A DNA stretch of 64,000 nucleotides, from assembly GCA_035512955.1 (NCBI GenBank), contig DATKCZ010000023.1:15698-79697 (forward strand), given 5' to 3'. Within the stretch, counting starts at the first letter, position 1. Each line of letters starts with the position of its first letter. Position numbers and translations under genes: made by a program. The notes beneath the pieces are model-generated. The model searched no databases, was not told the origin of the DNA, and was given only the letters and a program-made list of their open reading frames with translations. Positions 1 to 64,000 of this stretch are shown here, in pieces. This DNA is from Acidimicrobiia bacterium. GTDB lineage: Bacteria > Actinomycetota > Acidimicrobiia > Spongiisociales > ZC4RG35.

Positions 1-550
1 CTTGAAGGATCTGATTTCGGCTCATCGCCAAGCCGGCGTTCTCCGCCAGAAACCAGAGCAGGTCGAACTCCTTCGCCGTGGGGTCGACCACCTCCCCCGA
101 CGGAGCGGAGACGCTGCGCTTGCCACTGTCGATCTCGTAGCCGGCGATCTCGATGATGCGTGGTTTCGCCGGGGGCTCCTCGGAGCGGCGGAGCACCGCC
201 TTGACCCTGGCCAGCAACTCCCTCGGGGAGAACGGCTTGGTCACGTAGTCGTCGGCACCCATCTCCAGGCCGAGCACCTTGTCGACCTCGGAGTCACGCG
301 CGGTGAGCATGATCACCGGGGTCTTGGCGAACTCCCGGATCCGGCGACACGTCTCGACACCGTCGATCCCGGGCAGGTTGAGGTCGAGGAGTATCGCCGA
401 CACCGGTCGAATGCGGAGACGCTCCACCGCCTCCTCACCGGTGAGGGCATGAAGGAACCGATAGCCGTCACGCTCGAAGAAGGTCCTGAGCATGTCGGCG
501 ATGGCGTCGTCGTCCTCGACGAGCAGCACCGATCTCGGCGTTGCGGACAT
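1..550 (-). CDS. OmpR-family two-component response regulator (partial, C-terminus runs off window start)
   Basis: Reverse-strand translation from ATG (rc of 548-550) gives MSATPRSVLLVEDDDAIADMLRTFFERDGY...LDLNLPGIDG...PVIMLTAR, then a winged-helix tail (PFSPRELLARVKAVLRR). No stop within window, so it is absent from the ORF track. The track ORF 2..601(+) is its antisense artifact. Confidence 0.8.
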   Translation of the reverse strand, partial: MSATPRSVLLVEDDDAIADMLRTFFERDGYRFLHALTGEEAVERLRIRPVSAILLDLNLPGIDGVETCRRIREFAKTPVIMLTARDSEVDKVLGLEMGADDYVTKPFSPRELLARVKAVLRRSEEPPAKPRIIEIAGYEIDSGKRSVSAPSGEVVDPTAKEFDLLWFLAENAGLAMSRNQILQ

Positions 551-589
551 GACCACAGTCTGACCTTGCAATTGTTAAGAACCGGTGAA

Positions 590-1390
590 CTATCCCGGTG
601 ATTCGAGGGGAAGCTCCCTCACCTCTGCGCTGACCCCTCTGACCTCGACGGTGTCCCCGACGGCGACCACGCGTCGCAGCATGGCCAGACCGAGGGTGTC
701 GATGGCGGAGGTGACGACACCCACCTCCTCACCACCGAAGGCGACGACGTCACCGGTGGTGATGTCGCCCGACCCTGCCAGCAAGCGCAGGTGGCGTGGG
801 GTGTTGGCGCCCCGGCTCTCGATGCGTGCGACCAACTCCTGACCGAGGAAACATCCCTTGTCGAAGTCGACGCTCGAGGCGACCAGCCCCGACTCGTGGG
901 GGATGGTCGCCTCATCCACATCCACGCCCCACTTGGGCACCCCGGCCGCTATTCGCAGACTCTCGTACTCATCTGGCGGCCCTTCGTCGAGGTCGGGCCG
1001 ATCTCCGATCACCAGATGGCGCTCCACACCGGGCCAGGAGACGTCGAAGCCGACCCACTCGCCGACGACGACCCACACCCCTCCGGTCTCAGGGGCGATG
1101 TCGACTTCGACCCCGATTCGGTACCGGCCCAATGCCGTGGCGAGCTCATCGCCCCGCCCGGGGTCGGTGACCAGCCCGACCCGCTCCTCGTCTCGAAGGG
1201 CCCAGAGGAGGAAGTGGAGCTTTCCCTGGGGCACGAGGAGGAAGGAGCGGCGTGACTGTCCCGGCGTCATGTCGCCCAGCTCCTGGCTGACCAGGGCATT
1301 GAGGAACTCGGGGGCGTCGGGCCCGGCGAACCAGACGACCTCGGGCGTCTCCGGAGCGAGCCAGGGGGTGTCAGATCGAGGCGAGGTCAC
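590..1390 (-). CDS. ygfZ: YgfZ/GcvT-like folate-binding protein (Fe-S cluster repair)
   Basis: 266 aa with the KGCFLGQE motif (YgfZ signature K-G-C-[YF]-x-G-Q-E). Glycine-cleavage T-like fold composition. Confidence 0.65.
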   Translation of the reverse strand: MTSPRSDTPWLAPETPEVVWFAGPDAPEFLNALVSQELGDMTPGQSRRSFLLVPQGKLHFLLWALRDEERVGLVTDPGRGDELATALGRYRIGVEVDIAPETGGVWVVVGEWVGFDVSWPGVERHLVIGDRPDLDEGPPDEYESLRIAAGVPKWGVDVDEATIPHESGLVASSVDFDKGCFLGQELVARIESRGANTPRHLRLLAGSGDITTGDVVAFGGEEVGVVTSAIDTLGLAMLRRVVAVGDTVEVRGVSAEVRELPLESPG

Positions 1391-2141
1391 GAAGGAAGGG
1401 TATGTCGAGAAACACGTTGACGAACCAGGTGGACAGCACCCCGAGGTTTCCGGTCACCATGACCACGCCGAAGAGTGCGAGCAGCGCACCGGAGGTGATG
1501 TTGATGGGTCGCAGGTAGGGCTTGAGCCTGCCAAAGAACTTGAAGAGGCCGACACCCGCCAGGAGAAAAGGCACCCCCAGCCCCAGCGAGTAGGCGACGA
1601 GCAGCAGTATGCCGTTCCCGACGGTGCCCTGGGTGGCGGCCGTGGCCAGGATCACCGTCAACACCGGGCCGATGCAGGGCGACCAACCAAACCCGAAGGC
1701 CGCTCCCATCACCGGTGGTGCCCACTTGCCCAGTCTCGAAGGTCTGACATGGACCCGCTTCTCCTGGCTGACCGTAGCGAGGAACCCCCTGTTGGAAACC
1801 GCCATGCCCACCATGAGGAGCCCGAAGACGATGATGATCAGACCGGCTGCCCGGGTGAGGGTCCCCAGGTTGGCCCGGAGAAACTGGCCGAAGCCGGTGG
1901 CGACCGCCCCGATGCCGGCGAACACCACGGTGAATCCCAGGATGAACAGGAGGATGACCCGCAGCATCCTTCTGGTGGAGACCTGGCCCTGTTCGAGCTG
2001 GGTTGCCGAGTAGCCCGACATCATCGACAGATAGCCCGGAAGCAGAGGGAGGACACAAGGGGAGACGAAGGAGATCACGCCGGCGCCGAAGGCGATCACG
2101 ACCTGGACGATGAAGGCGGCCTCCCCGACGTTCTCGAACAT
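1371..2141 (-). CDS. ccdA: Cytochrome c-type biogenesis protein CcdA (DsbD-family thiol-disulfide transporter)
   Basis: 256 aa polytopic membrane protein with two SPC-containing motifs (SFVSPCVLPLLPGYL and GWSPCIGPVL), typical of CcdA/DsbD transmembrane domains. Confidence 0.8.
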   Translation of the reverse strand: MFENVGEAAFIVQVVIAFGAGVISFVSPCVLPLLPGYLSMMSGYSATQLEQGQVSTRRMLRVILLFILGFTVVFAGIGAVATGFGQFLRANLGTLTRAAGLIIIVFGLLMVGMAVSNRGFLATVSQEKRVHVRPSRLGKWAPPVMGAAFGFGWSPCIGPVLTVILATAATQGTVGNGILLLVAYSLGLGVPFLLAGVGLFKFFGRLKPYLRPINITSGALLALFGVVMVTGNLGVLSTWFVNVFLDIPFLRDLASI

Positions 2142-2275
2142 TGCTGTACCTCGATGGGCGTTGTTCTCATGATCTTCGCACGACCCAGTGCTCAGTCACA
2201 CGACGTCGGCGAGTCTCAGGGCGAGTCAGCGGCGGCAAACGTCGTGGGGCGGAGCGTGAGGTTTACCCTCGCCGA

Positions 2276-3520
2276 ATGCGATCTGTCTTTCGACGGGCCA
2301 TCGACCCCATCCTCCCGGTAGGTCGCTTCACTGCCTTCGATCGCCGAGTCGTCTTCATCATCTGGGTGGGAGGGCTGATACAGGGTTTCGCCCAGTCACA
2401 GGCGAGCGCCAGCCTGCCCTTCACCCGGGTCGGTCTCGGGCTGAGCGAGGGTGAGATGAGCTTGCTGCTCGGGATCGCCCGTCTCGCCGCCTTCGCCGCA
2501 TTGCCGATCGGGTGGCTCGGCGACCACCGGGGTCGGCGCAAGCCATTTCTGGTGGCGATGACTCTGGTGGTGGCCGGAGGGGCACTCGCCGGCCTTGCCG
2601 TGGAGGCCTGGCAGTTCGGTCTGTTCCACGGCCTGTTGAGAACCGGGACGGCGGCCACCTCCGCCCTCGCGGTGGTGATCCTCGCCGAGACGGTGAGCGC
2701 CCCGATCCGGGCATATGCCATCTCGTTCTATGGGGCGGCAGTGTCGCTCGGCAGCGGCATGGCGCTGATGGCCCTCCCCCTCGCGGACGGCGGCGGGGAG
2801 GCTTGGAGGATCCCCCATCTCCTCACCGCTGCGGGGTTCTTGCTGCTCCCCTTTCTGATCAAGAGCGTGCCCGAGGGAACGGTCTACGCCGACGATCCCA
2901 AAGGCGGTCACTGGAACGAGCTCACCTCCGGGGTCTGGGCGAGACGATTCTGGACGATCGTGGTGATCAATGTCCTTTCCGCGGCCTACGGGGCGGTGGG
3001 TGCCGCATTCTCCACCGAGCGGCTCATCGGGGACCTCGGTGTCAGCACCGGCCAGACCGTGCTGACACTCCTGTTGGGGGGGACGCTCGGAGGTGTTGGC
3101 TTCTTCGTCGGTGGTCATCTCGCCGATACGTGGGGGCGTCGCCGCACCTCCATCTTCAGCCTCCTGCTCACCATCGCCGGTGGGGTGACCCTCTACTCGG
3201 CCACGTCGTTCCCGGTGGTGGTGATCGCCGCGATGGTCTCCGCCTTCGGGACGTTCGCCTTCGTGCCCTCGGGTGGCTCGCATCGCGCCGAGCTCTTCCC
3301 CACCCACCTCCGTTCCAGCGCCAACACCGCTGCGACCAACGCGGCGCTGGCCGGGTCGGCGCTGGGTCTCATCTCCGGGATCTGGACGATCGAGACGATG
3401 GGCCTGTCCAACACGATCTATCTGTTGGCGGTGGGTGTCGCCATCGCCGCCTTGCTCACCGCAACCCTCGACGAGACCATGGGTCAGGACTTGAGAGCGG
3501 TCTCGGCCGACCGCCGGTAA
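2276..3520 (+). CDS. MFS transporter
   Basis: About 12 predicted TM segments and the MFS loop motif GWLGDHRGRRKP. The track ORF starts at 2141 but the first 45 aa look like GC-frame extension; MRSVFRR at 2276 is a plausible start. Confidence 0.65.
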   Translation: MRSVFRRAIDPILPVGRFTAFDRRVVFIIWVGGLIQGFAQSQASASLPFTRVGLGLSEGEMSLLLGIARLAAFAALPIGWLGDHRGRRKPFLVAMTLVVAGGALAGLAVEAWQFGLFHGLLRTGTAATSALAVVILAETVSAPIRAYAISFYGAAVSLGSGMALMALPLADGGGEAWRIPHLLTAAGFLLLPFLIKSVPEGTVYADDPKGGHWNELTSGVWARRFWTIVVINVLSAAYGAVGAAFSTERLIGDLGVSTGQTVLTLLLGGTLGGVGFFVGGHLADTWGRRRTSIFSLLLTIAGGVTLYSATSFPVVVIAAMVSAFGTFAFVPSGGSHRAELFPTHLRSSANTAATNAALAGSALGLISGIWTIETMGLSNTIYLLAVGVAIAALLTATLDETMGQDLRAVSADRR

Positions 3521-4788
3521 CCGATCAGCAACACCACTCCCCTAACCACCAGCATCACCGCCAGCGCCCACCAGATCCCATTGAGGGTGTCGCCCAGGGG
3601 CGTGGCCAGCATCAGCCCCACCGCCACCACTGCGCCGAGCCCGGTGGAGACGACCATCGTCCCCAGGGCGAGGAGGCCGAGGAAGATCCCATCGGCCACG
3701 AAGAGAACTGCGGCCACCGGCTCGATGAGGGCCACCACGCCTCCGGCACCGATGGCCAGGTCTGCTACCACCGCATCGCCGGTGATGGCCCCGAGACCGA
3801 ATCTCCCCACAGCCACGCCCAACATCAAGATGAGACCGGCGACCGCGCCCCAACCCACCAGTCGGCGGTTCAGCGCATCGAGGGTCTCCATCTCGCCCCG
3901 GGCAGCGGTCTCACCGACCATGGCCTGAGCCGCGATCGCAAAGGAGTCGGCCAGCAGCGCCGTCAGGAGGAAGACCTGGGCGACCAGCTGGTGAGCGGCT
4001 ATCTCCTCGGGGCCCAGACGAGTCGCCACCGCGGCGGCGATGGTGAACGAGCCGAGCAACAACCCGGTGCGCATGGTGAGGAGAGCACCGTTTCGCCCCA
4101 GGTCGAGAAGCGAAGGCAGGGCCTCGGTCAGGCCGCGAGGACGGGATGCCATCTCCCTTGCGACCATCAGGCGGATGAACCACGCGGCTCCGAGGTATTG
4201 GGCGATGACGGTGGCGATCGCCGCACCCTCCAGTCCCCACCCGAGCCCGAAGATCATCAGCGGGTCTAGCACCAGGTTGAGGAGATTGACCCCCAAGGCG
4301 ACCTTGAGAGGGGTCCTGGTGTCCTTGTGCCCCCTGAACGCCCCGTGACCCGCGGTGACCACCAGGACCGCCGGCGTGGCCAGGGCGCGGATCCGTAGAT
4401 AACCGACCGCGGGGTCGGCGACATCGGGGGTGGCGCCCATCAGGTCGACGAGCAGGGGTGCGGCCAGTTCCAGGGCCACCGACACCAGCAACCCCAGGGT
4501 CAGCGCAAGGACGAGGGCGTCGCCGACCCATCTTCTCGCCTCCTCGACGCGACCCTGGCCCAGGGCGCGGGCCACGAGTGGTGTCACCACATAAGCCAGG
4601 AAGTTGAAGGCGAAGAAGGCGAACCCGAAGATCGCGGTGTCGACGCCGAGGGCGGCGAGCTCGACGGTCCCCAGCGTCGCCACGAAGGCGGTGTCGGCCA
4701 GGGTGAGCAGCGGATCGATGGCGAGGGCACCCAGGGCCGGCAGGGCCAGTCCCAGTATCTCCCTGTCGGCCGGGCCCAGCCGGGCGGT
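3484..4788 (-). CDS. MATE family efflux transporter (DinF/NorM-like)
   Basis: 12-TM protein with a MATE-like duplicated 6-TM architecture and conserved glycine/proline spacing. True start is probably internal (the VTARLG region) because the ORF N-terminus overlaps nth. Confidence 0.7.
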   Translation of the reverse strand, partial: TARLGPADREILGLALPALGALAIDPLLTLADTAFVATLGTVELAALGVDTAIFGFAFFAFNFLAYVVTPLVARALGQGRVEEARRWVGDALVLALTLGLLVSVALELAAPLLVDLMGATPDVADPAVGYLRIRALATPAVLVVTAGHGAFRGHKDTRTPLKVALGVNLLNLVLDPLMIFGLGWGLEGAAIATVIAQYLGAAWFIRLMVAREMASRPRGLTEALPSLLDLGRNGALLTMRTGLLLGSFTIAAAVATRLGPEEIAAHQLVAQVFLLTALLADSFAIAAQAMVGETAARGEMETLDALNRRLVGWGAVAGLILMLGVAVGRFGLGAITGDAVVADLAIGAGGVVALIEPVAAVLFVADGIFLGLLALGTMVVSTGLGAVVAVGLMLATPLGDTLNGIWWALAVMLVVRGVVLLIGYRRSAETALKS

Positions 4789-5480
4789 CACCTCGGGTTC
4801 TTCCCCGCTATCTCGAACCTGAGGGGCCACTCACAGAGTGAGAACAGCTCGCAGGCCCCGCAGTCGGGGCGCTTCGCCTCGCAGGTGTCGCGGCCGAACT
4901 GGATATAACGCATCGAGATCCCCGACCAGGCGTCCTTGGGGTAGAGCGCCTTGAGATCGGTCTCGATCTTGACCGGGTCGGACTCCTTGGTCAGCCCGAG
5001 CCTGGCGGCCACCCTCCGCACATGAGTGTCCACGGCGATGGCAGGGATGTCCCAAACCTCGGCCAGCACCACCGAGGCGGTCTTGCGACCCACGCCACGC
5101 AGCTCGACGAGCATGCCGAGATCGGGCGGGACCACCCCGTCGTGGAGGTCTACGAGGTCCTGGGAGAGACTGATGATCGACTGGGTCTTCTGGCGGTAGA
5201 AACCGGTGGAGAAGACGATTGCCTCCACCTCTTCGGGGTTGGCGTTGGCGAGGTCGGAAGGCGTCGGATAACGGGCGAACAGGTTCGGGGCGACCTTGTT
5301 GACGTTCTCGTCGGTGGTCTGTGCCGACAGGACCGTCACCACCAGCAGCTGCCATGCGTTCTCGTAGTCGAGGGCGGTGCCCAGTTCGGGATAACGTCGT
5401 CGAAGACGATTGAGCACGGCGCGGGCCCGGCCCCGCTCGCCGGTAGTGGGTGTCGAGCCGTCGGCCCGGGTTCGCGGCAT
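4788..5480 (-). CDS. nth: Endonuclease III (DNA glycosylase/AP lyase)
   Basis: HhH-GPD domain (LVELRGVGRKTASVVL) and a C-terminal 4Fe-4S loop CEAKRPDCGACELFSLC (C-x6-C-x2-C-x5-C). Start taken at MPRTRADG (ATG rc of 5478-5480). Confidence 0.85.
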   Translation of the reverse strand: MPRTRADGSTPTTGERGRARAVLNRLRRRYPELGTALDYENAWQLLVVTVLSAQTTDENVNKVAPNLFARYPTPSDLANANPEEVEAIVFSTGFYRQKTQSIISLSQDLVDLHDGVVPPDLGMLVELRGVGRKTASVVLAEVWDIPAIAVDTHVRRVAARLGLTKESDPVKIETDLKALYPKDAWSGISMRYIQFGRDTCEAKRPDCGACELFSLCEWPLRFEIAGKNPR

Positions 5481-5517
5481 TCGAGGCAGGGTATCCCACG
5501 TCCTAGTCTCCCAGCCG

Positions 5518-6405
5518 GTGTTCGCCGCCAGAGACAACCGCGCCATCCTCGCCCTGCTCGGGGCCTCTTTCCTCTTCGGAGCCACCTTCGTGGTGGTCAA
5601 GTCGGCCCTCGACGAGATCGAGCCGCTCGGCTTCATCGCCTGGCGCTTCGCCATCGGCGCGGCGGTCCTCGCCATCCTGGCCATCCCTCGTGGGAAGGCT
5701 CTCTGGCTGCACGGTTTTCTCGCCGGGCTGGCTCTCTTCGCCGGCTACGCCCTGCAGACCAGCGGGCTGGTCTTCACGAGCGCCAGCAACTCGGCGCTGA
5801 TCACCGGCCTCTATGTGGTGATGACACCGTTTCTCGCCACACTGTTCAGCCGACGCGCCCCCAGCCCCTGGGTGGTGACAGGAGCCGCCGCCGCCTTCGG
5901 CGGGGTGGCCCTGCTCACCGGGTTGGACGGTTCCAGCCTGGGGAGAGGCGACGTGCTCACCCTGGGATGCGCCCTGGCGTTCGCCACCCACATCGTGGTA
6001 CTCGCCCGGTATGCCCGTCAACATCCGGTGATCCCGTTCACCACCGTCCAGTTGCTGGTGACCGCAGGGCTCTCCCTGTTGGCCTCGTGGCGTTTCGAGG
6101 CCGGTCCGGGAATCCCCGACCGGTCGGTGTGGGGTGCCCTGGCACTCACCGGCATCGGAGTCACCGTAGGGGCGTTCCTGCTCCAGGTCTGGGCCCAAAC
6201 GGTGGTCGGGTCGGCGACTGCAGCCATCGTGCTGTCGGCCGAGCCCGCCTTCGGGGTGGCCACCGCCTGGGTGGTGCTCGGCGAACGGCTCTCATTGCGA
6301 GGGTGGGTCGGTGCCGCCTTGATCGTGGCCGCGATCTACGTGGTCGTCACCAAGCAGCGCGACCACGCCTCGCGAGAGGCCGAGGCGGTGACGCCGGCTC
6401 ACTGA
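5518..6405 (+). CDS. DMT/EamA family transporter
   Basis: 10-TM protein with two EamA-like halves. The upstream part of the track ORF (5410-5517) overlaps nth and is likely not translated. Confidence 0.65.
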   Translation: MFAARDNRAILALLGASFLFGATFVVVKSALDEIEPLGFIAWRFAIGAAVLAILAIPRGKALWLHGFLAGLALFAGYALQTSGLVFTSASNSALITGLYVVMTPFLATLFSRRAPSPWVVTGAAAAFGGVALLTGLDGSSLGRGDVLTLGCALAFATHIVVLARYARQHPVIPFTTVQLLVTAGLSLLASWRFEAGPGIPDRSVWGALALTGIGVTVGAFLLQVWAQTVVGSATAAIVLSAEPAFGVATAWVVLGERLSLRGWVGAALIVAAIYVVVTKQRDHASREAEAVTPAH

Positions 6406-6719
6406 CTCACTTGATAGGTGTCGTCTTGAAGACGCCGGGCCAGCCTCATCAACAGCCGGATGCCGAGGACGGTGAAGAAGAGCCCGAGGCTGAGGATGAT
6501 GATCAGCTCCGCCCCGGTCGAGTATGGCTTGTCACACACGTCGATGCCTCCGGGGCACAGACCCCACCCGGTGCCACCGTCGAGCAGGTCGATGAGGACG
6601 AGGATGGGGACCAATCCGATGGCAATCGCCACGACCACCAGGATGAACACCGCCAGTCTCACCAGGAACACGGCCACAATGTTCACAAGGTAACCAGGAA
6701 CAACTCTGAAACCGCACAC
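6399..6719 (-). CDS. Small hypothetical membrane protein (2 TM)
   Basis: 106 aa with two hydrophobic helices flanking a GWGLCPGGIDVCDKPY loop. It lies downstream of folA on the same strand. Confidence 0.35.
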   Translation of the reverse strand: MCGFRVVPGYLVNIVAVFLVRLAVFILVVVAIAIGLVPILVLIDLLDGGTGWGLCPGGIDVCDKPYSTGAELIIILSLGLFFTVLGIRLLMRLARRLQDDTYQVSQ

Positions 6720-6749
6720 ATTGCCAGACCCGTGCCGGACGCTCGCCGT

Positions 6750-7217
6750 TCACACTCGGTCGTAGGTGACGAAGCTGAAGCCCGGGTGGCGGTGACGAGA
6801 TGTTTCCTCCCATTGGGACCAGTCGACCGGGGGAAACCAGGTGTCGCCTTCGGGCTCGACGTCGACCTCGGTCAGCTCGAGCCGGTCGGCCTTGCTCAAC
6901 GTCTGACGGTAGACCTCGGCCCCACCCGCGACGAAGACGTCGTGGCCGCTCGAAGCGGCGATCGCCAGCGCATCATCGAGTGAACCGGCCACCTCCACAC
7001 CGGCGTGGGACCAGCCGGGACGACGGGTGAGCACGACGTTGGTCCGGCCCGGGAGGGGCCGGCCTATCGACTGGAACGTCGCCCGACCCATCACCACGGC
7101 GTGGCCCATGGTGAGCCGCTTGAAGCGAGCGAGGTCTTCGGGAATCCGCCAGGGGAGACGACCGTCGGCGCCGATCACGCCGTTGCGCCCGATGGCGGCC
7201 ACGATCACGATCCGCAT
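6750..7217 (-). CDS. folA: Dihydrofolate reductase
   Basis: MRIVIVAAIGRNGVIGADGRLPWRIPEDLARFKRLTMGHAVVMGRATFQSIG is a classic DHFR N-terminus, with the VAGGAEVY motif. Confidence 0.9.
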   Translation of the reverse strand: MRIVIVAAIGRNGVIGADGRLPWRIPEDLARFKRLTMGHAVVMGRATFQSIGRPLPGRTNVVLTRRPGWSHAGVEVAGSLDDALAIAASSGHDVFVAGGAEVYRQTLSKADRLELTEVDVEPEGDTWFPPVDWSQWEETSRHRHPGFSFVTYDRV

Positions 7218-7235
7218 TGGATCAGTGGCGGGCCA

Positions 7236-8030
7236 CTAAACGGCGATCGGAGCTCGGATCGCAGGGTGCGGGTCGTACCCCACGACCTCGACGTCGTCGA
7301 TGTCGAACTCGTCGAGAGCCCGGCGCTCCGGATTGAGCCGCAGGGTGGGAAGAGGTCGTGGCTCTCGCTCGAGTTGGAGCCGGGTCTGTTCGATGTGGTT
7401 GAGGTACAGGTGGGCGTCACCCAGCGTGTGGACGAAGTCGCCGACCTCGAGGTCGCACACCTGGGCGACCATGTGGGTGAGCAGTGCGTAGGAAGCGATG
7501 TTGAACGGCACCCCGAGGAAGATGTCGGCCGAGCGCTGGTAGAGCTGACAGCTCAGCCGGCCTTCGGCGACATAGAACTGAAACAGCGTGTGGCAGGGCG
7601 GCAGGGCCATGTCCTCGACGTCCGCCACGTTCCAGGCGCTGACGATGTGCCGGCGCGATTCCGGTGTCTCCTTGATCGATGAGACCACCCGGGCGATCTG
7701 GTCGATGTGATCGCCGTCAGGCGTCGGCCATGAGCGCCACTGGTAGCCGTACACCGGGCCCAGGTCACCGTGCTCGTCGGCCCATTCGTCCCAAATGGTC
7801 ACGCCTCGCTCATGCAACCAGCCGACATTGGTCGAACCGCGCAGGAACCAAAACAACTCGGCGATGACGGAGCGCAGGTGGACCTTCTTCGTCGTCACCA
7901 GAGGGAATCCAGCTGAGAGGTCGTAGCGCATCTGGTGGCCGAACACCGACACGGTCCCGGTCCCGGTCCGGTCGGTCCTCTCTGCTCCCTCGTCCAGGAC
8001 CCGGGCGAGGAGGTCGTGATACTCCAGCAC
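7236..8030 (-). CDS. thyA: Thymidylate synthase
   Basis: 264 aa with the catalytic PCH motif ([12 protein letters not shown]), [22 protein letters not shown] and DAHLY. Forms a thyA-folA operon. Confidence 0.92.
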
Positions 8031-8153
8031 CGGGCCATCGTACCGAGGCGCCCCGCCCCAGCGGTGTCAAACCCTCGGTTCGTTTCCCGTTCCGTGCCGT
8101 GGTGAGCGCGTGACGCGCCATGGGCCCGCACACAACCGGGTTATCGTTTCACC

Positions 8154-8372
8154 ATGGCCCAATTCGATGTCGACGCCATGATCAAACGCTATGCCGAGCG
8201 TGCCACGGCGGTCCGCGACCGCCCGCTCCCCCCAGTCGCCGGAAACGAGCGACAGAAATTCATCAAGCAAGCCGAGCTCGACTACACCGACTTCGCTTTG
8301 GTGGCCAACGCGTCATGGGAGATCGACGCCGGCTACCTGTTGCTGAAGATCCCGCTCCAGGCAAGCGACTGA
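8154..8372 (+). CDS. Small hypothetical protein (72 aa) upstream of the ArsA-like ATPase pair
   Basis: MAQFDVDAMIKRYAERATAVRDRPLPPVAGNERQKFIKQAELDYTDFALVANASWEIDAGYLLLK. Its composition is not GC-frame-artifact-like (K/I/F/Y/D/E present). It is co-directional with the downstream ATPases. Confidence 0.4.
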   Translation: MAQFDVDAMIKRYAERATAVRDRPLPPVAGNERQKFIKQAELDYTDFALVANASWEIDAGYLLLKIPLQASD

Positions 8373-8386
8373 GCCGCCGCGGCGGG

Positions 8387-9229
8387 ATGCTCGACAAGCG
8401 TCTGGTGATCGTCTCCGGCAAGGGGGGCGTCGGGAAGTCCGCGGTGAGCTCCGCCCTGGCGCTGCTCGCCCAGAGAAACGGTTTGCGGGTCCTTGCCGTG
8501 GAGATGGAGGCGGGTGGCCTCGCAGCCCACTTCGGCACCGGTCCGCTCGCCTTCGAGCCTCGTGAGGTGAGACCGGGTCTCCATGCCATGCGGATCGTCC
8601 GCTCCGACGCCCTGCTCGAATACCTCTCACTCCAACTTCGTCTTCCCGGGATGGGTCGTTTCGGGGCGGTGGCGCGCGCCTTCGACGCCCTGGCCACCGC
8701 GGCCCCCGCGGTGAGGGAGATCGTCTCGATAGGGAAGATCCTCTGGGAGGTCAAAGAGGACCGCTGGGACCTCGTCGTCGCCGACGCCCCACCGACCGGC
8801 CAGATCGCCAGCTACCTGAGGGCGCCGGCCTCGATCTCCGAGCTGGTCGCCACCGGGAGGATCCGCTCCCAGGCGGGGTGGATGGCCGACACGTTGCGTG
8901 ACCCGGCGAGGACCCGATTGGTGTTGGTGACCCTGCCCGAGGAGCTGCCCACCGCAGAGACCAGGGAGTCGATGGACTGGGTGGAGAAGACCGGCGTTGT
9001 CGGCCCACCACTGGTGATCACCAATCGTGTCCTCAGTGAGGTGACGGGGACCTCCACGCTCGAAGGCGTCGCCGGCGCGATGGTCCGTCTCCACCGTTCG
9101 CTGTGGACCGAGCAGCAGATCTGGCTCGATCGCCTTCCCCCGGATCTCAGCCTTCCCTATCTCTTCGGGCTCTTCACCCCCGGAGAGGTGGCGGCCCACA
9201 TCAGTGACGAGCTCGAGGCGCTCCGATGA
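8387..9229 (+). CDS. ArsA-like anion-transporter-family ATPase (ParA/MinD superfamily), first of a tandem pair
   Basis: Deviant Walker A in VIVSGKGGVGKSAV. DAPPTGQ takes the place of the ArsA DTAPTGH motif. Start reassigned to MLDKRLV (ATG 8387) because the track N-terminus is a GC-rich extension. Stop overlaps the next start (ATGA at 9226-9229). Confidence 0.75.
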   Translation: MLDKRLVIVSGKGGVGKSAVSSALALLAQRNGLRVLAVEMEAGGLAAHFGTGPLAFEPREVRPGLHAMRIVRSDALLEYLSLQLRLPGMGRFGAVARAFDALATAAPAVREIVSIGKILWEVKEDRWDLVVADAPPTGQIASYLRAPASISELVATGRIRSQAGWMADTLRDPARTRLVLVTLPEELPTAETRESMDWVEKTGVVGPPLVITNRVLSEVTGTSTLEGVAGAMVRLHRSLWTEQQIWLDRLPPDLSLPYLFGLFTPGEVAAHISDELEALR

Positions 9230-10257
9230 CCAAGACGCTCCTCGTCACCGGGGCGGGCGGGGTCGGTAAGACCACATTCGCCGCGGCACTCGCGGTCAAG
9301 GCGGCGCGGGCAGGGGTGCGCACCCTGGTGGTCACCGTCGACCCAGCGCGACGTCTCGCCTCGACGCTGGGAGTCGAGGACCTGGGCGACGAGCCCCAAC
9401 CCCACGCCGACGAGCCAGACCTCTGGGCTGCGATGCTCGACTCCAAGGCTTCGTGGCGGGCGGTGGCAATGAGACACGCCGACCCCGATGTCGCCACTCG
9501 CCTGGCCGACAACGAGTTCTTCGAGGCCGCATCTGAGCACTTCCCGGCGTCACAGTCGTACGCCGCCGCCGATCAAGCTGCCACTTTCGTCCAGGCCCGC
9601 GCCTGGGACCTGGTGATCGTGGACACCCCACCGTCGGGAGGGGGCATCGACTTCTTCGCCGCTCCGGCGCAAATGGCGGATCTCGTCGGTGGTCGTCTCC
9701 TCCGCTGGATCACCGGGGGCCCCCTGCCCGGTCGCAGGTTCTTCTACGACCGCGCCGCCCGGCCCGTGCTCCGCATCGCCGGCTCGATCCTTGGCTCCGA
9801 CCTGCTCGAGCGGGTGTCGGAGTTCCTCCTCGACCTGAGGACCACCTACGACGGGGTGGCCCGCCGGGGACGGGAGATCGAAGCGGTTCTCAAGGAGGCC
9901 GTGATCCTGGTGATCACCACCGCCGACCCGGCGCCGGTGGGAGAGGCGGTGCGGTTCTACCGGCAACTGCCCGAGCTCGCCTCCACCCCAGCCGCGGTCA
10001 TCTTCAACCGTGCCCTGCCCGCCGACTGGGCCGGGGTCGCACCCGATCCCGAGCTCTCCGCCGAGTTGGGGCGTCTCGTCGAACAATGGAGCGCAGAGAC
10101 GGTTCGTCAGGCCGATGCCCGTGAGGAGTTCTCGGCCCGGTACGGGGCGGTGGTGGCCGCTGTGCCCTGGCAGTCCCACCCCCCCACCGATCTGTCGGGA
10201 TTGGCGGCGTTGATCGACGACTCCACCGGGATCCCCTGGGACTCTCTCCTCCCCTGA
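9226..10257 (+). CDS. ArsA-like anion-transporter-family ATPase, second of the tandem pair
   Basis: Walker A in LLVTGAGGVGKTTFAAALA. DTPPSGG motif. This paired arrangement resembles the mycobacterial Rv3679/Rv3680-type ATPase pair. Confidence 0.75.
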   Translation: MTKTLLVTGAGGVGKTTFAAALAVKAARAGVRTLVVTVDPARRLASTLGVEDLGDEPQPHADEPDLWAAMLDSKASWRAVAMRHADPDVATRLADNEFFEAASEHFPASQSYAAADQAATFVQARAWDLVIVDTPPSGGGIDFFAAPAQMADLVGGRLLRWITGGPLPGRRFFYDRAARPVLRIAGSILGSDLLERVSEFLLDLRTTYDGVARRGREIEAVLKEAVILVITTADPAPVGEAVRFYRQLPELASTPAAVIFNRALPADWAGVAPDPELSAELGRLVEQWSAETVRQADAREEFSARYGAVVAAVPWQSHPPTDLSGLAALIDDSTGIPWDSLLP

Positions 10258-10326
10258 CCGGCGATTCAACCGGGCATCCTCAAAGTTCTCGTCGCAAATT
10301 GGTGAAGGCGAAATAGGCTGACCCGG

Positions 10327-11127
10327 ATGGCAAACGCCGCGGCCTTCTTCGACCTCGACCGGACCCTGATCTCGGGGGCGTCGGCGTTCCCGTTCGGGGT
10401 GGAAGCCTGGCGTCGTGGTCTGGCCACCCCAGGCGACATCGCCAAGTGGACCACAGCCGCTCTCCGCTTTCTCATCGCGGGCGACAAGGGCGACGGAGCC
10501 TCGATGGACATCCGCAGCGAGTTTCTCACCAGGATCGAGGGTGCCGCGGTGACCGAGCTCGACCTCATCGGCCAGGCCATCCTCCCCAAGCTGGTCGCCA
10601 GGGTCAGACCCGAGTCGCGCAAGCTCATCATCATGCACCACCAGGCGGGCAGGCACACGTGGATCGTCTCCGCCAGCCCGAAACGCATCGTCGAGCCCCT
10701 GGCCGCCTCCCTCGGCATGACCGGGGCCATCGGGACCGAAGGAGAGGTGGTCGATGCCAGGTTCACTGGCAGGCTGGCGGGCCCGTTCATCTACGGCGCC
10801 GGGAAGGCCCAAGCCGTGGAGAAGCTGGCTGCGGACCGGGGTTACGACCTGAACTTGAGCTATGCCTACTCCGACTCTGTCTCCGACCTGCCGATGATGG
10901 AGCTGGTTGGTCATCCCGTGGCCGTGAACCCCGACTCCGAGCTGGACACGATCGCCCACGAGCGGGGCTGGCCGATCGTCATCTTCTCCCGGAAGACGAA
11001 GCGACGGGTCGCCCTGAGCGGGGTGGCTGTCGCTTCGGTGGCCGTTGCCGCGGTGGCCTACGGGGTGGGGAGAAGACACGGGAGGGCCTCGACGTTGGTC
11101 TCGATCGGAAGCTCCGCTCTCCCCTGA
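10327..11127 (+). CDS. HAD-IB family hydrolase (phosphoserine phosphatase-like)
   Basis: N-terminal FFDLDRTL (DxD motif I), SASP (motif II) and YSDSVSDLPMM (motif IV-like). C-terminal TM/ALA-rich tail. Confidence 0.7.
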   Translation: MANAAAFFDLDRTLISGASAFPFGVEAWRRGLATPGDIAKWTTAALRFLIAGDKGDGASMDIRSEFLTRIEGAAVTELDLIGQAILPKLVARVRPESRKLIIMHHQAGRHTWIVSASPKRIVEPLAASLGMTGAIGTEGEVVDARFTGRLAGPFIYGAGKAQAVEKLAADRGYDLNLSYAYSDSVSDLPMMELVGHPVAVNPDSELDTIAHERGWPIVIFSRKTKRRVALSGVAVASVAVAAVAYGVGRRHGRASTLVSIGSSALP

Positions 11128-11152
11128 TCGGGAGGGCCGGGCGAACTCTGGC

Positions 11153-14100
11153 CTAGAGGATGGCCCTGGGGCCGAGCAGCTCTTTCAACTCGGCGAAGAG
11201 GGCGGAGCGCGGCTCCACCTTGTGATCGTCGCCCAGACGTAGCACCTTGGTGTCTCCGTTGTCGGAGAGATTGAGGAAGACGGTGGCTTCACCCGGATGA
11301 TTCTTCAGGATCGCCTTGAGACTCGACACCACCTCCGGAGTGAGACGGGCCGCAGGCACCGCGAGTCTCACCATCGAGTCGTCTCGCACCACCAGCTCGG
11401 TGAGCTCCCGGGCCACCACCTTGACGTCGTCGCCCCGGTGGTCGAGGTTCCCCGAAACGACCAGGATGGCGTCCTCGACGACCAAGTGGCCATAGTCGTG
11501 GACCGTCTTGGGGAAGGCGATCACCTCGACCGAGCCCTGCAGATCCTCGAGCTGGAAGAACAGCATGGGATCGCCGTTCTTGGTCCAGCGCCGGGTGATG
11601 GTCCCCACGATGCCACCCACGGTCAACGATGACCGGTCGACCAGGTCCTCCAACTCGGAGATTGTGGTGGTGGTGTTCGCGGCCAGTGAGGCGCCCACCG
11701 ATAGGAGGGGATGGTCCGACACGTAGAGACCGAGCATCTCCTTCTCGAAGGCGAGCTTGATCTTCTGGGCCCACTCCTGGTCGGGTATCTCGAAGCTCTC
11801 CTCCTCGCCGACCGCGGCCTCACCGGCGAACAGCGAATACTGGCCCATCTCCTCGTTGCGCCGCCGTTCGAGGGTGGCATCGAGCACCAGGTCGTGCATC
11901 AGGGTCAGCCCCTTTCGGGTGTGCCCGAGGGCGTCGAAGGCCCCCGCCTTGATCAGAGACTCGACGGTCCTCTTGTTCAGGGCGGTGACATCGACCCGGT
12001 TGACGAAGTCGAGGAACGACTCGTAAAGGCTGTCGGCGCGCCCCTCGACGATCTTCTCCACCACTCCCTCCCCGACATTGCGCACCGCCGACAGCCCGAA
12101 CCTGATTCGACCCTCGCGGACGGTGAAGTCCGACTCCGACTCGTTGACATCGGGGACGAGCACTTCGATTCCCATCTGACGGCACTCGTTGAGATAGATC
12201 GCCGTTCGGTCCTTGTCCCGTTTGGTGGCAGTCAGCAGCGAGGCCAGGTACTCGGCGGGGTAATGGGCCTTCAAATATGCCGTCTGATAGGCGACCAGGC
12301 CGTAACCGGCGGCGTGACTGCGGTTGAAGCCGTAACCGGCGAAGTGACCGATCAGCCGGAACATCTCCCGACCGGTCTCCTCGCTGTGTCCCTGCTCCCG
12401 GCACCCGGCGACGAATTTCTCCTCCTCGGCCGCCATGACCGACTTGATCTTCTTGCCCATCGCCCGCCGCAGGTTGTCGGCGTCGGCCATCGAATAGCCG
12501 GCCAGCTCCTGGGCAACCATCATGACCTGTTCCTGGTACACCATGATCTGATAGGTGTCCTGGAGCTTCTCGGTGACCGCGGGGTGGAGCTCCTCCACCG
12601 AGGCGCGCCCGTTCTTTCGGTCGGCGTAGAGGTTGTGCATGTTGGCGCCCATCGGCCCCGGCCGGTACAGGGCCACCAGGGCGATCACGTCGTCGAAGCT
12701 GTCGGGGCGGAGAGAGCGAATCAGTGCCCGCATCGCTGACCCCTCCATCTGGAAGACCCCGATGGTGTTCCCCGATTGGAGGAGCTCGAAGGTCCTGACA
12801 TCGTCGAGAGGGATGTTGTCGATGTCGATGCGCTCCCCAACGGTCTGCTCGAGGAGCTCGAGACAACGCTCGATGATGGAGAGGTTGCGCAGGCCGAGGA
12901 AGTCCATCTTGAGCAAGCCGAGGTCCTCGACGCCATGCATCTCGAACTGGGTGACCGTCTCCGCGCCCTCTCCCTTGCGCTGGACCGGGACGATGTTGGT
13001 CAGCGGCTCGGGGGCGATGACCACCGCAGCGGCGTGGATCGAGTCCTGTCGTCGCAGCCCCTCGAGACCGCGGGCCACGTCGACCACTTCCTTGACTCCG
13101 GGGTCGGTCTCGTACATCTCACGGAGACCCTGGGCGTTGGCGTACCAGTCCTTGACCTCCGAGCTGGCCCCGGGCCCGGGTGGGGTGAGGACCTGGTCGA
13201 TGGTCGGGTCCTTGCCGAGGATCGAGGGGGGCATCGCCTTGGCCACCCGGTCCCCCACCGCATAGGGGTGCCCGAGGACCCGGGCGGAGTCGCGGACCGC
13301 CTGCTTTCCCTTGATCGTGGAGAACGTGATGATCTGCGCCACCCGATCATGCCCGTACTTCTCAGCCGCATAGCGGATCATCTCTCCCCGATAGCGCTCG
13401 TCGAAGTCCATGTCGATGTCGGGCATCGACTTGCGCCCCGGGTTGAGGAAGCGCTCGAAGATGAGCCCGTAGCGCAAGGGATCGATGCCGGTGATCCCCA
13501 ACACATAGGACACGATCGAACCGGCCGCCGACCCCCGACCGGGACCGACCCGTATCCCGTTATCCCGCGCGTGCCGGATCAGGTCCCAGACGATGAGGAA
13601 GTAGGCGGGGAACCCCATCTCCTCGATGATCTTCAACTCGTGCTCGACACGCTCCCACACCTCGCTGCCGGAGTCGCCCCCGTACCGATCGCGGGTGCCC
13701 TGCTCGACGAGCCTGCGCAGATAGGTCACCTCGGTCTCGCCGTCGGGGACCGGGAACTGGGGCAGCAGGATCCTGCCGAAGTCGAGGCCGATGTCCGCCC
13801 GCTCGGCGATCCAGAGGGTGTTGTCACACGCCCCGGGATATCGGTCCTCAGGGAACAACCGGCGCATCTGCTCGCCGGTCTTCAGGTAGTGCTCGGACCC
13901 CTCGAAGCGGAGCCGACCGGGCTCGTTGCGCAACGATCCGGTCTGGATGCAGAGCAGCGCGTCGTGGGCGTCGTGCTCGTCCTGACGGGTGTAGTGGGCA
14001 TCGTTGGTCGCCAGGAGTGGTGCGTCGATGCGCTTGGCCACCTCCAAGAGATCGGTCATGATCCGGTCCTGGGCGGCCAGGCCATGGTCCTGCACCTCGA

Positions 14101-14653
14101 CGAAGAAGTTGTCCCGCCCGAAAATGTCCTGGAAGCGGCCGGCTGCAGCCACCGCCGCCTCGAAGTCGCGGGTTGCGCCGCCCTTGTTGCCCTCCTCGGA
14201 GACCGCGTCCGGTCCCAGCATCTGGGGGACGAGACCGCCGAGACAACCGGAGGTGGCGATGATCCCCTCGGAATGGGTGGCCAATAGCTCCAAGTCCATC
14301 CGGGGCTTGTAGTAGTAGCCCTCGAGGAACGACTTCGACGAGAGCTGGAGCAGATTGCGGTACCCCACGTCGTTCTCGGCGAGCAGGACCATGTGATATC
14401 GCTTGTTCTGGTCGGAGGGGGGACGATCGAAACGCGACCCGTCGGTGAAGTAGGCCTCGATGCCGATGATCGGCTTGATGTCGTGTTGCTTGGCCGCCTT
14501 GACGAAGTCGACCACGCCGTAGAGGTTCCCATGGTCGGTGATCGCGATCGCCGGCTGACCCATGCCCGCCGCGGCGGCGACCACATCATCGATCCGGGCC
14601 GCACCGTCTAGCAGGGAGTATTCGGTGTGGAGATGGAGATGGGAGAAAGACAC
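11153..14653 (-). CDS. dnaE: DNA polymerase III alpha subunit
   Basis: 1166 aa. N-terminal PHP domain MSFSHLHLHTEYSLLDGAARI, polymerase core (GFDFLGLRNL and others) and an OB fold. Full length. Confidence 0.95.
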   Translation of the reverse strand: MSFSHLHLHTEYSLLDGAARIDDVVAAAAGMGQPAIAITDHGNLYGVVDFVKAAKQHDIKPIIGIEAYFTDGSRFDRPPSDQNKRYHMVLLAENDVGYRNLLQLSSKSFLEGYYYKPRMDLELLATHSEGIIATSGCLGGLVPQMLGPDAVSEEGNKGGATRDFEAAVAAAGRFQDIFGRDNFFVEVQDHGLAAQDRIMTDLLEVAKRIDAPLLATNDAHYTRQDEHDAHDALLCIQTGSLRNEPGRLRFEGSEHYLKTGEQMRRLFPEDRYPGACDNTLWIAERADIGLDFGRILLPQFPVPDGETEVTYLRRLVEQGTRDRYGGDSGSEVWERVEHELKIIEEMGFPAYFLIVWDLIRHARDNGIRVGPGRGSAAGSIVSYVLGITGIDPLRYGLIFERFLNPGRKSMPDIDMDFDERYRGEMIRYAAEKYGHDRVAQIITFSTIKGKQAVRDSARVLGHPYAVGDRVAKAMPPSILGKDPTIDQVLTPPGPGASSEVKDWYANAQGLREMYETDPGVKEVVDVARGLEGLRRQDSIHAAAVVIAPEPLTNIVPVQRKGEGAETVTQFEMHGVEDLGLLKMDFLGLRNLSIIERCLELLEQTVGERIDIDNIPLDDVRTFELLQSGNTIGVFQMEGSAMRALIRSLRPDSFDDVIALVALYRPGPMGANMHNLYADRKNGRASVEELHPAVTEKLQDTYQIMVYQEQVMMVAQELAGYSMADADNLRRAMGKKIKSVMAAEEEKFVAGCREQGHSEETGREMFRLIGHFAGYGFNRSHAAGYGLVAYQTAYLKAHYPAEYLASLLTATKRDKDRTAIYLNECRQMGIEVLVPDVNESESDFTVREGRIRFGLSAVRNVGEGVVEKIVEGRADSLYESFLDFVNRVDVTALNKRTVESLIKAGAFDALGHTRKGLTLMHDLVLDATLERRRNEEMGQYSLFAGEAAVGEEESFEIPDQEWAQKIKLAFEKEMLGLYVSDHPLLSVGASLAANTTTTISELEDLVDRSSLTVGGIVGTITRRWTKNGDPMLFFQLEDLQGSVEVIAFPKTVHDYGHLVVEDAILVVSGNLDHRGDDVKVVARELTELVVRDDSMVRLAVPAARLTPEVVSSLKAILKNHPGEATVFLNLSDNGDTKVLRLGDDHKVEPRSALFAELKELLGPRAIL

Positions 14654-14753
14654 GTTGGATGTGGCCGGGAGTTACAAGCTTGTAGTTCGTCGAATCTAGC
14701 ACCGACCCACCCGGCATGGGCCACCTCGCGAAAACCTGTCGTGACCGTGCGGC

Positions 14754-15566
14754 TCAGAGGACGAGGACCGCGGCCACCGCGACCCCGGCGACCGCCACCG
14801 CCACGGCAACCCTCGCGGTCTCGTTCCTGACCCGGGACCAGAGCTCGCCGATTACGAACCCGGCGATCAGACCACCGAGATGGGCCTCCCAGGCGATGTT
14901 GGGGATGATGAACGGGAGCGCTGCATTCAACAGGAGCAGGAATCCGATCTGACGCAGGAGCATCCGCCCATGGGCCGTGTTTCGACGACGCACCGCCCAG
15001 TTGAGCCAGATCCCGAACAGACCGAATATCGCCCCGGAGGCACCGACCGCCACGTCAGCCGGATCCCCCATCACATAGGCGAATGCACCACCGACACCGG
15101 CGGACGCCATGAAGACTGCGACGAAGGGCCAGGTGCCCACCCCCCGCTCGATCTGGGGGCCGAGCACCCACAGCGCCCACATGTTGAACAGGATGTGGGT
15201 TATCCCGGCGTGGAGGAGGACCGGAGTGAAAATGCGCCACCACTCCCCGTCCCCTACCAGGACGTTGTACTGGGCCAGGGCCTCGAACACCGGGCCACCC
15301 AACCCGCCGAGACCGGTGAGGACGAAGAAGGCGAGGGCGAGACCGATGAAGGTCATGGTGGCGGGGGTGCCGGTGCGTCGCGGCCCGGTGGGGATAACCT
15401 TCTGGGTGCCCTCGGAGCGGACACACTCAGGGCATCTCTGGCCGACCGTGGCGTCGATGGAGCAGGAGGCGCAGATGGGGCGTTCACAGCGGCTGCACCG
15501 CAGCAGGGTGTGACGGTCGGGGTGCCGGTAGCAGACAGGCGCCGCCGTGGTGTGGTCCTGAGTCAC
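14754..15566 (-). CDS. Rhomboid-family intramembrane serine protease with N-terminal zinc ribbon
   Basis: CYRHPDRHTLLRCSRCERPICASC...CPEC zinc ribbon. Rhomboid catalytic GASGAIFG (GxSG) and AHLGG (His) in TM helices. Confidence 0.8.
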   Translation of the reverse strand: MTQDHTTAAPVCYRHPDRHTLLRCSRCERPICASCSIDATVGQRCPECVRSEGTQKVIPTGPRRTGTPATMTFIGLALAFFVLTGLGGLGGPVFEALAQYNVLVGDGEWWRIFTPVLLHAGITHILFNMWALWVLGPQIERGVGTWPFVAVFMASAGVGGAFAYVMGDPADVAVGASGAIFGLFGIWLNWAVRRRNTAHGRMLLRQIGFLLLLNAALPFIIPNIAWEAHLGGLIAGFVIGELWSRVRNETARVAVAVAVAGVAVAAVLVL

Positions 15567-15600
15567 TTCTCTGAAAGTACTAGGTGCCAGGGGTTAGACA

Positions 15601-16500
15601 CTAGGACAGGGCCTCGAGAACGGCGGACAGGTCGTTGGGGAGCGGGGCCTCCACCTCGAGGCGGTTGCCCGTTGCCGGGTGGGTGAATTCGAGACGCGAT
15701 GCGTGCAAGAAGGTGCGCGGCGAACCGAGGTCCTTGCGGGTGGCCCCATAGGCCCGATCCCCGGCGACAGGGTGCTCGATCGCCGAAAGGTGGACCCTTA
15801 TCTGATGGGTGCGACCGGTCTCCAACTTGACCACGAGCAGCGAGACGTCCGAGGCTTCGAAGTAGCGCACCAACTCATAGTGGGTGCGGGCCGGCTTGCC
15901 CCCGTGTCTGACCGCCCGTCTGCTGGGCTGGGCCGGGTCGGGCCCGATTGGTGCCTCGATGGTCCCGGTGGGGGCCTCCATCGACCCCTCCACCAGTGCG
16001 GTATATATCCGGGTCATCTCACGACGGCGAAGCTGGCCGGTGAGGTCGGCGAAGGCCTGGGGGGTTCTCGCCACCAGGATCACGCCGGAGGTGTCCTTGT
16101 CGAGTCTGTGCACCAACCCCCAACGATCGACCGCTCCCACGCCGGCGAGGTCGGGGTAGCGGTGGAGCAGACCGGCGGCGAGGGTGCCCCCAGCCCCGCC
16201 ACCCCCGGGATGGACCACCACACCGGGCCGCTTGTCAACCACCACGATCTCGTCGTCCTCGAACAGGATGTCGAGTTCCATCTCCTCCGGAACCAGCCCC
16301 GCCGCCCTCTCGGGAATCTCACAGACAATGGTTTGCCCGCCACGGACACGATCGGAGGGCTTCGCCTCGATGTCGTCGAGCCGCACCCCGGAGGCGACCA
16401 CGAGCGATGCCCTGGCCCGGCTCAGACCGAGGAGCTCGGCAATTGCCTTGTCGACCCGGGCGCCGTCGAGTGCGGGCGGCACCTCGAGAGCTATCTGCTC
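15601..16500 (-). CDS. rluD: RluA-family 23S rRNA pseudouridine synthase (RluD-like)
   Basis: S4-like N-terminus, catalytic HRLDKDTSG motif, and THQIRVH. The track ORF extends about 175 aa upstream through lspA in another frame. Start set at GTG (rc 16498-16500), overlapping the lspA stop. Confidence 0.8.
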   Translation of the reverse strand, partial: EQIALEVPPALDGARVDKAIAELLGLSRARASLVVASGVRLDDIEAKPSDRVRGGQTIVCEIPERAAGLVPEEMELDILFEDDEIVVVDKRPGVVVHPGGGGAGGTLAAGLLHRYPDLAGVGAVDRWGLVHRLDKDTSGVILVARTPQAFADLTGQLRRREMTRIYTALVEGSMEAPTGTIEAPIGPDPAQPSRRAVRHGGKPARTHYELVRYFEASDVSLLVVKLETGRTHQIRVHLSAIEHPVAGDRAYGATRKDLGSPRTFLHASRLEFTHPATGNRLEVEAPLPNDLSAVLEALS

Positions 16501-16964
16501 CGCCACGCCTGTATGAGTAGCAGACCCACCGCGACGCTGATCGAGGCGTCGGCGAGGTTGAAGGTGGGGATGATCCACAGGTTGATCCAGTCGATCACCG
16601 CTCCGTCGAGCAGCCCCCCGCCCCGAGCGACACGATCGACCAGGTTGCCCAGCGCCCCGCCGAGGACCAAACCGAGGGCCACCACCTCCAACGTCGGCCG
16701 GGCCGCCACCAGTGACCCGATCACCACCAGGGTGACGACGAGTGCGGCCACCCCGATGACGGTGCCGCCGTCCTGAAAGAAGCCGAACGCCCCCCCAGAG
16801 TTCTCCACATAGGTGAACCCGAGGAACCCGGGGAGGATCTCGACCGGGCTGCCCTGGAAGGTGACCGAGGCGTATCTCTTGGTGAGGAGGTCGGCGGTGA
16901 CCACGCCGCCGGCGACGCCAACCCCGATCAGGTAGCGACGAATCAAGACGTCCGGGAGGCGCAC
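16491..16964 (-). CDS. lspA: Lipoprotein signal peptidase II
   Basis: 157 aa, 4 TM, with conserved NLVDR and FNLAD motifs. Confidence 0.85.
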   Translation of the reverse strand: MRLPDVLIRRYLIGVGVAGGVVTADLLTKRYASVTFQGSPVEILPGFLGFTYVENSGGAFGFFQDGGTVIGVAALVVTLVVIGSLVAARPTLEVVALGLVLGGALGNLVDRVARGGGLLDGAVIDWINLWIIPTFNLADASISVAVGLLLIQAWRSR

Positions 16965-17317
16965 TCGACACAGACGGTCGAGTATGGGAGGACGTCAAGT
17001 CGCTCCACGGGGATGGCCTTGCCACAGGACTCACAGATCCCGTAGGTCCCGGCTTCGATTTGCTCCAGGGCGCGGTTGACCTTGCTCAAGAGGTCGATCG
17101 AGTTCTGCTCGATAGAGAGCTCCTTGGCGTACTCCAGCTTCATCGAGCTCGCCTCGGCGTTACCCGGGTCCGGGCTGCGGTCCGAGGAGCTCTCGGTGAG
17201 ACGCGCCTCTTCGAGCTCGCGTTCGTAGTCCTCGATCTGCTCCTCGAGACGGGTCTTCTCCTCCTCGAGCCGCTTCCTGTAGCGCTGCAGGGTCGTCTTG
17301 GCGAGTTTTCTGGCCAC
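16943..17317 (-). CDS. DksA/TraR-family C4-type zinc-finger protein
   Basis: Coiled-coil N-terminus then CESCGKAIPVERLDVLPYSTVCVEC (C-x2-C-x17-C-x2-C). Confidence 0.75.
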   Translation of the reverse strand: MARKLAKTTLQRYRKRLEEEKTRLEEQIEDYERELEEARLTESSSDRSPDPGNAEASSMKLEYAKELSIEQNSIDLLSKVNRALEQIEAGTYGICESCGKAIPVERLDVLPYSTVCVECASRTS

Positions 17318-17361
17318 TCCAATACCTCATAAAAGGCGGGGAACCCTACCAACGACATTCC

Positions 17362-17657
17362 CTATATGCCGAGTTTCCGACGAACACCGTCGAGGTCCGC
17401 CCCGGTGACCTCAAACACCTTGGCCCGCCCCCGAATTCCCGTCTTCAAGCTGACTTTCGCCCCGACGACCTCACTCAGCAACCGCGATGGCCACCCCGGT
17501 CGGCCCGGCCACCTTCGGCGGGAGCCGCCACCCGGATCTTGAGGCGGTCTCCGTGGAGATCCTGGATCACGGTCCGGGAGGACCCGGGCACCACCCATAC
17601 CGCGATGGCCACCCCGGTCGATGTGACGCTGAGCGCGGGGTGAGACACGACCGCCAC
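17362..17657 (-). pseudogene. DUF167 (YggU-like) gene split across two frames (frameshift at an intragenic repeat)
   Basis: Frame A (17475-17657) reads MAVVSHPALSVTSTGVAIAVWVVPGSSRTVIQDLHGDRLKIRVAAPAEGGRAD, matching the YggU N-terminus (LHGDxLKVxxxAPPVDGxAN). Frame B (17362-17480) reads LLSEVVGAKVSLKTGIRGRAKVFEVTG, matching the YggU C-terminus. The break falls inside a 22-nt core that is duplicated 117 nt upstream. Confidence 0.5.
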
Positions 17658-17713
17658 GCTAACCCGAGGCGGGGACCGACTTGGCGGTCCACGTCGTTAC
17701 CCTGCCCGTCTCT

Positions 17714-20700
17714 ATGACCTCAGCAGAGCAGACCGAATTCTTCACCCCGGTCGAACCCCGGCCCGATCACGACGGGCTGGAACGCCGCATCCTCGAGTGG
17801 TGGGAGGAACGCTCCGTCTTCGCCCGGCTCCGCGAGAAGAATGCTGGGGGCGAGCCGTTCAGCTTCATCGACGGGCCGGTCACGGCCAACAAGACCCTCG
17901 GCATCCACACCGCATGGGGGCGCACCCTCAAGGATGTGATCCAGCGTTACAAGGCAGCACTTGGCCATGACCTGCGCTACCAGAACGGCTGGGATTGCCA
18001 GGGTCTCTGGATCGAGGTGGGAGTGGAGAAAGAGCTCGGCCTCAACTCGAAGAAAGAGATCGAGGCGTTCGGGCTGGAGGAGTTCGCCCGGAGATGTCGG
18101 GAAAAGGTTGCCTGGTCGGTGGAGGAGCTGCGTCGTGGCTCACGGCGGCTGGGGATGTGGATGGACTGGGACAACGACTACCTCACCTTCTCCGACAACA
18201 ACATCGAGTACATATGGAGGTTCCTCAAGATCCTCGATGACCGTCACTGGCTGTACCTGGGACATCGCTCCACCGAATGGTGCCCCCGGTGCGGCACCTC
18301 GATCTCCCAACACGAGCTCACCCAGTCGGGTGTGTACCAGGAGAAGGCCGACCCGTCGCTGTCGGTGCGGCTTCCGCTGATCGATCGCCCAGGTGAGGGT
18401 CTGGTCATCTGGACCACGACGCCATGGACCCTGCCGGCCAACGTGTCAGCCGCCGTCCATCCCGACTATCGATACGGGAGGAGGCCGAACGGCGATTGGG
18501 TGGCCATCGAGCGCTTCCCCGACGACGAGTTCGAGGAGACCAAGCCGGGGAGCGAGCTCGTCGGTTGGGCCTACCACGCGCCATTCGAGGATCTCGAAGC
18601 CGGGGCGGGAGTCGAGCACCGGGTCATCCCGTGGGACGAGGTCACCCTCGACCAGGGAACAGGGGTGGTCCACATCGCCCCGGGAGCCGGCTCGGAGGAT
18701 TTCGAGCTGGCCGGGGCCCACGACCTCCCCGTGCTGACCCCGGTCGACGGGGCAGGCCGGTTCTACCCCGACTATGGGTGGCTCGCCGGAATGTCCACCG
18801 AGGAGGCTCGCCAGCCGATCATCGACGCCCTGGAGAACAAGGGCATCCTCGTCGAGTCCGGGGAGTACGTGCACTCCTACCCGCATTGCTGGCGGTGCGA
18901 CACCCCGCTCATCTTCCGGGTGGCCGACGACTGGTACATCTCGGTCGACGAGATCAGGCAACCGCTCAGGGACGCCAACGCCTCGGTGGCCTGGACTCCG
19001 GCATACATGGGCAAGCTCATGGACGACTGGCTCAACAACATGGGCGACTGGAACATCTCCCGTCGTCGCTACTACGGGCTCCCTCTGCCCATCTACATCT
19101 GCGACTGTGGAGAGGTCACGGTGATCGGCTCGAAGACGGAGCTGGCGGCGAGGGCCACTGCGGGCATGGAACAGCTCGAGGAGCTGCGTCGTCCCTGGAT
19201 CGATCGGGTCACCATCAGGTGCGAACAGTGTGGCGACGAGAGCGTGACCCGGGTCGAAGAGGTCGGTGACGTGTGGCTCGACGCCGGGATCGTCCCTTTC
19301 TCGACCCTCGGCTGGCAGAACCCCGAGTGGGTCCCCGGTGGCAATGCCACGGGGGCGGCTCGTGGACTGACGGGTGCCGACCTGCCCGACCACGCCTATT
19401 GGGAGAAGTGGTTCCCCGCCCACTGGGTCAGCGAGATGCGAGAGCAGGTGCGGCTCTGGTTCTACTCCCAGCTCTTCATGTCGGTTGCACTGGTCGGGGA
19501 GGCGCCGTTCCGCACCGTGCTCGGATACGAGAAGATGCTGGCCGAGGATCGCCGGGAGATGCACGGGTCATGGGGCAACCTGATCGGCGCCGAGGAGGCC
19601 TTCGAGCGCATGGGGGCCGACGTGATGCGGTGGATGTACTGCGCCCACCCCCCGGACCGCAATCTCCTCTTTGGCTATGAGGGGGCCTACGAGGTCCGGC
19701 GACGCCTGCTGACACTGTGGAACTCGGCGCGGTTTCTCATCGACTACGGCAACATCGAGGGCTTCGTCCCCAACTACGACGACCTCGACGGCGGTCCCGA
19801 TGACCTCGAGCTGACCACCACGGACCGCTGGCTCCTCGCCCGAGTCGGCCAGGTGGTGTCCGAGGCGCAGGCCAGTCTCGACAGGCTCCGCACCGACGAT
19901 CTGGTGACCGCATTCGAGAAGTATCTGGACGATCTGTCCAACTGGTACATCCGTCGCAGCCGTCGCCGCTTCTACCACTACGACGAGGCCGCCTTCAGGA
20001 CCCTCTGGGTGGGGGTGGTCACTTCCTTGCGGGTGATCGCCCCGGTGATGCCCTTCCTCACCGAGCATCTCTGGACGGTGCTGGTCTCGGGACCCTGCGA
20101 CGATGCTCCCGAGTCGGTGCATCTCGCCGGTTGGCCGTCACCGCCCGCTGAGGTCGACGATCGCCTCCTGGCGGAGATCGCCGCGGTGCGACGGGTCGTC
20201 GAAGCGGGGCGCAGGGCGCGTATGGAGGCGAACATCAAGCTCCGCCAGCCGCTGCGTGGTGTCATCGTGCGCGGAGCCGACCTCGCCGCGGCCCACGCCT
20301 CCGAGATTCGCGAAGAGCTGCGAGTCAAGGAGATCAGCTTCGACGAGGACACCACCGTCGAGGTCACCGTCAAGCCCAACTTCCCCGTCGCCGGCCCACG
20401 GCTGGGGCCGAAGATCAAAGAGGTGTCTGCTGCTCTGGCCCGAGGAGAATTCGAGGACCTCGATGACGGTGGGGTCTTCGCCGCCGGTGAGACCCTGAGC
20501 GCGGATGAGGTGCAACGGACCGAGAGAGTCGTCCTCGACGGCTGGGTGGTGGCTCACGATGGCAACGTAAGCGTCGCCATCGACCCGATCCTGGACGACG
20601 ATTTGCTTCTCGAGGGCCGGGCTCTGGAGTTGATCCGGAGGCTCAACGAGCAACGCAAACAGGAGGGGTTGGCCCTCACCAACCGTATCCGGCTGAGGCT

Positions 20701-20830
20701 GCCCGCCGGCGATGCCGATCTGGTGGAGAGCCATGGCGAGTGGATCGCGGCAGAGGTCCTGGCGACGTCGATCGAGGTCGACGAGAGTCTGGACATCCCG
20801 TCACTGAGCGTCGACCCCCACCACTCCTAG
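17714..20830 (+). CDS. ileS: Isoleucyl-tRNA synthetase homolog (type 2, eukaryote/actinobacterial-like) with degenerate class-I catalytic motifs
   Basis: Collinear from memory with M. tuberculosis IleS over full length: FIDGPVTAN..KDVIQRY, GWDCQGLWIE, WTTTPWTLPAN editing motif, GTGVVHIAPGAG, YPHCWRCDTPLIF, GADVMRW. HYGH is replaced by GIHT (17900-17911). KMSKS is replaced by EMHGS (19556-19570). The His of WDTHGLP is replaced by Q. Start is ATG 17714 (MTSAEQ) or TTG 17681. Confidence 0.85.
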   Translation: MTSAEQTEFFTPVEPRPDHDGLERRILEWWEERSVFARLREKNAGGEPFSFIDGPVTANKTLGIHTAWGRTLKDVIQRYKAALGHDLRYQNGWDCQGLWIEVGVEKELGLNSKKEIEAFGLEEFARRCREKVAWSVEELRRGSRRLGMWMDWDNDYLTFSDNNIEYIWRFLKILDDRHWLYLGHRSTEWCPRCGTSISQHELTQSGVYQEKADPSLSVRLPLIDRPGEGLVIWTTTPWTLPANVSAAVHPDYRYGRRPNGDWVAIERFPDDEFEETKPGSELVGWAYHAPFEDLEAGAGVEHRVIPWDEVTLDQGTGVVHIAPGAGSEDFELAGAHDLPVLTPVDGAGRFYPDYGWLAGMSTEEARQPIIDALENKGILVESGEYVHSYPHCWRCDTPLIFRVADDWYISVDEIRQPLRDANASVAWTPAYMGKLMDDWLNNMGDWNISRRRYYGLPLPIYICDCGEVTVIGSKTELAARATAGMEQLEELRRPWIDRVTIRCEQCGDESVTRVEEVGDVWLDAGIVPFSTLGWQNPEWVPGGNATGAARGLTGADLPDHAYWEKWFPAHWVSEMREQVRLWFYSQLFMSVALVGEAPFRTVLGYEKMLAEDRREMHGSWGNLIGAEEAFERMGADVMRWMYCAHPPDRNLLFGYEGAYEVRRRLLTLWNSARFLIDYGNIEGFVPNYDDLDGGPDDLELTTTDRWLLARVGQVVSEAQASLDRLRTDDLVTAFEKYLDDLSNWYIRRSRRRFYHYDEAAFRTLWVGVVTSLRVIAPVMPFLTEHLWTVLVSGPCDDAPESVHLAGWPSPPAEVDDRLLAEIAAVRRVVEAGRRARMEANIKLRQPLRGVIVRGADLAAAHASEIREELRVKEISFDEDTTVEVTVKPNFPVAGPRLGPKIKEVSAALARGEFEDLDDGGVFAAGETLSADEVQRTERVVLDGWVVAHDGNVSVAIDPILDDDLLLEGRALELIRRLNEQRKQEGLALTNRIRLRLPAGDADLVESHGEWIAAEVLATSIEVDESLDIPSLSVDPHHS

Positions 20831-22173
20831 GGCGGTCGCCCCACCCGGTATCGGTGGCCAAGCGGGCTGATCCATTCCAACTCGGTGCGGTTGATCTTGC
20901 GATATCGCCACCCTCCGCGGTGTTTGGCCATGTGGTGTCGCCGACATAGCGGCGCCTGGTTGCGCACCGTGGTAGGACCGCCCGCGGCGTGGTCGTCGAT
21001 GTGATCGATGTCGGAATCGGTGGCCGGCATGCGGCAACCCGGCCAGGAGCAAGTCGGCATCAAGGCCCGGATCTTGCGGAGTTGCTTGGCGGTGGGGCGA
21101 CGTCGCACCGAGACCACATGCAGGGGCTCTCCGGTCTCGTCGTCGGTGACCACCGCGGTCCACTCGCCATCCTCCTGCTGGCGCGCCACCTTGCGGGCGA
21201 CTTCGGCGATGACCGGGCCGTAGCCGCCCAAGTCTCCGGGCATCTGGTCGAGCTCGGCCAAGGCGGACATCGATGCCGTCATGGTCACCGCACCTCCGGG
21301 ACCTTTGCCCGAGCCACTCAACTCGCCTTGGAGCAAGGCGAGGGCGATGTCGGCTCTGATTTGGTCGATGTTTCGGGGGTCATCGTCGCTCTGGAGCCTC
21401 TTGGCGAGACGGTTGACATGGTCACGGGCCGCCAGGACGTCTTCGGGAGATGCCTGGGAGATGATGAAGGCGGCGGTGCCTTCGGCGTTCTCCTCGGCGA
21501 CTACTTTCCGTTCGGTGAGTGATCGCTCGTACCGCGACATCGCGTCGGCCGGGTCGGCCTCGACACAGAGTTTGCGCAGCCGGGCCCGTATCTGACCCGT
21601 GGTCAGGCTCGGAGCCTCCGGGAGGATGACGTCGACCACCTCGTTGGCCGTCTGGCTGTCGAGGTGGGCAGTGTCACGGGACAGGATGCGGGCCTTGCGG
21701 GCATCGAGATCACCGGATCTCATCGCCCGGGCCACCTGGGGCAGCCGACTGTCCAAGTCGAAGGCGACGCCCAGCTCGTCGTTGGACATTCGCCGGGTGA
21801 GGGTCAGGGCCGCCCCGATCTCCTCAGGGGCAAAGTCCTCGATGACAGGAGACCGCTCCGTCGTGTCGGCGGCGACGCAGTGAGCAGTCTCGACCATGGC
21901 GGCATAGAGGCCGGCTTGATCGTGGGAGATGAGCCGCTGTTGCGCCCGCATCAAGGTCACCACGTCATCGCCCGAAAGCCGTGACAGGTCGAGAGAGGAC
22001 AGGATCGCGGCCAGGTACGGGCCGGGCTCCATCTCGTCCAGGTCTTCGGGGATCGACTGGCGATCCTCGATCGTCTCGGTCGAGGCGGCAAGGGTCAGTT
22101 GGTAGACAGTCTCCTCAGTCTCCTCACTCTCCGCCGGGTAGGGCTCGGACCTGAGGTCTTCATCGACGAACAT
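20827..22173 (-). CDS. DUF222 + HNH endonuclease domain protein (REP13E12-like)
   Basis: 448 aa. C-terminal HNH with CSWPGCRMPATDSDIDHIDDHAAGGPTTVRNQAPLCRRHHMAKH. Large N-terminal DUF222-like region. This gene type is commonly mobile or repeat-associated in actinobacteria. Confidence 0.8.
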   Translation of the reverse strand: MFVDEDLRSEPYPAESEETEETVYQLTLAASTETIEDRQSIPEDLDEMEPGPYLAAILSSLDLSRLSGDDVVTLMRAQQRLISHDQAGLYAAMVETAHCVAADTTERSPVIEDFAPEEIGAALTLTRRMSNDELGVAFDLDSRLPQVARAMRSGDLDARKARILSRDTAHLDSQTANEVVDVILPEAPSLTTGQIRARLRKLCVEADPADAMSRYERSLTERKVVAEENAEGTAAFIISQASPEDVLAARDHVNRLAKRLQSDDDPRNIDQIRADIALALLQGELSGSGKGPGGAVTMTASMSALAELDQMPGDLGGYGPVIAEVARKVARQQEDGEWTAVVTDDETGEPLHVVSVRRRPTAKQLRKIRALMPTCSWPGCRMPATDSDIDHIDDHAAGGPTTVRNQAPLCRRHHMAKHRGGWRYRKINRTELEWISPLGHRYRVGRPP

Positions 22174-22378
22174 ATGTTCGAATCGTACCGGAGGTCTCCG
22201 ACAGATTTCAAGAGGTTTGCCGATTCCGATGGAAATATCCCGAGCGGCCCCTACTCGTCTATGAAGGAGCCGTTAGTTGCCATGATGAAATTGGTCGAAA
22301 GCGGCGAGAACGCCCGCTAGAACCCTTAGTCGACGGCCACCATCACCCACAGATCGCCCGGTTGGCCCGTCTCGATCC

Positions 22379-23155
22379 CTACTCGCCCTCGCCCTCGCCC
22401 TCGTCCGAGTCGGTGTCATCGTCGGAGACGAGTTGGAGGTCGCTGGCCACCCCGGTCAACATGGCGTCCAGGCCCTGATCGTTCGACACCTCCTTCTCGG
22501 AGCCCTCCTCGGCGGCATCGTCCCCGCCCCCATCCTCGGTGCCGTCGGATTCGTATTGGTCGTCCCCATCGCCTGCGGGTGAGTCGTCGAATGGGTCCGG
22601 CGAGTCCATGTCGTCCCTTGCCTCGTGGTCCCCGTGTGCGGCCACCCCGGAGTCGTCGATCACCTCATCCATGTCGTCGAGCTTCTCCGACACCTCATCG
22701 GCCAGGACGGAGATCTCGGTGCGGACCGAGGCGACGCGCGCCGCGATCGCCGCGATCTCCGCCTCGGCCTCCATCTTCTTCGCATCGCGCTCCGCTTGAA
22801 AGGAGTCGGCCTCGTCCTTGGCGCCGTCGAGGAGCTCGGCCGCCTCCGCTTGGGCGTCCTCCAGCAGCTTGTCGGCCGCGTTCTGCGCCGCGATGAGCGC
22901 CCGGCCGACCGCACTCTCGTCGATCTCGGCTCGTGGCTCCGGCATCGGCTCTCTCGCTGGCACCGCCTCCGGCTCCGCGGGAGCTGCCGGCTGCAGGGTG
23001 ATTGGCGGGGCAGTCGCCCTGGCTTCATCGAGCTGTTCGCTCAGTTCCCTGATCGTGGTCACGATCTCGTCGAGGAAGTCGTCGACCTCATCCAGGTCGT
23101 AGCCGCGTAGCGCGGTGGAGAAGGTCTTCTGTTCGACGTCTGACACAGTGAGCAT
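22379..23155 (-). CDS. divIVA: Cell-division/polar-growth protein DivIVA
   Basis: MLTVSDVEQKTFSTALRGYDLDEVDDFLDEIVTTIREL is the canonical DivIVA N-terminus. Coiled-coil middle and a long acidic low-complexity C-tail ending in EGEGEGE. Start reassigned to ATG rc 23153-23155. Confidence 0.85.
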   Translation of the reverse strand: MLTVSDVEQKTFSTALRGYDLDEVDDFLDEIVTTIRELSEQLDEARATAPPITLQPAAPAEPEAVPAREPMPEPRAEIDESAVGRALIAAQNAADKLLEDAQAEAAELLDGAKDEADSFQAERDAKKMEAEAEIAAIAARVASVRTEISVLADEVSEKLDDMDEVIDDSGVAAHGDHEARDDMDSPDPFDDSPAGDGDDQYESDGTEDGGGDDAAEEGSEKEVSNDQGLDAMLTGVASDLQLVSDDDTDSDEGEGEGE

Positions 23156-23215
23156 TTGTTCACACCTCTCGAGTTCGCCGGGCAGGATAAGAAAAGGATG
23201 GCAGTGCCACAAGGA

Positions 23216-23470
23216 TCAGCCGATGATGCCCATCAGTATCCGGATGCCGATGAGAAGGATAATCGGGGAGAGGTCGAGTGCCCCGCCACCAATCCTGATC
23301 GGAGGCACCACCCGACGAATGGGAAGGATCACAGGGTAGATGATCCGGTCGAGAAACACCTGCACCCTGCCCAGGGGGTGTGTCGACGACACCCTGATCC
23401 AGGAGAGGATCACCCAGGCAAACACCGCGTAGAAGTAAATGGTGAGGAGGGTCAGAAGGAGGTCGCGCAC
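23216..23470 (-). CDS. yggT: YggT family membrane protein
   Basis: 84 aa, 2 TM, typical YggT/Ycf19 size and position between sepF and divIVA. Confidence 0.75.
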   Translation of the reverse strand: MRDLLLTLLTIYFYAVFAWVILSWIRVSSTHPLGRVQVFLDRIIYPVILPIRRVVPPIRIGGGALDLSPIILLIGIRILMGIIG

Positions 23471-23472
23471 CG

Positions 23473-24036
23473 TCAGTCGATATCGTCGAGCTCGTAGGCT
23501 CCGAGTGTCGACAGTCGCCGTCTCTCATCGCGACTGAGGGTCACCCGGGGGGGTAGGACGAGAACGAGCCCGTCGCCGACACGGCGCATCGAGCCGTCGA
23601 GGGCGTAGATCAACCCGGAGCAGAAATCGACGACCCGGCGCACCAGGTCGGGATCCGCCTCTCTCATGTCGAGGACCACCGGCACCCGGTCCCTCACCCG
23701 ATCGGCGAGCACCCGGGCATCGGCGAACTCTTCGACCACCAAGATGTCCGACTGGATCTCGATGGGTCGGACCATCGGCGATGCGGCCGGTGGCTCCACA
23801 CGACGACTCGAGTCGGAGAGACTTGGCGGCTCAACGCGTCGCTGGGCACGGGTGGCGGCACGTGCGGTCGGGGGTGGCTCCACGCGTCGTCCCTCCAGCG
23901 TCTCGACTGTGCGAGGTTGGGTCATGGGGTCGGGCTGATTGTTCTTGTGGTTGGCCATGTCGGCGGCCTCAGCCTCGAGCTGGTCCTCGTCTACCAGCCC
24001 CAGGTAGACGAGAGCTTTCGAGAACAGTGAAGACAT
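23473..24036 (-). CDS. sepF: Cell division protein SepF
   Basis: N-terminus MSSLFSKALVYLGLVDED (membrane-binding amphipathic helix). C-terminal SepF core (VLVVEEFADARVLADRVRDRVPVVLDMREAD). The linker carries three RRVEPP repeats. Confidence 0.85.
   Translation of the reverse strand: MSSLFSKALVYLGLVDEDQLEAEAADMANHKNNQPDPMTQPRTVETLEGRRVEPPPTARAATRAQRRVEPPSLSDSSRRVEPPAASPMVRPIEIQSDILVVEEFADARVLADRVRDRVPVVLDMREADPDLVRRVVDFCSGLIYALDGSMRRVGDGLVLVLPPRVTLSRDERRRLSTLGAYELDDID
23795..23905 (-). repeat. Intragenic tandem repeat in the sepF linker (3x, about 39-45 nt unit, encoding RRVEPP)
   Basis: Forward strand shows ggctccacacgacgactcgag / ggcggctcaacgcgtcgctgggc / ggtggctccacgcgtcgtccctcc. The protein shows GRRVEPPPTARAATRAQRRVEPPSLSDSSRRVEPPAASP. 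Confidence 0.4.
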
Positions 24037-24048
24037 TCACGCTCCGAT

Positions 24049-24702
24049 TTACTTGCGTGGTCCAAAGATAGCCCGTCCCACTCGTATGATCGAAGCACCT
24101 TCGGCGATCGCCACCTCGAAGTCGTCGGTCATCCCCATGGACAGCTCGACCACTCCGGGATGGTCAGCATTCACCTCATCCCGGATCCGGCGCAGGGTCT
24201 CGAAGTAGGGCCGGCTGTCTTCGGGGTCATCCGGAATCGGCGGTAAGGCCATGAGGCCCCGAACATCGAGCCCGAGGCTCACCATCCACTCGAGAGCCGC
24301 CGGCACCTCGTCGGGAGCCACACCCGACTTCTGGCCCTCCTCTCCCAGGTTGACCTGGGCCAGCACCGGAGGTGCCGGGCCCTGGCCCTTCATCCAGGCG
24401 GATCCCAACGTAAGGCGGTCCATGGAGTGGAGGAGATGGACCACCGGGCGCACCAGTCGCGCCTTGTTGGACTGGAGCACTCCCACGTAGTGCCAGCGGA
24501 TGTCTCGGGGCAGCTCGGCGGCCTTGTCGGCGAGCTCGTCGGCCCGGTTCTCCCCGAAGTCGCGATGCCCCTGTTCGTAGACCTCCATGATCTCGGGGCG
24601 CCCCATGGTCTTCGAGACGGCGACCACCGTGATCTGCTCCGGGGCGCGGCCCGAGCTTCCCGCAGCCTTTGCCACCCGCTCCATGACAGCCTGGTAGCTC
24701 AC
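24049..24702 (-). CDS. yggS: YggS-family pyridoxal-phosphate homeostasis protein (PLPBP)
   Basis: ITVVAVSKT (PLP lysine), FGENRADE, LQSNKA and SMGMTDDFEVAIAEGASIIRVGRAIFG all match YggS. Start set at GTG about 24702, overlapping the pgeF stop. The track N-terminus is an artifact. Confidence 0.8.
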   Translation of the reverse strand: MSYQAVMERVAKAAGSSGRAPEQITVVAVSKTMGRPEIMEVYEQGHRDFGENRADELADKAAELPRDIRWHYVGVLQSNKARLVRPVVHLLHSMDRLTLGSAWMKGQGPAPPVLAQVNLGEEGQKSGVAPDEVPAALEWMVSLGLDVRGLMALPPIPDDPEDSRPYFETLRRIRDEVNADHPGVVELSMGMTDDFEVAIAEGASIIRVGRAIFGPRK

Positions 24703-25322
24703 GACAACCACCCGACCGCAGCCTGACGCTGCATGGTCCCGTCGACCCGGTGGCTGAACCAGCCTCGGTCGTGATGGGTGCAGGCGCCGCTCTCCCATGT
24801 GTCCAAGCCGTGGAGCTCGGCGGAGAGCGACGCAGGCAGGTCCACCGAGGTGCTGCCCCAGGTGGTAGAGGAGATGTGATCGTCGAATCTCTCGGCGACT
24901 TCCATCCCCACCTCGAAACAACACGGTGCGATCCCCGGTCCCACTGCTGCCCGCCTCGGCGGATGGCCACTCGCCGTCATCTCTTGGCGCAGTCGGCTCA
25001 CCACACCTGAGGCGGCGCCACGCCACCCGGCGTGGGCGACACCCACTGCGTCATCGGCGGTGAGGACCACTCCGAAACAGTCTGCAGTGAACACTGCGAC
25101 GGGAAGGTCAGGCTCGGTGGTCCACAACGCGTCGGCTTCTCCGGCGACGCCGGGGGCCCCGACTCGTGTCACCTCGTTGCCGTGGACCTGGTCGACCACG
25201 GCCCAATCCCGGGGAACCCCGAGTCGCCGGGAAAGCCCGGACCGGGCCGCCGGGTCGTTGCGGATGTCTCCGTCCGCGGCCTCGCTGAATGCCACCCCGT
25301 CCCAGCCGGGGGGTCGGATCAT
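24699..25322 (-). CDS. pgeF: Peptidoglycan editing factor PgeF (YfiH/DUF152, laccase-domain protein)
   Basis: Conserved [10 protein letters not shown] and HAGWRG motifs. Canonical position after ftsZ. Confidence 0.8.
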
Positions 25323-26350
25323 CCCTGGACGAAACTGGGGATGTCGAGGATGTCCTCGCCCTGCTCCTCGGCGGCACGCGAGAAGGGTCGGGTGGGGCGC
25401 CGACGCCCCTCGAACCCGGCTGCGATCACGGTGACCTTCATCTCCTCGCCGAGATCGTCGTCGATGATGGCGCCAAAGATGATGTCGCCTTCACCGTCGG
25501 CGTGGTCGGCCACCACCCGGGCTGCCTCGGTGGCTTCGTGCAGCGTCATCGACGTGGGGCCGGAGACGCTGAGTAAGACGCCCTTGGCCCCGTCCATCGA
25601 GGCCTCCAGCATCGGTGATGAGATGGCCCGCTCGGCGGCCTGGCGGGCTCGATTCTCGCCGGTGGCGCGACCGATCCCCATCACAGCCGATCCGGCGTCG
25701 GTCATGATCGTGCGCACGTCGGCGAAGTCGACATTGATCAGCCCAGGTGTGGTGATGAGGTCGGTGATGCCGGTGACCCCGCTCATCAGCACTTCGTCGG
25801 CCAGTCTGAAGGTGTCGGCCATCGGAGCCTCGGGATCGCCCACATCGAGGAGCCGGTCGTTGGGGATGACGATGAGGGTGTCGACCGCATCCTTGAGGGC
25901 GTCGATGCCCTGCTCGGCGTGCACCGCCCGGCGACGACCCTCGAACCCGAAAGGTCGGGTCACCACGCCGACGGTGAGTGCCCCCACCGAACGGGCGACC
26001 TCGGCGACCACCGGCGCACCCCCCGTGCCGGTTCCTCCTCCTTCGCCGGCGGTGATGAAGATCATGTCCGATCCCTTGAGCACGTCTTCGAGCTCGGCAC
26101 GATGCTCCTCGGCGGCGGCCCGACCGATCTCGGGGTTGGCACCGGCACCGAGACCCCGGGTGACCTCGCGGCCAATGTCCAGCTTGACATCGGCATCACT
26201 CATCAGAAGGGCTTGGGCGTCGGTGTTGAGGGCGATGAACTCCACTCCACGGACCCCGGCGTCGACCATGCGGTTCACCGCGTTGACCCCGCCGCCACCG
26301 ATCCCCACCACCTTGATCACGGCCAGATAACCGCCACTTCCATTGCTCAC
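25319..26350 (-). CDS. ftsZ: Cell division GTPase FtsZ
   Basis: [21 protein letters not shown], the tubulin signature GGGTGTG, NTDAQAL and a C-terminal conserved peptide DILDIPSFV. Start proposed at GTG (rc 26348-26350), preceded by GGAGG 6 nt upstream. The track start 26425 adds an atypical N-extension. Confidence 0.93.
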
Positions 26351-26448
26351 CTGATCCTCCGAACTCGTGTTCACAAAACTTTGAAGTAGAGGTTTACCGT
26401 TAGACATCTGCAAAGTAAACCCCATAGCCCTCAGCCTCTACTAGAGGT

Positions 26449-27216
26449 TCAGGACTCATCTTCGGGGTCCGCAGAGTCGTCAATCGAGGTCGAGGGGTTG
26501 GTGGCAGCGATCAAGACCACCGTCGAGCCTTCGGGGATCCCTTTTCTGATCAGCGCGTCGAGAACAAGGGCCTTCTCCGTCATGTCGACTCCACGACCCA
26601 GTCTCACCTGGTAGCTCATGACCGACGCCCATATCTCGTCTTGGTCGGTGGTGAGCACCGTGCCGGCCCGCAGACGGGCAGGCAGGGCCTCGACGAACTC
26701 CAGTGCCCCCAACAGGTCGGCCGATGCCGTCGTCCCGGCCTCGTCCGACAAGTGGGGCATCTGTATGCGTGCCATGTCGTCGTCAGGGGTGTCGGGAGAG
26801 GGCAGCGCCACCCCGTCAACGGCCCGTCTCGCCCAACCCTGCCCGTCCTCGACCCAGGCAACCGGCGTCCTCTCAACCACTTCGACCGAAACGACATCCG
26901 GCCAGTGCAGACCAACGGTGGCCTCGGCTACCCATGGATCGTCGAGCAGCGCCCTCTCCACGTGTGAAGCGGAGAGCCGGATCATCGGAGTGCCTGCGGT
27001 CACGCCTTGTTCAACCAGCAGGGAGTGGGTGTCACTCGCCACCACGCCGGTGGTCGTCACCTGGCTCACGCTCAGCCACGGTGAGAAAGCCACCCACACG
27101 ATGGCGCCGGCGACGACCAGCACCGCGATGAACTTGAGGAGACGGGTGACGTTTCTCTTGGCATTGTCCTCTGCGACGGTCTTGCGTCGCTCCATGAGTC
27201 TGGGATCGATACTCAT
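26449..27216 (-). CDS. ftsQ: Cell division protein FtsQ/DivIB
   Basis: N-terminal cytoplasmic tail plus a single TM (LLKFIAVLVVAGAIVWVAF), then a POTRA-like domain. Positioned between murB and ftsZ. Confidence 0.7.
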   Translation of the reverse strand: MSIDPRLMERRKTVAEDNAKRNVTRLLKFIAVLVVAGAIVWVAFSPWLSVSQVTTTGVVASDTHSLLVEQGVTAGTPMIRLSASHVERALLDDPWVAEATVGLHWPDVVSVEVVERTPVAWVEDGQGWARRAVDGVALPSPDTPDDDMARIQMPHLSDEAGTTASADLLGALEFVEALPARLRAGTVLTTDQDEIWASVMSYQVRLGRGVDMTEKALVLDALIRKGIPEGSTVVLIAATNPSTSIDDSADPEDES

Positions 27217-28112
27217 TGCTCAAACCCAACGAACTGGATTTCATTCTCCAGCATGGTCCCCGTGCGTTGGAACACGGTGTCTTTGACCAACTCGACCAGA
27301 CGGAGAATGTCAGCCGAGGTCGCCCCGGGACCGGCCACGAAGAAGTTGGCGTGCTTGTCGGAGACGGCGACGTCGCCGATTCGCGTCCCTTTGAGGCCGA
27401 GATGATCGATCAACTCACCGGCGGTGATGTCCGACGGGTTCTTGAAGACGCTCCCGGCGTTGAGGGTCCCTCCAGGCTGATGGTCACGCCGCCAGCGCGT
27501 GATATCCCGCAACTTCTCCTTGCCGGTCTCCAGGTCACCCTGCACCCCTTGGAAGGAGGCGGAGACCACGAGGTCTCCGGAAGCGACGTTGGATTGCCGG
27601 TAGCCGAGCTCGAGGGACTCGGCATCCCGCTCCTCGGTCTCACCGGTGTGCAAGTCCACGACCAGTGCCGTGGTGAGCCGATCCCCCGTCTCGGTGCCGA
27701 AGCAGCCGGCGTTCTGGCGCACCGCTCCCCCGACCGATCCCGGGACTCCCACGAAGAATTCGAGGCCGAGGACTCGGGCCTCCACTGCCTGCCGGGCGAG
27801 ACGGGGCAGGGGAACGGCCGCACCCGCCTCAACGAGCTGCCCGGTGATCCCGACCATCATGAAGTCCCCGCCCAGCTTGATGACGAGCCCGTCGAATCCG
27901 GCGTCGGCGACGACCAGGTTTGAGCCCCGACCGAGGACCAGGAGATCTTGGTCCCTGGTCAATCCGCTGTGGATGAGACTGGTGAGCTCGTCGGTCGATC
28001 CAACCTCGGCATAGAGAGAAGCGGGCCCGCCTGCCTTGTAGGTGGTCAGCGGTCCCAGCGGGACGTCGCGCCGCACTATCCCCGCATCCACGAGCTGATC
28101 GACGGTGCTCAT
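27213..28112 (-). CDS. murB: UDP-N-acetylenolpyruvoylglucosamine reductase
   Basis: FAD-binding domain: PLGPLTTYKAGGPA, LVLGRGSNLVVAD and a C-terminal MurB domain. ATGA overlap with ftsQ. Confidence 0.85.
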   Translation of the reverse strand: MSTVDQLVDAGIVRRDVPLGPLTTYKAGGPASLYAEVGSTDELTSLIHSGLTRDQDLLVLGRGSNLVVADAGFDGLVIKLGGDFMMVGITGQLVEAGAAVPLPRLARQAVEARVLGLEFFVGVPGSVGGAVRQNAGCFGTETGDRLTTALVVDLHTGETEERDAESLELGYRQSNVASGDLVVSASFQGVQGDLETGKEKLRDITRWRRDHQPGGTLNAGSVFKNPSDITAGELIDHLGLKGTRIGDVAVSDKHANFFVAGPGATSADILRLVELVKDTVFQRTGTMLENEIQFVGFEQ

Positions 28113-29467
28113 GTGTTCGATCCCAGGATCGGGGCCAGCTCGTTGTGGAGAAGGGTGATGTCGCCGGCACCCATGCTCAACACGAGGTCCCCTGGCTCGA
28201 CACGAGGCGCCAGGTACTCGGCGAGGTCGACGCGGTGAGCCACGTAGTGGACCTCTGCCCCATTGTCCCGCGCCGCCTCGGCCACCAGCTCGCCGGTGAT
28301 CCCTGGCACAGGCTCCTCGCGGCCCCCGAAGACGTCGGTCACCACCACCACATCCGCCCGGGCCAGGGCCTCACCGAACTCACGGCTGAACCGCTCGGTC
28401 CGGGTGTAGAGATGCGGCTGGAAAACCGCCCAGATCCGGCCGTGGGCGGTCCCCGCCGCGGCCTCGATCACCGCGCCGACCTCGGTCGGGTGATGCGCGT
28501 AGTCGTCGTAGAGCATGACGCCGCCCACCGTCCCCTTGTGCTCCCAACGCCGCCCCACCCCACGGAAGGCCGACATCCCGGCGGCCGCCGACTCGAGGTC
28601 CCGACCCAGCTCGACCAGCAGCGCCACGGCTCCCGCCGCATTCTGGGCGAGATGACGACCCGGCTGTGACAGCTCGACTTGGGCCCTCTCCCCGCCCCCT
28701 TCCAGCACGAATGACAGCCCTCGGGGCCCGGTGGCCAGCTCGGTGATCCTCCAGTCCGCCCTCTCGTCGAACCCATAGGTGCGGGTGCCGACCGCCTCGG
28801 CGACCTGGGCCGAGCCCTGGTCGTCGAGACAGGCGACGACCGGGCCGTCGACTCCCCGGGCCACCCCCACGAAGCTTTCGACCAACTCATCCGCTGACTC
28901 GAAGTGATCCACGTGCTCGTGCTCGACGTTGGTCACCACCAGACCATGGAGGTTGAGGCTCTCGAATGTCCGGAACGCCTCATCGGCCTCCAGCACCAGG
29001 AGATCGGTGCTCCCGTAGTGCCCATTGGTGTGCAAATCGAGGAGCTCCCCACCCACCACGAACCAGGGATCCTCCCCCATCTCCCGCAAAGCTGTCACCA
29101 ACAAGGCGGTCGTGGTGGTCTTCCCATGTGTCCCGGTGGCCCCGATCGTGGGGACCTCGGCGGTCAACGCGGCGAGGAGCTCTGGGCGTCGCCAGACGGT
29201 GATCCCTTGCCGGCGTGCCGCTCTCAGCTCCTCGTCGTAGTCGGGGACGGCCGAAGACGCCACCACCAGGCTGGACCCACTGACGGCATCCGGATGGTGG
29301 CCGATGGAGACGTCGATGTCGAGATAGGCCAGCGCATCGAGGGAAGCCCCTCCCCTGAGGTCCGACCCCGAGACCTGGTGGCCCTTGGCCACCAAGAGCT
29401 TGGCCAGGGCGCTCATCCCTACACCTCCGACACCGACTAGATGTATCCGGCCTCCCGGGACACTCAT
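28109..29467 (-). CDS. murC: UDP-N-acetylmuramate--L-alanine ligase
   Basis: IHLVGVGGVGMSALAKLL, the Mur ligase P-loop GTHGKTTTTAL and DDYAHHPTE. Start reassigned to MSVPGG (ATG rc 29465-29467). The track N-extension is an Arg/Gly-rich artifact. Confidence 0.9.
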   Translation of the reverse strand: MSVPGGRIHLVGVGGVGMSALAKLLVAKGHQVSGSDLRGGASLDALAYLDIDVSIGHHPDAVSGSSLVVASSAVPDYDEELRAARRQGITVWRRPELLAALTAEVPTIGATGTHGKTTTTALLVTALREMGEDPWFVVGGELLDLHTNGHYGSTDLLVLEADEAFRTFESLNLHGLVVTNVEHEHVDHFESADELVESFVGVARGVDGPVVACLDDQGSAQVAEAVGTRTYGFDERADWRITELATGPRGLSFVLEGGGERAQVELSQPGRHLAQNAAGAVALLVELGRDLESAAAGMSAFRGVGRRWEHKGTVGGVMLYDDYAHHPTEVGAVIEAAAGTAHGRIWAVFQPHLYTRTERFSREFGEALARADVVVVTDVFGGREEPVPGITGELVAEAARDNGAEVHYVAHRVDLAEYLAPRVEPGDLVLSMGAGDITLLHNELAPILGSNT

Positions 29468-30543
29468 CGGATCGTCTCGATCATCGTCCGGGCGATGGTA
29501 CGGGCCGCCTCGGGCTTGGCGATTGCCCTGGTGGCGGCGGACATGGTCGCCAGGAGCCCGGGCCCGGTGAGGAGAGAGGTCAGCACCGAGCCGAGCCCGG
29601 CGAGCTCCTCCTGTTCCAACACCAGAGCGGCCCCGGTCTCTTCCAGAACGCGGGCGTTGCCGCTCTGATGCCCGCCGGATCCGAATCGGCCGGGCACCAG
29701 AATCGCCGGAGTCCCGGTGGCGGTCAGCTCGGCCACCGCCCCTCCGGCTCGTGAGACGACGACGTCTGAGACGGCATAGAACCGCTCCATGCTCTCCTCG
29801 AACCCGATGCGCCGCCACACCACGCCCGCGCCGGGGGTGCGGGTGGACATCGTCTCGAGGTGGGTCGGCCCGGTGAGATGGACGACCTGGAGCGGGGGGC
29901 CGTCCCAGGTCCCGAGCATCGTGGCCACCGCCTCGTTGATCGACGACGCCCCCAACGATCCTCCGAACACCCCGACCACAAAGGTGTCCGCGGACAGCCC
30001 GTAGTCCTCCAGGCCGTGAGGACGCAGCCTTGCCCTGTCGAAAGACCAGAAAACCTTACGAACCGGGTTGCCCACCCAGCGTCCGCCGGGGAGCCCACCC
30101 GTCCGAGGGAAGGAGACGAAACTCTCCCGTGCCCAACGGGCGGTCACCTTGTTGGCGAGACCGGCTTCGGCGTTCTGCTCGGCATTGAAGAAGGGGACCC
30201 GGTTGCGCCGGGCGGCGAGCGCCGCGGGGATGGTCACATAGCCGCCCATCCCCAGGACGACGCCGGTGCCGAGTTTGGCCATCTCCTCGGAGATTCGACG
30301 CCGCGCCCTGATCACCACGGCCGGGATCCGAGCATTGCTCATGCTGAGCGACCTTTTCAACCCGGCCAGCTCGATCTGGAGAAAGCGAAAGCCGTGACCC
30401 GGGTAGATGGTCGACTCCAGGCGGTCACCACCCACATAGACGATCTCGTCACTGCCAACCCCGAGGTCGAGAAGTGCCTCGCCCACCGACAGGCCGGGGA
30501 ACACATGACCACCGGTGCCCGCGGCCGCGATGAGAAAGGTCAT
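29464..30543 (-). CDS. murG: Undecaprenyldiphospho-muramoylpentapeptide beta-N-acetylglucosaminyltransferase
   Basis: MTFLIAAAGTGGHVFPGLSV is a MurG N-terminal G-loop. C-terminal GT-B domain. The 810-aa track ORF is an upstream extension over ftsW in another frame. Real start is ATG rc 30541-30543 (ATGA overlap with the ftsW stop). Confidence 0.9.
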   Translation of the reverse strand: MTFLIAAAGTGGHVFPGLSVGEALLDLGVGSDEIVYVGGDRLESTIYPGHGFRFLQIELAGLKRSLSMSNARIPAVVIRARRRISEEMAKLGTGVVLGMGGYVTIPAALAARRNRVPFFNAEQNAEAGLANKVTARWARESFVSFPRTGGLPGGRWVGNPVRKVFWSFDRARLRPHGLEDYGLSADTFVVGVFGGSLGASSINEAVATMLGTWDGPPLQVVHLTGPTHLETMSTRTPGAGVVWRRIGFEESMERFYAVSDVVVSRAGGAVAELTATGTPAILVPGRFGSGGHQSGNARVLEETGAALVLEQEELAGLGSVLTSLLTGPGLLATMSAATRAIAKPEAARTIARTMIETIR

Positions 30544-31712
30544 GCCTTGCGGTCGATACCGCTCTGGGCGATGTTGACGAGGATGCCGACGGCTCCCATG
30601 GAGACGGCCAGCGCGGTCGACCCGTAGGACACGAAAGGCAGGGCGATACCGGTGATGGGGACCACACCGAGGACCCCGCCGATGTTCACCAGGGCCTGAA
30701 ACGAGAGCCAAACGGTTATCCCCGCTGCCACCATCCGGCCGAACCGGTCGGGAGCGCGAGCAGCGACTACCCAGCCGGCGACGGCGAGGGCGATGAACAG
30801 ACCGATCACCGTCATCCCCCCGATCAACCCGGTCTCTTCCCCGATGATGGCGAAGATGAAGTCGGTGTGGGCATTGGGCAGATAGAACCATCTCGCCCGG
30901 GAGGCCCCTAGCCCCACCCCGAAGATCCCACCGTTCCCCAAGGCGTAGTAACTCTGGATCACCTGATACCCGTCTCCACTGGGATCGGCGTAGGGGTCGA
31001 GAAACGAGTCGATCCGACTCGCCCGGTAGTCGGCGTCGAACGCGAAGTAGGTCGCGGCGAGGATGGCGACCAGACCGATGACGAGAACGAACTTCATCGG
31101 TGCGTCGCTGGCGACGATCACCGCCATGGCCGCCGCACCGATCACGATCAAGGTCCCCAGATCGGGCTGACGGATGATGAGTATCCCGACGATGCCGAGG
31201 GTTACGGCGACCGGGACCATGAAATGGCCGAACCTGGTGAGGAGCTTGTGCTTGCGCTCCAGGAGGAAAGCCAACACGAAGACCACCGCCACCTTCGCCA
31301 ACTCCGCGGGCTGGAACGAGGTGAGACCGGGGACGCTGAGCCAGCGAGTGGCCCCGCCTTCGGTGATGCCCCCGAGCTCGACGGCAACCAGCAACCCTAC
31401 GGTGAGCAAGAACACCGGCACGGCGAGCTTGCGATAGAACCGATAGGGAACCCGTGATGCGATCAGAAGCGCCAGCGTCCCCAGACCGACACCGATGAGT
31501 TGCCGTTTGACGAAGTGCCATTGGTCCTGCGCCTCGGTCTGGCTGAGAGCGACGGCCGAGGAGGCCGACATGGTCACTCCCAGCCCCACCACCACGAGGA
31601 CTACCACCAGCACCAGCAGGGTGGTCATCGCCCGGTCGTTGACCTGCTGACGGGCGATCCTGTCCCGAGCCGCCGCCCGCACCTTGGCCAGCGATGTCAC
31701 ATTGGCGGTCAC
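30540..31712 (-). CDS. ftsW: Peptidoglycan glycosyltransferase FtsW (SEDS family)
   Basis: 10-TM SEDS protein with conserved LPNAHTDFIF and GGMTVIGLF motifs. Confidence 0.9.
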   Translation of the reverse strand: MTANVTSLAKVRAAARDRIARQQVNDRAMTTLLVLVVVLVVVGLGVTMSASSAVALSQTEAQDQWHFVKRQLIGVGLGTLALLIASRVPYRFYRKLAVPVFLLTVGLLVAVELGGITEGGATRWLSVPGLTSFQPAELAKVAVVFVLAFLLERKHKLLTRFGHFMVPVAVTLGIVGILIIRQPDLGTLIVIGAAAMAVIVASDAPMKFVLVIGLVAILAATYFAFDADYRASRIDSFLDPYADPSGDGYQVIQSYYALGNGGIFGVGLGASRARWFYLPNAHTDFIFAIIGEETGLIGGMTVIGLFIALAVAGWVVAARAPDRFGRMVAAGITVWLSFQALVNIGGVLGVVPITGIALPFVSYGSTALAVSMGAVGILVNIAQSGIDRKA

Positions 31713-33002
31713 GGTTGGCTGCCCTCCAGTCTCTCCTTGACCAGTTCGGTGAAACGATCACCTCGCGCCCCGTATGACTCGAACTGATCGAAGCTTGCAC
31801 AACCCGGGGCCAACAGGACCGTGTCCCCGGGGTGGGCCGCGTTCGCCGCCACCTCGACCGCGATCTCCAGGGTCCCGGCGAGACGACCTCTCTCACCAGC
31901 GGCCTCGACGAGGGCTGGGCCGGCTTCCCCGATCCCGATCACCATGCGGACGTTGTCCTCTTCGGTCAAGGTGCTGAGATCGACTCCCTTGGCCAGACCA
32001 CCCGCAATCAGGATCACCGGCCCATGCGCCCTCACCGAGGCAACCGCGGCGTGCGGGTTGGTGGCCTTCGAGTCGTTCACCCACGTCACCCCGTCCGCCT
32101 CACCGATGAGGGTGCGTCGATGCACACCCGGCCGGTAGGCGATGGCCCCGGCGGCCACCCCTTCGGCAGTGGCCCCGACCCGGAGGGCGAGGGCCGCGGC
32201 ACAGGCCAGATTGACCAGGTGTGTCGGGTCGTCCGAGACCAGGTCTGTGGTGTCGACCGCCACCTCCCCGACCAGGAGACTCTTCCCGTCGTAGCCCCCG
32301 CCCCCTTCGGGGACTCGTCGACCGGAGACCGGGTAGAGCTCGGCAACCGCATCGGCGGCGAGCTTGGAGGCGCCCTCGTCGTCGATGTCATAGACGAGGA
32401 GGTCGCTTGCCGTCTGGTTGGCGTAGATGCGTGCCTTGGCCTCGCGATACGAATAGGCGGAGCCGTGCCAGTCGAGATGGTCGACCGCCACGTTGGTGAT
32501 CGCCGCCGCCACCGGGTGGAACTCCTCGGTGAAGCGAAGCTGAAAGCTGGACACCTCGACCACGAGGACGTCGTAGCGGGTGTCGGTGAAGTCGGAGAGC
32601 GGGGCCCCGATGTTCCCCGTCGCCGGAGCCTCGAGACCTGAGGCGCTGAGCATCGCGGCGGCGGCTTCAGTCACGCTGGTCTTGCCGTTGGTCCCGGTCA
32701 CCGCGACCACCGGCCTGGAGAGATGTCGATAGGCGAACTCGATCTCACTCCAGATGGGCACACCCCTCTCCAAGGTCTCGACCACCGGTCGGGACCTCTC
32801 GGAGAACCCCGGGCTGGCGACGACGAGGTCGATTCCCTCGAGAAGGACAGGGTCCCAGCTGCCCGCGGCGGTGCCAAAGCCTTCGATCCCCCCGGCGGGT
32901 GGCCTCTCGTCGTAGACGGTGACCGTCATGCCCCTTCTCCTGGCGAGACGGGCCGCGGCCAGCCCTGACACGCCGGCTCCGAGGATGAGGACCCGGCTCA
33001 CA
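31709..33002 (-). CDS. murD: UDP-N-acetylmuramoylalanine--D-glutamate ligase
   Basis: VLILGAGVSG Rossmann N-terminus, GTNGKTSVT P-loop and VNDSKATNP. Start GTG rc 33000-33002, overlapping the mraY stop (GTGA). Confidence 0.85.
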
Positions 33003-34074
33003 AGATGCCCTCCAGTCGGAGGAAGTCCGCATAGAAGAGTCCTAGACCCAAGGCCACCCCGATCCCGGTGAGAATCCAGAATCGCATCACCACCGTGGTC
33101 TCCGGCCATCCGCCGAGGTCGAAGTGGAAGTGAAGCGGTGACATGCGCAGCACCCGTCTGCCGGTCAGTCTGAAACTGGCCACCTGGAGGATCACCGAGA
33201 GGGTCTCGGCCACGAATATCGCGCCGACCAGGGCGAGGAGGAGGTGGGTGTTGGTGAGAAGGGCGAGCGCCGCCAGCAGACCCCCGATGCCCTGGCTGCC
33301 CACGTCACCCATGAAGATCTTCGCCGGCGGGGCGTTCCACCACAGAAACCCGAGGAGGGCCCCGAACATCGCCGCCGAGATCATCGCCAGCTCCAGGGGG
33401 GAGAGAGCCGAATAGATCGCATCGGGCCGAAACTCTGCCGAGTTCCTGAACTGCCAAAAGGCGATGATGGTGTAGGCGCCGACGACCAGCGCAGAAGAGC
33501 CACCGGCGAGACCATCCATCCCGTCGGCGAGATTCACCCCGTTGGCCGCCCCGGTGAGCATGAGCAGCACCCAGACCACGAAAAAGATCCCCAGGTCGAA
33601 CTGGGCCCCGAGGGGCCTCACGAAGGACACCTGGGTGACGATCCCGGCCTCGGTTGCCCCGTAGGCGAACAGGGCCGCGATGGCGAGCTGGCCGCCGAAC
33701 TTGGCGGTCTTGGAGAGACCGAGGCTCCGTTGTCTCGTGTACTTGACCCAGTCGTCGAGGAACCCGACCAGCGCCATGCCCACCAAGGCGAGCACCGCCA
33801 GCCAGCCACCGGCCCCAGGCTCAGCCCATTCAAACGTGAAGCCGGTGGCCGCCGTCCACAGCCTCAAGTGAGCGAGGAACCAACCGACCACAGCCGCCCC
33901 GACGAAGACGACACCCCCCATCGTCGGTGTCCCCTGCTTGTGGGCGTGCTGACCCTGGATGTCTTCCTGGATGAACTGGCCAATCTCCCGCCTGCGCAGC
34001 AGACGGATCGCATAAGGCGTGCCGAATATCGACAGCAAGAGTCCGAGGGCCGCGGCGACCAACAGGGCGATCAC
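32998..34074 (-). CDS. mraY: Phospho-N-acetylmuramoyl-pentapeptide transferase
   Basis: 10-TM protein with conserved PTMGG, NLADGMDGLAGG and the HHFH-like region (LHFHF). Confidence 0.9.
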   Translation of the reverse strand: MIALLVAAALGLLLSIFGTPYAIRLLRRREIGQFIQEDIQGQHAHKQGTPTMGGVVFVGAAVVGWFLAHLRLWTAATGFTFEWAEPGAGGWLAVLALVGMALVGFLDDWVKYTRQRSLGLSKTAKFGGQLAIAALFAYGATEAGIVTQVSFVRPLGAQFDLGIFFVVWVLLMLTGAANGVNLADGMDGLAGGSSALVVGAYTIIAFWQFRNSAEFRPDAIYSALSPLELAMISAAMFGALLGFLWWNAPPAKIFMGDVGSQGIGGLLAALALLTNTHLLLALVGAIFVAETLSVILQVASFRLTGRRVLRMSPLHFHFDLGGWPETTVVMRFWILTGIGVALGLGLFYADFLRLEGIL

Positions 34075-35561
34075 GGTGACATGCTCCCCGATCGCCCCCG
34101 GTAATCCGGGGACTTCCGACGTCGGGTCAGGGCCTCGGCGGCAACCTCCCTGTCGTCGAAGGGCACCATCTCCGAGCCGAGGTCCTGGGTCGGCTCGTGA
34201 CCTCGTCCCAGGATGAGCACCACGTCGCCGTCCTTGGCCGCTTCGACCGCGGTGGCGATCGCCTGGCGGCGATCGACCTCGATCACCGGCTCCACCCGGG
34301 GATCGACCCCGGAGGCCACCGCCGCCACGATGTCCGCCGGGTCCTCGCTGCGGGGGTTGTCGCTGGTGATCACGGCCACATCGGCCCTGGAGATGGCCGA
34401 GCCCATGGCGGGGCGCTTCTCGCGGTCGCGATCCCCCCCGGCGCCGATCAGGCCGATGACCCGCCCACCGGTGAGGCGACGACCGGTCTCGACCGCTCTG
34501 GCCACGCCCTCGGGGGTGTGGGCGTAGTCGACGATCACGGTTATCGGGTCGTCACCGGAGACGACTTCGAACCGGCCGGGGACACCGGCCACCCGGCTCA
34601 TCCCCGCGACCACGTCGCCGAAGTCGATCCCGACCACCAGACAACACGATGCCGCCACCAATAGGTTGGACACATTGAACTCACCCAGGACCGGGGCCTC
34701 CACGGTGGTCGCGCCCCACTCCGAGTCGAGTCGGAACCTGGTCCCTCCCGGATAGGGCTCGATGTGGCTAGCCGCCACGTCGCCGTCCCGGCCCACGGTC
34801 ACCAGTCGGCCCTGGTACCAAGAGGCGAGCCGGGCCCCGGTCGGGTCGTCGACGTTGATCACGGCGGCGCCCACGTCGTACTGGGTGAACAGACGCTCCT
34901 TGGCGGCGCGATATGCGCTCATGTCACCGTGGAAGTCGAGATGGTCCTGAGAGAGGTTGGTGAAGGCGGCGACGGCGAACCTGGTCCCCTCGACCCGTCC
35001 CAGGGCGAGGGCGTGCGACGAGACCTCGACTGCTACCAGTGAGACGCCCCGGTCCCGCATCTCGGCGAAGAGACGCTGCAGCTCCGACGCCTCCGGGGTG
35101 GTCAGCGTGGCCGGCAACGACACTCCCCCCACCCGGGTGTGGACCGTCCCGACCAGGCCTGCCACGGCCCCGGCGTCTCCGGCAATCGACTCCACATAGT
35201 GGGTCACCGTGGTCTTTCCGTTGGTCCCGGTCACCCCGATGACGTCGAGTGAGCCCGACGGATCGTCGTGCACCGCCGATGCCAGGGCGCCGAGCACGGC
35301 CCGGGTGTCGTCGACCACCAGCTCCGGCACGGTGGCGGCCGTGGCATGGTCGACACACACTGCCTCCGCCCCCGACTCGATCGCCGCCGACACGAATCGG
35401 TGCCCGTCGGCCCGCAATCCCCTGATGGCGACGTACATCGCCCCCGGGCCAACCGAACGGGAGTCATGGGTGACATCGGTGATGACCGGGTCTGCATCAC
35501 CGATGACCGACCCGCCTATCCGTGCGGCGAGCGCGGACAGGGCCTTACCCTTGCTCGCCAT
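34071..35561 (-). CDS. murE: UDP-N-acetylmuramoyl-L-alanyl-D-glutamate--2,6-diaminopimelate ligase (MurE), not MurF
   Basis: GVTGTNGKTT P-loop, plus the MurE-diagnostic DYAHTPEGV, ITSDNPRSEDP (DNPR motif) and GRGHE. It lacks the MurF signatures (DSYNANP, GDMLELG). Confidence 0.85.
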   Translation of the reverse strand: MASKGKALSALAARIGGSVIGDADPVITDVTHDSRSVGPGAMYVAIRGLRADGHRFVSAAIESGAEAVCVDHATAATVPELVVDDTRAVLGALASAVHDDPSGSLDVIGVTGTNGKTTVTHYVESIAGDAGAVAGLVGTVHTRVGGVSLPATLTTPEASELQRLFAEMRDRGVSLVAVEVSSHALALGRVEGTRFAVAAFTNLSQDHLDFHGDMSAYRAAKERLFTQYDVGAAVINVDDPTGARLASWYQGRLVTVGRDGDVAASHIEPYPGGTRFRLDSEWGATTVEAPVLGEFNVSNLLVAASCCLVVGIDFGDVVAGMSRVAGVPGRFEVVSGDDPITVIVDYAHTPEGVARAVETGRRLTGGRVIGLIGAGGDRDREKRPAMGSAISRADVAVITSDNPRSEDPADIVAAVASGVDPRVEPVIEVDRRQAIATAVEAAKDGDVVLILGRGHEPTQDLGSEMVPFDDREVAAEALTRRRKSPDYRGRSGSMSP

Positions 35562-37323
35562 CGGGGCTCACGCCAAGACGATGGAGGGCCTGTTCCATGA
35601 TCTCTGAGAAGACCGGGGCTGCCGCCAACCCTCCGGTGCGGTGCTCGTAGTCGGGGGCGTCGATCACCACCGCCACCACCACCTCCGGGTCGTCGATGGG
35701 GGCGAGACCCACGAACGAGGCGCGGGTTTCCGCCGTGTAGCGACCGTCCTCGCCGAGCTTGTTGGCGGTGCCGGTCTTGCCACCGACTCGATAGCCCTCG
35801 ACCGAACCACCGTGACCGGTGCCCTTCTCGACGACCGAGGCGAGCAGCTCGCGCATCAGGAGCGCGGTCCCGGGACTGACCACTTTGCGGGTCTCCACCC
35901 CGGCCACCTCGGTCTCACCGTCGGCGTCCACCTTCGACTTCACGATGTGCGGTGTCGTCCACAGCCCGTCGTTGCCGATTGTGGCGTACGCCGCGGCCAT
36001 CTGCAGCGGGGTGGCTGCCACGGAGTAGCCGATCGCCGCAGACGCCCAGCACGTCTGACAGCCCGGGTCGAAACGCAGGATGCCAGACGCCTCGGCGGTG
36101 TAGTCGATGCCGGTCACTTCTCCGAGACCGAAGGCCTCGATGTACTCAACGAGACGGTCCTCGCCGAGGGTCTCTGCGATCTTGATGGTGCCGACGTTCG
36201 ATGAGCGGGTGAATATGTCCCTCACGGTCATGTCCGCGGTGTCGTGCTCGTCGAAATCTCGGTAACAGCCGTTAACGTCGTCATCTCCAGAACGACAGGC
36301 GTCCTCGAGCAGTTCCAGCTCGTCGTCGACATCGGGGATGATCGTCCCCACACCGACCTCGGCCTCCTCGAGGGCCGCGGCAACCGTGATCACCTTCTGG
36401 GTCGACCCCGGCTCGAAGATGCCACGGACGGCGAAGTTGGAGAACATCCGACATCTCGCCGCGTCTTCTGCCTGATCACAGCGGGGATCGATGGTCTGTC
36501 GGATCTCGGGGTCGAAGACCGGAGCCCCCACCATGGCCAGCACCTCGCCCGTCTCCACGGAGAGCACCACCGCCCAGCACGATTCGGCCGAGGTGCGTTC
36601 CAGGGCATCGAGGCACGACTCCTGGGCCTGATACTGCAAGGGAAGGTCGATGGTGGTCACCAGGTCCATCCCGGGGATGGCAGGGACGATGTTGGTATAC
36701 CCCTGGGGGATCACCCGTCCCGCCCGGTCGCGCTCGTACTCGGCATGACCGGGGACACCCCTCAACTCATCGTCGTAGACCAGCTCGAGCCCTTCCTGAC
36801 CGTCACCGTCGATGTTGACGAAGCCGGTGACATGCGCGGCCACCGGGCCCGCGGGATAGATCCGGGAAGGCTCGGGGTGGGCGAACACCCCAGCCATCTC
36901 CAGACCCAGTATCTGCTCGGCGAGAACCCCGTCGACCTGGCGCTTTATGTAAACGAAGTCCTGGTCGCTGGTGAGACGCTCGTAGAGGGCGTCGGTGTCG
37001 ACTCCGAGCAGCCCGCCCACCTGCTGAGCCACCCACAAGGGCTCGGTCACCTGGTCGGGGACGGCGAACAGGCTCTGGGACTCGACTGTCATCGCCAGCA
37101 GATTTCGGTTGCGGTCGTAGATCTTGCCCCTTTGCGGTGCCATCTCCCGTACCACCAGACGCTGCCTGAGACCCTGCTCGGCCAGCTCGGGGGCGCGGAC
37201 CACCTGGATCTCGACGAGGCGATAGCCCATGGCGAGCCAGGCGGCCACGACCACGAAGCCGATGAGCGCCATGCGCACCCTGCCCGGGTCGAGACGCGGC
37301 GCTCTAGTGACTGCCACGGGCAC
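35545..37323 (-). CDS. ftsI: Penicillin-binding protein (class B transpeptidase, FtsI-like)
   Basis: N-terminal TM. Transpeptidase motifs are STQK (GSTQKVITVAAA), SSN (SSNVGT) and KTGT (GKTGTA). Confidence 0.85.
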   Translation of the reverse strand: MPVAVTRAPRLDPGRVRMALIGFVVVAAWLAMGYRLVEIQVVRAPELAEQGLRQRLVVREMAPQRGKIYDRNRNLLAMTVESQSLFAVPDQVTEPLWVAQQVGGLLGVDTDALYERLTSDQDFVYIKRQVDGVLAEQILGLEMAGVFAHPEPSRIYPAGPVAAHVTGFVNIDGDGQEGLELVYDDELRGVPGHAEYERDRAGRVIPQGYTNIVPAIPGMDLVTTIDLPLQYQAQESCLDALERTSAESCWAVVLSVETGEVLAMVGAPVFDPEIRQTIDPRCDQAEDAARCRMFSNFAVRGIFEPGSTQKVITVAAALEEAEVGVGTIIPDVDDELELLEDACRSGDDDVNGCYRDFDEHDTADMTVRDIFTRSSNVGTIKIAETLGEDRLVEYIEAFGLGEVTGIDYTAEASGILRFDPGCQTCWASAAIGYSVAATPLQMAAAYATIGNDGLWTTPHIVKSKVDADGETEVAGVETRKVVSPGTALLMRELLASVVEKGTGHGGSVEGYRVGGKTGTANKLGEDGRYTAETRASFVGLAPIDDPEVVVAVVIDAPDYEHRTGGLAAAPVFSEIMEQALHRLGVSPDGEQG

Positions 37324-37395
37324 CGACTCTCCGGCTGGGCATCCGGAGGGGCGGGGCCCCGCACATCAACCCGGTACCAGCGCGTCCACGGGGGC

Positions 37396-37781
37396 TCATT
37401 GATTCGCTCCGTCTCCATCGGACTCCGCCACGACGGGGAACGGAGCGTCCAGATTCACCAACAGCTGATTGGTCACGGTGGGGATGACGAGACCGAGCTC
37501 ATCGGCCAGCGGGGCGATGCGGGCCGGGTTCTCCAGCCGAGCCACCTCGAGACGAAGTTGCTCGTTGAGGGCCGCCTGCTCGTCGATGGCTCGGTTCAGC
37601 TCGGCGAGATCGAAAGCCGACCGATCGAGACTGGTCCTGGCAAACCCGAGGCCGAGAAAGGCGACCACGGCGATGAGCACCATGATCATCCACGGCGCCA
37701 CCGAAGGTCTGCGCAGCCGGCGCCCCTTCAAGACGCGAAGACGCTGATCGGTTCCCACGCGGCGAAGGGGGCGTGCGGTCA
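37396..37781 (-). CDS. ftsL: Cell division protein FtsL-like (septum formation initiator)
   Basis: 128 aa. Basic N-terminus, one TM (WMIMVLIAVVAFLGL) and a coiled-coil (NEQLRLEVARLENPARI). Canonical position between rsmH and ftsI. Start ATG rc 37779-37781 overlaps the rsmH stop. Confidence 0.6.
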
Positions 37782-38714
37782 TCAGGCAACCTTCTCCACT
37801 GCCCGGAGCACCGCCGACCTCGCCCTCGGGTTGGTCTCGATCTCCGCGGCGCTGGCCCGTATCGGCTTGCGGGTGAGGACACGGACTTCGGTGGTGTTGC
37901 CACAGCCGCAGACGGGGAGGTCGGGAGGGCAGGTGCAACCCTTGGCCCGACCGGCGAAGTGCTGTTTGACGATGCGATCCTCGAGGGAGTGATAGGAGAT
38001 GGCGATCACCCGGCCCCCGGGACGAACCAGGTCGACCGACTTCTCGATACCGGTGGCCACCGCGTCGAGCTCGCGGTTCACCGCGATTCGCAGCGCCTGG
38101 AAGGTGCGCCGGGCAGGGTGACCCGCCCGGCGCCGGGCCGCGGGCATCGCATCGGCGATGACGGTGGACAGCGTGGCAGTGGAGTGGATGGGGCGGGCGG
38201 CGACTATGGCCCGGGCGATCCTGCGGGCCTGGGGCTCCTCGCCGTATTCGCGGATGATGCGGGCCAGGTCGTCGATGCTCCAGCGGTTGACGATCTCGTC
38301 CGCGCGTAGCGGGGCGTCGGGCCCCATGCGCATGTCGAGGGGGCCCTCTCGGCGGTAGGAAAAACCGCGGGCCGCTTCGTCCAGCTGGTGTGAGGAGACC
38401 CCGAAATCGAAGAGCACGCCGGCAACAGGCTCCTCGGACAGAGAGGACACCACCGAGTCGATATCGGCGAAGTTGGCCTCGACGACGATGGCATCGAGAC
38501 CAACGGCGGTGGACACCGCTTCTGGGTCCCGGTCCATGGCTATGACGGTCACATCTTCTCCAAACTCGTCCAGCATTCGTCTCGTGTGGCCGCCCCCGCC
38601 GAAGGTTGCGTCCACAACCAGTCCCGGCAGCACCGGGGCCATCAACCCGATTACTTCGTCTGCCAGAACCGGCCTGTGGTAAGCGGTCTCGCCTTCGCTC
38701 CGGTCCTGGTTCAT
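37782..38714 (-). CDS. rsmH: 16S rRNA (cytosine1402-N4)-methyltransferase RsmH (MraW)
   Basis: YHRPVLADEV, SAM-binding DATFGGGGH, MDRDP and SYHSLEDR. Classic RsmH. Confidence 0.9.
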   Translation of the reverse strand: MNQDRSEGETAYHRPVLADEVIGLMAPVLPGLVVDATFGGGGHTRRMLDEFGEDVTVIAMDRDPEAVSTAVGLDAIVVEANFADIDSVVSSLSEEPVAGVLFDFGVSSHQLDEAARGFSYRREGPLDMRMGPDAPLRADEIVNRWSIDDLARIIREYGEEPQARRIARAIVAARPIHSTATLSTVIADAMPAARRRAGHPARRTFQALRIAVNRELDAVATGIEKSVDLVRPGGRVIAISYHSLEDRIVKQHFAGRAKGCTCPPDLPVCGCGNTTEVRVLTRKPIRASAAEIETNPRARSAVLRAVEKVA

Positions 38715-38817
38715 TGCGAGCCCCCCGGGCGCTGGTACCAACTAGAGGCGGGCGGAGTCAGGGGCCTTCCAATTGGTTCCGGGGGGCTCGCAATGAGCCC
38801 AAACCGTCTCTGCTCTG

Positions 38818-39231
38818 TCAGTCCTCCTCTTCCAGATAGCTCTGGTCGCCCGAGGCCCGGTCCGCCACATGCCGGTCCTTGTCCCAGAGCTCGATGTGGT
38901 CGTAGACACCCAGCACCGCGATCTCGGTCCCCAACTCGAGGGCGGCGAACTGACGGAGATCCGGCTTGACCAGGACCCGGCCCGACTTGTCGGGGGTCTG
39001 CAGGTCGGCACCGGCGAAGACGGTCCTCGAGAAGCGACGCCCCGTCCTGTCCTGGGGGTGGTCCATCACCTCGGCCGCCTTCTTCTCGAAATCGTCGGCG
39101 GCGAAGATGACCAGCTGGCCGTCCTGACCCTTGGTGATGACACAGCCCTCTTCGAGACGACGGCGAAAACCGGAGGGCATGACCACCCTTCCCTTGCCGT
39201 CGAGGCTGTGGAAGTACTCGCCGAGGAACAC
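38818..39231 (-). CDS. mraZ: Transcriptional regulator MraZ
   Basis: MFLGEYFHSLDGKGRVVMPSGFRRRL and a second repeat containing KSGRVLVKPDLRQFA (duplicated MraZ/SpoVT-AbrB-like halves). Confidence 0.9.
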   Translation of the reverse strand: MFLGEYFHSLDGKGRVVMPSGFRRRLEEGCVITKGQDGQLVIFAADDFEKKAAEVMDHPQDRTGRRFSRTVFAGADLQTPDKSGRVLVKPDLRQFAALELGTEIAVLGVYDHIELWDKDRHVADRASGDQSYLEEED

Positions 39232-39295
39232 TTCTGCTCTTTTCCGTTCTTCCTCACTGTCCGACCCCCTTGCATGGGGCGTGTCCGGAGGACAC

Positions 39296-39350
39296 GAGCG
39301 CCACTATGACCCACTTTGCCCCACTTGTCAACCCTTTCAGCCCACAGTGC
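39296..39350 (-). promoter_or_regulatory. Pmra-like promoter with phased GTGGG (MraZ-box-like) direct repeats
   Basis: On the mraZ coding strand: ..GTGGGctgaaaGGGTTGACAaGTGGGgcaaaGTGGGtcataGTGGC.. The GTGGN repeats recur at roughly 10-bp phasing (forward coordinates about 39300, 39310, 39320, 39341). TTGACA (-35-like) is followed 17 nt later by CATAGT (-10-like), about 65-115 nt upstream of the mraZ ATG. Confidence 0.5.
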
Positions 39351-39469
39351 TCCATATCGTGGGGACAACGGGAAGGGCGAGTCGCCCCGGCCAGACCGGG
39401 GTCGACGATGAGGGTGGCCGACTCAGCTCTCTTGCGGGGAGCGACCCGTCGACGGCGGCACGGTCCTGG

Positions 39470-39972
39470 TCAGGCGGACTCGGCGAGCAGGTAGGGATGC
39501 CACGACGGATCGACCTGAAAACCGGTGGAGGCGTAGATCCAGGCGAAACGGCGAGGCGGCCCGGGCTTGGTTCTCAGCCGTAGCCCGCTCTCGTCGAGGC
39601 TGCGCGCACCCTTGCGCACATTGCACGATCGGCAACAGGCAACGACGTTCTCCCAGCTGTGATCTCCCCCCTTGGACCTGGGCTGAACATGGTCGAGGGA
39701 CTCGGCGGGACCACCGCAGTACTGACAGGCATGGCCATCACGCCCGAAAACCGCGCGCCGGGTCACCGGGACGACCCGACGATATGGCACTTTGACATAG
39801 CGGTTGAGACGGACCACCGACGGCAGCTCGACGGCGGTCGATTCCGAGGACCAGATCTCGTCGCGACCGACCACCACGGTCGCTTTGTCGCTGAGGACGA
39901 GCACGACCGCCCGTCGCTCGCTGACGACCGACAGTGGCTCGAAGCTCGCATTGAGGACAAGGGCTCGTGTCA
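39470..39972 (-). CDS. HNH endonuclease family protein (conserved actinobacterial type)
   Basis: The MTRALVLNASFEPLSVVSERRAVVLVLSDKA N-terminus and HNH core (GRDGHACQYCGGPAESLDHVQPRSKGGDHSWENVVACCRSCNVRKG) are both present. Start reassigned to MTRAL. Confidence 0.75.
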
Positions 39973-40040
39973 TTTCCAACAACGACCTACGTCCCAGAAG
40001 AGTAATCGGAGCCTCGTTTAGGTCGACCGACATTGCCGGG

Positions 40041-40616
40041 TCAGCCGGCCACCGTTCGCTCACCCGGCACACCGGCTTCCCCGAGCGCCCTGGCCACTGC
40101 ATCGGTCAGACCGTCCAGCCAGCCATGATTGATGTCGGCCACTCCCCTGGTCTCTCTCTCCCCATCTGATGCCACCACCGCCAGAGTGCCGTCCTCATCG
40201 ATGGTGAGGTCGACGATGGCGAGCGGCACGCGTCCGATCACCTGGCACCAGGTGTCTGCCACACCTTGGGCGATGGAGAGCGGCTCCGCGGAAACGATGC
40301 GAAAAGACTTGACCGATGCGGTGGCCACCTCGACTCTGGCCCCCGAACCGACCGGTGTGATCTTGACGTCCACCCCGATGCTCGCGGTCGGCCGGGCCGG
40401 TCGGCCGGCTTCGATGACCGGGTGATGATCACGTCTCAGGCCGTAGGCGGCGAGCAGCGCACGCAGCTTCTCCATCACCACCGCCTCGTCGGCATCGGGC
40501 TCGAGACGAACGTCGATGCCCCGCCCGAATCCCTCGAGGTCGATGACGACCGAAGCCACTCCTGGTATGTCTTCGAGCCGACTGGCCAGACTCGACTTCA
40601 TGCCACCCGCTCCCAT
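40041..40616 (-). CDS. Hypothetical protein
   Basis: 191-aa ORF with non-artifactual composition (MKSSLASRLEDIPGVASVVIDLEGFGRGIDV...). No recognisable motif. Confidence 0.4.
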   Translation of the reverse strand: MGAGGMKSSLASRLEDIPGVASVVIDLEGFGRGIDVRLEPDADEAVVMEKLRALLAAYGLRRDHHPVIEAGRPARPTASIGVDVKITPVGSGARVEVATASVKSFRIVSAEPLSIAQGVADTWCQVIGRVPLAIVDLTIDEDGTLAVVASDGERETRGVADINHGWLDGLTDAVARALGEAGVPGERTVAG

Positions 40617-40843
40617 TTACGGATACTACGCATCTCCCTACGCCAGGCCAGGTAGTAAACCAGGTCGTGAGCGCTCACGGTGGTTCGAGGGTCACCGTAT
40701 GCGGTGTACCGACGCCACCTCAGGTAGGGCTGAGCCATGCCGATCCCGCCGCGGCGACGCCAGCCGAGCCAGGCCCTCACCGCCTCGGGGATAAGCGTGG
40801 GACGGCGGACGATGGCGAGAATCGATCCCCTTGCGAAACCCAA
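40598..40843 (-). CDS. Small hypothetical protein (81 aa)
   Basis: Contains the motif PYLRWRRYTAYGDP...DLVYYLAWRREM. The composition looks coding, but I could not assign a family. Confidence 0.35.
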   Translation of the reverse strand: MGFARGSILAIVRRPTLIPEAVRAWLGWRRRGGIGMAQPYLRWRRYTAYGDPRTTVSAHDLVYYLAWRREMRSIRKWERVA

Positions 40844-40932
40844 TCTTGCCTCCCGACGTTCTTAACCCGTGCCCGGGCAAGAGTCTAGTGCCCACATACC
40901 GGGATCATCGTTAGAGTTCTAGTTTCGAGTCA

Positions 40933-41928
40933 TTGGAGGGTCACGGCTTGGCCGACGTAGCATCCGACGCGATCGACCTGTTCGGGAGGCGTTTCGACAG
41001 TCTCGTCTCGAACGTGGAGACAGTGATCCAGGGCAAACGCGATGTCGTGGAGCTCCTGGTGCTCGCAATGGTCTCCGAAGGGCACGTCCTCATCGAAGAC
41101 GTCCCCGGAGTGGGCAAGACCCAGCTGGCGAAGTCATTGGCCCGCTCCATCCAGGGTGACTTCCACCGGGTTCAGTTCACCCCGGACCTGCTCCCGTCCG
41201 ACGTCACCGGGGTATCGGTCTGGGACCGCAACGCGGGCGAGTTCGAGTTCAAGCCGGGACCGATATTCGCCAACATCGTGGTCGGTGACGAGATAAACCG
41301 GGCCAGCCCGAAGACCCAGTCGGCCCTGCTCGAGGCGATGGAGGAGCGTCAGGTGACCTCTGATGGCGTCACTCGGGCCCTACAGCCTCCATTCATGGTC
41401 ATCGCCACCCAGAACCCGTTGGAGCACGAGGGCACCTATCCCCTTCCCGAGGCCCAGCTGGACCGGTTCATGATGAGGGTCGTGATCGGCTATCCCAGTC
41501 GGGAGAAAGAGCTGGAGATCCTCGACACCCACGGGATCCGCTCCACCTTCCACGACCTCGAGGCGGTGGCGACACTCCAAGAGGTCAGGGAGATGGTCGA
41601 CATCGCCCGGAAGGTGGCCGTGTCCACCTCGGTGAAGAACTACATCGTGGATCTGGTGGAGGGCACCCGGCTCCACCCCGACATCATGCTCGGCGCCTCG
41701 CCACGCTCGGCCTTGTTCCTCCAACGCATCGCCCGCAGCCGTGCGGCCGCCAATGGGCGTGACTACGTGATGCCCGACGACATCAAGGACCTGGCCAGCC
41801 CGGTGCTGGTGCACCGCCTCGCCCTCCGACCCGAGGCGCAGATGCGTGGTGAGACCATCAACACCATCATCGACGACGTGATGGGGCGCATCCGGGTCCC
41901 CGGCACGACCTCCCGGATCGCCACCTGA
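40933..41928 (+). CDS. MoxR-family AAA+ ATPase
   Basis: Walker A GVPGVGKTQLAKSLA, Walker B VVGDEINRASPKTQSALLEAM and sensor ATQNPLEHEGTYPLPEAQLDRF. Confidence 0.85.
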   Translation: MEGHGLADVASDAIDLFGRRFDSLVSNVETVIQGKRDVVELLVLAMVSEGHVLIEDVPGVGKTQLAKSLARSIQGDFHRVQFTPDLLPSDVTGVSVWDRNAGEFEFKPGPIFANIVVGDEINRASPKTQSALLEAMEERQVTSDGVTRALQPPFMVIATQNPLEHEGTYPLPEAQLDRFMMRVVIGYPSREKELEILDTHGIRSTFHDLEAVATLQEVREMVDIARKVAVSTSVKNYIVDLVEGTRLHPDIMLGASPRSALFLQRIARSRAAANGRDYVMPDDIKDLASPVLVHRLALRPEAQMRGETINTIIDDVMGRIRVPGTTSRIAT

Positions 41929-43106
41929 TGCCGACACCGCGCGGCTGGGCTCTTCTCGGAGCCGGTCTTGCGCTCGTCCTGCTCTGGTGGCTGCTCGGCG
42001 ACGAGGAGCTGCTCTTGGTCGCCGTCTTCTTCATCGTCGCCCAACTGGCCGCTCTCGCATATGTGCGTCTCCACCGACCCGAGCTGAGGATTGGGCGGCG
42101 GCTGGGGTCCACTGCCGTGCACAACGGGGACACGGTCCAGGTGACCCTCACTCTCCGCAACCCGGGACGCCGCCCCGTCCGCAACATGTCGGTGGTCGAC
42201 GAGGTGGAGAGTCTGGGCGTGGCCTCTTTCGAGATCGCCAGCATCGTCCCGGGGACCGCGGCATCTGCAACCTATAGGGTGTTGTGCCGACCCCGGGGCA
42301 TATATCGGGTCGGGCCGTCGCGTGCGATCTCCACCGATCCGCTGGGCATGGCCGAACTGCCCGCACCGGACGGTCCCGTCGACCAACTCGTGGTCTACCC
42401 CACGGTGGAGATCCTCACCGGGTTTCCCATGGTCAGGGGTCAGGATCCTTCGATGGCCGCCTCCCGTCCCGAGCACTCCCAACGTGGCGGTGAGGACTTC
42501 TACACGTTGCGCGAGTACCAGCGGGGCGACGACTTGCGACGGGTGCACTGGCCCTCGTCGGCCAAGACCGATCATCTCATGATCAGACAGCTCGAGACAC
42601 CCTGGCAGTCCCGCGCCCTCGTCCTCCTCGACGTGCGCGCATCGGTGTACGAGTCGACGGAGGCCTTCGAGACGGCGGTGTCGGGAGCGGCAACCGTGGT
42701 GACCCATCTGGTCAGATCGGGTTTCGATGCCGATCTATGGGCCGGCGACCCCCAGGCCATCGACGCCACCCGGTACTCGGCCGCCATGGAGAAGTTGGCG
42801 CTGGTCCAGCCCCTCACCGCCATCGACCTCGAGTCGGTGGCGACACATATCCGTCACAAGGGTGGAGGCGGTGCGCTGGTGATCGTGACCGGGACCGCCG
42901 ACCGCAGCCTGATCTCGGTACAGCAATTGCTCAGCCGTGACTACCCCACCTCGGTTCTGCTCGGCGTTTCCAGCACCACCCCCCAGACCTTGGCCGGGTT
43001 CCACCGGTTGGGAGTGACCACCGTCACGGTGGCTCCAGGGGAGAGCTGGGCACAGGAATGGATGACCTCGATTGGAGCAGCGTGGGACGCCGCATCGGCC
43101 AGCTAG
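41928..43106 (+). CDS. DUF58 domain protein (MoxR partner, vWA-like)
   Basis: N-terminal 2 TM, then the DUF58 signature GEDFYTLREYQRGDDLRRVHW. Start overlaps the MoxR stop. Confidence 0.8.
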   Translation: MPTPRGWALLGAGLALVLLWWLLGDEELLLVAVFFIVAQLAALAYVRLHRPELRIGRRLGSTAVHNGDTVQVTLTLRNPGRRPVRNMSVVDEVESLGVASFEIASIVPGTAASATYRVLCRPRGIYRVGPSRAISTDPLGMAELPAPDGPVDQLVVYPTVEILTGFPMVRGQDPSMAASRPEHSQRGGEDFYTLREYQRGDDLRRVHWPSSAKTDHLMIRQLETPWQSRALVLLDVRASVYESTEAFETAVSGAATVVTHLVRSGFDADLWAGDPQAIDATRYSAAMEKLALVQPLTAIDLESVATHIRHKGGGGALVIVTGTADRSLISVQQLLSRDYPTSVLLGVSSTTPQTLAGFHRLGVTTVTVAPGESWAQEWMTSIGAAWDAASAS

Positions 43107-45421
43107 CCGGAGCCCTCGCCTTCGTCATCATGATGGGGCGTCTCGGACGTCTCCTCGAGACCGGCCCGCAATATCCGAGTTGGAATCTGATCCTGGCAGC
43201 CTCGACATTTCTCGGTGGGGTGGCCTGGTGGCTCCTCGGGCAGGTGACATCGAACCGAAAGGCGAAGGTTGCCGTCTTCGCCGCGGCCGGGGTGCTGCTC
43301 GCCCTCAGGGTCAGCGTCCCGCAGACGCTGACCGCGGGGATCCTTCCCTCTGAGGCGACCCCCGCGGCACTGGGTGAGACCCTCGAGCTCGCCCTGCGCA
43401 CGATCCGATCCGGAATCGCCCCGGTCGAGCCCTTCGTCGGCATCCTCTCCATCCTCGCCATCGCCATGTGGGTCATCGGCGCCCTCTTCACGTGGGGCAA
43501 CACCGGCGGCCCTCATGCCGCCATGTTCCTCCCCTCCCTCGTGATGTACTTCCAGTTCGCGGTCTTCGATCGGATTCCCGCAGGTCGCGGTTGGTTGGCG
43601 GTCTCCACCCTCGCTCTGACCCTATCCGTGGTGTCGATCGCCTTGGAGCGGCACGAGGAAACGGGTCGGGCCAGGGATGCGGAGGGCCGTCCCATGCACC
43701 GGCGGTCGGTGAGTCTCGCTGCGATCATGGCCGCACTTCTCGGGGTCGCCTCCCTCGCCGCGGCCGACAACGCGTCGGGTCTCATCTCCGAGTACGGGAA
43801 CGCCCCATGGCGAACCGGTGACGGCCTGGGGCCAGGACCAGGTGGCGGGGTCCGCTTCGACGGCCTGGTCGATCTTCAGCAGCGCATCCTCAACCCGAGC
43901 AACGAGCCGGTCTTCACCGCGCGATTCGCCGCCGACACGCCACCTGAGATCAACCCGTACTGGATTGTGGACACCCTGGACACCTTCGACGGCGCGGGGT
44001 GGAGCCGCGCCAGTGCCGGCAACCGACGTTATGAACCGGGCCAGGCCGTGGTCGACGAGCCGAACGTCTACGGAGGCACCACCCATCAGGTGCTGCAGGC
44101 GGTCCGCATCGAGGGGCTGGACACCGTACTCGCTCCCACCGCGGGGACCCCGATCGAGATCCAGGACCCGACCGGGGACTCAGGTGCCGCCAACACGAGA
44201 CGTGCCACCGAGTTCCACACAGTCGGTGGGATCTCGATCGGGGTCACCGGGGGCTTCCAGACCGACGACCAGTATCAACTGCGCACCGTGGTGACCGATC
44301 GGACCGCCGACCTGGGTGCGCTCGCCACCGACGAGACGGGCGGCCTCAGCCCGGTATTCGCCGCAGCCGCGGGAGCCGGGGTGTTTCCCTACCAGCCGAG
44401 CTCGGTCGATGACCCTCCCGCCGCCCTCCCCGACCGCGACCGGTACCTGACCATTCCCGAGGACACTCCTCCGGCCATCGGCATCCTCGCTCGAAGTGTG
44501 ACCGCGGGCCGGACCACGGATTTCGAAGCAGCTTGGATGCTGCAGTCGTGGTTCCGCGACGGCGGGGGAGATTTCACCTACTCCACCGAGGTGAGCACCG
44601 GTCACGACGCCCTGGTGTTGGAGGATTGGCTGACCGACGACACCTCTGTCAACTACAGGACCGGTTACTGCGAGCAGTTCGCTGCTGCCATGGGCGTTCT
44701 CGCCCGGTCGCTCCGCATCCCCAGCCGGGTGGTGTGGGGCTTCACCCCCGGTTCTGTCGACGAGACCGGGCTCATCACCGTGCGCGACACCAATGCCCAC
44801 GCCTGGGTCGAGCTCTGGATCGAGCCCTACGGCTGGCACCCCTTCGACCCGACGCCTCGCGCCGAGCAGACCGGGTTCGAGCTCCAGCCCCCGAGCGTCA
44901 CCGCCGGGCTCGACCCGACCGACTTCCTGGGCGCACCAGAGGAGAACCCGGCGCAGTCACCGACCAATCCCGAGGGCCAGCTCCCCGAATTCATCGACGA
45001 CCCGCCCCCCGAGGTCGATGCAACCGCGAACCGGGCCGCGAGGTGGTGGCTCATCGGCTTGGTGGCCCTGGTGCCGTTGCTGTTGGTTATTCCCCTGCTC
45101 AAGCGGCTTCGACGACGTCGCCGGTTGACCCGGGTGAGGCACGGGGACATCACCGCGGCTTGGGACGAGATCGTCGACCGGCTCACCGACCTCGGCGTGC
45201 CCCTCCCCGAGTCACTCACCCCGATGGAACTGGCCCGAGCGACCGACCGCGCCCTCATACCCTTGGCGATGAGCTACTCCTCCACGGTGTACGGGGGACG
45301 CACCGGTCAGGCTCGCGAGTCCGACTTGATCGGAGTGGAGTGGTGGATAGACCGGTCGTACGACGGACCCGATCGGGCACGGGCGGCGATGAGTCTGAAG
45401 TCCCTCATCAGACGTCCCTGA
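43058..45421 (+). CDS. Transglutaminase-like domain membrane protein (third gene of the MoxR/DUF58/TGase module)
   Basis: Multi-TM N-terminal region, then a transglutaminase core with catalytic Cys in YRTGYCEQFAAAMG. Pro/Glu-rich linker and a C-terminal TM. The 5' end overlaps the DUF58 gene, so the true start may be internal. Confidence 0.8.
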   Translation: MDDLDWSSVGRRIGQLAGALAFVIMMGRLGRLLETGPQYPSWNLILAASTFLGGVAWWLLGQVTSNRKAKVAVFAAAGVLLALRVSVPQTLTAGILPSEATPAALGETLELALRTIRSGIAPVEPFVGILSILAIAMWVIGALFTWGNTGGPHAAMFLPSLVMYFQFAVFDRIPAGRGWLAVSTLALTLSVVSIALERHEETGRARDAEGRPMHRRSVSLAAIMAALLGVASLAAADNASGLISEYGNAPWRTGDGLGPGPGGGVRFDGLVDLQQRILNPSNEPVFTARFAADTPPEINPYWIVDTLDTFDGAGWSRASAGNRRYEPGQAVVDEPNVYGGTTHQVLQAVRIEGLDTVLAPTAGTPIEIQDPTGDSGAANTRRATEFHTVGGISIGVTGGFQTDDQYQLRTVVTDRTADLGALATDETGGLSPVFAAAAGAGVFPYQPSSVDDPPAALPDRDRYLTIPEDTPPAIGILARSVTAGRTTDFEAAWMLQSWFRDGGGDFTYSTEVSTGHDALVLEDWLTDDTSVNYRTGYCEQFAAAMGVLARSLRIPSRVVWGFTPGSVDETGLITVRDTNAHAWVELWIEPYGWHPFDPTPRAEQTGFELQPPSVTAGLDPTDFLGAPEENPAQSPTNPEGQLPEFIDDPPPEVDATANRAARWWLIGLVALVPLLLVIPLLKRLRRRRRLTRVRHGDITAAWDEIVDRLTDLGVPLPESLTPMELARATDRALIPLAMSYSSTVYGGRTGQARESDLIGVEWWIDRSYDGPDRARAAMSLKSLIRRP

Positions 45422-45431
45422 CCACGACGCC

Positions 45432-45950
45432 TTAACCTGAGGCCCGACGCTCCTCCTCGACGTCGTCCTCGACCATGCGAAGCATGGTGAGGAACTTCTC
45501 CCGGTCGAGCTCGAACCTGCTCACGTCCTCCACGACCTCTTGGACGATCTCGTCGATGGCGACGAAGAAGGCGAGTTGGCCCTCGCGCAAGGCATCGATC
45601 AGCTCGCCCTCGTCCCGGCTGACACGAAAGATGGTCTTGCCATCGGTGACCAGCTTGATGTCGGAGAGGTGGGTGTCCATGTCCCCCTCCCGCCGCAGAT
45701 AGTCCCACGCCCTTCGCACCCGCTGCAGCGACATGCCGTTGTCGAGCAGGCTGCGCACTACCCGCAATGCGACGAGATCACGAAACGAGTAGAGACGTCT
45801 CACCCCGGGTCGCCCTCCGGTGGGCTGAACGGAGGGTTTCACAAGACCCACCTTGTCCCAATATCGCAACTGGTGATGCGTGCAGTTGCTGAGCCGACAA
45901 GCCTGCTCGGCGGTGAATGCTTGCTCCACTCTGTCCTTCCAAAACTTCAC
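45432..45950 (-). CDS. MerR-family transcriptional regulator
   Basis: HTH region FTAEQACRLSNCTHHQLRYWDKVGLV followed by a dimerisation helix. Start is uncertain (probably GTG/TTG near VKFWKD). Confidence 0.6.
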   Translation of the reverse strand: MKFWKDRVEQAFTAEQACRLSNCTHHQLRYWDKVGLVKPSVQPTGGRPGVRRLYSFRDLVALRVVRSLLDNGMSLQRVRRAWDYLRREGDMDTHLSDIKLVTDGKTIFRVSRDEGELIDALREGQLAFFVAIDEIVQEVVEDVSRFELDREKFLTMLRMVEDDVEEERRASG

Positions 45951-46073
45951 CAGCGAACCGGGGCGATGGCTCGCACTTGCAACCTCCGACCGGCTGCAGC
46001 CCGGGGAGACGGCCGATGGGGGCGGGAACAATAGCGACTTCTCGACCGAGCCGCAGATTGGAGTTGGAGTCTT

Positions 46074-46376
46074 CTACTCGGGCAGCGAGTCCTCGGACTC
46101 CGTCGACTCCGACCGCCAACCGCGAATCCGGATCGCGTTCACCAGCGATGTCGCCGAGACGACGAGAAGGGCGAATCCGGCGACGGCAATCCAGGTGTAG
46201 CTCACGTATGCGATCACGATGGTCAGCCCGACGATGACACCGAGGAGGGAGAGTCTGGCCCCGACCCGAGAGGGTCTCTCGATCTTGCGCACGGCGCGCG
46301 CCAGCTCGGGGTCTTCCTCGTAGAACTGTCTCTCGATCTCAGCGAGTATTCGCTGTTCCTTGTCATCCAACGGCAT
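46074..46376 (-). CDS. DUF3040 domain membrane protein
   Basis: MPLDDKEQRILAEIERQFYEEDPELARAVRK, then 2 TM. This is the typical DUF3040 architecture. Confidence 0.7.
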   Translation of the reverse strand: MPLDDKEQRILAEIERQFYEEDPELARAVRKIERPSRVGARLSLLGVIVGLTIVIAYVSYTWIAVAGFALLVVSATSLVNAIRIRGWRSESTESEDSLPE

Positions 46377-46437
46377 TCAGTCACCACTCTGATCGGGCCA
46401 GATGCTTGTTCAAACATTACACCCCCTGTGAAGACAC

Positions 46438-47628
46438 TTACATCGGTTCGGGCTCTGTTGCCTCGGGCTCGGGGTTCGGCAGCAAACGGGCGGGACCGAC
46501 CGCGGCTTCGCCAAATCGCTCCCTGACCTCGGCCACGGCGTCCTCGACTGCCTCCCACTCGTGATCGGAGCCGATGTCGAGCTGGGTCGGCAGGTCGGCC
46601 GGCTCGAGGGAGGACCCCCCGAGCCCGAGGAGCCGCACGGGTCTCTCGGTGGCGATGCCGGCCACCAGCTCGCCGGCGATCTTGAACAGCTGTCGGGAGC
46701 CGTCCACCGGAGAGGGCACGGTCATCGAACGGGTGATGGTGGTGAAGTCGGAATAGCGCAGCTTGAGGGTGACCGTCCCCGCTCTCAACCCGGCTCGACG
46801 GAGACGGCCCGACAACCGTTGGGCGTGGGCGAGCAGGGCGGTCTCGATCACATCGGCGGTCTCCAAGTCGACGTCATAGGTCTCCTCCACCGAGATCGAC
46901 TTCGACGAGAGGTCGGGCACGACCGGACGGGGATCGCGGCCCATCGCCAGTTCATGGAGATGGCGGCCGCTCGACGGCCCCACCGCCGCGATGAGCGCCT
47001 CGATCGGCACCTCCCCTATGTCGCCGATGGTGCTCACACCCAATCGGGCCAGCGCCGCCAGGGTCGCCGGCCCCACCCCCCACATCTCGGAGGCGGGGAG
47101 GGAATGCAGGAAGGGGAGCTGCGCCGCGGCTGGGACATGATGCAGCCCGTCGGGCTTCGCCATCTTGGAGGCCAGCTTGGCGATGAACTTGATCGAGGCG
47201 ACACCGACCGAGGCGGGGAGGCCGAGCTGGGACCTGATCCTGCTCCTCACCGCCTCTCCGACGGCCACCGGCGACTCGTAATGCAGTCTCAGGCCCCCCA
47301 CGTCGAGGAAGGCCTCGTCGAGACTGAGCCCTTCCACCATCGGGGTGAACGAGCGAAAGACGGCGAACACCTCGGCGGAGACGTCGCTGTAGAGCCCGTG
47401 GGCCGAAGGCACCACGATCAGGTCGGGACATAGCCGACGCGCCGCCGAGGTCGGTTGGGCGGAGTGAACCCCGTGCCGGCGCGCCTCGTATGAGGCGCTG
47501 GCGATGACCCCGCGGGGCCCGGCGCCCCCGACCGCCACCGGTCGGCCGCGGAGGCCGGGGTCGTCGAGACGCTCGACCTCGACGAAGAAGCTGTCCATGT
47601 CGACATGGAGAATCGGCTCGTCCCACAC
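46438..47628 (-). CDS. dinB: DNA polymerase IV (Y-family translesion polymerase)
   Basis: ILHVDMDSFFVEVE, SASYEARRHGV and SIGVASIKFIAKLASKMAKPDG are classic DinB motifs. Confidence 0.9.
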   Translation of the reverse strand: MWDEPILHVDMDSFFVEVERLDDPGLRGRPVAVGGAGPRGVIASASYEARRHGVHSAQPTSAARRLCPDLIVVPSAHGLYSDVSAEVFAVFRSFTPMVEGLSLDEAFLDVGGLRLHYESPVAVGEAVRSRIRSQLGLPASVGVASIKFIAKLASKMAKPDGLHHVPAAAQLPFLHSLPASEMWGVGPATLAALARLGVSTIGDIGEVPIEALIAAVGPSSGRHLHELAMGRDPRPVVPDLSSKSISVEETYDVDLETADVIETALLAHAQRLSGRLRRAGLRAGTVTLKLRYSDFTTITRSMTVPSPVDGSRQLFKIAGELVAGIATERPVRLLGLGGSSLEPADLPTQLDIGSDHEWEAVEDAVAEVRERFGEAAVGPARLLPNPEPEATEPEPM

Positions 47629-47720
47629 TGTGTGACCAAGATAACGGCGCCGACCCGGGCGGCGGTTATGTGGCTGCAGTTACCCGGAGTTCGCCCGGTC
47701 AGCAGCCAAACTGATCGTCT

Positions 47721-48395
47721 ATGGCCGCACTGGTTCATCTCGTACACCATGCCGAAGTCGACAACCCTGACCATCTGGTGTGCGGGTCGCTACCGGGTTT
47801 CGACCTGTCACCCCACGGTTTGGAGCAGGCCCGACGGGTTGGCCGCTATCTGGGGCCCCGGCCCGTGGTGGCGATCTGGTCATCGCCACAGCAGCGGTCG
47901 TTGCGCACCGCCGAGGAGATCGCCTCACGCTCCGGTGTCCCGGTCAGGGTCCATCCCGAGCTCACCGATTGGGCTCTGACCGACCGATGGATGGGCCACC
48001 CCTGGAACATGATCTCCACCCGCTTCCCCGGAGAGATCGAGGCCTACCTGGATCACCCGGCGAGTCTCGGCTTCGTCGAGGAGCAACTCTCGGACGTCGC
48101 CGAGCGGGTGGCATCGGTGGCACGGGCCCTCGACCAGGAGCACCCCCACGGGGACGTGGTCATCGTCTCTCATCAGGACGCGGTGCAGGCCGCCCGTCTC
48201 CTGCTCACCGGGGCCACCCTGGCGACACTCCATGACCGACGGCCGGGACATGGAGCGGTGGTCACCCTCCGCCCGGGACAGACCTGGAGAGAGGAGACAT
48301 CCTGGGAGCCGGGCGATACCCCCCGCTTTGGCGAGAGATCCGACCTGCGGGTGGTCACCACCTCGGGATCCCCCGACGGGCCCACCCCCGCCTGA
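47721..48395 (+). CDS. Histidine phosphatase family protein (phosphoglycerate mutase-like)
   Basis: The N-terminal LVHLVHHAEV aligns with the RHG catalytic motif (here HHA). A later His is present in VIVSHQDAV. Confidence 0.65.
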   Translation: MAALVHLVHHAEVDNPDHLVCGSLPGFDLSPHGLEQARRVGRYLGPRPVVAIWSSPQQRSLRTAEEIASRSGVPVRVHPELTDWALTDRWMGHPWNMISTRFPGEIEAYLDHPASLGFVEEQLSDVAERVASVARALDQEHPHGDVVIVSHQDAVQAARLLLTGATLATLHDRRPGHGAVVTLRPGQTWREETSWEPGDTPRFGERSDLRVVTTSGSPDGPTPA

Positions 48396-48419
48396 CCGTC
48401 CTGCGACTCAAAGGACGCG

Positions 48420-49211
48420 TTGAGCCCGTCTTTCTCTTCTCAGAACCGAACTGCGACAATCTCGGGGGTGAAGACCCCGCTCCTGATGGCGACGAGTCTC
48501 CTGGCCGCCCTGGTCTGGACCGCAGCCATCATCGTGGACAATGACCCCTTCCAGCCGGCCGCGTCGCTCCTGATCGGGGTGGGGCTGGTCGCGATGGCGA
48601 CGGTGGCCACGGTGGGCATGATCGTGGTCGCGGGTCGCTGGGCCCGTCTCTTGGGATTTGGGGCCATCGGAGTCACCGTGGTGCTCGCCCTGGTGAGAGC
48701 GGTCGACATCATCTGGGTGCTGGGCATCGCCGCCACCGCCATCTCCTTCGCCGCCCTCCTCTCTCCTGCCGTCGACTCATCGATCAGAAAGCTGGCATCG
48801 GCGTCGGGCCCCCCACCCCGGGCCATCATCCCTCCCCTCCTCTTGCTGGCCACCCCCGCACTCCTCGGGTTGGTGGGTGATGACTCCACGGTCTGGGCGC
48901 TTCTGATCGTCGGTTTGTCAGCCCCCTGCGTGGCTCTCCTCTACAGCCGTGTCTTTCCGGGGGGTCTCATCGGCATCCGCCTGCTCTGGCCGGTCCTGGC
49001 CCTTACCCTGTCCCCGGTCCTCGGGTTCCCGACGGGGCTGGTTGCGGCGTTGCTGGCGATCGCGGTCGGGGTCACGGCATGGGGCTCGTCGGTCAAAGCG
49101 TCGTATCACCCGCCCCGCGAAGTGGGGACCACCTTCCCGGTGCCCCCGGAGTTGGCCCCGGCGGAGGTGCTCGACGCTGCCGAGATCGACGACACCGGCA
49201 AGCCGAGATGA
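48420..49211 (+). CDS. Hypothetical polytopic membrane protein
   Basis: 263 aa, about 7 hydrophobic helices, no recognisable motif. Confidence 0.45.
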   Translation: MSPSFSSQNRTATISGVKTPLLMATSLLAALVWTAAIIVDNDPFQPAASLLIGVGLVAMATVATVGMIVVAGRWARLLGFGAIGVTVVLALVRAVDIIWVLGIAATAISFAALLSPAVDSSIRKLASASGPPPRAIIPPLLLLATPALLGLVGDDSTVWALLIVGLSAPCVALLYSRVFPGGLIGIRLLWPVLALTLSPVLGFPTGLVAALLAIAVGVTAWGSSVKASYHPPREVGTTFPVPPELAPAEVLDAAEIDDTGKPR

Positions 49212-49453
49212 GTCGTCTCCCCAACCCATGGATCGCCATCCCCGCCCTGTCGATGGGTGTGCTCGCCGCCGCCCTCGGTTGGGTGGTCACCGACGTCAGT
49301 TGTCGTCAGCCGGACCCTTCGGGTGTGGTGACGCCCTGCAACGGCTGGGCTGCCCTGGTGGCGGCGCTCTCGTTCATCGCGGTGACCATCGGCGTGGCCG
49401 TCCTGCTGGTCCTGGTGTTCCGCAGCCTCGCCGAGTGGCGGGAGCGGCCATAG
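49207..49453 (+). CDS. Small hypothetical membrane protein (about 82 aa)
   Basis: ATG at 49207 overlaps the upstream stop (ATGA). Two TM helices (MSRLPNPWIAIPALSMGVLAAALGWVV ... ALVAALSFIAVTIGVAVLLVLVF). Confidence 0.4.
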
Positions 49454-49456
49454 GCC

Positions 49457-49699
49457 TCAGCTCAGCTTCTGATGGACCAGGTCCACCGCCTGGCCGACGG
49501 TGACGATCGACTCCGCCTCCTCGTCGGGGATCTTGACGTCGAACTCGTCCTCGAGCGCCATGAGCAGCTCGACCACCCCGAGACTGTCCACGTCGAGATC
49601 CTCCTCGAAGTGGGCGTCGTCCTTGATCTTGGACTCATCGAGGCCCAGCTCGGAAACGAGCACGCCGGTGAGACGCTCGGAGACTTCGCTCCTGTCCAT
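49457..49699 (-). CDS. acpP: Acyl carrier protein
   Basis: 80 aa with LDVDSLGVVELLMALEDEF (Ser is the phosphopantetheine site). Start reassigned to MDRSEV. Confidence 0.85.
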   Translation of the reverse strand: MDRSEVSERLTGVLVSELGLDESKIKDDAHFEEDLDVDSLGVVELLMALEDEFDVKIPDEEAESIVTVGQAVDLVHQKLS

Positions 49700-49733
49700 T
49701 TTCTCCTTCTCCTTCGTGTTTGCTTGCGAGAAC

Positions 49734-50483
49734 TTACAGTGCGAGACCGCCATCTACCGCGATAACCTGGCCGGTTATGTAGGAAGCCGTGTCTGATGCG
49801 AGAAAGTCGACTACTCCGGCCACCTCGTCGGGACGACCGAAGCGCCCCATGCTCACCGACCGACGTGCCGTCTCCTTGACGGTGTCACCGAGAAGGCCGG
49901 TGAGATCGGTCTCGATGAAGCCGGGAGCCACCACATTGGCAGTGATCCCCCTGGAGCCGACCTCTTTGGAGATCGACTTGGAGAGACCGATCATCCCTGC
50001 CTTCGAGGCGGCGTAGTTGGCCTGCCCCGCATTGCCGACGATCCCGGCCACGGATGCGATCGAGATGATGCGCCCCCAACGGGCCCGGAGCATGGCGCGC
50101 ATTGCCCGCTTCGTGCACAAGAACACCGAACGGAGGTTGGTCTGGATGACCTGATCGAAGTCCTCGGTGCTCATCCGGACCAGCAACTGGTCTCGGGTGA
50201 CACCGGCATTGTTGACCAGCACGAGTGGAGGCCCGAGGACCTCCTCGATGTCGTGGAACATCGTGGTCACCGAGCCCTCATCGCCCACGTTGGCCTTGAC
50301 CGCGATGGCCTCACCGCCCGTGCCCTTGATGGTCTCGACCACCTCATCCGCAGCGTCCTGATTGCCCGCGAAGTTCACCGCGACGCGATGCCCGGATGCG
50401 GCCAGCGTGGTGGCCACGGCCCGGCCTATTCCCCTGGAGCCACCGGTGACGAGCGCTACTCTGCCCTCAGACTCTCCACTCAC
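49734..50483 (-). CDS. fabG: 3-oxoacyl-[ACP] reductase
   Basis: SDR family: TGGSRGIGRA, NAG and YAASKAG (catalytic Y-x3-K). Confidence 0.9.
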   Translation of the reverse strand: MSGESEGRVALVTGGSRGIGRAVATTLAASGHRVAVNFAGNQDAADEVVETIKGTGGEAIAVKANVGDEGSVTTMFHDIEEVLGPPLVLVNNAGVTRDQLLVRMSTEDFDQVIQTNLRSVFLCTKRAMRAMLRARWGRIISIASVAGIVGNAGQANYAASKAGMIGLSKSISKEVGSRGITANVVAPGFIETDLTGLLGDTVKETARRSVSMGRFGRPDEVAGVVDFLASDTASYITGQVIAVDGGLAL

Positions 50484-51583
50484 GAGAGCTTCTCCGGCAA
50501 GCCGAAGAAGTCGAAGTTGGGTTGGAGGAGCTCCATGGTGTCACGGTCCGGTGGCGGTAACGCAGCGTCGGACTCGCCGAGCGGTTCGATACGGGGCCCC
50601 CAGCGGTACACCGCCGAGCCCCAGGTGAGGCCACCACCGAAGGCGGCGAAAAGGACTGTCGAGCCGGGCTGGATCCGTCCCTTCTCGAGGGCCTCGGTGA
50701 GGGCGACGGGGATGGTCGCCGCCGAGGTGTTCCCGTAGGAGTGAATGTTCACGAACACTTTCGACTCGTCGAGACCGAGCCGGCGGGCAGTGGCGTCGAT
50801 GATGCGCACGTTGGCCTGGTGCGGGATGAGCAGATCCACGTCGTCCAGCTCGAGCCCGGCTCGCTCCAGGGAGAGCAGAGAGGACTCGCTCATCTTGGTG
50901 ACCGCCCGGCGGAAAACCTCCTGGCCCTCCATCGAGACCCCGCACATCGCCGGGTCGGGGCTCTCGCGGTCGCCCATGGTGCCGTCCTTGGGCACCTGCA
51001 GGATGTGATAGACGGAGCCGTCGAGGCCGATGTCCGAGGCCAGCACCCCATGGGGCTCCGAAGTCGGCTCGAGCACCACCGCCCCCGCCCCGTCACCAAA
51101 GAGGACACAGGTGGCCCGGTCGGTGAAGTCCATGACGTAGTGGAGCTTCTCGGCGCCGATGAGTAGCACCGTCTCGTGTGTCCCTCCCCGGATCATGTTG
51201 GAACCGACCACCAGCCCGTACACGAAACCGGAGCAAGCGGCGTTGAGGTCCATCGCCGCCGCGTTCCAGGCCTTCATCTTGTTCTGGACGATGGAAGCGG
51301 TCGACGGGATGATGGAGTCGGGTGTGCAGGTGGCCACCAGGAGAAGGTCCACATCCTCTGGATTCTTGCCCGCCGCGGCGAGGGCGCGCAGACCGGCGAT
51401 CGCCGCCATGTCGGAGGTTTCGACATGGCTGATCCGCCGCTCCTTGATCCCCGTCCTGGTGGTTATCCACTCGTCGGAGGTGTCGACCAGCTGTTCGAGG
51501 TCGTGGTTGGAGAGCACATTGGGAGGCATGCACTTGCCCCAGCCGGTTATCTCTGAATTCTGCATCGGGAGCTCCTCGGTCAT
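50480..51583 (-). CDS. fabH: 3-oxoacyl-[ACP] synthase III
   Basis: Active-site Cys in AACSGFVY, HQANVRI and NIHSYGNTSAATIP. It also has a roughly 40-aa C-terminal extension beyond the usual FabH end. Confidence 0.9.
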   Translation of the reverse strand: MTEELPMQNSEITGWGKCMPPNVLSNHDLEQLVDTSDEWITTRTGIKERRISHVETSDMAAIAGLRALAAAGKNPEDVDLLLVATCTPDSIIPSTASIVQNKMKAWNAAAMDLNAACSGFVYGLVVGSNMIRGGTHETVLLIGAEKLHYVMDFTDRATCVLFGDGAGAVVLEPTSEPHGVLASDIGLDGSVYHILQVPKDGTMGDRESPDPAMCGVSMEGQEVFRRAVTKMSESSLLSLERAGLELDDVDLLIPHQANVRIIDATARRLGLDESKVFVNIHSYGNTSAATIPVALTEALEKGRIQPGSTVLFAAFGGGLTWGSAVYRWGPRIEPLGESDAALPPPDRDTMELLQPNFDFFGLPEKLS

Positions 51584-52515
51584 GCCATCGTAACGAGGGC
51601 CTCGGCGGCGTCGCGGATGTCTGCTGACTCCGATACGACATGGACGGTGGCGCCTTCGACGGTTCTTCTCGCCATTCCGGCGGTGACCTCACCCGGGCCG
51701 ACATGGACGAAGGTCCCTATGCCCGAGGATTCCATGTCGGTGAGACACTGCTGGAACCGCACCGGTGAGATCATCTGAGAGCGCAGCGTCTGCGCGATCT
51801 CCGGGGCCCGGTGAGGTCTGGCGGTGGTGTTCGACCAGACAGGGAACCCCGGGTCGGAGAAGGAGACCGAAGAGAGCGCCTCGCCCAATTCCTCGGCCGC
51901 GGGCTCCATGAAACTGGAGTGGAAGGCGCCCGCGACCTTCAACGGGATGGCGCGCCTCACACCGAGGTCCCGGGCGTGCTCGGTCACCCAGACGATGTCC
52001 GCACTCGACCCGGCCACCACCACCTGGCCGGGGTCATTGATGTTGGCCACCTGAAGCTGGCCTCCCTCGGCTCGTCTCGTGGCGGCCACCTCCTCGGCCA
52101 GGGCGTGGTCGGCTCCAACCAATGCCGCCATCCCCGAACCCACTCGATCAGCGGCGCGCGCCATCGCCTCCCCCCGTCTCGCCACGACCGCGAGGGTGTC
52201 GAAGAACGAGATGGCCCCGGCGGCGCACAGCGCGGTGTACTCCCCGAGTGAATGGCCGGCAGCACCCGACACCGGCCCGTCGCAGACCACTCGGAATTCC
52301 TCCCACAGGGCATAGGAGACTGCGAAGAGGGCAGGTTGAGCGTGTTCGGTGCGGGTCAACCGATCCTCGGGGCCCCCGACACAGACGTCGCGCAGCGACC
52401 AGCCCAGCACATCGTCGGCGCTGTCGCCGAGCAGGTCGGGGCGAGTGTCGAACAGGTCGGCGCCCATCCCGACGAATTGGCTGCCCTGGCCGGGGAAGAG
52501 GACGGCGAAACTCAT
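51580..52515 (-). CDS. fabD: Malonyl CoA-ACP transacylase
   Basis: FPGQGSQ, active-site GHSLGEYTAL and AFHS. Confidence 0.9.
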   Translation of the reverse strand: MSFAVLFPGQGSQFVGMGADLFDTRPDLLGDSADDVLGWSLRDVCVGGPEDRLTRTEHAQPALFAVSYALWEEFRVVCDGPVSGAAGHSLGEYTALCAAGAISFFDTLAVVARRGEAMARAADRVGSGMAALVGADHALAEEVAATRRAEGGQLQVANINDPGQVVVAGSSADIVWVTEHARDLGVRRAIPLKVAGAFHSSFMEPAAEELGEALSSVSFSDPGFPVWSNTTARPHRAPEIAQTLRSQMISPVRFQQCLTDMESSGIGTFVHVGPGEVTAGMARRTVEGATVHVVSESADIRDAAEALVTMA

Positions 52516-52548
52516 CGATCGGGTTTGACCAGCGGCGCCCGGCCAGAG

Positions 52549-53574
52549 TTACCCAAGCGCTGCGAGCAGCCGATCGACATCGGCTTGGTCGACATCGCGA
52601 TGGGTGACGATCCTCCAGCGGCCCTGCACCGGCGGGTTTACCTTGATGTTGGCGGACCGGAGCCGATCGGCCACCTCGTCCCAGCCCTCCCCGATCTCAC
52701 CGAAATCGACCAGGACCAGATTGGTGTGGACGTTGGCGGGGTCCAACGAGCCGGGGAATCTCTCCGCAAGACCCACAGCGACCTTCTGGGCGAGGACGTG
52801 GTCTTCGGCGAGACGTGCCCGATCGGCCAGCCCCACCCTCGCCGCCGCCGCGATGATCCCGGCCTGACGCATGCCGCCGCCGAACCTCCTGCGCAGATAG
52901 CGGACCTCGGCCATGACGTCGCCCGGCCCGCAGATGATCGAGCCGATGGGAGCACCGAGGCCCTTGGAGAAACAGAACTGGATGGTGTCGGCCATTGCTG
53001 CCCAGGCCGGCCCGTCGATGTCGGTGGCAGCCACCGCGTTCCAGATGCGGGCCCCGTCGATGTGGATACTGAGGCCGTGGCTCCGCGCCCGGGCGGACGT
53101 CGTCTCCATGAGCTCGAAGGGGATCACCCGGCCTCCGGAGAGGTTGTGGGTGTTCTCCCAGGTGAGGAGGCTTATGCGGGGGAAGAACCCGCTGAGCTCC
53201 ATGGCGTGGTCCACGTCCTCGGGGTAGATCTGGCCGCCTTCCCGGTCCACGGTCCGGAACCCCACCCCGGAGAGCGCCTGGGCGGCGCCGCCTTCGATCG
53301 AGCGGAGATGACTGGCCGCGTTCGCCAGCACCTCCTCCCCGGGGGTGGTGTGATACATGATCGCCAGCTGGTTGCCCATGGTCCCTGTGGGGACGAGGAC
53401 GGCCGCTTCCTTGCCCACGGCCGCTGCCGACTCCTCCTCCAACCGGTTCACGGTGGGATCGTCGTGGTAAACGTCGTCGCCGAGCGGTGCCGACACCATG
53501 GAGTCGAGCATGGCCTTGGTGGGACGGGTAACAGTGTCAGAGCGGAAATCGGCGAGACCGTCGGGAAAAGCCAT
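52549..53574 (-). CDS. ltaE: Low-specificity L-threonine aldolase
   Basis: FRSDTVTRPT N-terminus and PLP-lysine region CFSKGLGAPIGS. Confidence 0.85.
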   Translation of the reverse strand: MAFPDGLADFRSDTVTRPTKAMLDSMVSAPLGDDVYHDDPTVNRLEEESAAAVGKEAAVLVPTGTMGNQLAIMYHTTPGEEVLANAASHLRSIEGGAAQALSGVGFRTVDREGGQIYPEDVDHAMELSGFFPRISLLTWENTHNLSGGRVIPFELMETTSARARSHGLSIHIDGARIWNAVAATDIDGPAWAAMADTIQFCFSKGLGAPIGSIICGPGDVMAEVRYLRRRFGGGMRQAGIIAAAARVGLADRARLAEDHVLAQKVAVGLAERFPGSLDPANVHTNLVLVDFGEIGEGWDEVADRLRSANIKVNPPVQGRWRIVTHRDVDQADVDRLLAALG

Positions 53575-53592
53575 GACCGAATGGTAGAACCG

Positions 53593-54765
53593 CTACAGAC
53601 GGTCGAGGGACTCGGCGATGCGCCCGGTGGCGGTCTCGATGCGATCGCTCTCGTCGACCAGGGCGAAGCGCACGAAACCCTCCCCTGATGGGCCAAAGCC
53701 GATGCCGGGGCTCACCGCCACCCCCGCCCGCTCGAGGAGGTGGATCGAGAACTCGAGCGAGCCCATTTCGGAGTAGGGCCCGGGCACCTCAGCCCAGACG
53801 AACATCGTCCCCAGGGGACGGTCGACCTTCCAGCCCCCGCCGCTGAGCCCGTCGACGAGGAGGTCACGTCTCGCCCGATAGGTCTCACAGACCTGGGCGA
53901 CGAAGTCGTCGCCGGTCTCCAATGCCCTGGCGGCGGCGAGCTGGATCGGTTGGAAGGTCCCGTAGTCCAGATAGGACTTGAGCTTGGCCAGGGCGGCGAC
54001 GATCTCCGCGTTCCCCGAGCAGAACCCAACCCGCCATCCGGCCATCGAGTGGCCTTTGGTCAGCGAGTAGAGCTCGATCGCCACCTCGGACGCCCCCGGC
54101 ACCTCGAGGATAGAAGGCGGGGTGTAGCCGTCGAAGCCGATGTCGGCGTAGGCGAAGTCGTGGACCAGCACCACTTCGTTCTCGTGGGCAAAGGAGACGA
54201 GACGCTCGAAGAAGCCGAGGTCTACCGTCTTGGTGGTGGGGTTGTGAGGGAAGCTGACCACGATCACCCGTGGTCTCGGCCAGGAGTTGTTGAACATGCG
54301 GTTGACCACCTCGAAGTAGTCCTCCTCCGACGAGATGGGAGCGCGCCGCACCTCGGCGCCGGCGATGATCGGCGCATATATGTGAATCGGGTAGGAAGGC
54401 TCTGGCACGATGGCGACGTCCCCCGGCTGGAGCAGAACCCAGAGCAGGTGGGAGAGACCCTCCTTGGCTCCGATGGTGGCTATCACCTCGGTCTCGGGGT
54501 CGAGCTCGACGCCGAAACGTCTCCGGTATCGGCCTGCCAGGGCGACCCTGAGATCCTCCACCCCGCGGGACACCGAGTAGCGGTGGTTCCAGGTGTGCCG
54601 CACCTCTTCGATGAGGGTCTCCACCGCCTGTCGAGGTGAGGCCAGATCCGGGTTCCCGAAGCCGAGGTCGATCACGTCGCTCCCGGCCGCGATCACCTCG
54701 GCCTTGCGCCGGTTCACCTCGGCGAATGCGTAGGGCGGGAGCGAGCCGATCCTTCGAAAGTCCAT
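53593..54765 (-). CDS. Class I/II pyridoxal-phosphate-dependent aminotransferase
   Basis: YAFAEVNRRKAE..DLGFGNPD, and PLP lysine in SLTKGHSMAGWRVGF. Start reassigned to MDFRRIG. Confidence 0.8.
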   Translation of the reverse strand: MDFRRIGSLPPYAFAEVNRRKAEVIAAGSDVIDLGFGNPDLASPRQAVETLIEEVRHTWNHRYSVSRGVEDLRVALAGRYRRRFGVELDPETEVIATIGAKEGLSHLLWVLLQPGDVAIVPEPSYPIHIYAPIIAGAEVRRAPISSEEDYFEVVNRMFNNSWPRPRVIVVSFPHNPTTKTVDLGFFERLVSFAHENEVVLVHDFAYADIGFDGYTPPSILEVPGASEVAIELYSLTKGHSMAGWRVGFCSGNAEIVAALAKLKSYLDYGTFQPIQLAAARALETGDDFVAQVCETYRARRDLLVDGLSGGGWKVDRPLGTMFVWAEVPGPYSEMGSLEFSIHLLERAGVAVSPGIGFGPSGEGFVRFALVDESDRIETATGRIAESLDRL

Positions 54766-54817
54766 GGGCACGCTCAAGGTAGAGCGGACGGGTGCCCTCA
54801 ACGCGGCATTGGGCCGG

Positions 54818-55246
54818 TCAACCGCTGAGGCGGTCGATTATCTGGCCGAGCCTCTTCGGCATGACGTTCCGGGCCAACCCGACGACATCACGGACCAGCG
54901 AGAGGAGGTCGCCCGGCCCGTCCCACAGCTCATCGACGACATCGGGCCCGGCTCGCTGGATCAGGGAATCGATGGCGAACATGACGATCAGGACGTCATC
55001 GGCCCACCCCACGACGGGGATCAGCTCAGGGATCAGGTCGATGGGGCTGGCGACGTAGGCCGCGGCCAGCCCGAGTGTGATCTTGGCCCGTCGGGGGACC
55101 CGGGGGTCTTTGAGCAGTCGGGCGATCAACTTGACGATGTTGGGCATCATCATCACCGCGTCGGTGACCAACCGTCGGGCCTGGATGCTGGTCCCGTCGG
55201 GGGGCAGGACTTCGTCCGGTCTCACCCGGTTCGGCTCTTCGCTCAC
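54818..55246 (-). CDS. DUF1232 (YkvA-like) membrane protein
   Basis: Conserved DLIPELIPVVGWADD motif characteristic of DUF1232. Confidence 0.65.
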   Translation of the reverse strand: MSEEPNRVRPDEVLPPDGTSIQARRLVTDAVMMMPNIVKLIARLLKDPRVPRRAKITLGLAAAYVASPIDLIPELIPVVGWADDVLIVMFAIDSLIQRAGPDVVDELWDGPGDLLSLVRDVVGLARNVMPKRLGQIIDRLSG

Positions 55247-55434
55247 TCGATTTCGATCCTCTGTCGTCGGTGGGAGTCGGCCTCATCATGGTCGCCCCGG
55301 TCGCCAATGCCGCCGATCTCCTCGATCACGGCTTCGACGGCCTTCAGCCCCTCGATGGCGGCCTGGATCATGTGGAAGGCGACCCGGCGACCGGCGCGTC
55401 CGAGCGCCGCCATGGTCGGTGACGGGTCGGTCAT
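55243..55434 (-). CDS. Small hypothetical protein (63 aa)
   Basis: Short ORF bracketed by 4-nt overlaps with both neighbours. No motif. Confidence 0.3.
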   Translation of the reverse strand: MTDPSPTMAALGRAGRRVAFHMIQAAIEGLKAVEAVIEEIGGIGDRGDHDEADSHRRQRIEIE

Positions 55435-56609
55435 CTCGCCGCTCCCTTGGTCCCAAACGAGACCTGGAGCGTTCCACCCTCGAGACGGGCTTTGGTGACC
55501 TCCCTCCGGAGGAGGGCGTCGGGGAGCAGAAACGATCGCCGGTACGAGCCCAACTGGATATACAGCTCATGACCATGACGGAACACGTCGAGCTCGGTCC
55601 TGTCGAAGAACGGGACGTCGAGCTCCATCGAGACCGTGTCCCCACTCTCGACCACCCGAAAAGGGCTGGTCGCGTGGAAGTCCCCGATCGCATCTTGGTC
55701 GCCATACAACTCACCGGCCATGAGCCGGAGCCGCTCCACCCCCACCATCTCGTCGTCGAACAGCCGCAGGCGGAGTCTCGGCACATCGGCGAACGCATCG
55801 TCGATCGAGTCGAGATGGCCCTTCTGTATCGCTCGCCAACGCTCGAAGTAGGGGTCCTCGACGAGGTCGGGGAGCACGCGGTTTACGATCACGCCGTCGA
55901 CCCCATACCCGAACAGACCGAGATAGCTGTAGGTGCGCCGCGCCTCGTCGATGACCATCTTCTCGGGGTTGACCACCAATCGCGCAGAGGTGATCTCGGG
56001 TTGTGACATCAGCTCCTTCACACCTTCGACGCTGTCGAAAACCGACTGGGCGGCAGTGAACACCTCGTCCTCGGGGATGGGCAGGCTGGTGAGTCGGTTG
56101 AGGAGAGGGCGGGCGGCTTTCATCAGACGGCGCTCTGTGGGGAGCACCTTCTCGAAATACCAGGAGAGGACTTCGGGGAGTGACAGAAGACGCAGGGTCT
56201 CAGCGGTCGGGGCACAGTCGACCACCAGCACGTCGTATCTCCCGGATCTGGCATGACGATTCACCTCGAGGAGGGCGAAGAGCTCGTCCATGCCGGGGAA
56301 CACCAGAAACTCCTCGGCCTCGATCCCGGCTGCTCCACCCCAGTCGAGAACCTCGATCAGTTGTTGGCGAATCGAGCCCCAGTAGAGATCGAGCTGACGC
56401 TGGGTGTCGATCTGTTGACCCTCAAGACGATCGACGATCTTCGTCGGCTGACTTCCGAGATCGATGGTCAGTGCATCAGAGAGCGAATGGGCCGGGTCCG
56501 TCGACGTCACCAGGGTGCGATGACCGGCATCGGCTGCGGCCAGAGCGGTGGCCGCGGCAACCGTCGTCTTCCCAACTCCCCCCTTGCCGGTGACGAGGAC
56601 GATCCTCAT
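55431..56609 (-). CDS. ArsA/GET3-family ATPase with C-terminal ArsA-HSP20-like domain
   Basis: IVLVTGKGGVGKTTVAA Walker A, TSTDPAHSLSD (ArsA signature), VVDCAPTAETLRLL. A C-terminal beta-rich domain of about 90 aa (VVESGDTVSMELDVPF..YIQLGSYRRSFLLPD). Confidence 0.8.
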   Translation of the reverse strand: MRIVLVTGKGGVGKTTVAAATALAAADAGHRTLVTSTDPAHSLSDALTIDLGSQPTKIVDRLEGQQIDTQRQLDLYWGSIRQQLIEVLDWGGAAGIEAEEFLVFPGMDELFALLEVNRHARSGRYDVLVVDCAPTAETLRLLSLPEVLSWYFEKVLPTERRLMKAARPLLNRLTSLPIPEDEVFTAAQSVFDSVEGVKELMSQPEITSARLVVNPEKMVIDEARRTYSYLGLFGYGVDGVIVNRVLPDLVEDPYFERWRAIQKGHLDSIDDAFADVPRLRLRLFDDEMVGVERLRLMAGELYGDQDAIGDFHATSPFRVVESGDTVSMELDVPFFDRTELDVFRHGHELYIQLGSYRRSFLLPDALLRREVTKARLEGGTLQVSFGTKGAAR

Positions 56610-56611
56610 GG

Positions 56612-57052
56612 TCAGCCGCCTGTGGCGACCCGCTTACGCAGCCCGCGCAGCGCGGTGGAGACGATTTGCTTCTCGGCCTGGCGCCTGATGAACCCGGGGA
56701 TGATGAAGTTGGGCTCCACGGTCAGCGAGTACACCACCTCGGTGGCGTCTCCGTCGGCGGGATCGAACTGATAAGAGCCCTCGAGCATCTTCAAATCGTC
56801 GCTCTCCTCGGCCACCCAGCTGAGCACCTTGGGGCGGTCGTGGTGGTATCGGAGGACGTACTCGATCTCCTTGACGAACCCCTCGAGGACGAACCTGGCG
56901 CGGTCGACCCGACCCTCCGGGTCGACCTCGAGCACCTCGACCTCCTTTACTCCGCTGGCCCACTCGGGGTACGAGGCGACGTCGGCGGCGGCGTCATACA
57001 GCTCTTCGGCGGTGGCGTCGATCTCGAGTGTGGAGAAGGTTCTCTCAGCCAT
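56612..57052 (-). CDS. SRPBCC-family protein (polyketide cyclase/START-like)
   Basis: 146 aa with the SRPBCC pattern (..YPEWASGVKEVEVLE..). 3-nt gap to the upstream ArsA gene. Confidence 0.65.
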   Translation of the reverse strand: MAERTFSTLEIDATAEELYDAAADVASYPEWASGVKEVEVLEVDPEGRVDRARFVLEGFVKEIEYVLRYHHDRPKVLSWVAEESDDLKMLEGSYQFDPADGDATEVVYSLTVEPNFIIPGFIRRQAEKQIVSTALRGLRKRVATGG

Positions 57053-57067
57053 GTGGGAGGGCGAACA

Positions 57068-57856
57068 TTAGCCAACGGACCCGATATGAACGATTGCGCC
57101 CTCCAGGCGGAGATACCGGCCGGTCGCCCTGAAATACCCGGCATTGACACAGCGGGTGCGCCCCACCCGCCAGGTCGACGCCTGGGGTTGGTGGACGTCA
57201 CCGAACAGGTGATAGAGCGGCTGGTTCTCGACGAGATAGTCGCGGATGGGATCCGAGCCCCGTTCCTCCCGACCGGTCACCACATCACGTCTCAGCGCCG
57301 GCACCGCCGGGGGCACATGGGTGCAGAGCACGTCCACCCCCCGGATCGCGGTCAACATCTCCCGCATCTCCTCGTCGGAGACCTCACCTTCGGCACCGAT
57401 GGGGGTGGGCACCCCTCCTCCGACGAACCCGATGGTGAGACCGCCCCGCTCGACCACCTCGCCATGCACATAGCGAAAGCTCTCGGGGAGCACCGACCGG
57501 AGAGTGTCCGGCCGGTCGACGTTGCCGTGGATGACCAGACCATGACCGGAGGAGAGGGCATCGGCGGCCCGGCGGTATTGGACGGCGAGCTCCTCGCCGA
57601 TCCTCTCTCTCAGGTCCCCGCCCGACGTGACCGCCTGCTCGGTCCACAACGAGCGCATCCGGCCGTAGTCACCCTCCGCCCTCGCCGCCGAGGTCCGGTT
57701 GGCGAAGTCGAGACCGAGCACCTCGGCAACCGCCCCGGAACCGGTCCGATAGTCGGTGAGGTTGACCAGATCCCCCAGGATCACGATCTCCTCCCCCATC
57801 TCGACGAGGCGTCGCAAAGCCCCCGGAGCATCGTGGACATCGGAGACGAACAGCAT
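57068..57856 (-). CDS. Metallophosphoesterase
   Basis: MLFVSDVHD (motif I), ILGDLV (II), GNVD (III), CTHVPP and FGDVHQ (GHxH-like). Confidence 0.7.
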   Translation of the reverse strand: MLFVSDVHDAPGALRRLVEMGEEIVILGDLVNLTDYRTGSGAVAEVLGLDFANRTSAARAEGDYGRMRSLWTEQAVTSGGDLRERIGEELAVQYRRAADALSSGHGLVIHGNVDRPDTLRSVLPESFRYVHGEVVERGGLTIGFVGGGVPTPIGAEGEVSDEEMREMLTAIRGVDVLCTHVPPAVPALRRDVVTGREERGSDPIRDYLVENQPLYHLFGDVHQPQASTWRVGRTRCVNAGYFRATGRYLRLEGAIVHIGSVG

Positions 57857-58149
57857 CAAGTCTCTGTCTGCCCGACCGAGTAGCGAACCCACAGCCCTGA
57901 GACGATGGCGGCGCCGATGGCGATCAGCAACGACACCTGCCAGCTGAGGTCGAGCGGGGAGAACTCCGCCGACATCCCGCCCATGCCGAAGCCGATGGCC
58001 GCCCCGACCACCAGCTTCCCGACGGGGCCGATCCTCACCCCCGGATCCCGGTCCTCACGGCCCAGGTTCTCGGCGAGGGCGCCACCCAGGATGATCACCA
58101 ACAGTGCGATGAGGCCGAGCACCAGGGCAATGGAATAGACCTTGATCAT
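57856..58149 (-). CDS. Small hypothetical membrane protein
   Basis: MIKVYSIALVLGLIALLVIILGGALAENLG.. with 2-3 TM. The longer track ORF N-terminus is a Pro/Arg-rich extension. Confidence 0.35.
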   Translation of the reverse strand: MIKVYSIALVLGLIALLVIILGGALAENLGREDRDPGVRIGPVGKLVVGAAIGFGMGGMSAEFSPLDLSWQVSLLIAIGAAIVSGLWVRYSVGQTET

Positions 58150-58183
58150 CGGCGAGCAGGGTAACGCCGGCCCGAACAAGCTC

Positions 58184-58372
58184 CTAAGAGACCCGGCGCT
58201 CCGCCGGGACCAGCCGCAACCTGGGGACGAGGCCCTCTTCGGCCAGGTTGGCGATGGCCTCGGCCTGGTTGTCACTCAGGTCGACGGGACCGCCACCCAG
58301 CAGGTAGTTGACGACGCAGTCGTCGCAAGCACTGGTGTCCCGCATCGCACATTGTTCGCAATCGATCAGCAT
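58184..58372 (-). CDS. Small Cys-rich (CxxC-x7-CxxC) hypothetical protein, 62 aa
   Basis: MLIDCEQCAMRDTSACDDCVVNYLLGGGPVDLSDNQAEAIANLAEEGLVPRL. The ATG is preceded by AGGAGG at -11 to -6. It is embedded in a longer artifactual track ORF. Confidence 0.4.
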   Translation of the reverse strand: MLIDCEQCAMRDTSACDDCVVNYLLGGGPVDLSDNQAEAIANLAEEGLVPRLRLVPAERRVS

Positions 58373-58464
58373 CTCGACCTCCTGATGGGCAAGGTAGGTC
58401 GAGCCTGTGACAGATTTCGCGTGCTTGAGCCGTGGGCAGTGCAACCGGCGCCCGTCGGCGTCCG

Positions 58465-59376
58465 TCAGCCGACCTGATCGAGGAAGGTGAGCACCGCGCT
58501 CAGATAACCCTCGAGGTCGGTGTTGAACGAGTCGACGTGGCCGGCCCCTTCCACCTGGACCAGTTGCACCAGGTCGGGTTGCGCCTCCGCCAGGGCAATG
58601 CTCTGCGCGATCGGAATCGAGTCGTCTTCGACCCCATGTATGGCGAGCACCGGCACCCGCAGCGAGCGCTCCGCCTTGTCTATGTAGTCGAGCGACTTCC
58701 AGTTGACGTCGATGCGCAGTGAGGTGAAGAACTTCGCCACCCACGAGATGGTTGGCGGGACATTGATCGGGAGGACGGGAAGCTTCTCGGTGCTCCCCCG
58801 GTAGTCGACGGTGGAACCGAGGTCGATGTTGGCCGAGTCGAGGATCAGTCCCCCGAGATCGTCGAAATTGTGCCGGAACACGTAAGACAAGGCATGGGAC
58901 GCCCCGCTGCCGTAGCCGGTAAGGACGATCTCGAGGGCACCGTTGGCCCGGGCGTACTCCACCGCACCGCTCAGGTCCTCCCATTCGGTGGCCCCGTAGT
59001 GAAAGTAGCCGGAAGGGTCAGGGGGTTGGTTCTCGTCGTTGCGAAAGGTGATCGCCAGCTGTGGGTAGCCCGCTCCCTGTAACGGCGCGAAGAGCACCCC
59101 CGGCTCGGCGGGAGTGGCGTTGAGACCATGGACGTGGATCACCCATGTCGTCCCCGAGGCGGGGAGGTGCCAGGCGTCCATCTCCCCCAACCCGGACTCA
59201 TAGACGACCTCGATCAACTCGAAGTCGCCGTCGGGGATGACGATGGGGTCCGGGTCCGGGGTGAAGTCATCGTCGATGATCCGGCTGGAGTAGTGCCAGC
59301 CCCCGCCGACATGGACCACGAGGATCAGTGTGATCAGCCCCCAGAAGATCCTCCGAAACACGCTGCGCGAAGACAT
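58465..59376 (-). CDS. Alpha/beta hydrolase family protein
   Basis: N-terminal TM or signal anchor. Nucleophile elbow GYGSGAS (G-x-S-x-G), acid and His in LAIHGVEDD / GAGHVD. Confidence 0.75.
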   Translation of the reverse strand: MSSRSVFRRIFWGLITLILVVHVGGGWHYSSRIIDDDFTPDPDPIVIPDGDFELIEVVYESGLGEMDAWHLPASGTTWVIHVHGLNATPAEPGVLFAPLQGAGYPQLAITFRNDENQPPDPSGYFHYGATEWEDLSGAVEYARANGALEIVLTGYGSGASHALSYVFRHNFDDLGGLILDSANIDLGSTVDYRGSTEKLPVLPINVPPTISWVAKFFTSLRIDVNWKSLDYIDKAERSLRVPVLAIHGVEDDSIPIAQSIALAEAQPDLVQLVQVEGAGHVDSFNTDLEGYLSAVLTFLDQVG

Positions 59377-59397
59377 GGTCGGCGATTCTGGTCGATA

Positions 59398-60309
59398 TCA
59401 GGCGCCAGGCAATGACAAACCACCGACGAGATGCTCGTCGTGGTCGGTCACCGGGATGGGGTCGGACCCGAAGGTCGGCTCCAGCTCCCATGCCTGGACC
59501 ATGGTCTCGTCGAGCCTCACCGAGATGGCCTCCTCCATCACCGAGGCCACCGGGTCGGCCCCGGCCTTCATCAGACCCTCACGTCGCACCAGACCGACCA
59601 GTCGCCCCTCGTCGGCCACGGCCAGGGTGTTCTCGGCGTGGATTCTGAGGGTGTCGTCGGCGTGCCGCAACGGTGCCACATAGACCGGCTCACCCATGAA
59701 CCGGAAGACACGATCGGGTGCGCTGCGGACCACGACCGCGCCTGCCTGGGCCGTGCGGCGAAGACGGGCGCCAGGCCCGGTCCGAAAGCGATTGAGCCAA
59801 GAACCGCCCGGGGCACCCAATACCAGCAAGGTTCCTTGGTCGAGGTCGTCGACCAGCTCGGATATGCCGTCGACCACCACCACCCTGCGCCCGATGCCGG
59901 GGAGATGAGCGCCTACCTGATCGAGGATCTCCTGGGCGGAGCCGATCTCGTCCTCGGCCGAGGCCGCGGAGAGCATCTCGGCCGCCACGCCCAAATTCGA
60001 GCCGAGCACGGCGGCGGTCTCTGCCGCCAGCACCGAGTGGGGGCCACCGGCGACGGTGGCGACGACCTTGCGCACCCGATCGGGCTCGAAATCGATGGGC
60101 ACCGCCACGTTGACCAGGTCGAAGCCGGAGGGAAGCTTCTTGGCCACGAGCACGTCGGCGCGTTCGTTGATGCAGCCGTCGGCGAGGTCTCCCTGGACAC
60201 GATCGGCCCGCTCCCCGGCCAGTAGCTCCGCCAGCTCGTTACATCCCTTGCCCCGAGTCCAGACGACCTTGAGACGCTCATCCCCTGAGGACAGGGGGGT
60301 CACGACGAT
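59398..60309 (-). CDS. Hypothetical protein with Usp-like and C-terminal CBS-like regions
   Basis: The C-terminal 300 aa have coding-like composition (KVVATVAGGPHSVLAAETAAVLG.. Usp-like, then VFRFMGEPVYVAPLRHADDTLRIHAENTLAVADEGRLVGLVRREGLMKAG, CBS-like). The upstream 330 aa of the track ORF overlap the nitroreductase gene and are Arg/Gly/Pro artifact. Start is uncertain. Confidence 0.45.
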   Translation of the reverse strand: MVVTPLSSGDERLKVVWTRGKGCNELAELLAGERADRVQGDLADGCINERADVLVAKKLPSGFDLVNVAVPIDFEPDRVRKVVATVAGGPHSVLAAETAAVLGSNLGVAAEMLSAASAEDEIGSAQEILDQVGAHLPGIGRRVVVVDGISELVDDLDQGTLLVLGAPGGSWLNRFRTGPGARLRRTAQAGAVVVRSAPDRVFRFMGEPVYVAPLRHADDTLRIHAENTLAVADEGRLVGLVRREGLMKAGADPVASVMEEAISVRLDETMVQAWELEPTFGSDPIPVTDHDEHLVGGLSLPGA

Positions 60310-60426
60310 GCCCGCCCGTGGTCTCGTCCTGGTGTCACAACCACGAATCTCACTGTAGACATCAACTCCTGCTTTCGTTGCCCCGCTTCGACCCACATTC
60401 GCATGAGGCGATGACAGAATCGGTGC

Positions 60427-61020
60427 ATGGAGTTCTCCGATGTCCTCGCTCGTCGCCGGATGGTCCGCAATTACACCGCCGAGCCGGTGGATCCGGCCGC
60501 CCTCGACCGGATCGCGGCGGCGGCGTTGCGCGCTCCCTCCGCGGGCAACAGCCAGGCGATCGGGGTGGTGGTGGTGACCCACGAGATGAGGAAACGGGAT
60601 ATCGCCGACATCGCCGACGAGCCCGCGTACGTCGAGGCGGGTTTCGACCCCTGGATCTCGAAGGCGCCCGCCCATATCGTCATCTCGGTCAGCGAGAAGG
60701 TGTATCGCGACCGATACTCGGAGCCGGACAAGCTGGGGTCGGAAGGTGAGGAGATGGATTGGCCGGTCCCCTACTGGTGGGTCGACGCCGGGGCCTCGAT
60801 GATGGCCGTCCTGCTGGCGGCGGTGGACGAGGGGCTCGGCGCCGGATTCCTGGGGGTCCACTCCGTCCCCGAGCTGGCCAAGCTGCTGGGCATCCCCGAC
60901 CACTTCCAACCGATCGGGGTGGTGACCGTAGGCCATGCCGCACCCGATCGCCGCTCGGGCAGTCTCGATCGGCCCAAGAAGACCGCCCGGGATGTGATCT
61001 TCGCCAATTCCTGGGGTTAG
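60427..61020 (+). CDS. Nitroreductase family protein
   Basis: VLARRRMVRNYTAEPV N-terminus. Nitroreductase fold pattern and a C-terminal GAGFLG region. Confidence 0.8.
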   Translation: MEFSDVLARRRMVRNYTAEPVDPAALDRIAAAALRAPSAGNSQAIGVVVVTHEMRKRDIADIADEPAYVEAGFDPWISKAPAHIVISVSEKVYRDRYSEPDKLGSEGEEMDWPVPYWWVDAGASMMAVLLAAVDEGLGAGFLGVHSVPELAKLLGIPDHFQPIGVVTVGHAAPDRRSGSLDRPKKTARDVIFANSWG

Positions 61021-61238
61021 TCCCCTGCGGAGAGCATCCTCTCCAGGGTCTCCATGGCCCGGGGACGGTCGCCCGACCGGACCAGGACCTCGACCCCGGT
61101 GGCAGCGGCGAGGACCGGGGCAGTGGCCCCGAGATCGTCCGATCGGACCACCGCCTCGATCCCCTCGCTCTCGAGTCGAGCCTTCACCAGATTCGCCTCC
61201 GTGACCGATCCGTAGGTTCCCAGTCTCACCAGGTCCAT
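61017..61238 (-). CDS. DUF2007-like small protein (putative signal-transducing beta-alpha-beta protein)
   Basis: 73 aa. LVRLGTYGSVTEANLVKARLESEGIEAVVRSDD matches the DUF2007 pattern. Confidence 0.55.
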   Translation of the reverse strand: MDLVRLGTYGSVTEANLVKARLESEGIEAVVRSDDLGATAPVLAAATGVEVLVRSGDRPRAMETLERMLSAGD

Positions 61239-61276
61239 CCACCGAGCATACGGGGGGGCAATGGGATACTCCCTCG

Positions 61277-62056
61277 ATGGGATACAACATCACCTCCCCG
61301 GGCAACGACCGGATCAAGCGACTGGTCAGGCTTCGGGAGCGTCGTCATCGCGACGCCGAGGGTGTCTTCGTCGTCGAAGGGGAGCGTCTCTACCGACGTG
61401 CCCTCGCCGCAGGGTTGACCCCTGAACTGACCCTCGTCGACGGGAGGACCGTCATCGACACCACCGGCCCCACCCTCACTGTCGAGCCGGCGCTCCTCGA
61501 TAAGGTCTCCTACCGGCAGCGGTCACAGGGGTTGGTCGCCATCTTCCCCCAGCTCGAGACGGGTCTGCACACCTTCGCCGACCCCTCCGATCCCTTGCTA
61601 CTCGTCACCGAGAACATCGAAAAGCCGGGAAACCTCGGAGCAATGCTGCGCACTGCCGCCGCGGCCGGGGTGACAGGACTGGTCACGGTCGGGAGGACGG
61701 TCGACCCCCACAACCCGAACGTGGTCCGGTCCTCCACCGGCGCACTGTTCAAAGTGCCGCTGGCCGTGTCCGATTGGGACGAGTTCGAGACCTGGGCCCG
61801 AGCCAGAGGCATCAGGGTGATCGGCGCCGCGCCGAGCGCCACCACCCCGGTGTGGGACACCGACCTCACCGGTGGGGTGGCGGTGGTCATCGGCTCCGAG
61901 GACCTGGGTCTGTCGGAGCGGGCAGCCGCACTCGCCGATGCGCTCACCGCCATCCCTCAAGCCAAGGACCGGGTGGACTCGCTGAACGTCTCAGTGGCCG
62001 GGGCGGTCATCCTCTTCGAGGCGGTCCGGCAACGACGCTCCATCACCCATCGTTGA
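61277..62056 (+). CDS. TrmH/SpoU-family RNA 2'-O-methyltransferase
   Basis: SPOUT motifs NIEKPGNLGAMLRTAAAAG, VIGSEDLGLS and SLNVSVAGAVILFE. Confidence 0.8.
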   Translation: MGYNITSPGNDRIKRLVRLRERRHRDAEGVFVVEGERLYRRALAAGLTPELTLVDGRTVIDTTGPTLTVEPALLDKVSYRQRSQGLVAIFPQLETGLHTFADPSDPLLLVTENIEKPGNLGAMLRTAAAAGVTGLVTVGRTVDPHNPNVVRSSTGALFKVPLAVSDWDEFETWARARGIRVIGAAPSATTPVWDTDLTGGVAVVIGSEDLGLSERAAALADALTAIPQAKDRVDSLNVSVAGAVILFEAVRQRRSITHR

Positions 62057-62092
62057 CATCGAACACTTGTTCGAGTTAGCCTCGTCGGGGCT

Positions 62093-63742
62093 TTGGCCCT
62101 TCCAGATCTCGTCTTTCAGCCCAGTTTCGACGATCTGTCCACACCCCTGTTCGACGTCACCTTCTGTGTGCTCGACCTCGAGACCACCGGCGGCTCCCCG
62201 GCGAGTTGTGAGATAACCGAGATCGGGGCGGTGAAGTACCGCGGTGGCGATCTCGAGGCTACCTTCCAGACCCTGGTCGACCCCGGTCTCGACATCCCCC
62301 CTTCGATAACCATCCTCACCGGGATCACCCAGGCCATGGTGATCGACGCCCCCAAGATCGAATCGGTGCTCCCCTCATTGCTCGAGTTCATCGGGGACGC
62401 GGTAATCGTCGGTCACAACGTCAGGTTCGACCTCTCCTTCCTCAATGCGGCATCGATGCGTCTCGGGTATGGCCGTCTCCCCAACAAGTCGGCCGACACC
62501 GCCGCTCTGGCCCGCCGTCTGGTCCGCTCCGAGGTGCGCAACCTGCGTCTGCGCAGTCTCGCCGCCCACTTCCGCAGTCCCACCACCCCCAACCACCGGG
62601 CGTTGGAAGATGCCCGGGCCACGGCGCATGTCTTCCACGCCCTCCTCGAGCGGGCGGGCTCTCTGGGTGTGACCAATCTCGACGACCTCCTCCAACTGCC
62701 CACTGCCAGGGGAAGCGCCCACTACTCCAAGATCCGTCTCACCGAGAACCTCCCCCGTCGGCCCGGCGTGTACGTGTTCAAGGACCGCAATGGGGCCCCC
62801 ATCTACATCGGCAAGGCGACCAACCTCAGGGCCAGGGTGCGTCAGTACTTCTACGGGGACACCCGCAAGTCGATCGCAGGCATCATGAGGGAGCTCGACT
62901 CGATCGAATACCACGTCTGTGACACCGTCCTCGAGGCCGAGATCACCGAGCTTCGCATGATCCATGCAGATCGACCACGGCACAATCGCAGGTCCCGGCC
63001 CCCGAAGAGCTCGCACTTCGTCAAGGTGACCGACGAGACCTACCCGAGGCTCTCGGTGGTGCGCACCCTCAAGGACGACGGGATCGCCTATCTGGGGCCT
63101 TTCCGGTCGAAGAAGGCCGCAGACGAGGTCGTGGCAGCCATCTGGGACGCCATCCCGATCAGACGTTGCCACGCCCGGGCCGGGTCGCGAACGGGGAAGT
63201 GCGCCCCGGCTCAGCTGGGAGTCTCCCAATGCCCCTGCGACGGGAGCCTGGACCCGGGGGTGTACGCCCTGATCGTGGGGCAGCTGTTGGCCGCGCTCCG
63301 CGGCTCTCCCGGCCCTCTCCTCGGTCGTCTCGAGGAGCGCATGGCCCGGCTGGCTCGGCAGCAACGTTACGAGGAGGCGGGGTGGGCCCGGGACCGCCAC
63401 GATGCGCTGGTGGCCGCACTGCGACGTCGTTGGGAGTGGCAGGCGTTGGCCGATGCGGGTTGGCTCGAGGTCGAGCACGCCGATGGCACCACCGCGGTCA
63501 TCGACCATGGGACCCTGGTCGAGACGCGACCTCCCGGCGAACCGCAACGATTGCGCAACGGATTGCCCGAACCGGTGCAGGTGCCCGAGGTGGCCCCTTC
63601 CGTCGAGGCCTCCGACGAGGTCTCCATCATCTGGAGGTGGCTGGAGACGAACCAGGTGAGGCTCTCCGAGTCGACCGGTGCCCTGGCCTATCCCCTTCAC
63701 CGTCCCGAGCGACTCACCGTGGTGCGCAGGGCGGCGGCTTGA
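62093..63742 (+). CDS. DEDD 3'-5' exonuclease domain fused to GIY-YIG nuclease domain (Rv2191-like)
   Basis: Exo I-III: FCVLDLETTG, VGHNVRFDLSFL and HRALEDARATAHVF. Then GIY-YIG: PGVYVFKDRNGAPIYIGKATNLRARVRQYF. Then a UvrC-like Cys-rich region (RCHARAGSRTGKCAP..CPCDG). Confidence 0.8.
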   Translation: MALPDLVFQPSFDDLSTPLFDVTFCVLDLETTGGSPASCEITEIGAVKYRGGDLEATFQTLVDPGLDIPPSITILTGITQAMVIDAPKIESVLPSLLEFIGDAVIVGHNVRFDLSFLNAASMRLGYGRLPNKSADTAALARRLVRSEVRNLRLRSLAAHFRSPTTPNHRALEDARATAHVFHALLERAGSLGVTNLDDLLQLPTARGSAHYSKIRLTENLPRRPGVYVFKDRNGAPIYIGKATNLRARVRQYFYGDTRKSIAGIMRELDSIEYHVCDTVLEAEITELRMIHADRPRHNRRSRPPKSSHFVKVTDETYPRLSVVRTLKDDGIAYLGPFRSKKAADEVVAAIWDAIPIRRCHARAGSRTGKCAPAQLGVSQCPCDGSLDPGVYALIVGQLLAALRGSPGPLLGRLEERMARLARQQRYEEAGWARDRHDALVAALRRRWEWQALADAGWLEVEHADGTTAVIDHGTLVETRPPGEPQRLRNGLPEPVQVPEVAPSVEASDEVSIIWRWLETNQVRLSESTGALAYPLHRPERLTVVRRAAA

Positions 63743-63809
63743 GCCGTGCCATGCCGGCCCAATCCCGCGCCGACTTGAGACAACGACCGGGCCGAATGAG
63801 ACTCAGCCG

Positions 63810-64000
63810 ATGAGCCGGGTAGTCCAACTCGATGGAGCGGGGGTCTCCCTGGGCGGCCGCCCGGTCCTGCGGGACATCGATCTGTCGGTGGGCCCCGGGG
63901 AGACGGTGGGGATCGCCGGCCCCAACGGCTCGGGCAAGACCACCCTGACCAGGGTGGCCGCCACCCTCATCTCCGTCGACAGTGGCCGCGCCATCGTCCT
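63810..64000 (+). CDS. ABC transporter ATP-binding protein (partial, N-terminus only)
   Basis: MSRVVQLDGAGVSLGGRPVLRDIDLSVGPGETVGIAGPNGSGKTTL (Walker A). Runs off the window end, so it is absent from the ORF track. Confidence 0.6.
   Translation, partial: MSRVVQLDGAGVSLGGRPVLRDIDLSVGPGETVGIAGPNGSGKTTLTRVAATLISVDSGRAIV

Follow-up and report, generated by a model that had tools for sequence, protein, structure and literature searches.

The 64-kb window (the whole stretch of DNA that was analysed) carries a gene for a full-length type-2 isoleucyl-tRNA synthetase (IleRS2) in which the class I signature motifs are replaced, and the question is whether such a protein activates isoleucine at all. 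An earlier note on this DNA offered two alternatives, a non-catalytic or trans-editing paralog or an unprecedented active-site solution. The gene, ileS, is transcribed rightwards from an ATG at 17714 to a stop at 20830 and encodes 1038 aa, not 1040 aa as first given; an alternative upstream start (TTG at 17681) would yield 1049 aa. It represents a derived ANK / G-x-H-T / E-M-H-G-S form of the enzyme.

The ileS product has the class Ia IleRS architecture, with a CP1-split Rossmann fold, a helical anticodon-binding domain and a C-terminal tRNA-binding domain. Pfam matches are tRNA-synt_1 (PF00133), Anticodon_1 (PF08264; aa 704–849, 19823..20260, + strand, E 5.7e-28) and the IleRS2-type domain DUF5915 (PF19302; aa 865–1027, 20306..20794, + strand, E 3.3e-26), the last of which aligns with the C-terminal domain of the solved IleRS2 structures 8c8v and 8c8w. 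These P. megaterium structures are the closest solved relatives in profile alignments (E 1e-166), the product can be aligned with solved IleRS2 over its whole length in a frame that is open throughout, and an AF2 model superimposes on 8c8w with a TM score of 0.75. The TIGR00392 score of 623.9 bits exceeds the cut-off of 621.4 bits by only 2.5 bits. The CP1 editing-site motifs (WTTTPWT, GTGxVH and a downstream Asp) are present and conserved at aa 233–243 and 315–329: the Thr-rich peptide WTTTPWTLPAN (18410..18442, + strand) is 80% invariant across the clade, and the second motif, GTGVVHIAPGAG (18656..18691, + strand), is followed by S-E-D329 and includes or adjoins the invariant residues G315, G317, V319, H320 and D329. 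These hallmarks, together with YPHCWRCDTPLIF and GADVMRW, had been described as intact, and all are found in the translation.

The altered motifs lie exactly at the coordinates originally reported, and a profile alignment to 8c8w that is gap-free at the motif columns places GIHT, WDCQGLW and EMHGS in the HIGH, WDxHG and KMSKS columns, with neither HxGH nor KMSKS found elsewhere in the protein. G63-I64-H65-T66 (aa 63–66, 17900..17911, + strand) occupies the HxGH columns and departs from the signature, its sole His being at position 3. The first HIGH histidine, previously read as lost, has instead shifted to position 3, which matches the published active G/AXHH motif of IleRS2. WDTHGLP is replaced by N-G-W-D94-C-Q96-G-L-W (aa 91–99, 17984..18010, + strand), of which D94, Q96, G97 and W99 are invariant among homologues; the Gln and Trp variants are common to the whole branch and also occur in some canonical IleRS, and the His to Gln change, previously taken as a catalytic loss, is common in enzymes with canonical HxGH and KMSKS. 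The KMSKS loop, R614-E615-M616-H617-G618-S619 (19553..19570, + strand), contains neither lysine, including the catalytic second one; EMHGS corresponds to aa 615–619 (nt 19556–19570), and EMHGSWGN is invariant in alignment A2.

The remainder of the synthetic site is less altered. The EGxDQTRGWF columns are occupied by E574-M-R-E577-Q578-V-R-L-W582-F (19433..19462, + strand), in which Glu, Gln and Trp are retained and Asp is replaced by Glu; E574, M575, Q578, R580 and W582 do not vary over the wider branch, and the form is common to lysine-retaining relatives. G-D-V520-W521-L-D-A-G (19265..19288, + strand) aligns with DVWFDSG of 8c8w and carries the Trp of the Ile pocket; W521 is invariant, and the A to V change at 520, fixed relative to the sister group, is among the few derived-specific substitutions. 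The residues G54-P55, D94, W521, E574, Q578 and W582 match their 8c8w equivalents and are invariant; we take them, from the T. thermophilus IleRS complexes, to bind Ile and ribose, with D94 as the Asp that contacts the Ile amino group, and the Glu, Gln and Trp of the E574–W582 motif the ribose- and amino acid-binding residues.

The variant is strongly conserved. G/A-x-H-T together with x-M-H-(G/S/A)-S is kept in approximately 180 homologues from Acidimicrobiia, Thermoleophilia and other Actinomycetota that are 57–100% identical. Among 120 database homologues, EMHGS is present in all 113 sequences readable at this position, and G/A/V/P-x-H-T in all 115 readable ones; position 1 is Gly or Ala and rarely Val or Pro, and the His at position 3 is invariant. 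The same residues occur at loci from GTDB genomes. The dN/dS ratios of ileS are 0.18, 0.13 and 0.11 in comparison with three homologues, and the catalytic core is under the strongest purifying selection: the two Rossmann halves have the lowest dN (0.084–0.086 vs 0.14–0.18 elsewhere in the gene), and invariant columns make up 50% and 44% of these halves, 29% of the editing domain, 22% of the anticodon-binding domain and 10% of the C-terminal domain.

Loss of the KMSKS lysine strictly covaries with a basic residue in the HIGH loop. Lys60 (17891..17893, + strand; A-N-K-T-L-G63) lies three residues before the motif and is invariant in alignment A2. Of 226 branch sequences, 182 combine a basic residue in the HIGH loop with a non-basic one at KMSKS position 4, 43 have K/R at KMSKS position 4 and N/A/G/Q in the HIGH loop, none is basic at both sites and one is basic at neither, although these counts are not phylogenetically independent and may reflect perhaps two to four events. 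The single exception (L072) carries its Lys at another point of the loop (GPKTAN). All 182 lysine-lacking sequences have K in the loop, or else R accompanied by a 1-aa insertion. Three or more separate pairings can be told apart: G with K at –3, S/A with R at –4 (with the 1-aa insertion), and the L072 form. The offset of Lys60 from the motif is that of Lys156 in yeast ArgRS (SSPNIAK156PFH159AGH; 1bs2). Many IleRS2 of the major clade, however, combine an intact KMSKS with K/R one position further on (ANG[KR]PG), so a basic loop residue is not by itself a sign of compensation. AF2 pLDDT is below 50 in the HIGH, WD and KMSKS loops (including residues 54–63 and 617–623), and the geometry of Lys60 is therefore without support from the model.

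By sequence comparison the window ileS falls in a distinct IleRS2 branch that also contains Gemmatimonadota and other sequences, and at 25–33% identity to the Mycobacterium and Streptomyces types it is not a diverged copy of their lineage, as had been supposed. Its lysine-retaining sisters (Gaiellaceae, other Actinomycetota, Gemmatimonadota and others) have the form ANN / GVHH / x-M-H-K/R-S and are 57–62% identical to it in the case of actinobacterial sequences, with outgroups at 41–49%. They share the NGFDCQGLW and EMREQ(V/I)RLWFYS motifs, and in Thermoleophilia the same genomic locus, but keep the second KMSKS Lys/Arg and the fourth His, and have Asn instead of Lys in the HIGH loop. At position 618 the derived clade has G, S or A, as against K or R in both sister group and outgroup; T66 is fixed in 179/179 derived sequences, where the sister group has His. 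In total, the derived clade is set apart from its lysine-retaining sister by only nine positions, six of them in or beside active-site motifs. Three loci (L051, L052 and L081) encode an intermediate with ANK, GVHH and EMHGS. The gene tree crosses class boundaries, suggesting transfer.

The gene order around ileS is confirmed as dnaE-rhomboid-rluD-lspA-traR-(yggU), then the divergent ileS, followed by leftwards-transcribed (HNH) and divIVA through to ftsZ. The conserved flank on the left (11153..17317, – strand) consists of dnaE (11153–14653), a rhomboid gene (14754–15566) and rluD (15601–about 16530), identified with Pfam, and lspA (16491–16964) and a traR/dksA-type zinc finger gene (16943–17317), assigned from ORF coordinates and Pfam-labelled equivalents in related loci. 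The order from dnaE to traR recurs in nine other loci (L001, L083, L084, L085, L002, L004, L035, L037 and L055), and in two (L013 and L057) the same genes are downstream of ileS in the opposite orientation. A yggU/DUF167-like gene (17362..17657, – strand) adjoins ileS upstream and is divergently transcribed, leaving only ~25–55 nt between them; it is frameshifted by a +2 nt patch at 17482–17502 that copies 17600–17620, and is intact (PF02594) in L084 and L085. No T-box or other Rfam element was found upstream of ileS. To the right (20827..26425, – strand; Pfam) are an inserted DUF222/HNH gene (20827–22173; missing in L001, L083 and L085 and shorter in L084), divIVA (22379–23212) and the remaining dcw genes as far as ftsZ (25319–26425). 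The proposal that ileS occupies its classical slot holds for Acidimicrobiia, with their dcw-ileS-lspA-dnaE loci. In 43 Thermoleophilia-type loci the neighbours are the same (RidA ... cNMP-binding – ileS – lytB – GAF/PAS kinase) whether the gene is derived, intermediate or lysine-retaining, and the derived ileS is thus a positional ortholog of the lysine-retaining genes in related genomes.

The window contains no second IleRS gene, and neither do the flanks (up to 10 kb) of 83 of 85 related loci. In a Micromonosporales-like lineage, represented by three independent assemblies (L041, L049 and L086), the variant is directly downstream of the lineage's own canonical ileS at a distance of 30–66 nt and shows higher conservation than its resident neighbour (85% vs 75% and 95% vs 92%), showing that it can coexist with a normal enzyme. 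No copy of the variant clade was found among 72,556 plasmids, the best match being 36% identical.

Several of these departures have precedents. The structure 8c8w, the best sequence and fold match of the window IleRS, is a G/AXHH IleRS2, and like this group (D. radiodurans, S. griseus; 8c8w) the window enzyme is type 2 in architecture, carries DUF5915 at its C-terminus and has Gly/Ala at motif position 1 (G63) and His at position 3 (H65). G/AXHH is a known non-canonical signature of active IleRS2 (Brkic et al. 2023, Nat Commun 14:5498), with a kcat of 45 s-1 for the D. radiodurans enzyme (PMC10485003), and provides a case of an altered class I signature in housekeeping use, the reading proposed here for the window IleRS. 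The latter is on a different IleRS2 branch from the characterised G/AXHH enzymes (~30–35% identity), and differs in having T66 at position 4, where G/AXHH keeps His, a lysine-free KMSKS loop (EMHGS) with Lys in the HIGH loop, and altered WDTHGLP and DQTRGWF motifs. Archaeal-type IleRS (HxGT, MHKS) also have Thr at HIGH position 4 and a KMSKS loop with His for Ser and without the first Lys, but retain the first His, Gly at position 3 and the second KMSKS Lys. The view that the joint substitutions are unusual therefore stands for the second KMSKS lysine, the loss of which is the sole new step, but not for the change of the fourth His to Thr or the loss of the first Lys. We know of no class Ia synthetase shown so far to work without it.

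ArgRS enzymes that lack KMSK (yeast K156, T. thermophilus) are likewise class I synthetases without a KMSKS lysine; they conserve a Lys three residues ahead of the HIGH motif, and their loop lysine and a canonical KMSK are mutually exclusive, as in the window IleRS branch, where this ArgRS-type pattern (a basic residue about three before HIGH only when the KMSKS lysine is missing) recurs. ArgRS is, however, a different synthetase family (class Ia/Id), and the likeness thus concerns mechanism alone, the two changes not being homologous; moreover, ArgRS requires tRNA for activation. The role of the lysine is demonstrated in ArgRS, whereas Lys60 apparently has a catalytic role by analogy. The HIGH-loop lysine of ArgRS is treated by Sekine et al. 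(2001, JBC 276:3723), as cited in PMC8975779, and many ArgRS lack KMSK (PMC3956977).

The changes can be arranged as a series. In this IleRS2 branch the ATP site would already have been remodelled, with a G/AXHH-like transition-state His at motif position 3, an x-M-H-K-S loop and conversion of DQTRGWF to EQVRLWF. An Acidimicrobiia/Thermoleophilia sub-clade would then have lost the remaining catalytic KMSKS lysine (K to G, S or A) and acquired a Lys (or Arg) three to four residues ahead of the motif, within the HIGH loop (ANN to ANK), with the fourth His changing to Thr soon after the lysine shift. Lys60 may supply from the HIGH loop the positive charge normally given by the second KMSKS lysine and so stabilise ATP phosphates and pyrophosphate in the transition state of adenylation, and His65 may assume the role of the first HIGH histidine. 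The relocation would be the same solution as that of ArgRSs without KMSK.

Catalytic activity of the window IleRS is most likely, and we put the probability that ileS encodes an active, editing-competent housekeeping IleRS with a relocated catalytic lysine at roughly two in three (0.66). Counted for an active IleRS are the presence of every IleRS2 domain, the invariant Ile and ribose residues, the invariance of the substituted motifs, the low dN/dS with its minimum of dN in the Rossmann halves, the activity of G/AXHH enzymes, the covariation with its pairings and ArgRS Lys156 offset, the nine derived positions, the conserved loci and the flanks without a second copy; counted against the active housekeeping reading are a search confined to the window and flanks of related loci, the tandem loci, the lack of a class Ia precedent for the loss of the second KMSKS lysine, the TIGR00392 margin, the loop pLDDT, ANG[KR]PG and the number of events. 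The motifs as a sequencing, assembly or frameshift artefact are scarcely credible: the window is from a metagenome-assembled genome with the frameshift-patched yggU-like gene next to ileS, but ileS has an uninterrupted frame that matches solved IleRS2 throughout, and the motif residues recur in more than 180 sequences across NCBI, ENA, JGI and Logan assemblies. This cross-sample conservation, in database homologues and GTDB loci alike, excludes an error behind GIHT and EMHGS. A non-aminoacylating pseudo-synthetase, acting in trans-editing of Val-tRNAIle, tRNA binding or other nucleotide-site chemistry while a separate enzyme charges tRNAIle, is unlikely. The absence of both KMSKS lysines, the single His in HIGH, intact editing motifs and tRNA-binding domains, the borderline TIGR00392 score and the coexistence with a canonical IleRS in the three tandem loci would all fit such a protein, but one would expect a relaxed synthetic site beside constrained editing and tRNA-binding parts, and the Rossmann halves instead evolve slowest. 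The replaced motifs are fixed and show no decay, the residues that bind Ile and ribose do not vary, and the exact pairing of lysine loss with the HIGH-loop gain is hard to explain had phosphate chemistry been abandoned. Positional orthology with lysine-retaining enzymes, with no visible duplication, also argues against this reading, as does the lack of any dead full-length IleRS reported in the literature searched. Core conservation, motif invariance and positional orthology therefore favour an active enzyme, and of the two original alternatives it is the unprecedented active-site solution that is preferred.

A rather unlikely alternative is that the enzyme is active but auxiliary, with a canonical, faster IleRS elsewhere in the genome and the remodelled HIGH and KMSKS mainly excluding natural inhibitors (mupirocin-like compounds, Ile-AMP mimics). 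Inhibitor-excluding IleRS are encoded by ileS2, mupA and mupM in Bacillus, Staphylococcus and Pseudomonas, respectively. As with mupA, mupB and Bacillus ileS2, an IleRS2-type gene accompanies a resident ileS in the tandem loci, where the variant is the better conserved copy; the mupirocin tail sits between the HIGH and KMSKS loops, G/AXHH raises the mupirocin Ki up to 1000-fold (Brkic et al. 2023), hyper-resistance in that group meaning a Ki in the mM range, and the gene tree is suggestive of transfer. However, MupA, MupB and Bacillus ileS2 have a canonical KMSKS, the window product scores only 472.5 and 464.8 bits against the NCBIfam MupA and MupB exception models (cut-off 1900), and the window gene is in the housekeeping slot conserved in Acidimicrobiia. 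The Thermoleophilia variant is likewise in the position of lysine-retaining genes, second copies are missing from the window and nearly all flanks, plasmid copies are absent from the set searched, and bacteria usually rely on a single ileS, according to 10.1101/2022.02.09.479832.

The window IleRS may also have a link to resistance against natural IleRS inhibitors. For an active housekeeping IleRS with Lys60 as its catalytic lysine, relocation from KMSKS to the HIGH loop would be a rewiring unreported for IleRS, and the variant spans a large actinobacterial clade.

The ileS gene of the window extends from an ATG at 17714 to a stop codon ending at 20830 (+ strand) and encodes a protein of 1038 aa, with an in-frame TTG at 17681 as an alternative start (1049 aa). 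The product has Pfam matches to tRNA-synt_1, Anticodon_1 and DUF5915, scores 623.9 bits against NCBIfam TIGR00392 (ileS; cut-off 621.4), and is collinear with solved type-2 IleRS structures, the best being Priestia megaterium IleRS2 (8c8w/8c8v; E ~1e-166). The earlier note was thus right in describing an end-to-end type-2 IleRS, although not in giving its length as 1040 aa. In the profile alignment with 8c8w, GPVTANKTLGIHTAWGR lies gap-free under GPPTANGLPGVHHALGR, NGWDCQGLW under AGWDTHGLP, SEMREQVRLWFYS under AEGIDQTRGWFYS, and RREMHGSWGN under GQKMSKSKGN. The altered residues therefore occupy the HIGH and KMSKS columns, and re-reading of the sequence places GIHT at exactly 17900–17911 and EMHGS at exactly 19556–19570. 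The gap-free alignment, together with the lack of any other HxGH or KMSKS in the protein, rules out signature motifs sited elsewhere.

A homologue search over 5.8 billion proteins returned, among the matches listed, 120 close homologues (66–100% identity), mostly from Acidimicrobiia MAGs in NCBI, ENA, JGI and Logan. EMHGS is present in all 113 readable KMSKS loops, and G/A(V/P)-x-H-T preceded by ANK in all 115 readable HIGH motifs. This IleRS branch is present in at least 600 species when one genome per GTDB species is scanned, and the best 80 loci have the same motifs and derive from Acidimicrobiia, Thermoleophilia/Gaiellales, one Euzebyaceae MAG, and other Actinomycetota. Conservation across independent samples rules out sequencing error as the origin of the motifs; close relatives keep G/A(V/P)xHT and EMHGS rather than canonical residues, and the GxHT/EMHGS form is neither an error nor a one-off. 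In two MAG assemblies ileS is broken by frameshifts (L074:6962-10062 and L076:6986-10055), which are probably long-read indel errors rather than signs of pseudogenes.

Class I synthetases are defined by the HIGH and KMSKS motifs. The second lysine of KMSKS is considered a key residue for the transition state. Some departures from these motifs have precedent. G/AXHH replaces HXGH naturally in about half of IleRS2 enzymes, the histidine at position 3 taking the place of the first histidine; such enzymes retain full activity (D. radiodurans IleRS2, kcat 45 s-1), the swap leads to mupirocin hyper-resistance, and 8c8w is itself an engineered "GVHH" mutant (Brkic et al. 2023, PMC10485003). What the earlier note read as loss of the first HIGH histidine is accordingly the known and functional swap to position 3. 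In a library of IleRS representatives at 50% identity, the window protein falls in a distinct IleRS2 branch with GP(I/V)TANN-x-GVHH-AWGR, NGFDCQGLW, EMREQ(V/I)RLWFYS and a KMSKS loop of the form x-M-H-K-S or F-S-K-T, its named members being MAGs of Gemmatimonadota, Bacillota and Magnetococcales. The His-to-Gln change, the EQVRLWF form and the absence of the first KMSKS lysine are common across this branch and are therefore old features; the WDxQG glutamine is likewise found in IleRS whose HVGH and KMSKS are canonical. Archaeal-type representatives (P0169, P0204, P0220, P0224, P0234 and related) have HxGT rather than HxGH, several with x-M-H-K-S rather than KMSKS, so that a threonine at HIGH position 4 has precedent and the textbook IleRS motifs do not hold as generally as is commonly claimed. 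With the nearest relatives in a separate IleRS2 branch, the suggestion of an ancestral copy diverged from the mycobacterial or streptomycete type had to be abandoned. What is without precedent is the missing second KMSKS lysine, and its pairing with a one-histidine HIGH motif. In the searchable literature we found neither the GxHT/EMHGS form nor a lysine relocation described, and no mention of EMHGS, GVHT or MHKS motifs or of an Acidimicrobiia IleRS.

The two motifs covary. When the residue three before the HIGH motif (x of ANx) is tabulated against KMSKS position 4 for 226 branch sequences, 182 combine a basic HIGH-loop residue with a non-basic position 4 (K paired with G, or R, alongside a one-residue insertion, paired with S or A), 43 carry K/R at position 4 and N, A, G or Q in the loop, and none has a basic residue at both. 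The single sequence with neither (L072:7001-10078) belongs to the lysine-retaining sister group and has HEMHGS, GVHH, a 2-aa HIGH-loop insertion (ANTVDGLGVHH) and a lysine elsewhere in the loop (GPKTAN), and may represent an independent and different relocation of the charge. The arginine form is that of a Thermoleophilia subgroup (L009, L015-L017, L022-L024, L027, L032-L034, L038, L040, L065, L066), in which ANRxxLGVHT, with its one-residue insertion, is paired with EMH(S/A)S rather than lysine with EMHGS; it is a second version of the exchange, and its members are scattered among ANK sequences in the neighbour-joining tree. Three loci (L051, L052 and L081) encode intermediates with ANK, GVHH and EMHGS, and the lysine exchange can accordingly be separated from the His-to-Thr change.

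In the neighbour-joining tree the immediate sister of the derived clade (IleRS without the second KMSKS lysine) is a group with ANN/GVHH/REMH[K/R]S, ~60% identical and labelled Gaiellaceae or Actinomycetota. Fixed differences between the two comprise positions 60 and 618 and only seven others (56, 66, 100, 142, 432, 454 and 520), and six of the nine are in or adjoining active-site motifs. The gene tree of the related loci (L002-L081) joins Acidimicrobiia and Thermoleophilia in the derived clade, with the lysine-retaining sisters also labelled Gaiellaceae; the variant is additionally found in MAGs labelled Propionibacteriaceae, Streptosporangiaceae and even Melainabacteria (L006, L042, L077). 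This distribution reflects either gene exchange between classes or bins that are mislabelled or contaminated.

The neighbourhood described in the earlier note (divIVA, ileS, lspA-rluD-dnaE) is present. On one side the minus strand carries dnaE, a rhomboid gene, rluD, lspA, a traR-type zinc finger gene and a yggU-like gene, and on the other an HNH/DUF222 gene, divIVA and the dcw cluster as far as ftsZ. Apart from the HNH gene, this arrangement recurs around homologues at 69–82% identity, one of them on a 2.3-Mb contig. The Thermoleophilia-type context differs (RidA ... cNMP-binding - ileS - lytB - GAF/PAS kinase), and its lytB neighbour is common to 43 loci spanning derived, intermediate and lysine-retaining ileS; the motifs therefore changed within an orthologous gene at its own locus, and no duplication is visible. 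The DUF222 and HNH endonuclease gene (20827–22173, minus strand) lies between ileS and divIVA, with a 4-nt overlap of its end with the ileS stop codon. Its absence at this position in three related loci (L001, L083, L085) and its shorter form in a fourth (L084) give it the look of a mobile insertion, the dcw-ileS junction being otherwise conserved. Between traR and ileS, the yggU/DUF167-like gene (17362–17657, minus strand) is frameshifted; at 17482–17502 a 21-nt patch, CCGCGATGGCCACCCCGGTCG, is an exact copy of 17600–17620 and stands in place of a 19-nt stretch of the 98%-identical locus L084, reflecting either local gene conversion that gave a pseudogene or an assembly artefact. No T-box or other RNA leader reaches Rfam gathering thresholds anywhere in the window, and only chance-level matches (E >=1) occur in 17000–17800; the space upstream is occupied by the yggU-like gene, and an Rfam-type leader 5′ of ileS was rejected. 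A Guanidine-II riboswitch-like match inside the yggU-like remnant (17549–17587, + strand; 16.1 bits against a gathering score of 32, E = 1.2) is most likely due to chance.

Many ArgRS lack KMSK (PMC3956977) and rely in its stead on a "HIGH-loop lysine" (Sekine et al. 2001, JBC 276:3723, via PMC8975779). The PDB sequence of yeast ArgRS reads SSPNIAK156PFH159AGH, with the lysine three residues ahead of the motif, exactly the offset of Lys60 in the window IleRS (K60-T-L-G63). Because ArgRS without KMSK use a HIGH-loop lysine at this offset, K60 would by analogy supply the charge that normally comes from the second KMSKS lysine, and H65 would act as in G/AXHH enzymes. As a caveat to the analogy, K/R one position later (ANG[KR]PG) occurs in many major-clade IleRS2 whose KMSKS is intact. 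The AF2 model (mean pLDDT 78) has an IleRS2 fold with 8c8w as its closest PDB structure (TM 0.75), and favours neither side on Lys60 geometry, the HIGH, WD and KMSKS loops (residues 54-63, 91-98 and 617-623) being its lowest-confidence parts, with pLDDT <50.

We predict, with a probability of about two-thirds, that the window protein serves as an active housekeeping IleRS whose ATP site has been rewired. Of the two alternatives in the earlier note, the non-catalytic or trans-editing paralog is quite unlikely given where constraint falls. dN/dS is 0.18 against a 98%-identical homologue and 0.13 and 0.11 against homologues at 81% and 71% amino-acid identity, and dN reaches its minimum in the two Rossmann halves (0.086 and 0.084, versus 0.14–0.18 in the editing, anticodon-binding and C-terminal domains). 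An alignment of 39 sequences (66–100% identity) has its highest share of invariant columns in the Rossmann halves (50% and 44%), followed by CP1 (29%), the anticodon-binding domain (22%) and the C-terminal domain (10%); the HIGH loop is invariant at 77% of its positions and EMHGSWGN at all. GP, D94, W521, E574, Q578 and W582, the Ile- and ribose-binding residues of characterised IleRS, are also invariant in homologue alignments. Judged from substitution patterns, this is the opposite of what would be expected for a pseudo-enzyme retained solely for editing or tRNA binding; the altered motifs stand as observed, and the interpretation first placed on them is supported only in part.

The main rival, an active but auxiliary and inhibitor-resistant copy, is unlikely, and draws on three independent assemblies of a Micromonosporales-like lineage (L041:748-7262; L049:3590-10129; L086:1202-7513) in which a variant ileS (ANK/GVHT/EMHGS) lies 30–66 nt downstream of a canonical one, resembling the known pattern of a second, resistant IleRS. 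The canonical partner (GTHH, WDCHGLP, DQTRGWF, KMSKH) is 72–74% identical to Micromonospora, Rhizomonospora and Pilimelia IleRS and is therefore the resident enzyme; in the neighbour-joining tree the variant clusters with Acidimicrobiales sequences and was therefore horizontally acquired. Conservation of variant versus resident ileS among these loci is 85% versus 75%, and 95% versus 92%. The variant can thus coexist with a canonical enzyme, but no second IleRS is present within the 64-kb window or in the flanks (up to 10 kb) of 83 of 85 related loci. Plasmid carriage was dropped as a candidate, there being no derived-clade member in PLSDB and a best plasmid match only 36% identical. A search with the canonical L049 partner gave only Micromonosporaceae, Pseudonocardiaceae and similar proteins among the best 120 matches; no Acidimicrobiia entry is among them, which is uninformative about Acidimicrobiia.

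The active housekeeping reading extends, more tentatively and at somewhat less than even odds, to an Actinomycetota radiation (Acidimicrobiia, much of Thermoleophilia, and some Nitriliruptoria-type MAGs) that would translate Ile codons through a sole IleRS with one HIGH histidine and no KMSKS lysine, the catalytic lysine having moved to the HIGH loop in convergence with ArgRS, and that would be intrinsically insensitive to natural IleRS inhibitors. To our knowledge such convergence is undescribed for any class Ia synthetase. The variant is of interest because both class I signature motifs are touched, natural intermediates exist, and a clear mutational test is available. Variant proteins score barely above the cut-off of TIGR00392, a model among the single-copy markers of genome taxonomy, and are thus relevant to annotation. 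The tolerance of IleRS2 for a swapped HIGH motif, reported in 2023, came as a surprise in its own right and accounted for mupirocin hyper-resistance; a natural and widespread IleRS that goes further, dropping the lysine and one more histidine and gaining a loop lysine, would be a measure of the stepwise rewiring that an essential active site tolerates. With a living intermediate at each step (ANN/GVHH/MHKS to ANK/GVHH/MHGS to ANK/GVHT/MHGS), these enzymes are ready-made natural "mutants" for mechanistic work. The variant may mark one more level of intrinsic resistance against antibiotics that target IleRS, and such insensitivity, if the wider reading is true, would explain its capture as a second, tandem ileS by Micromonosporales-like actinomycetes.
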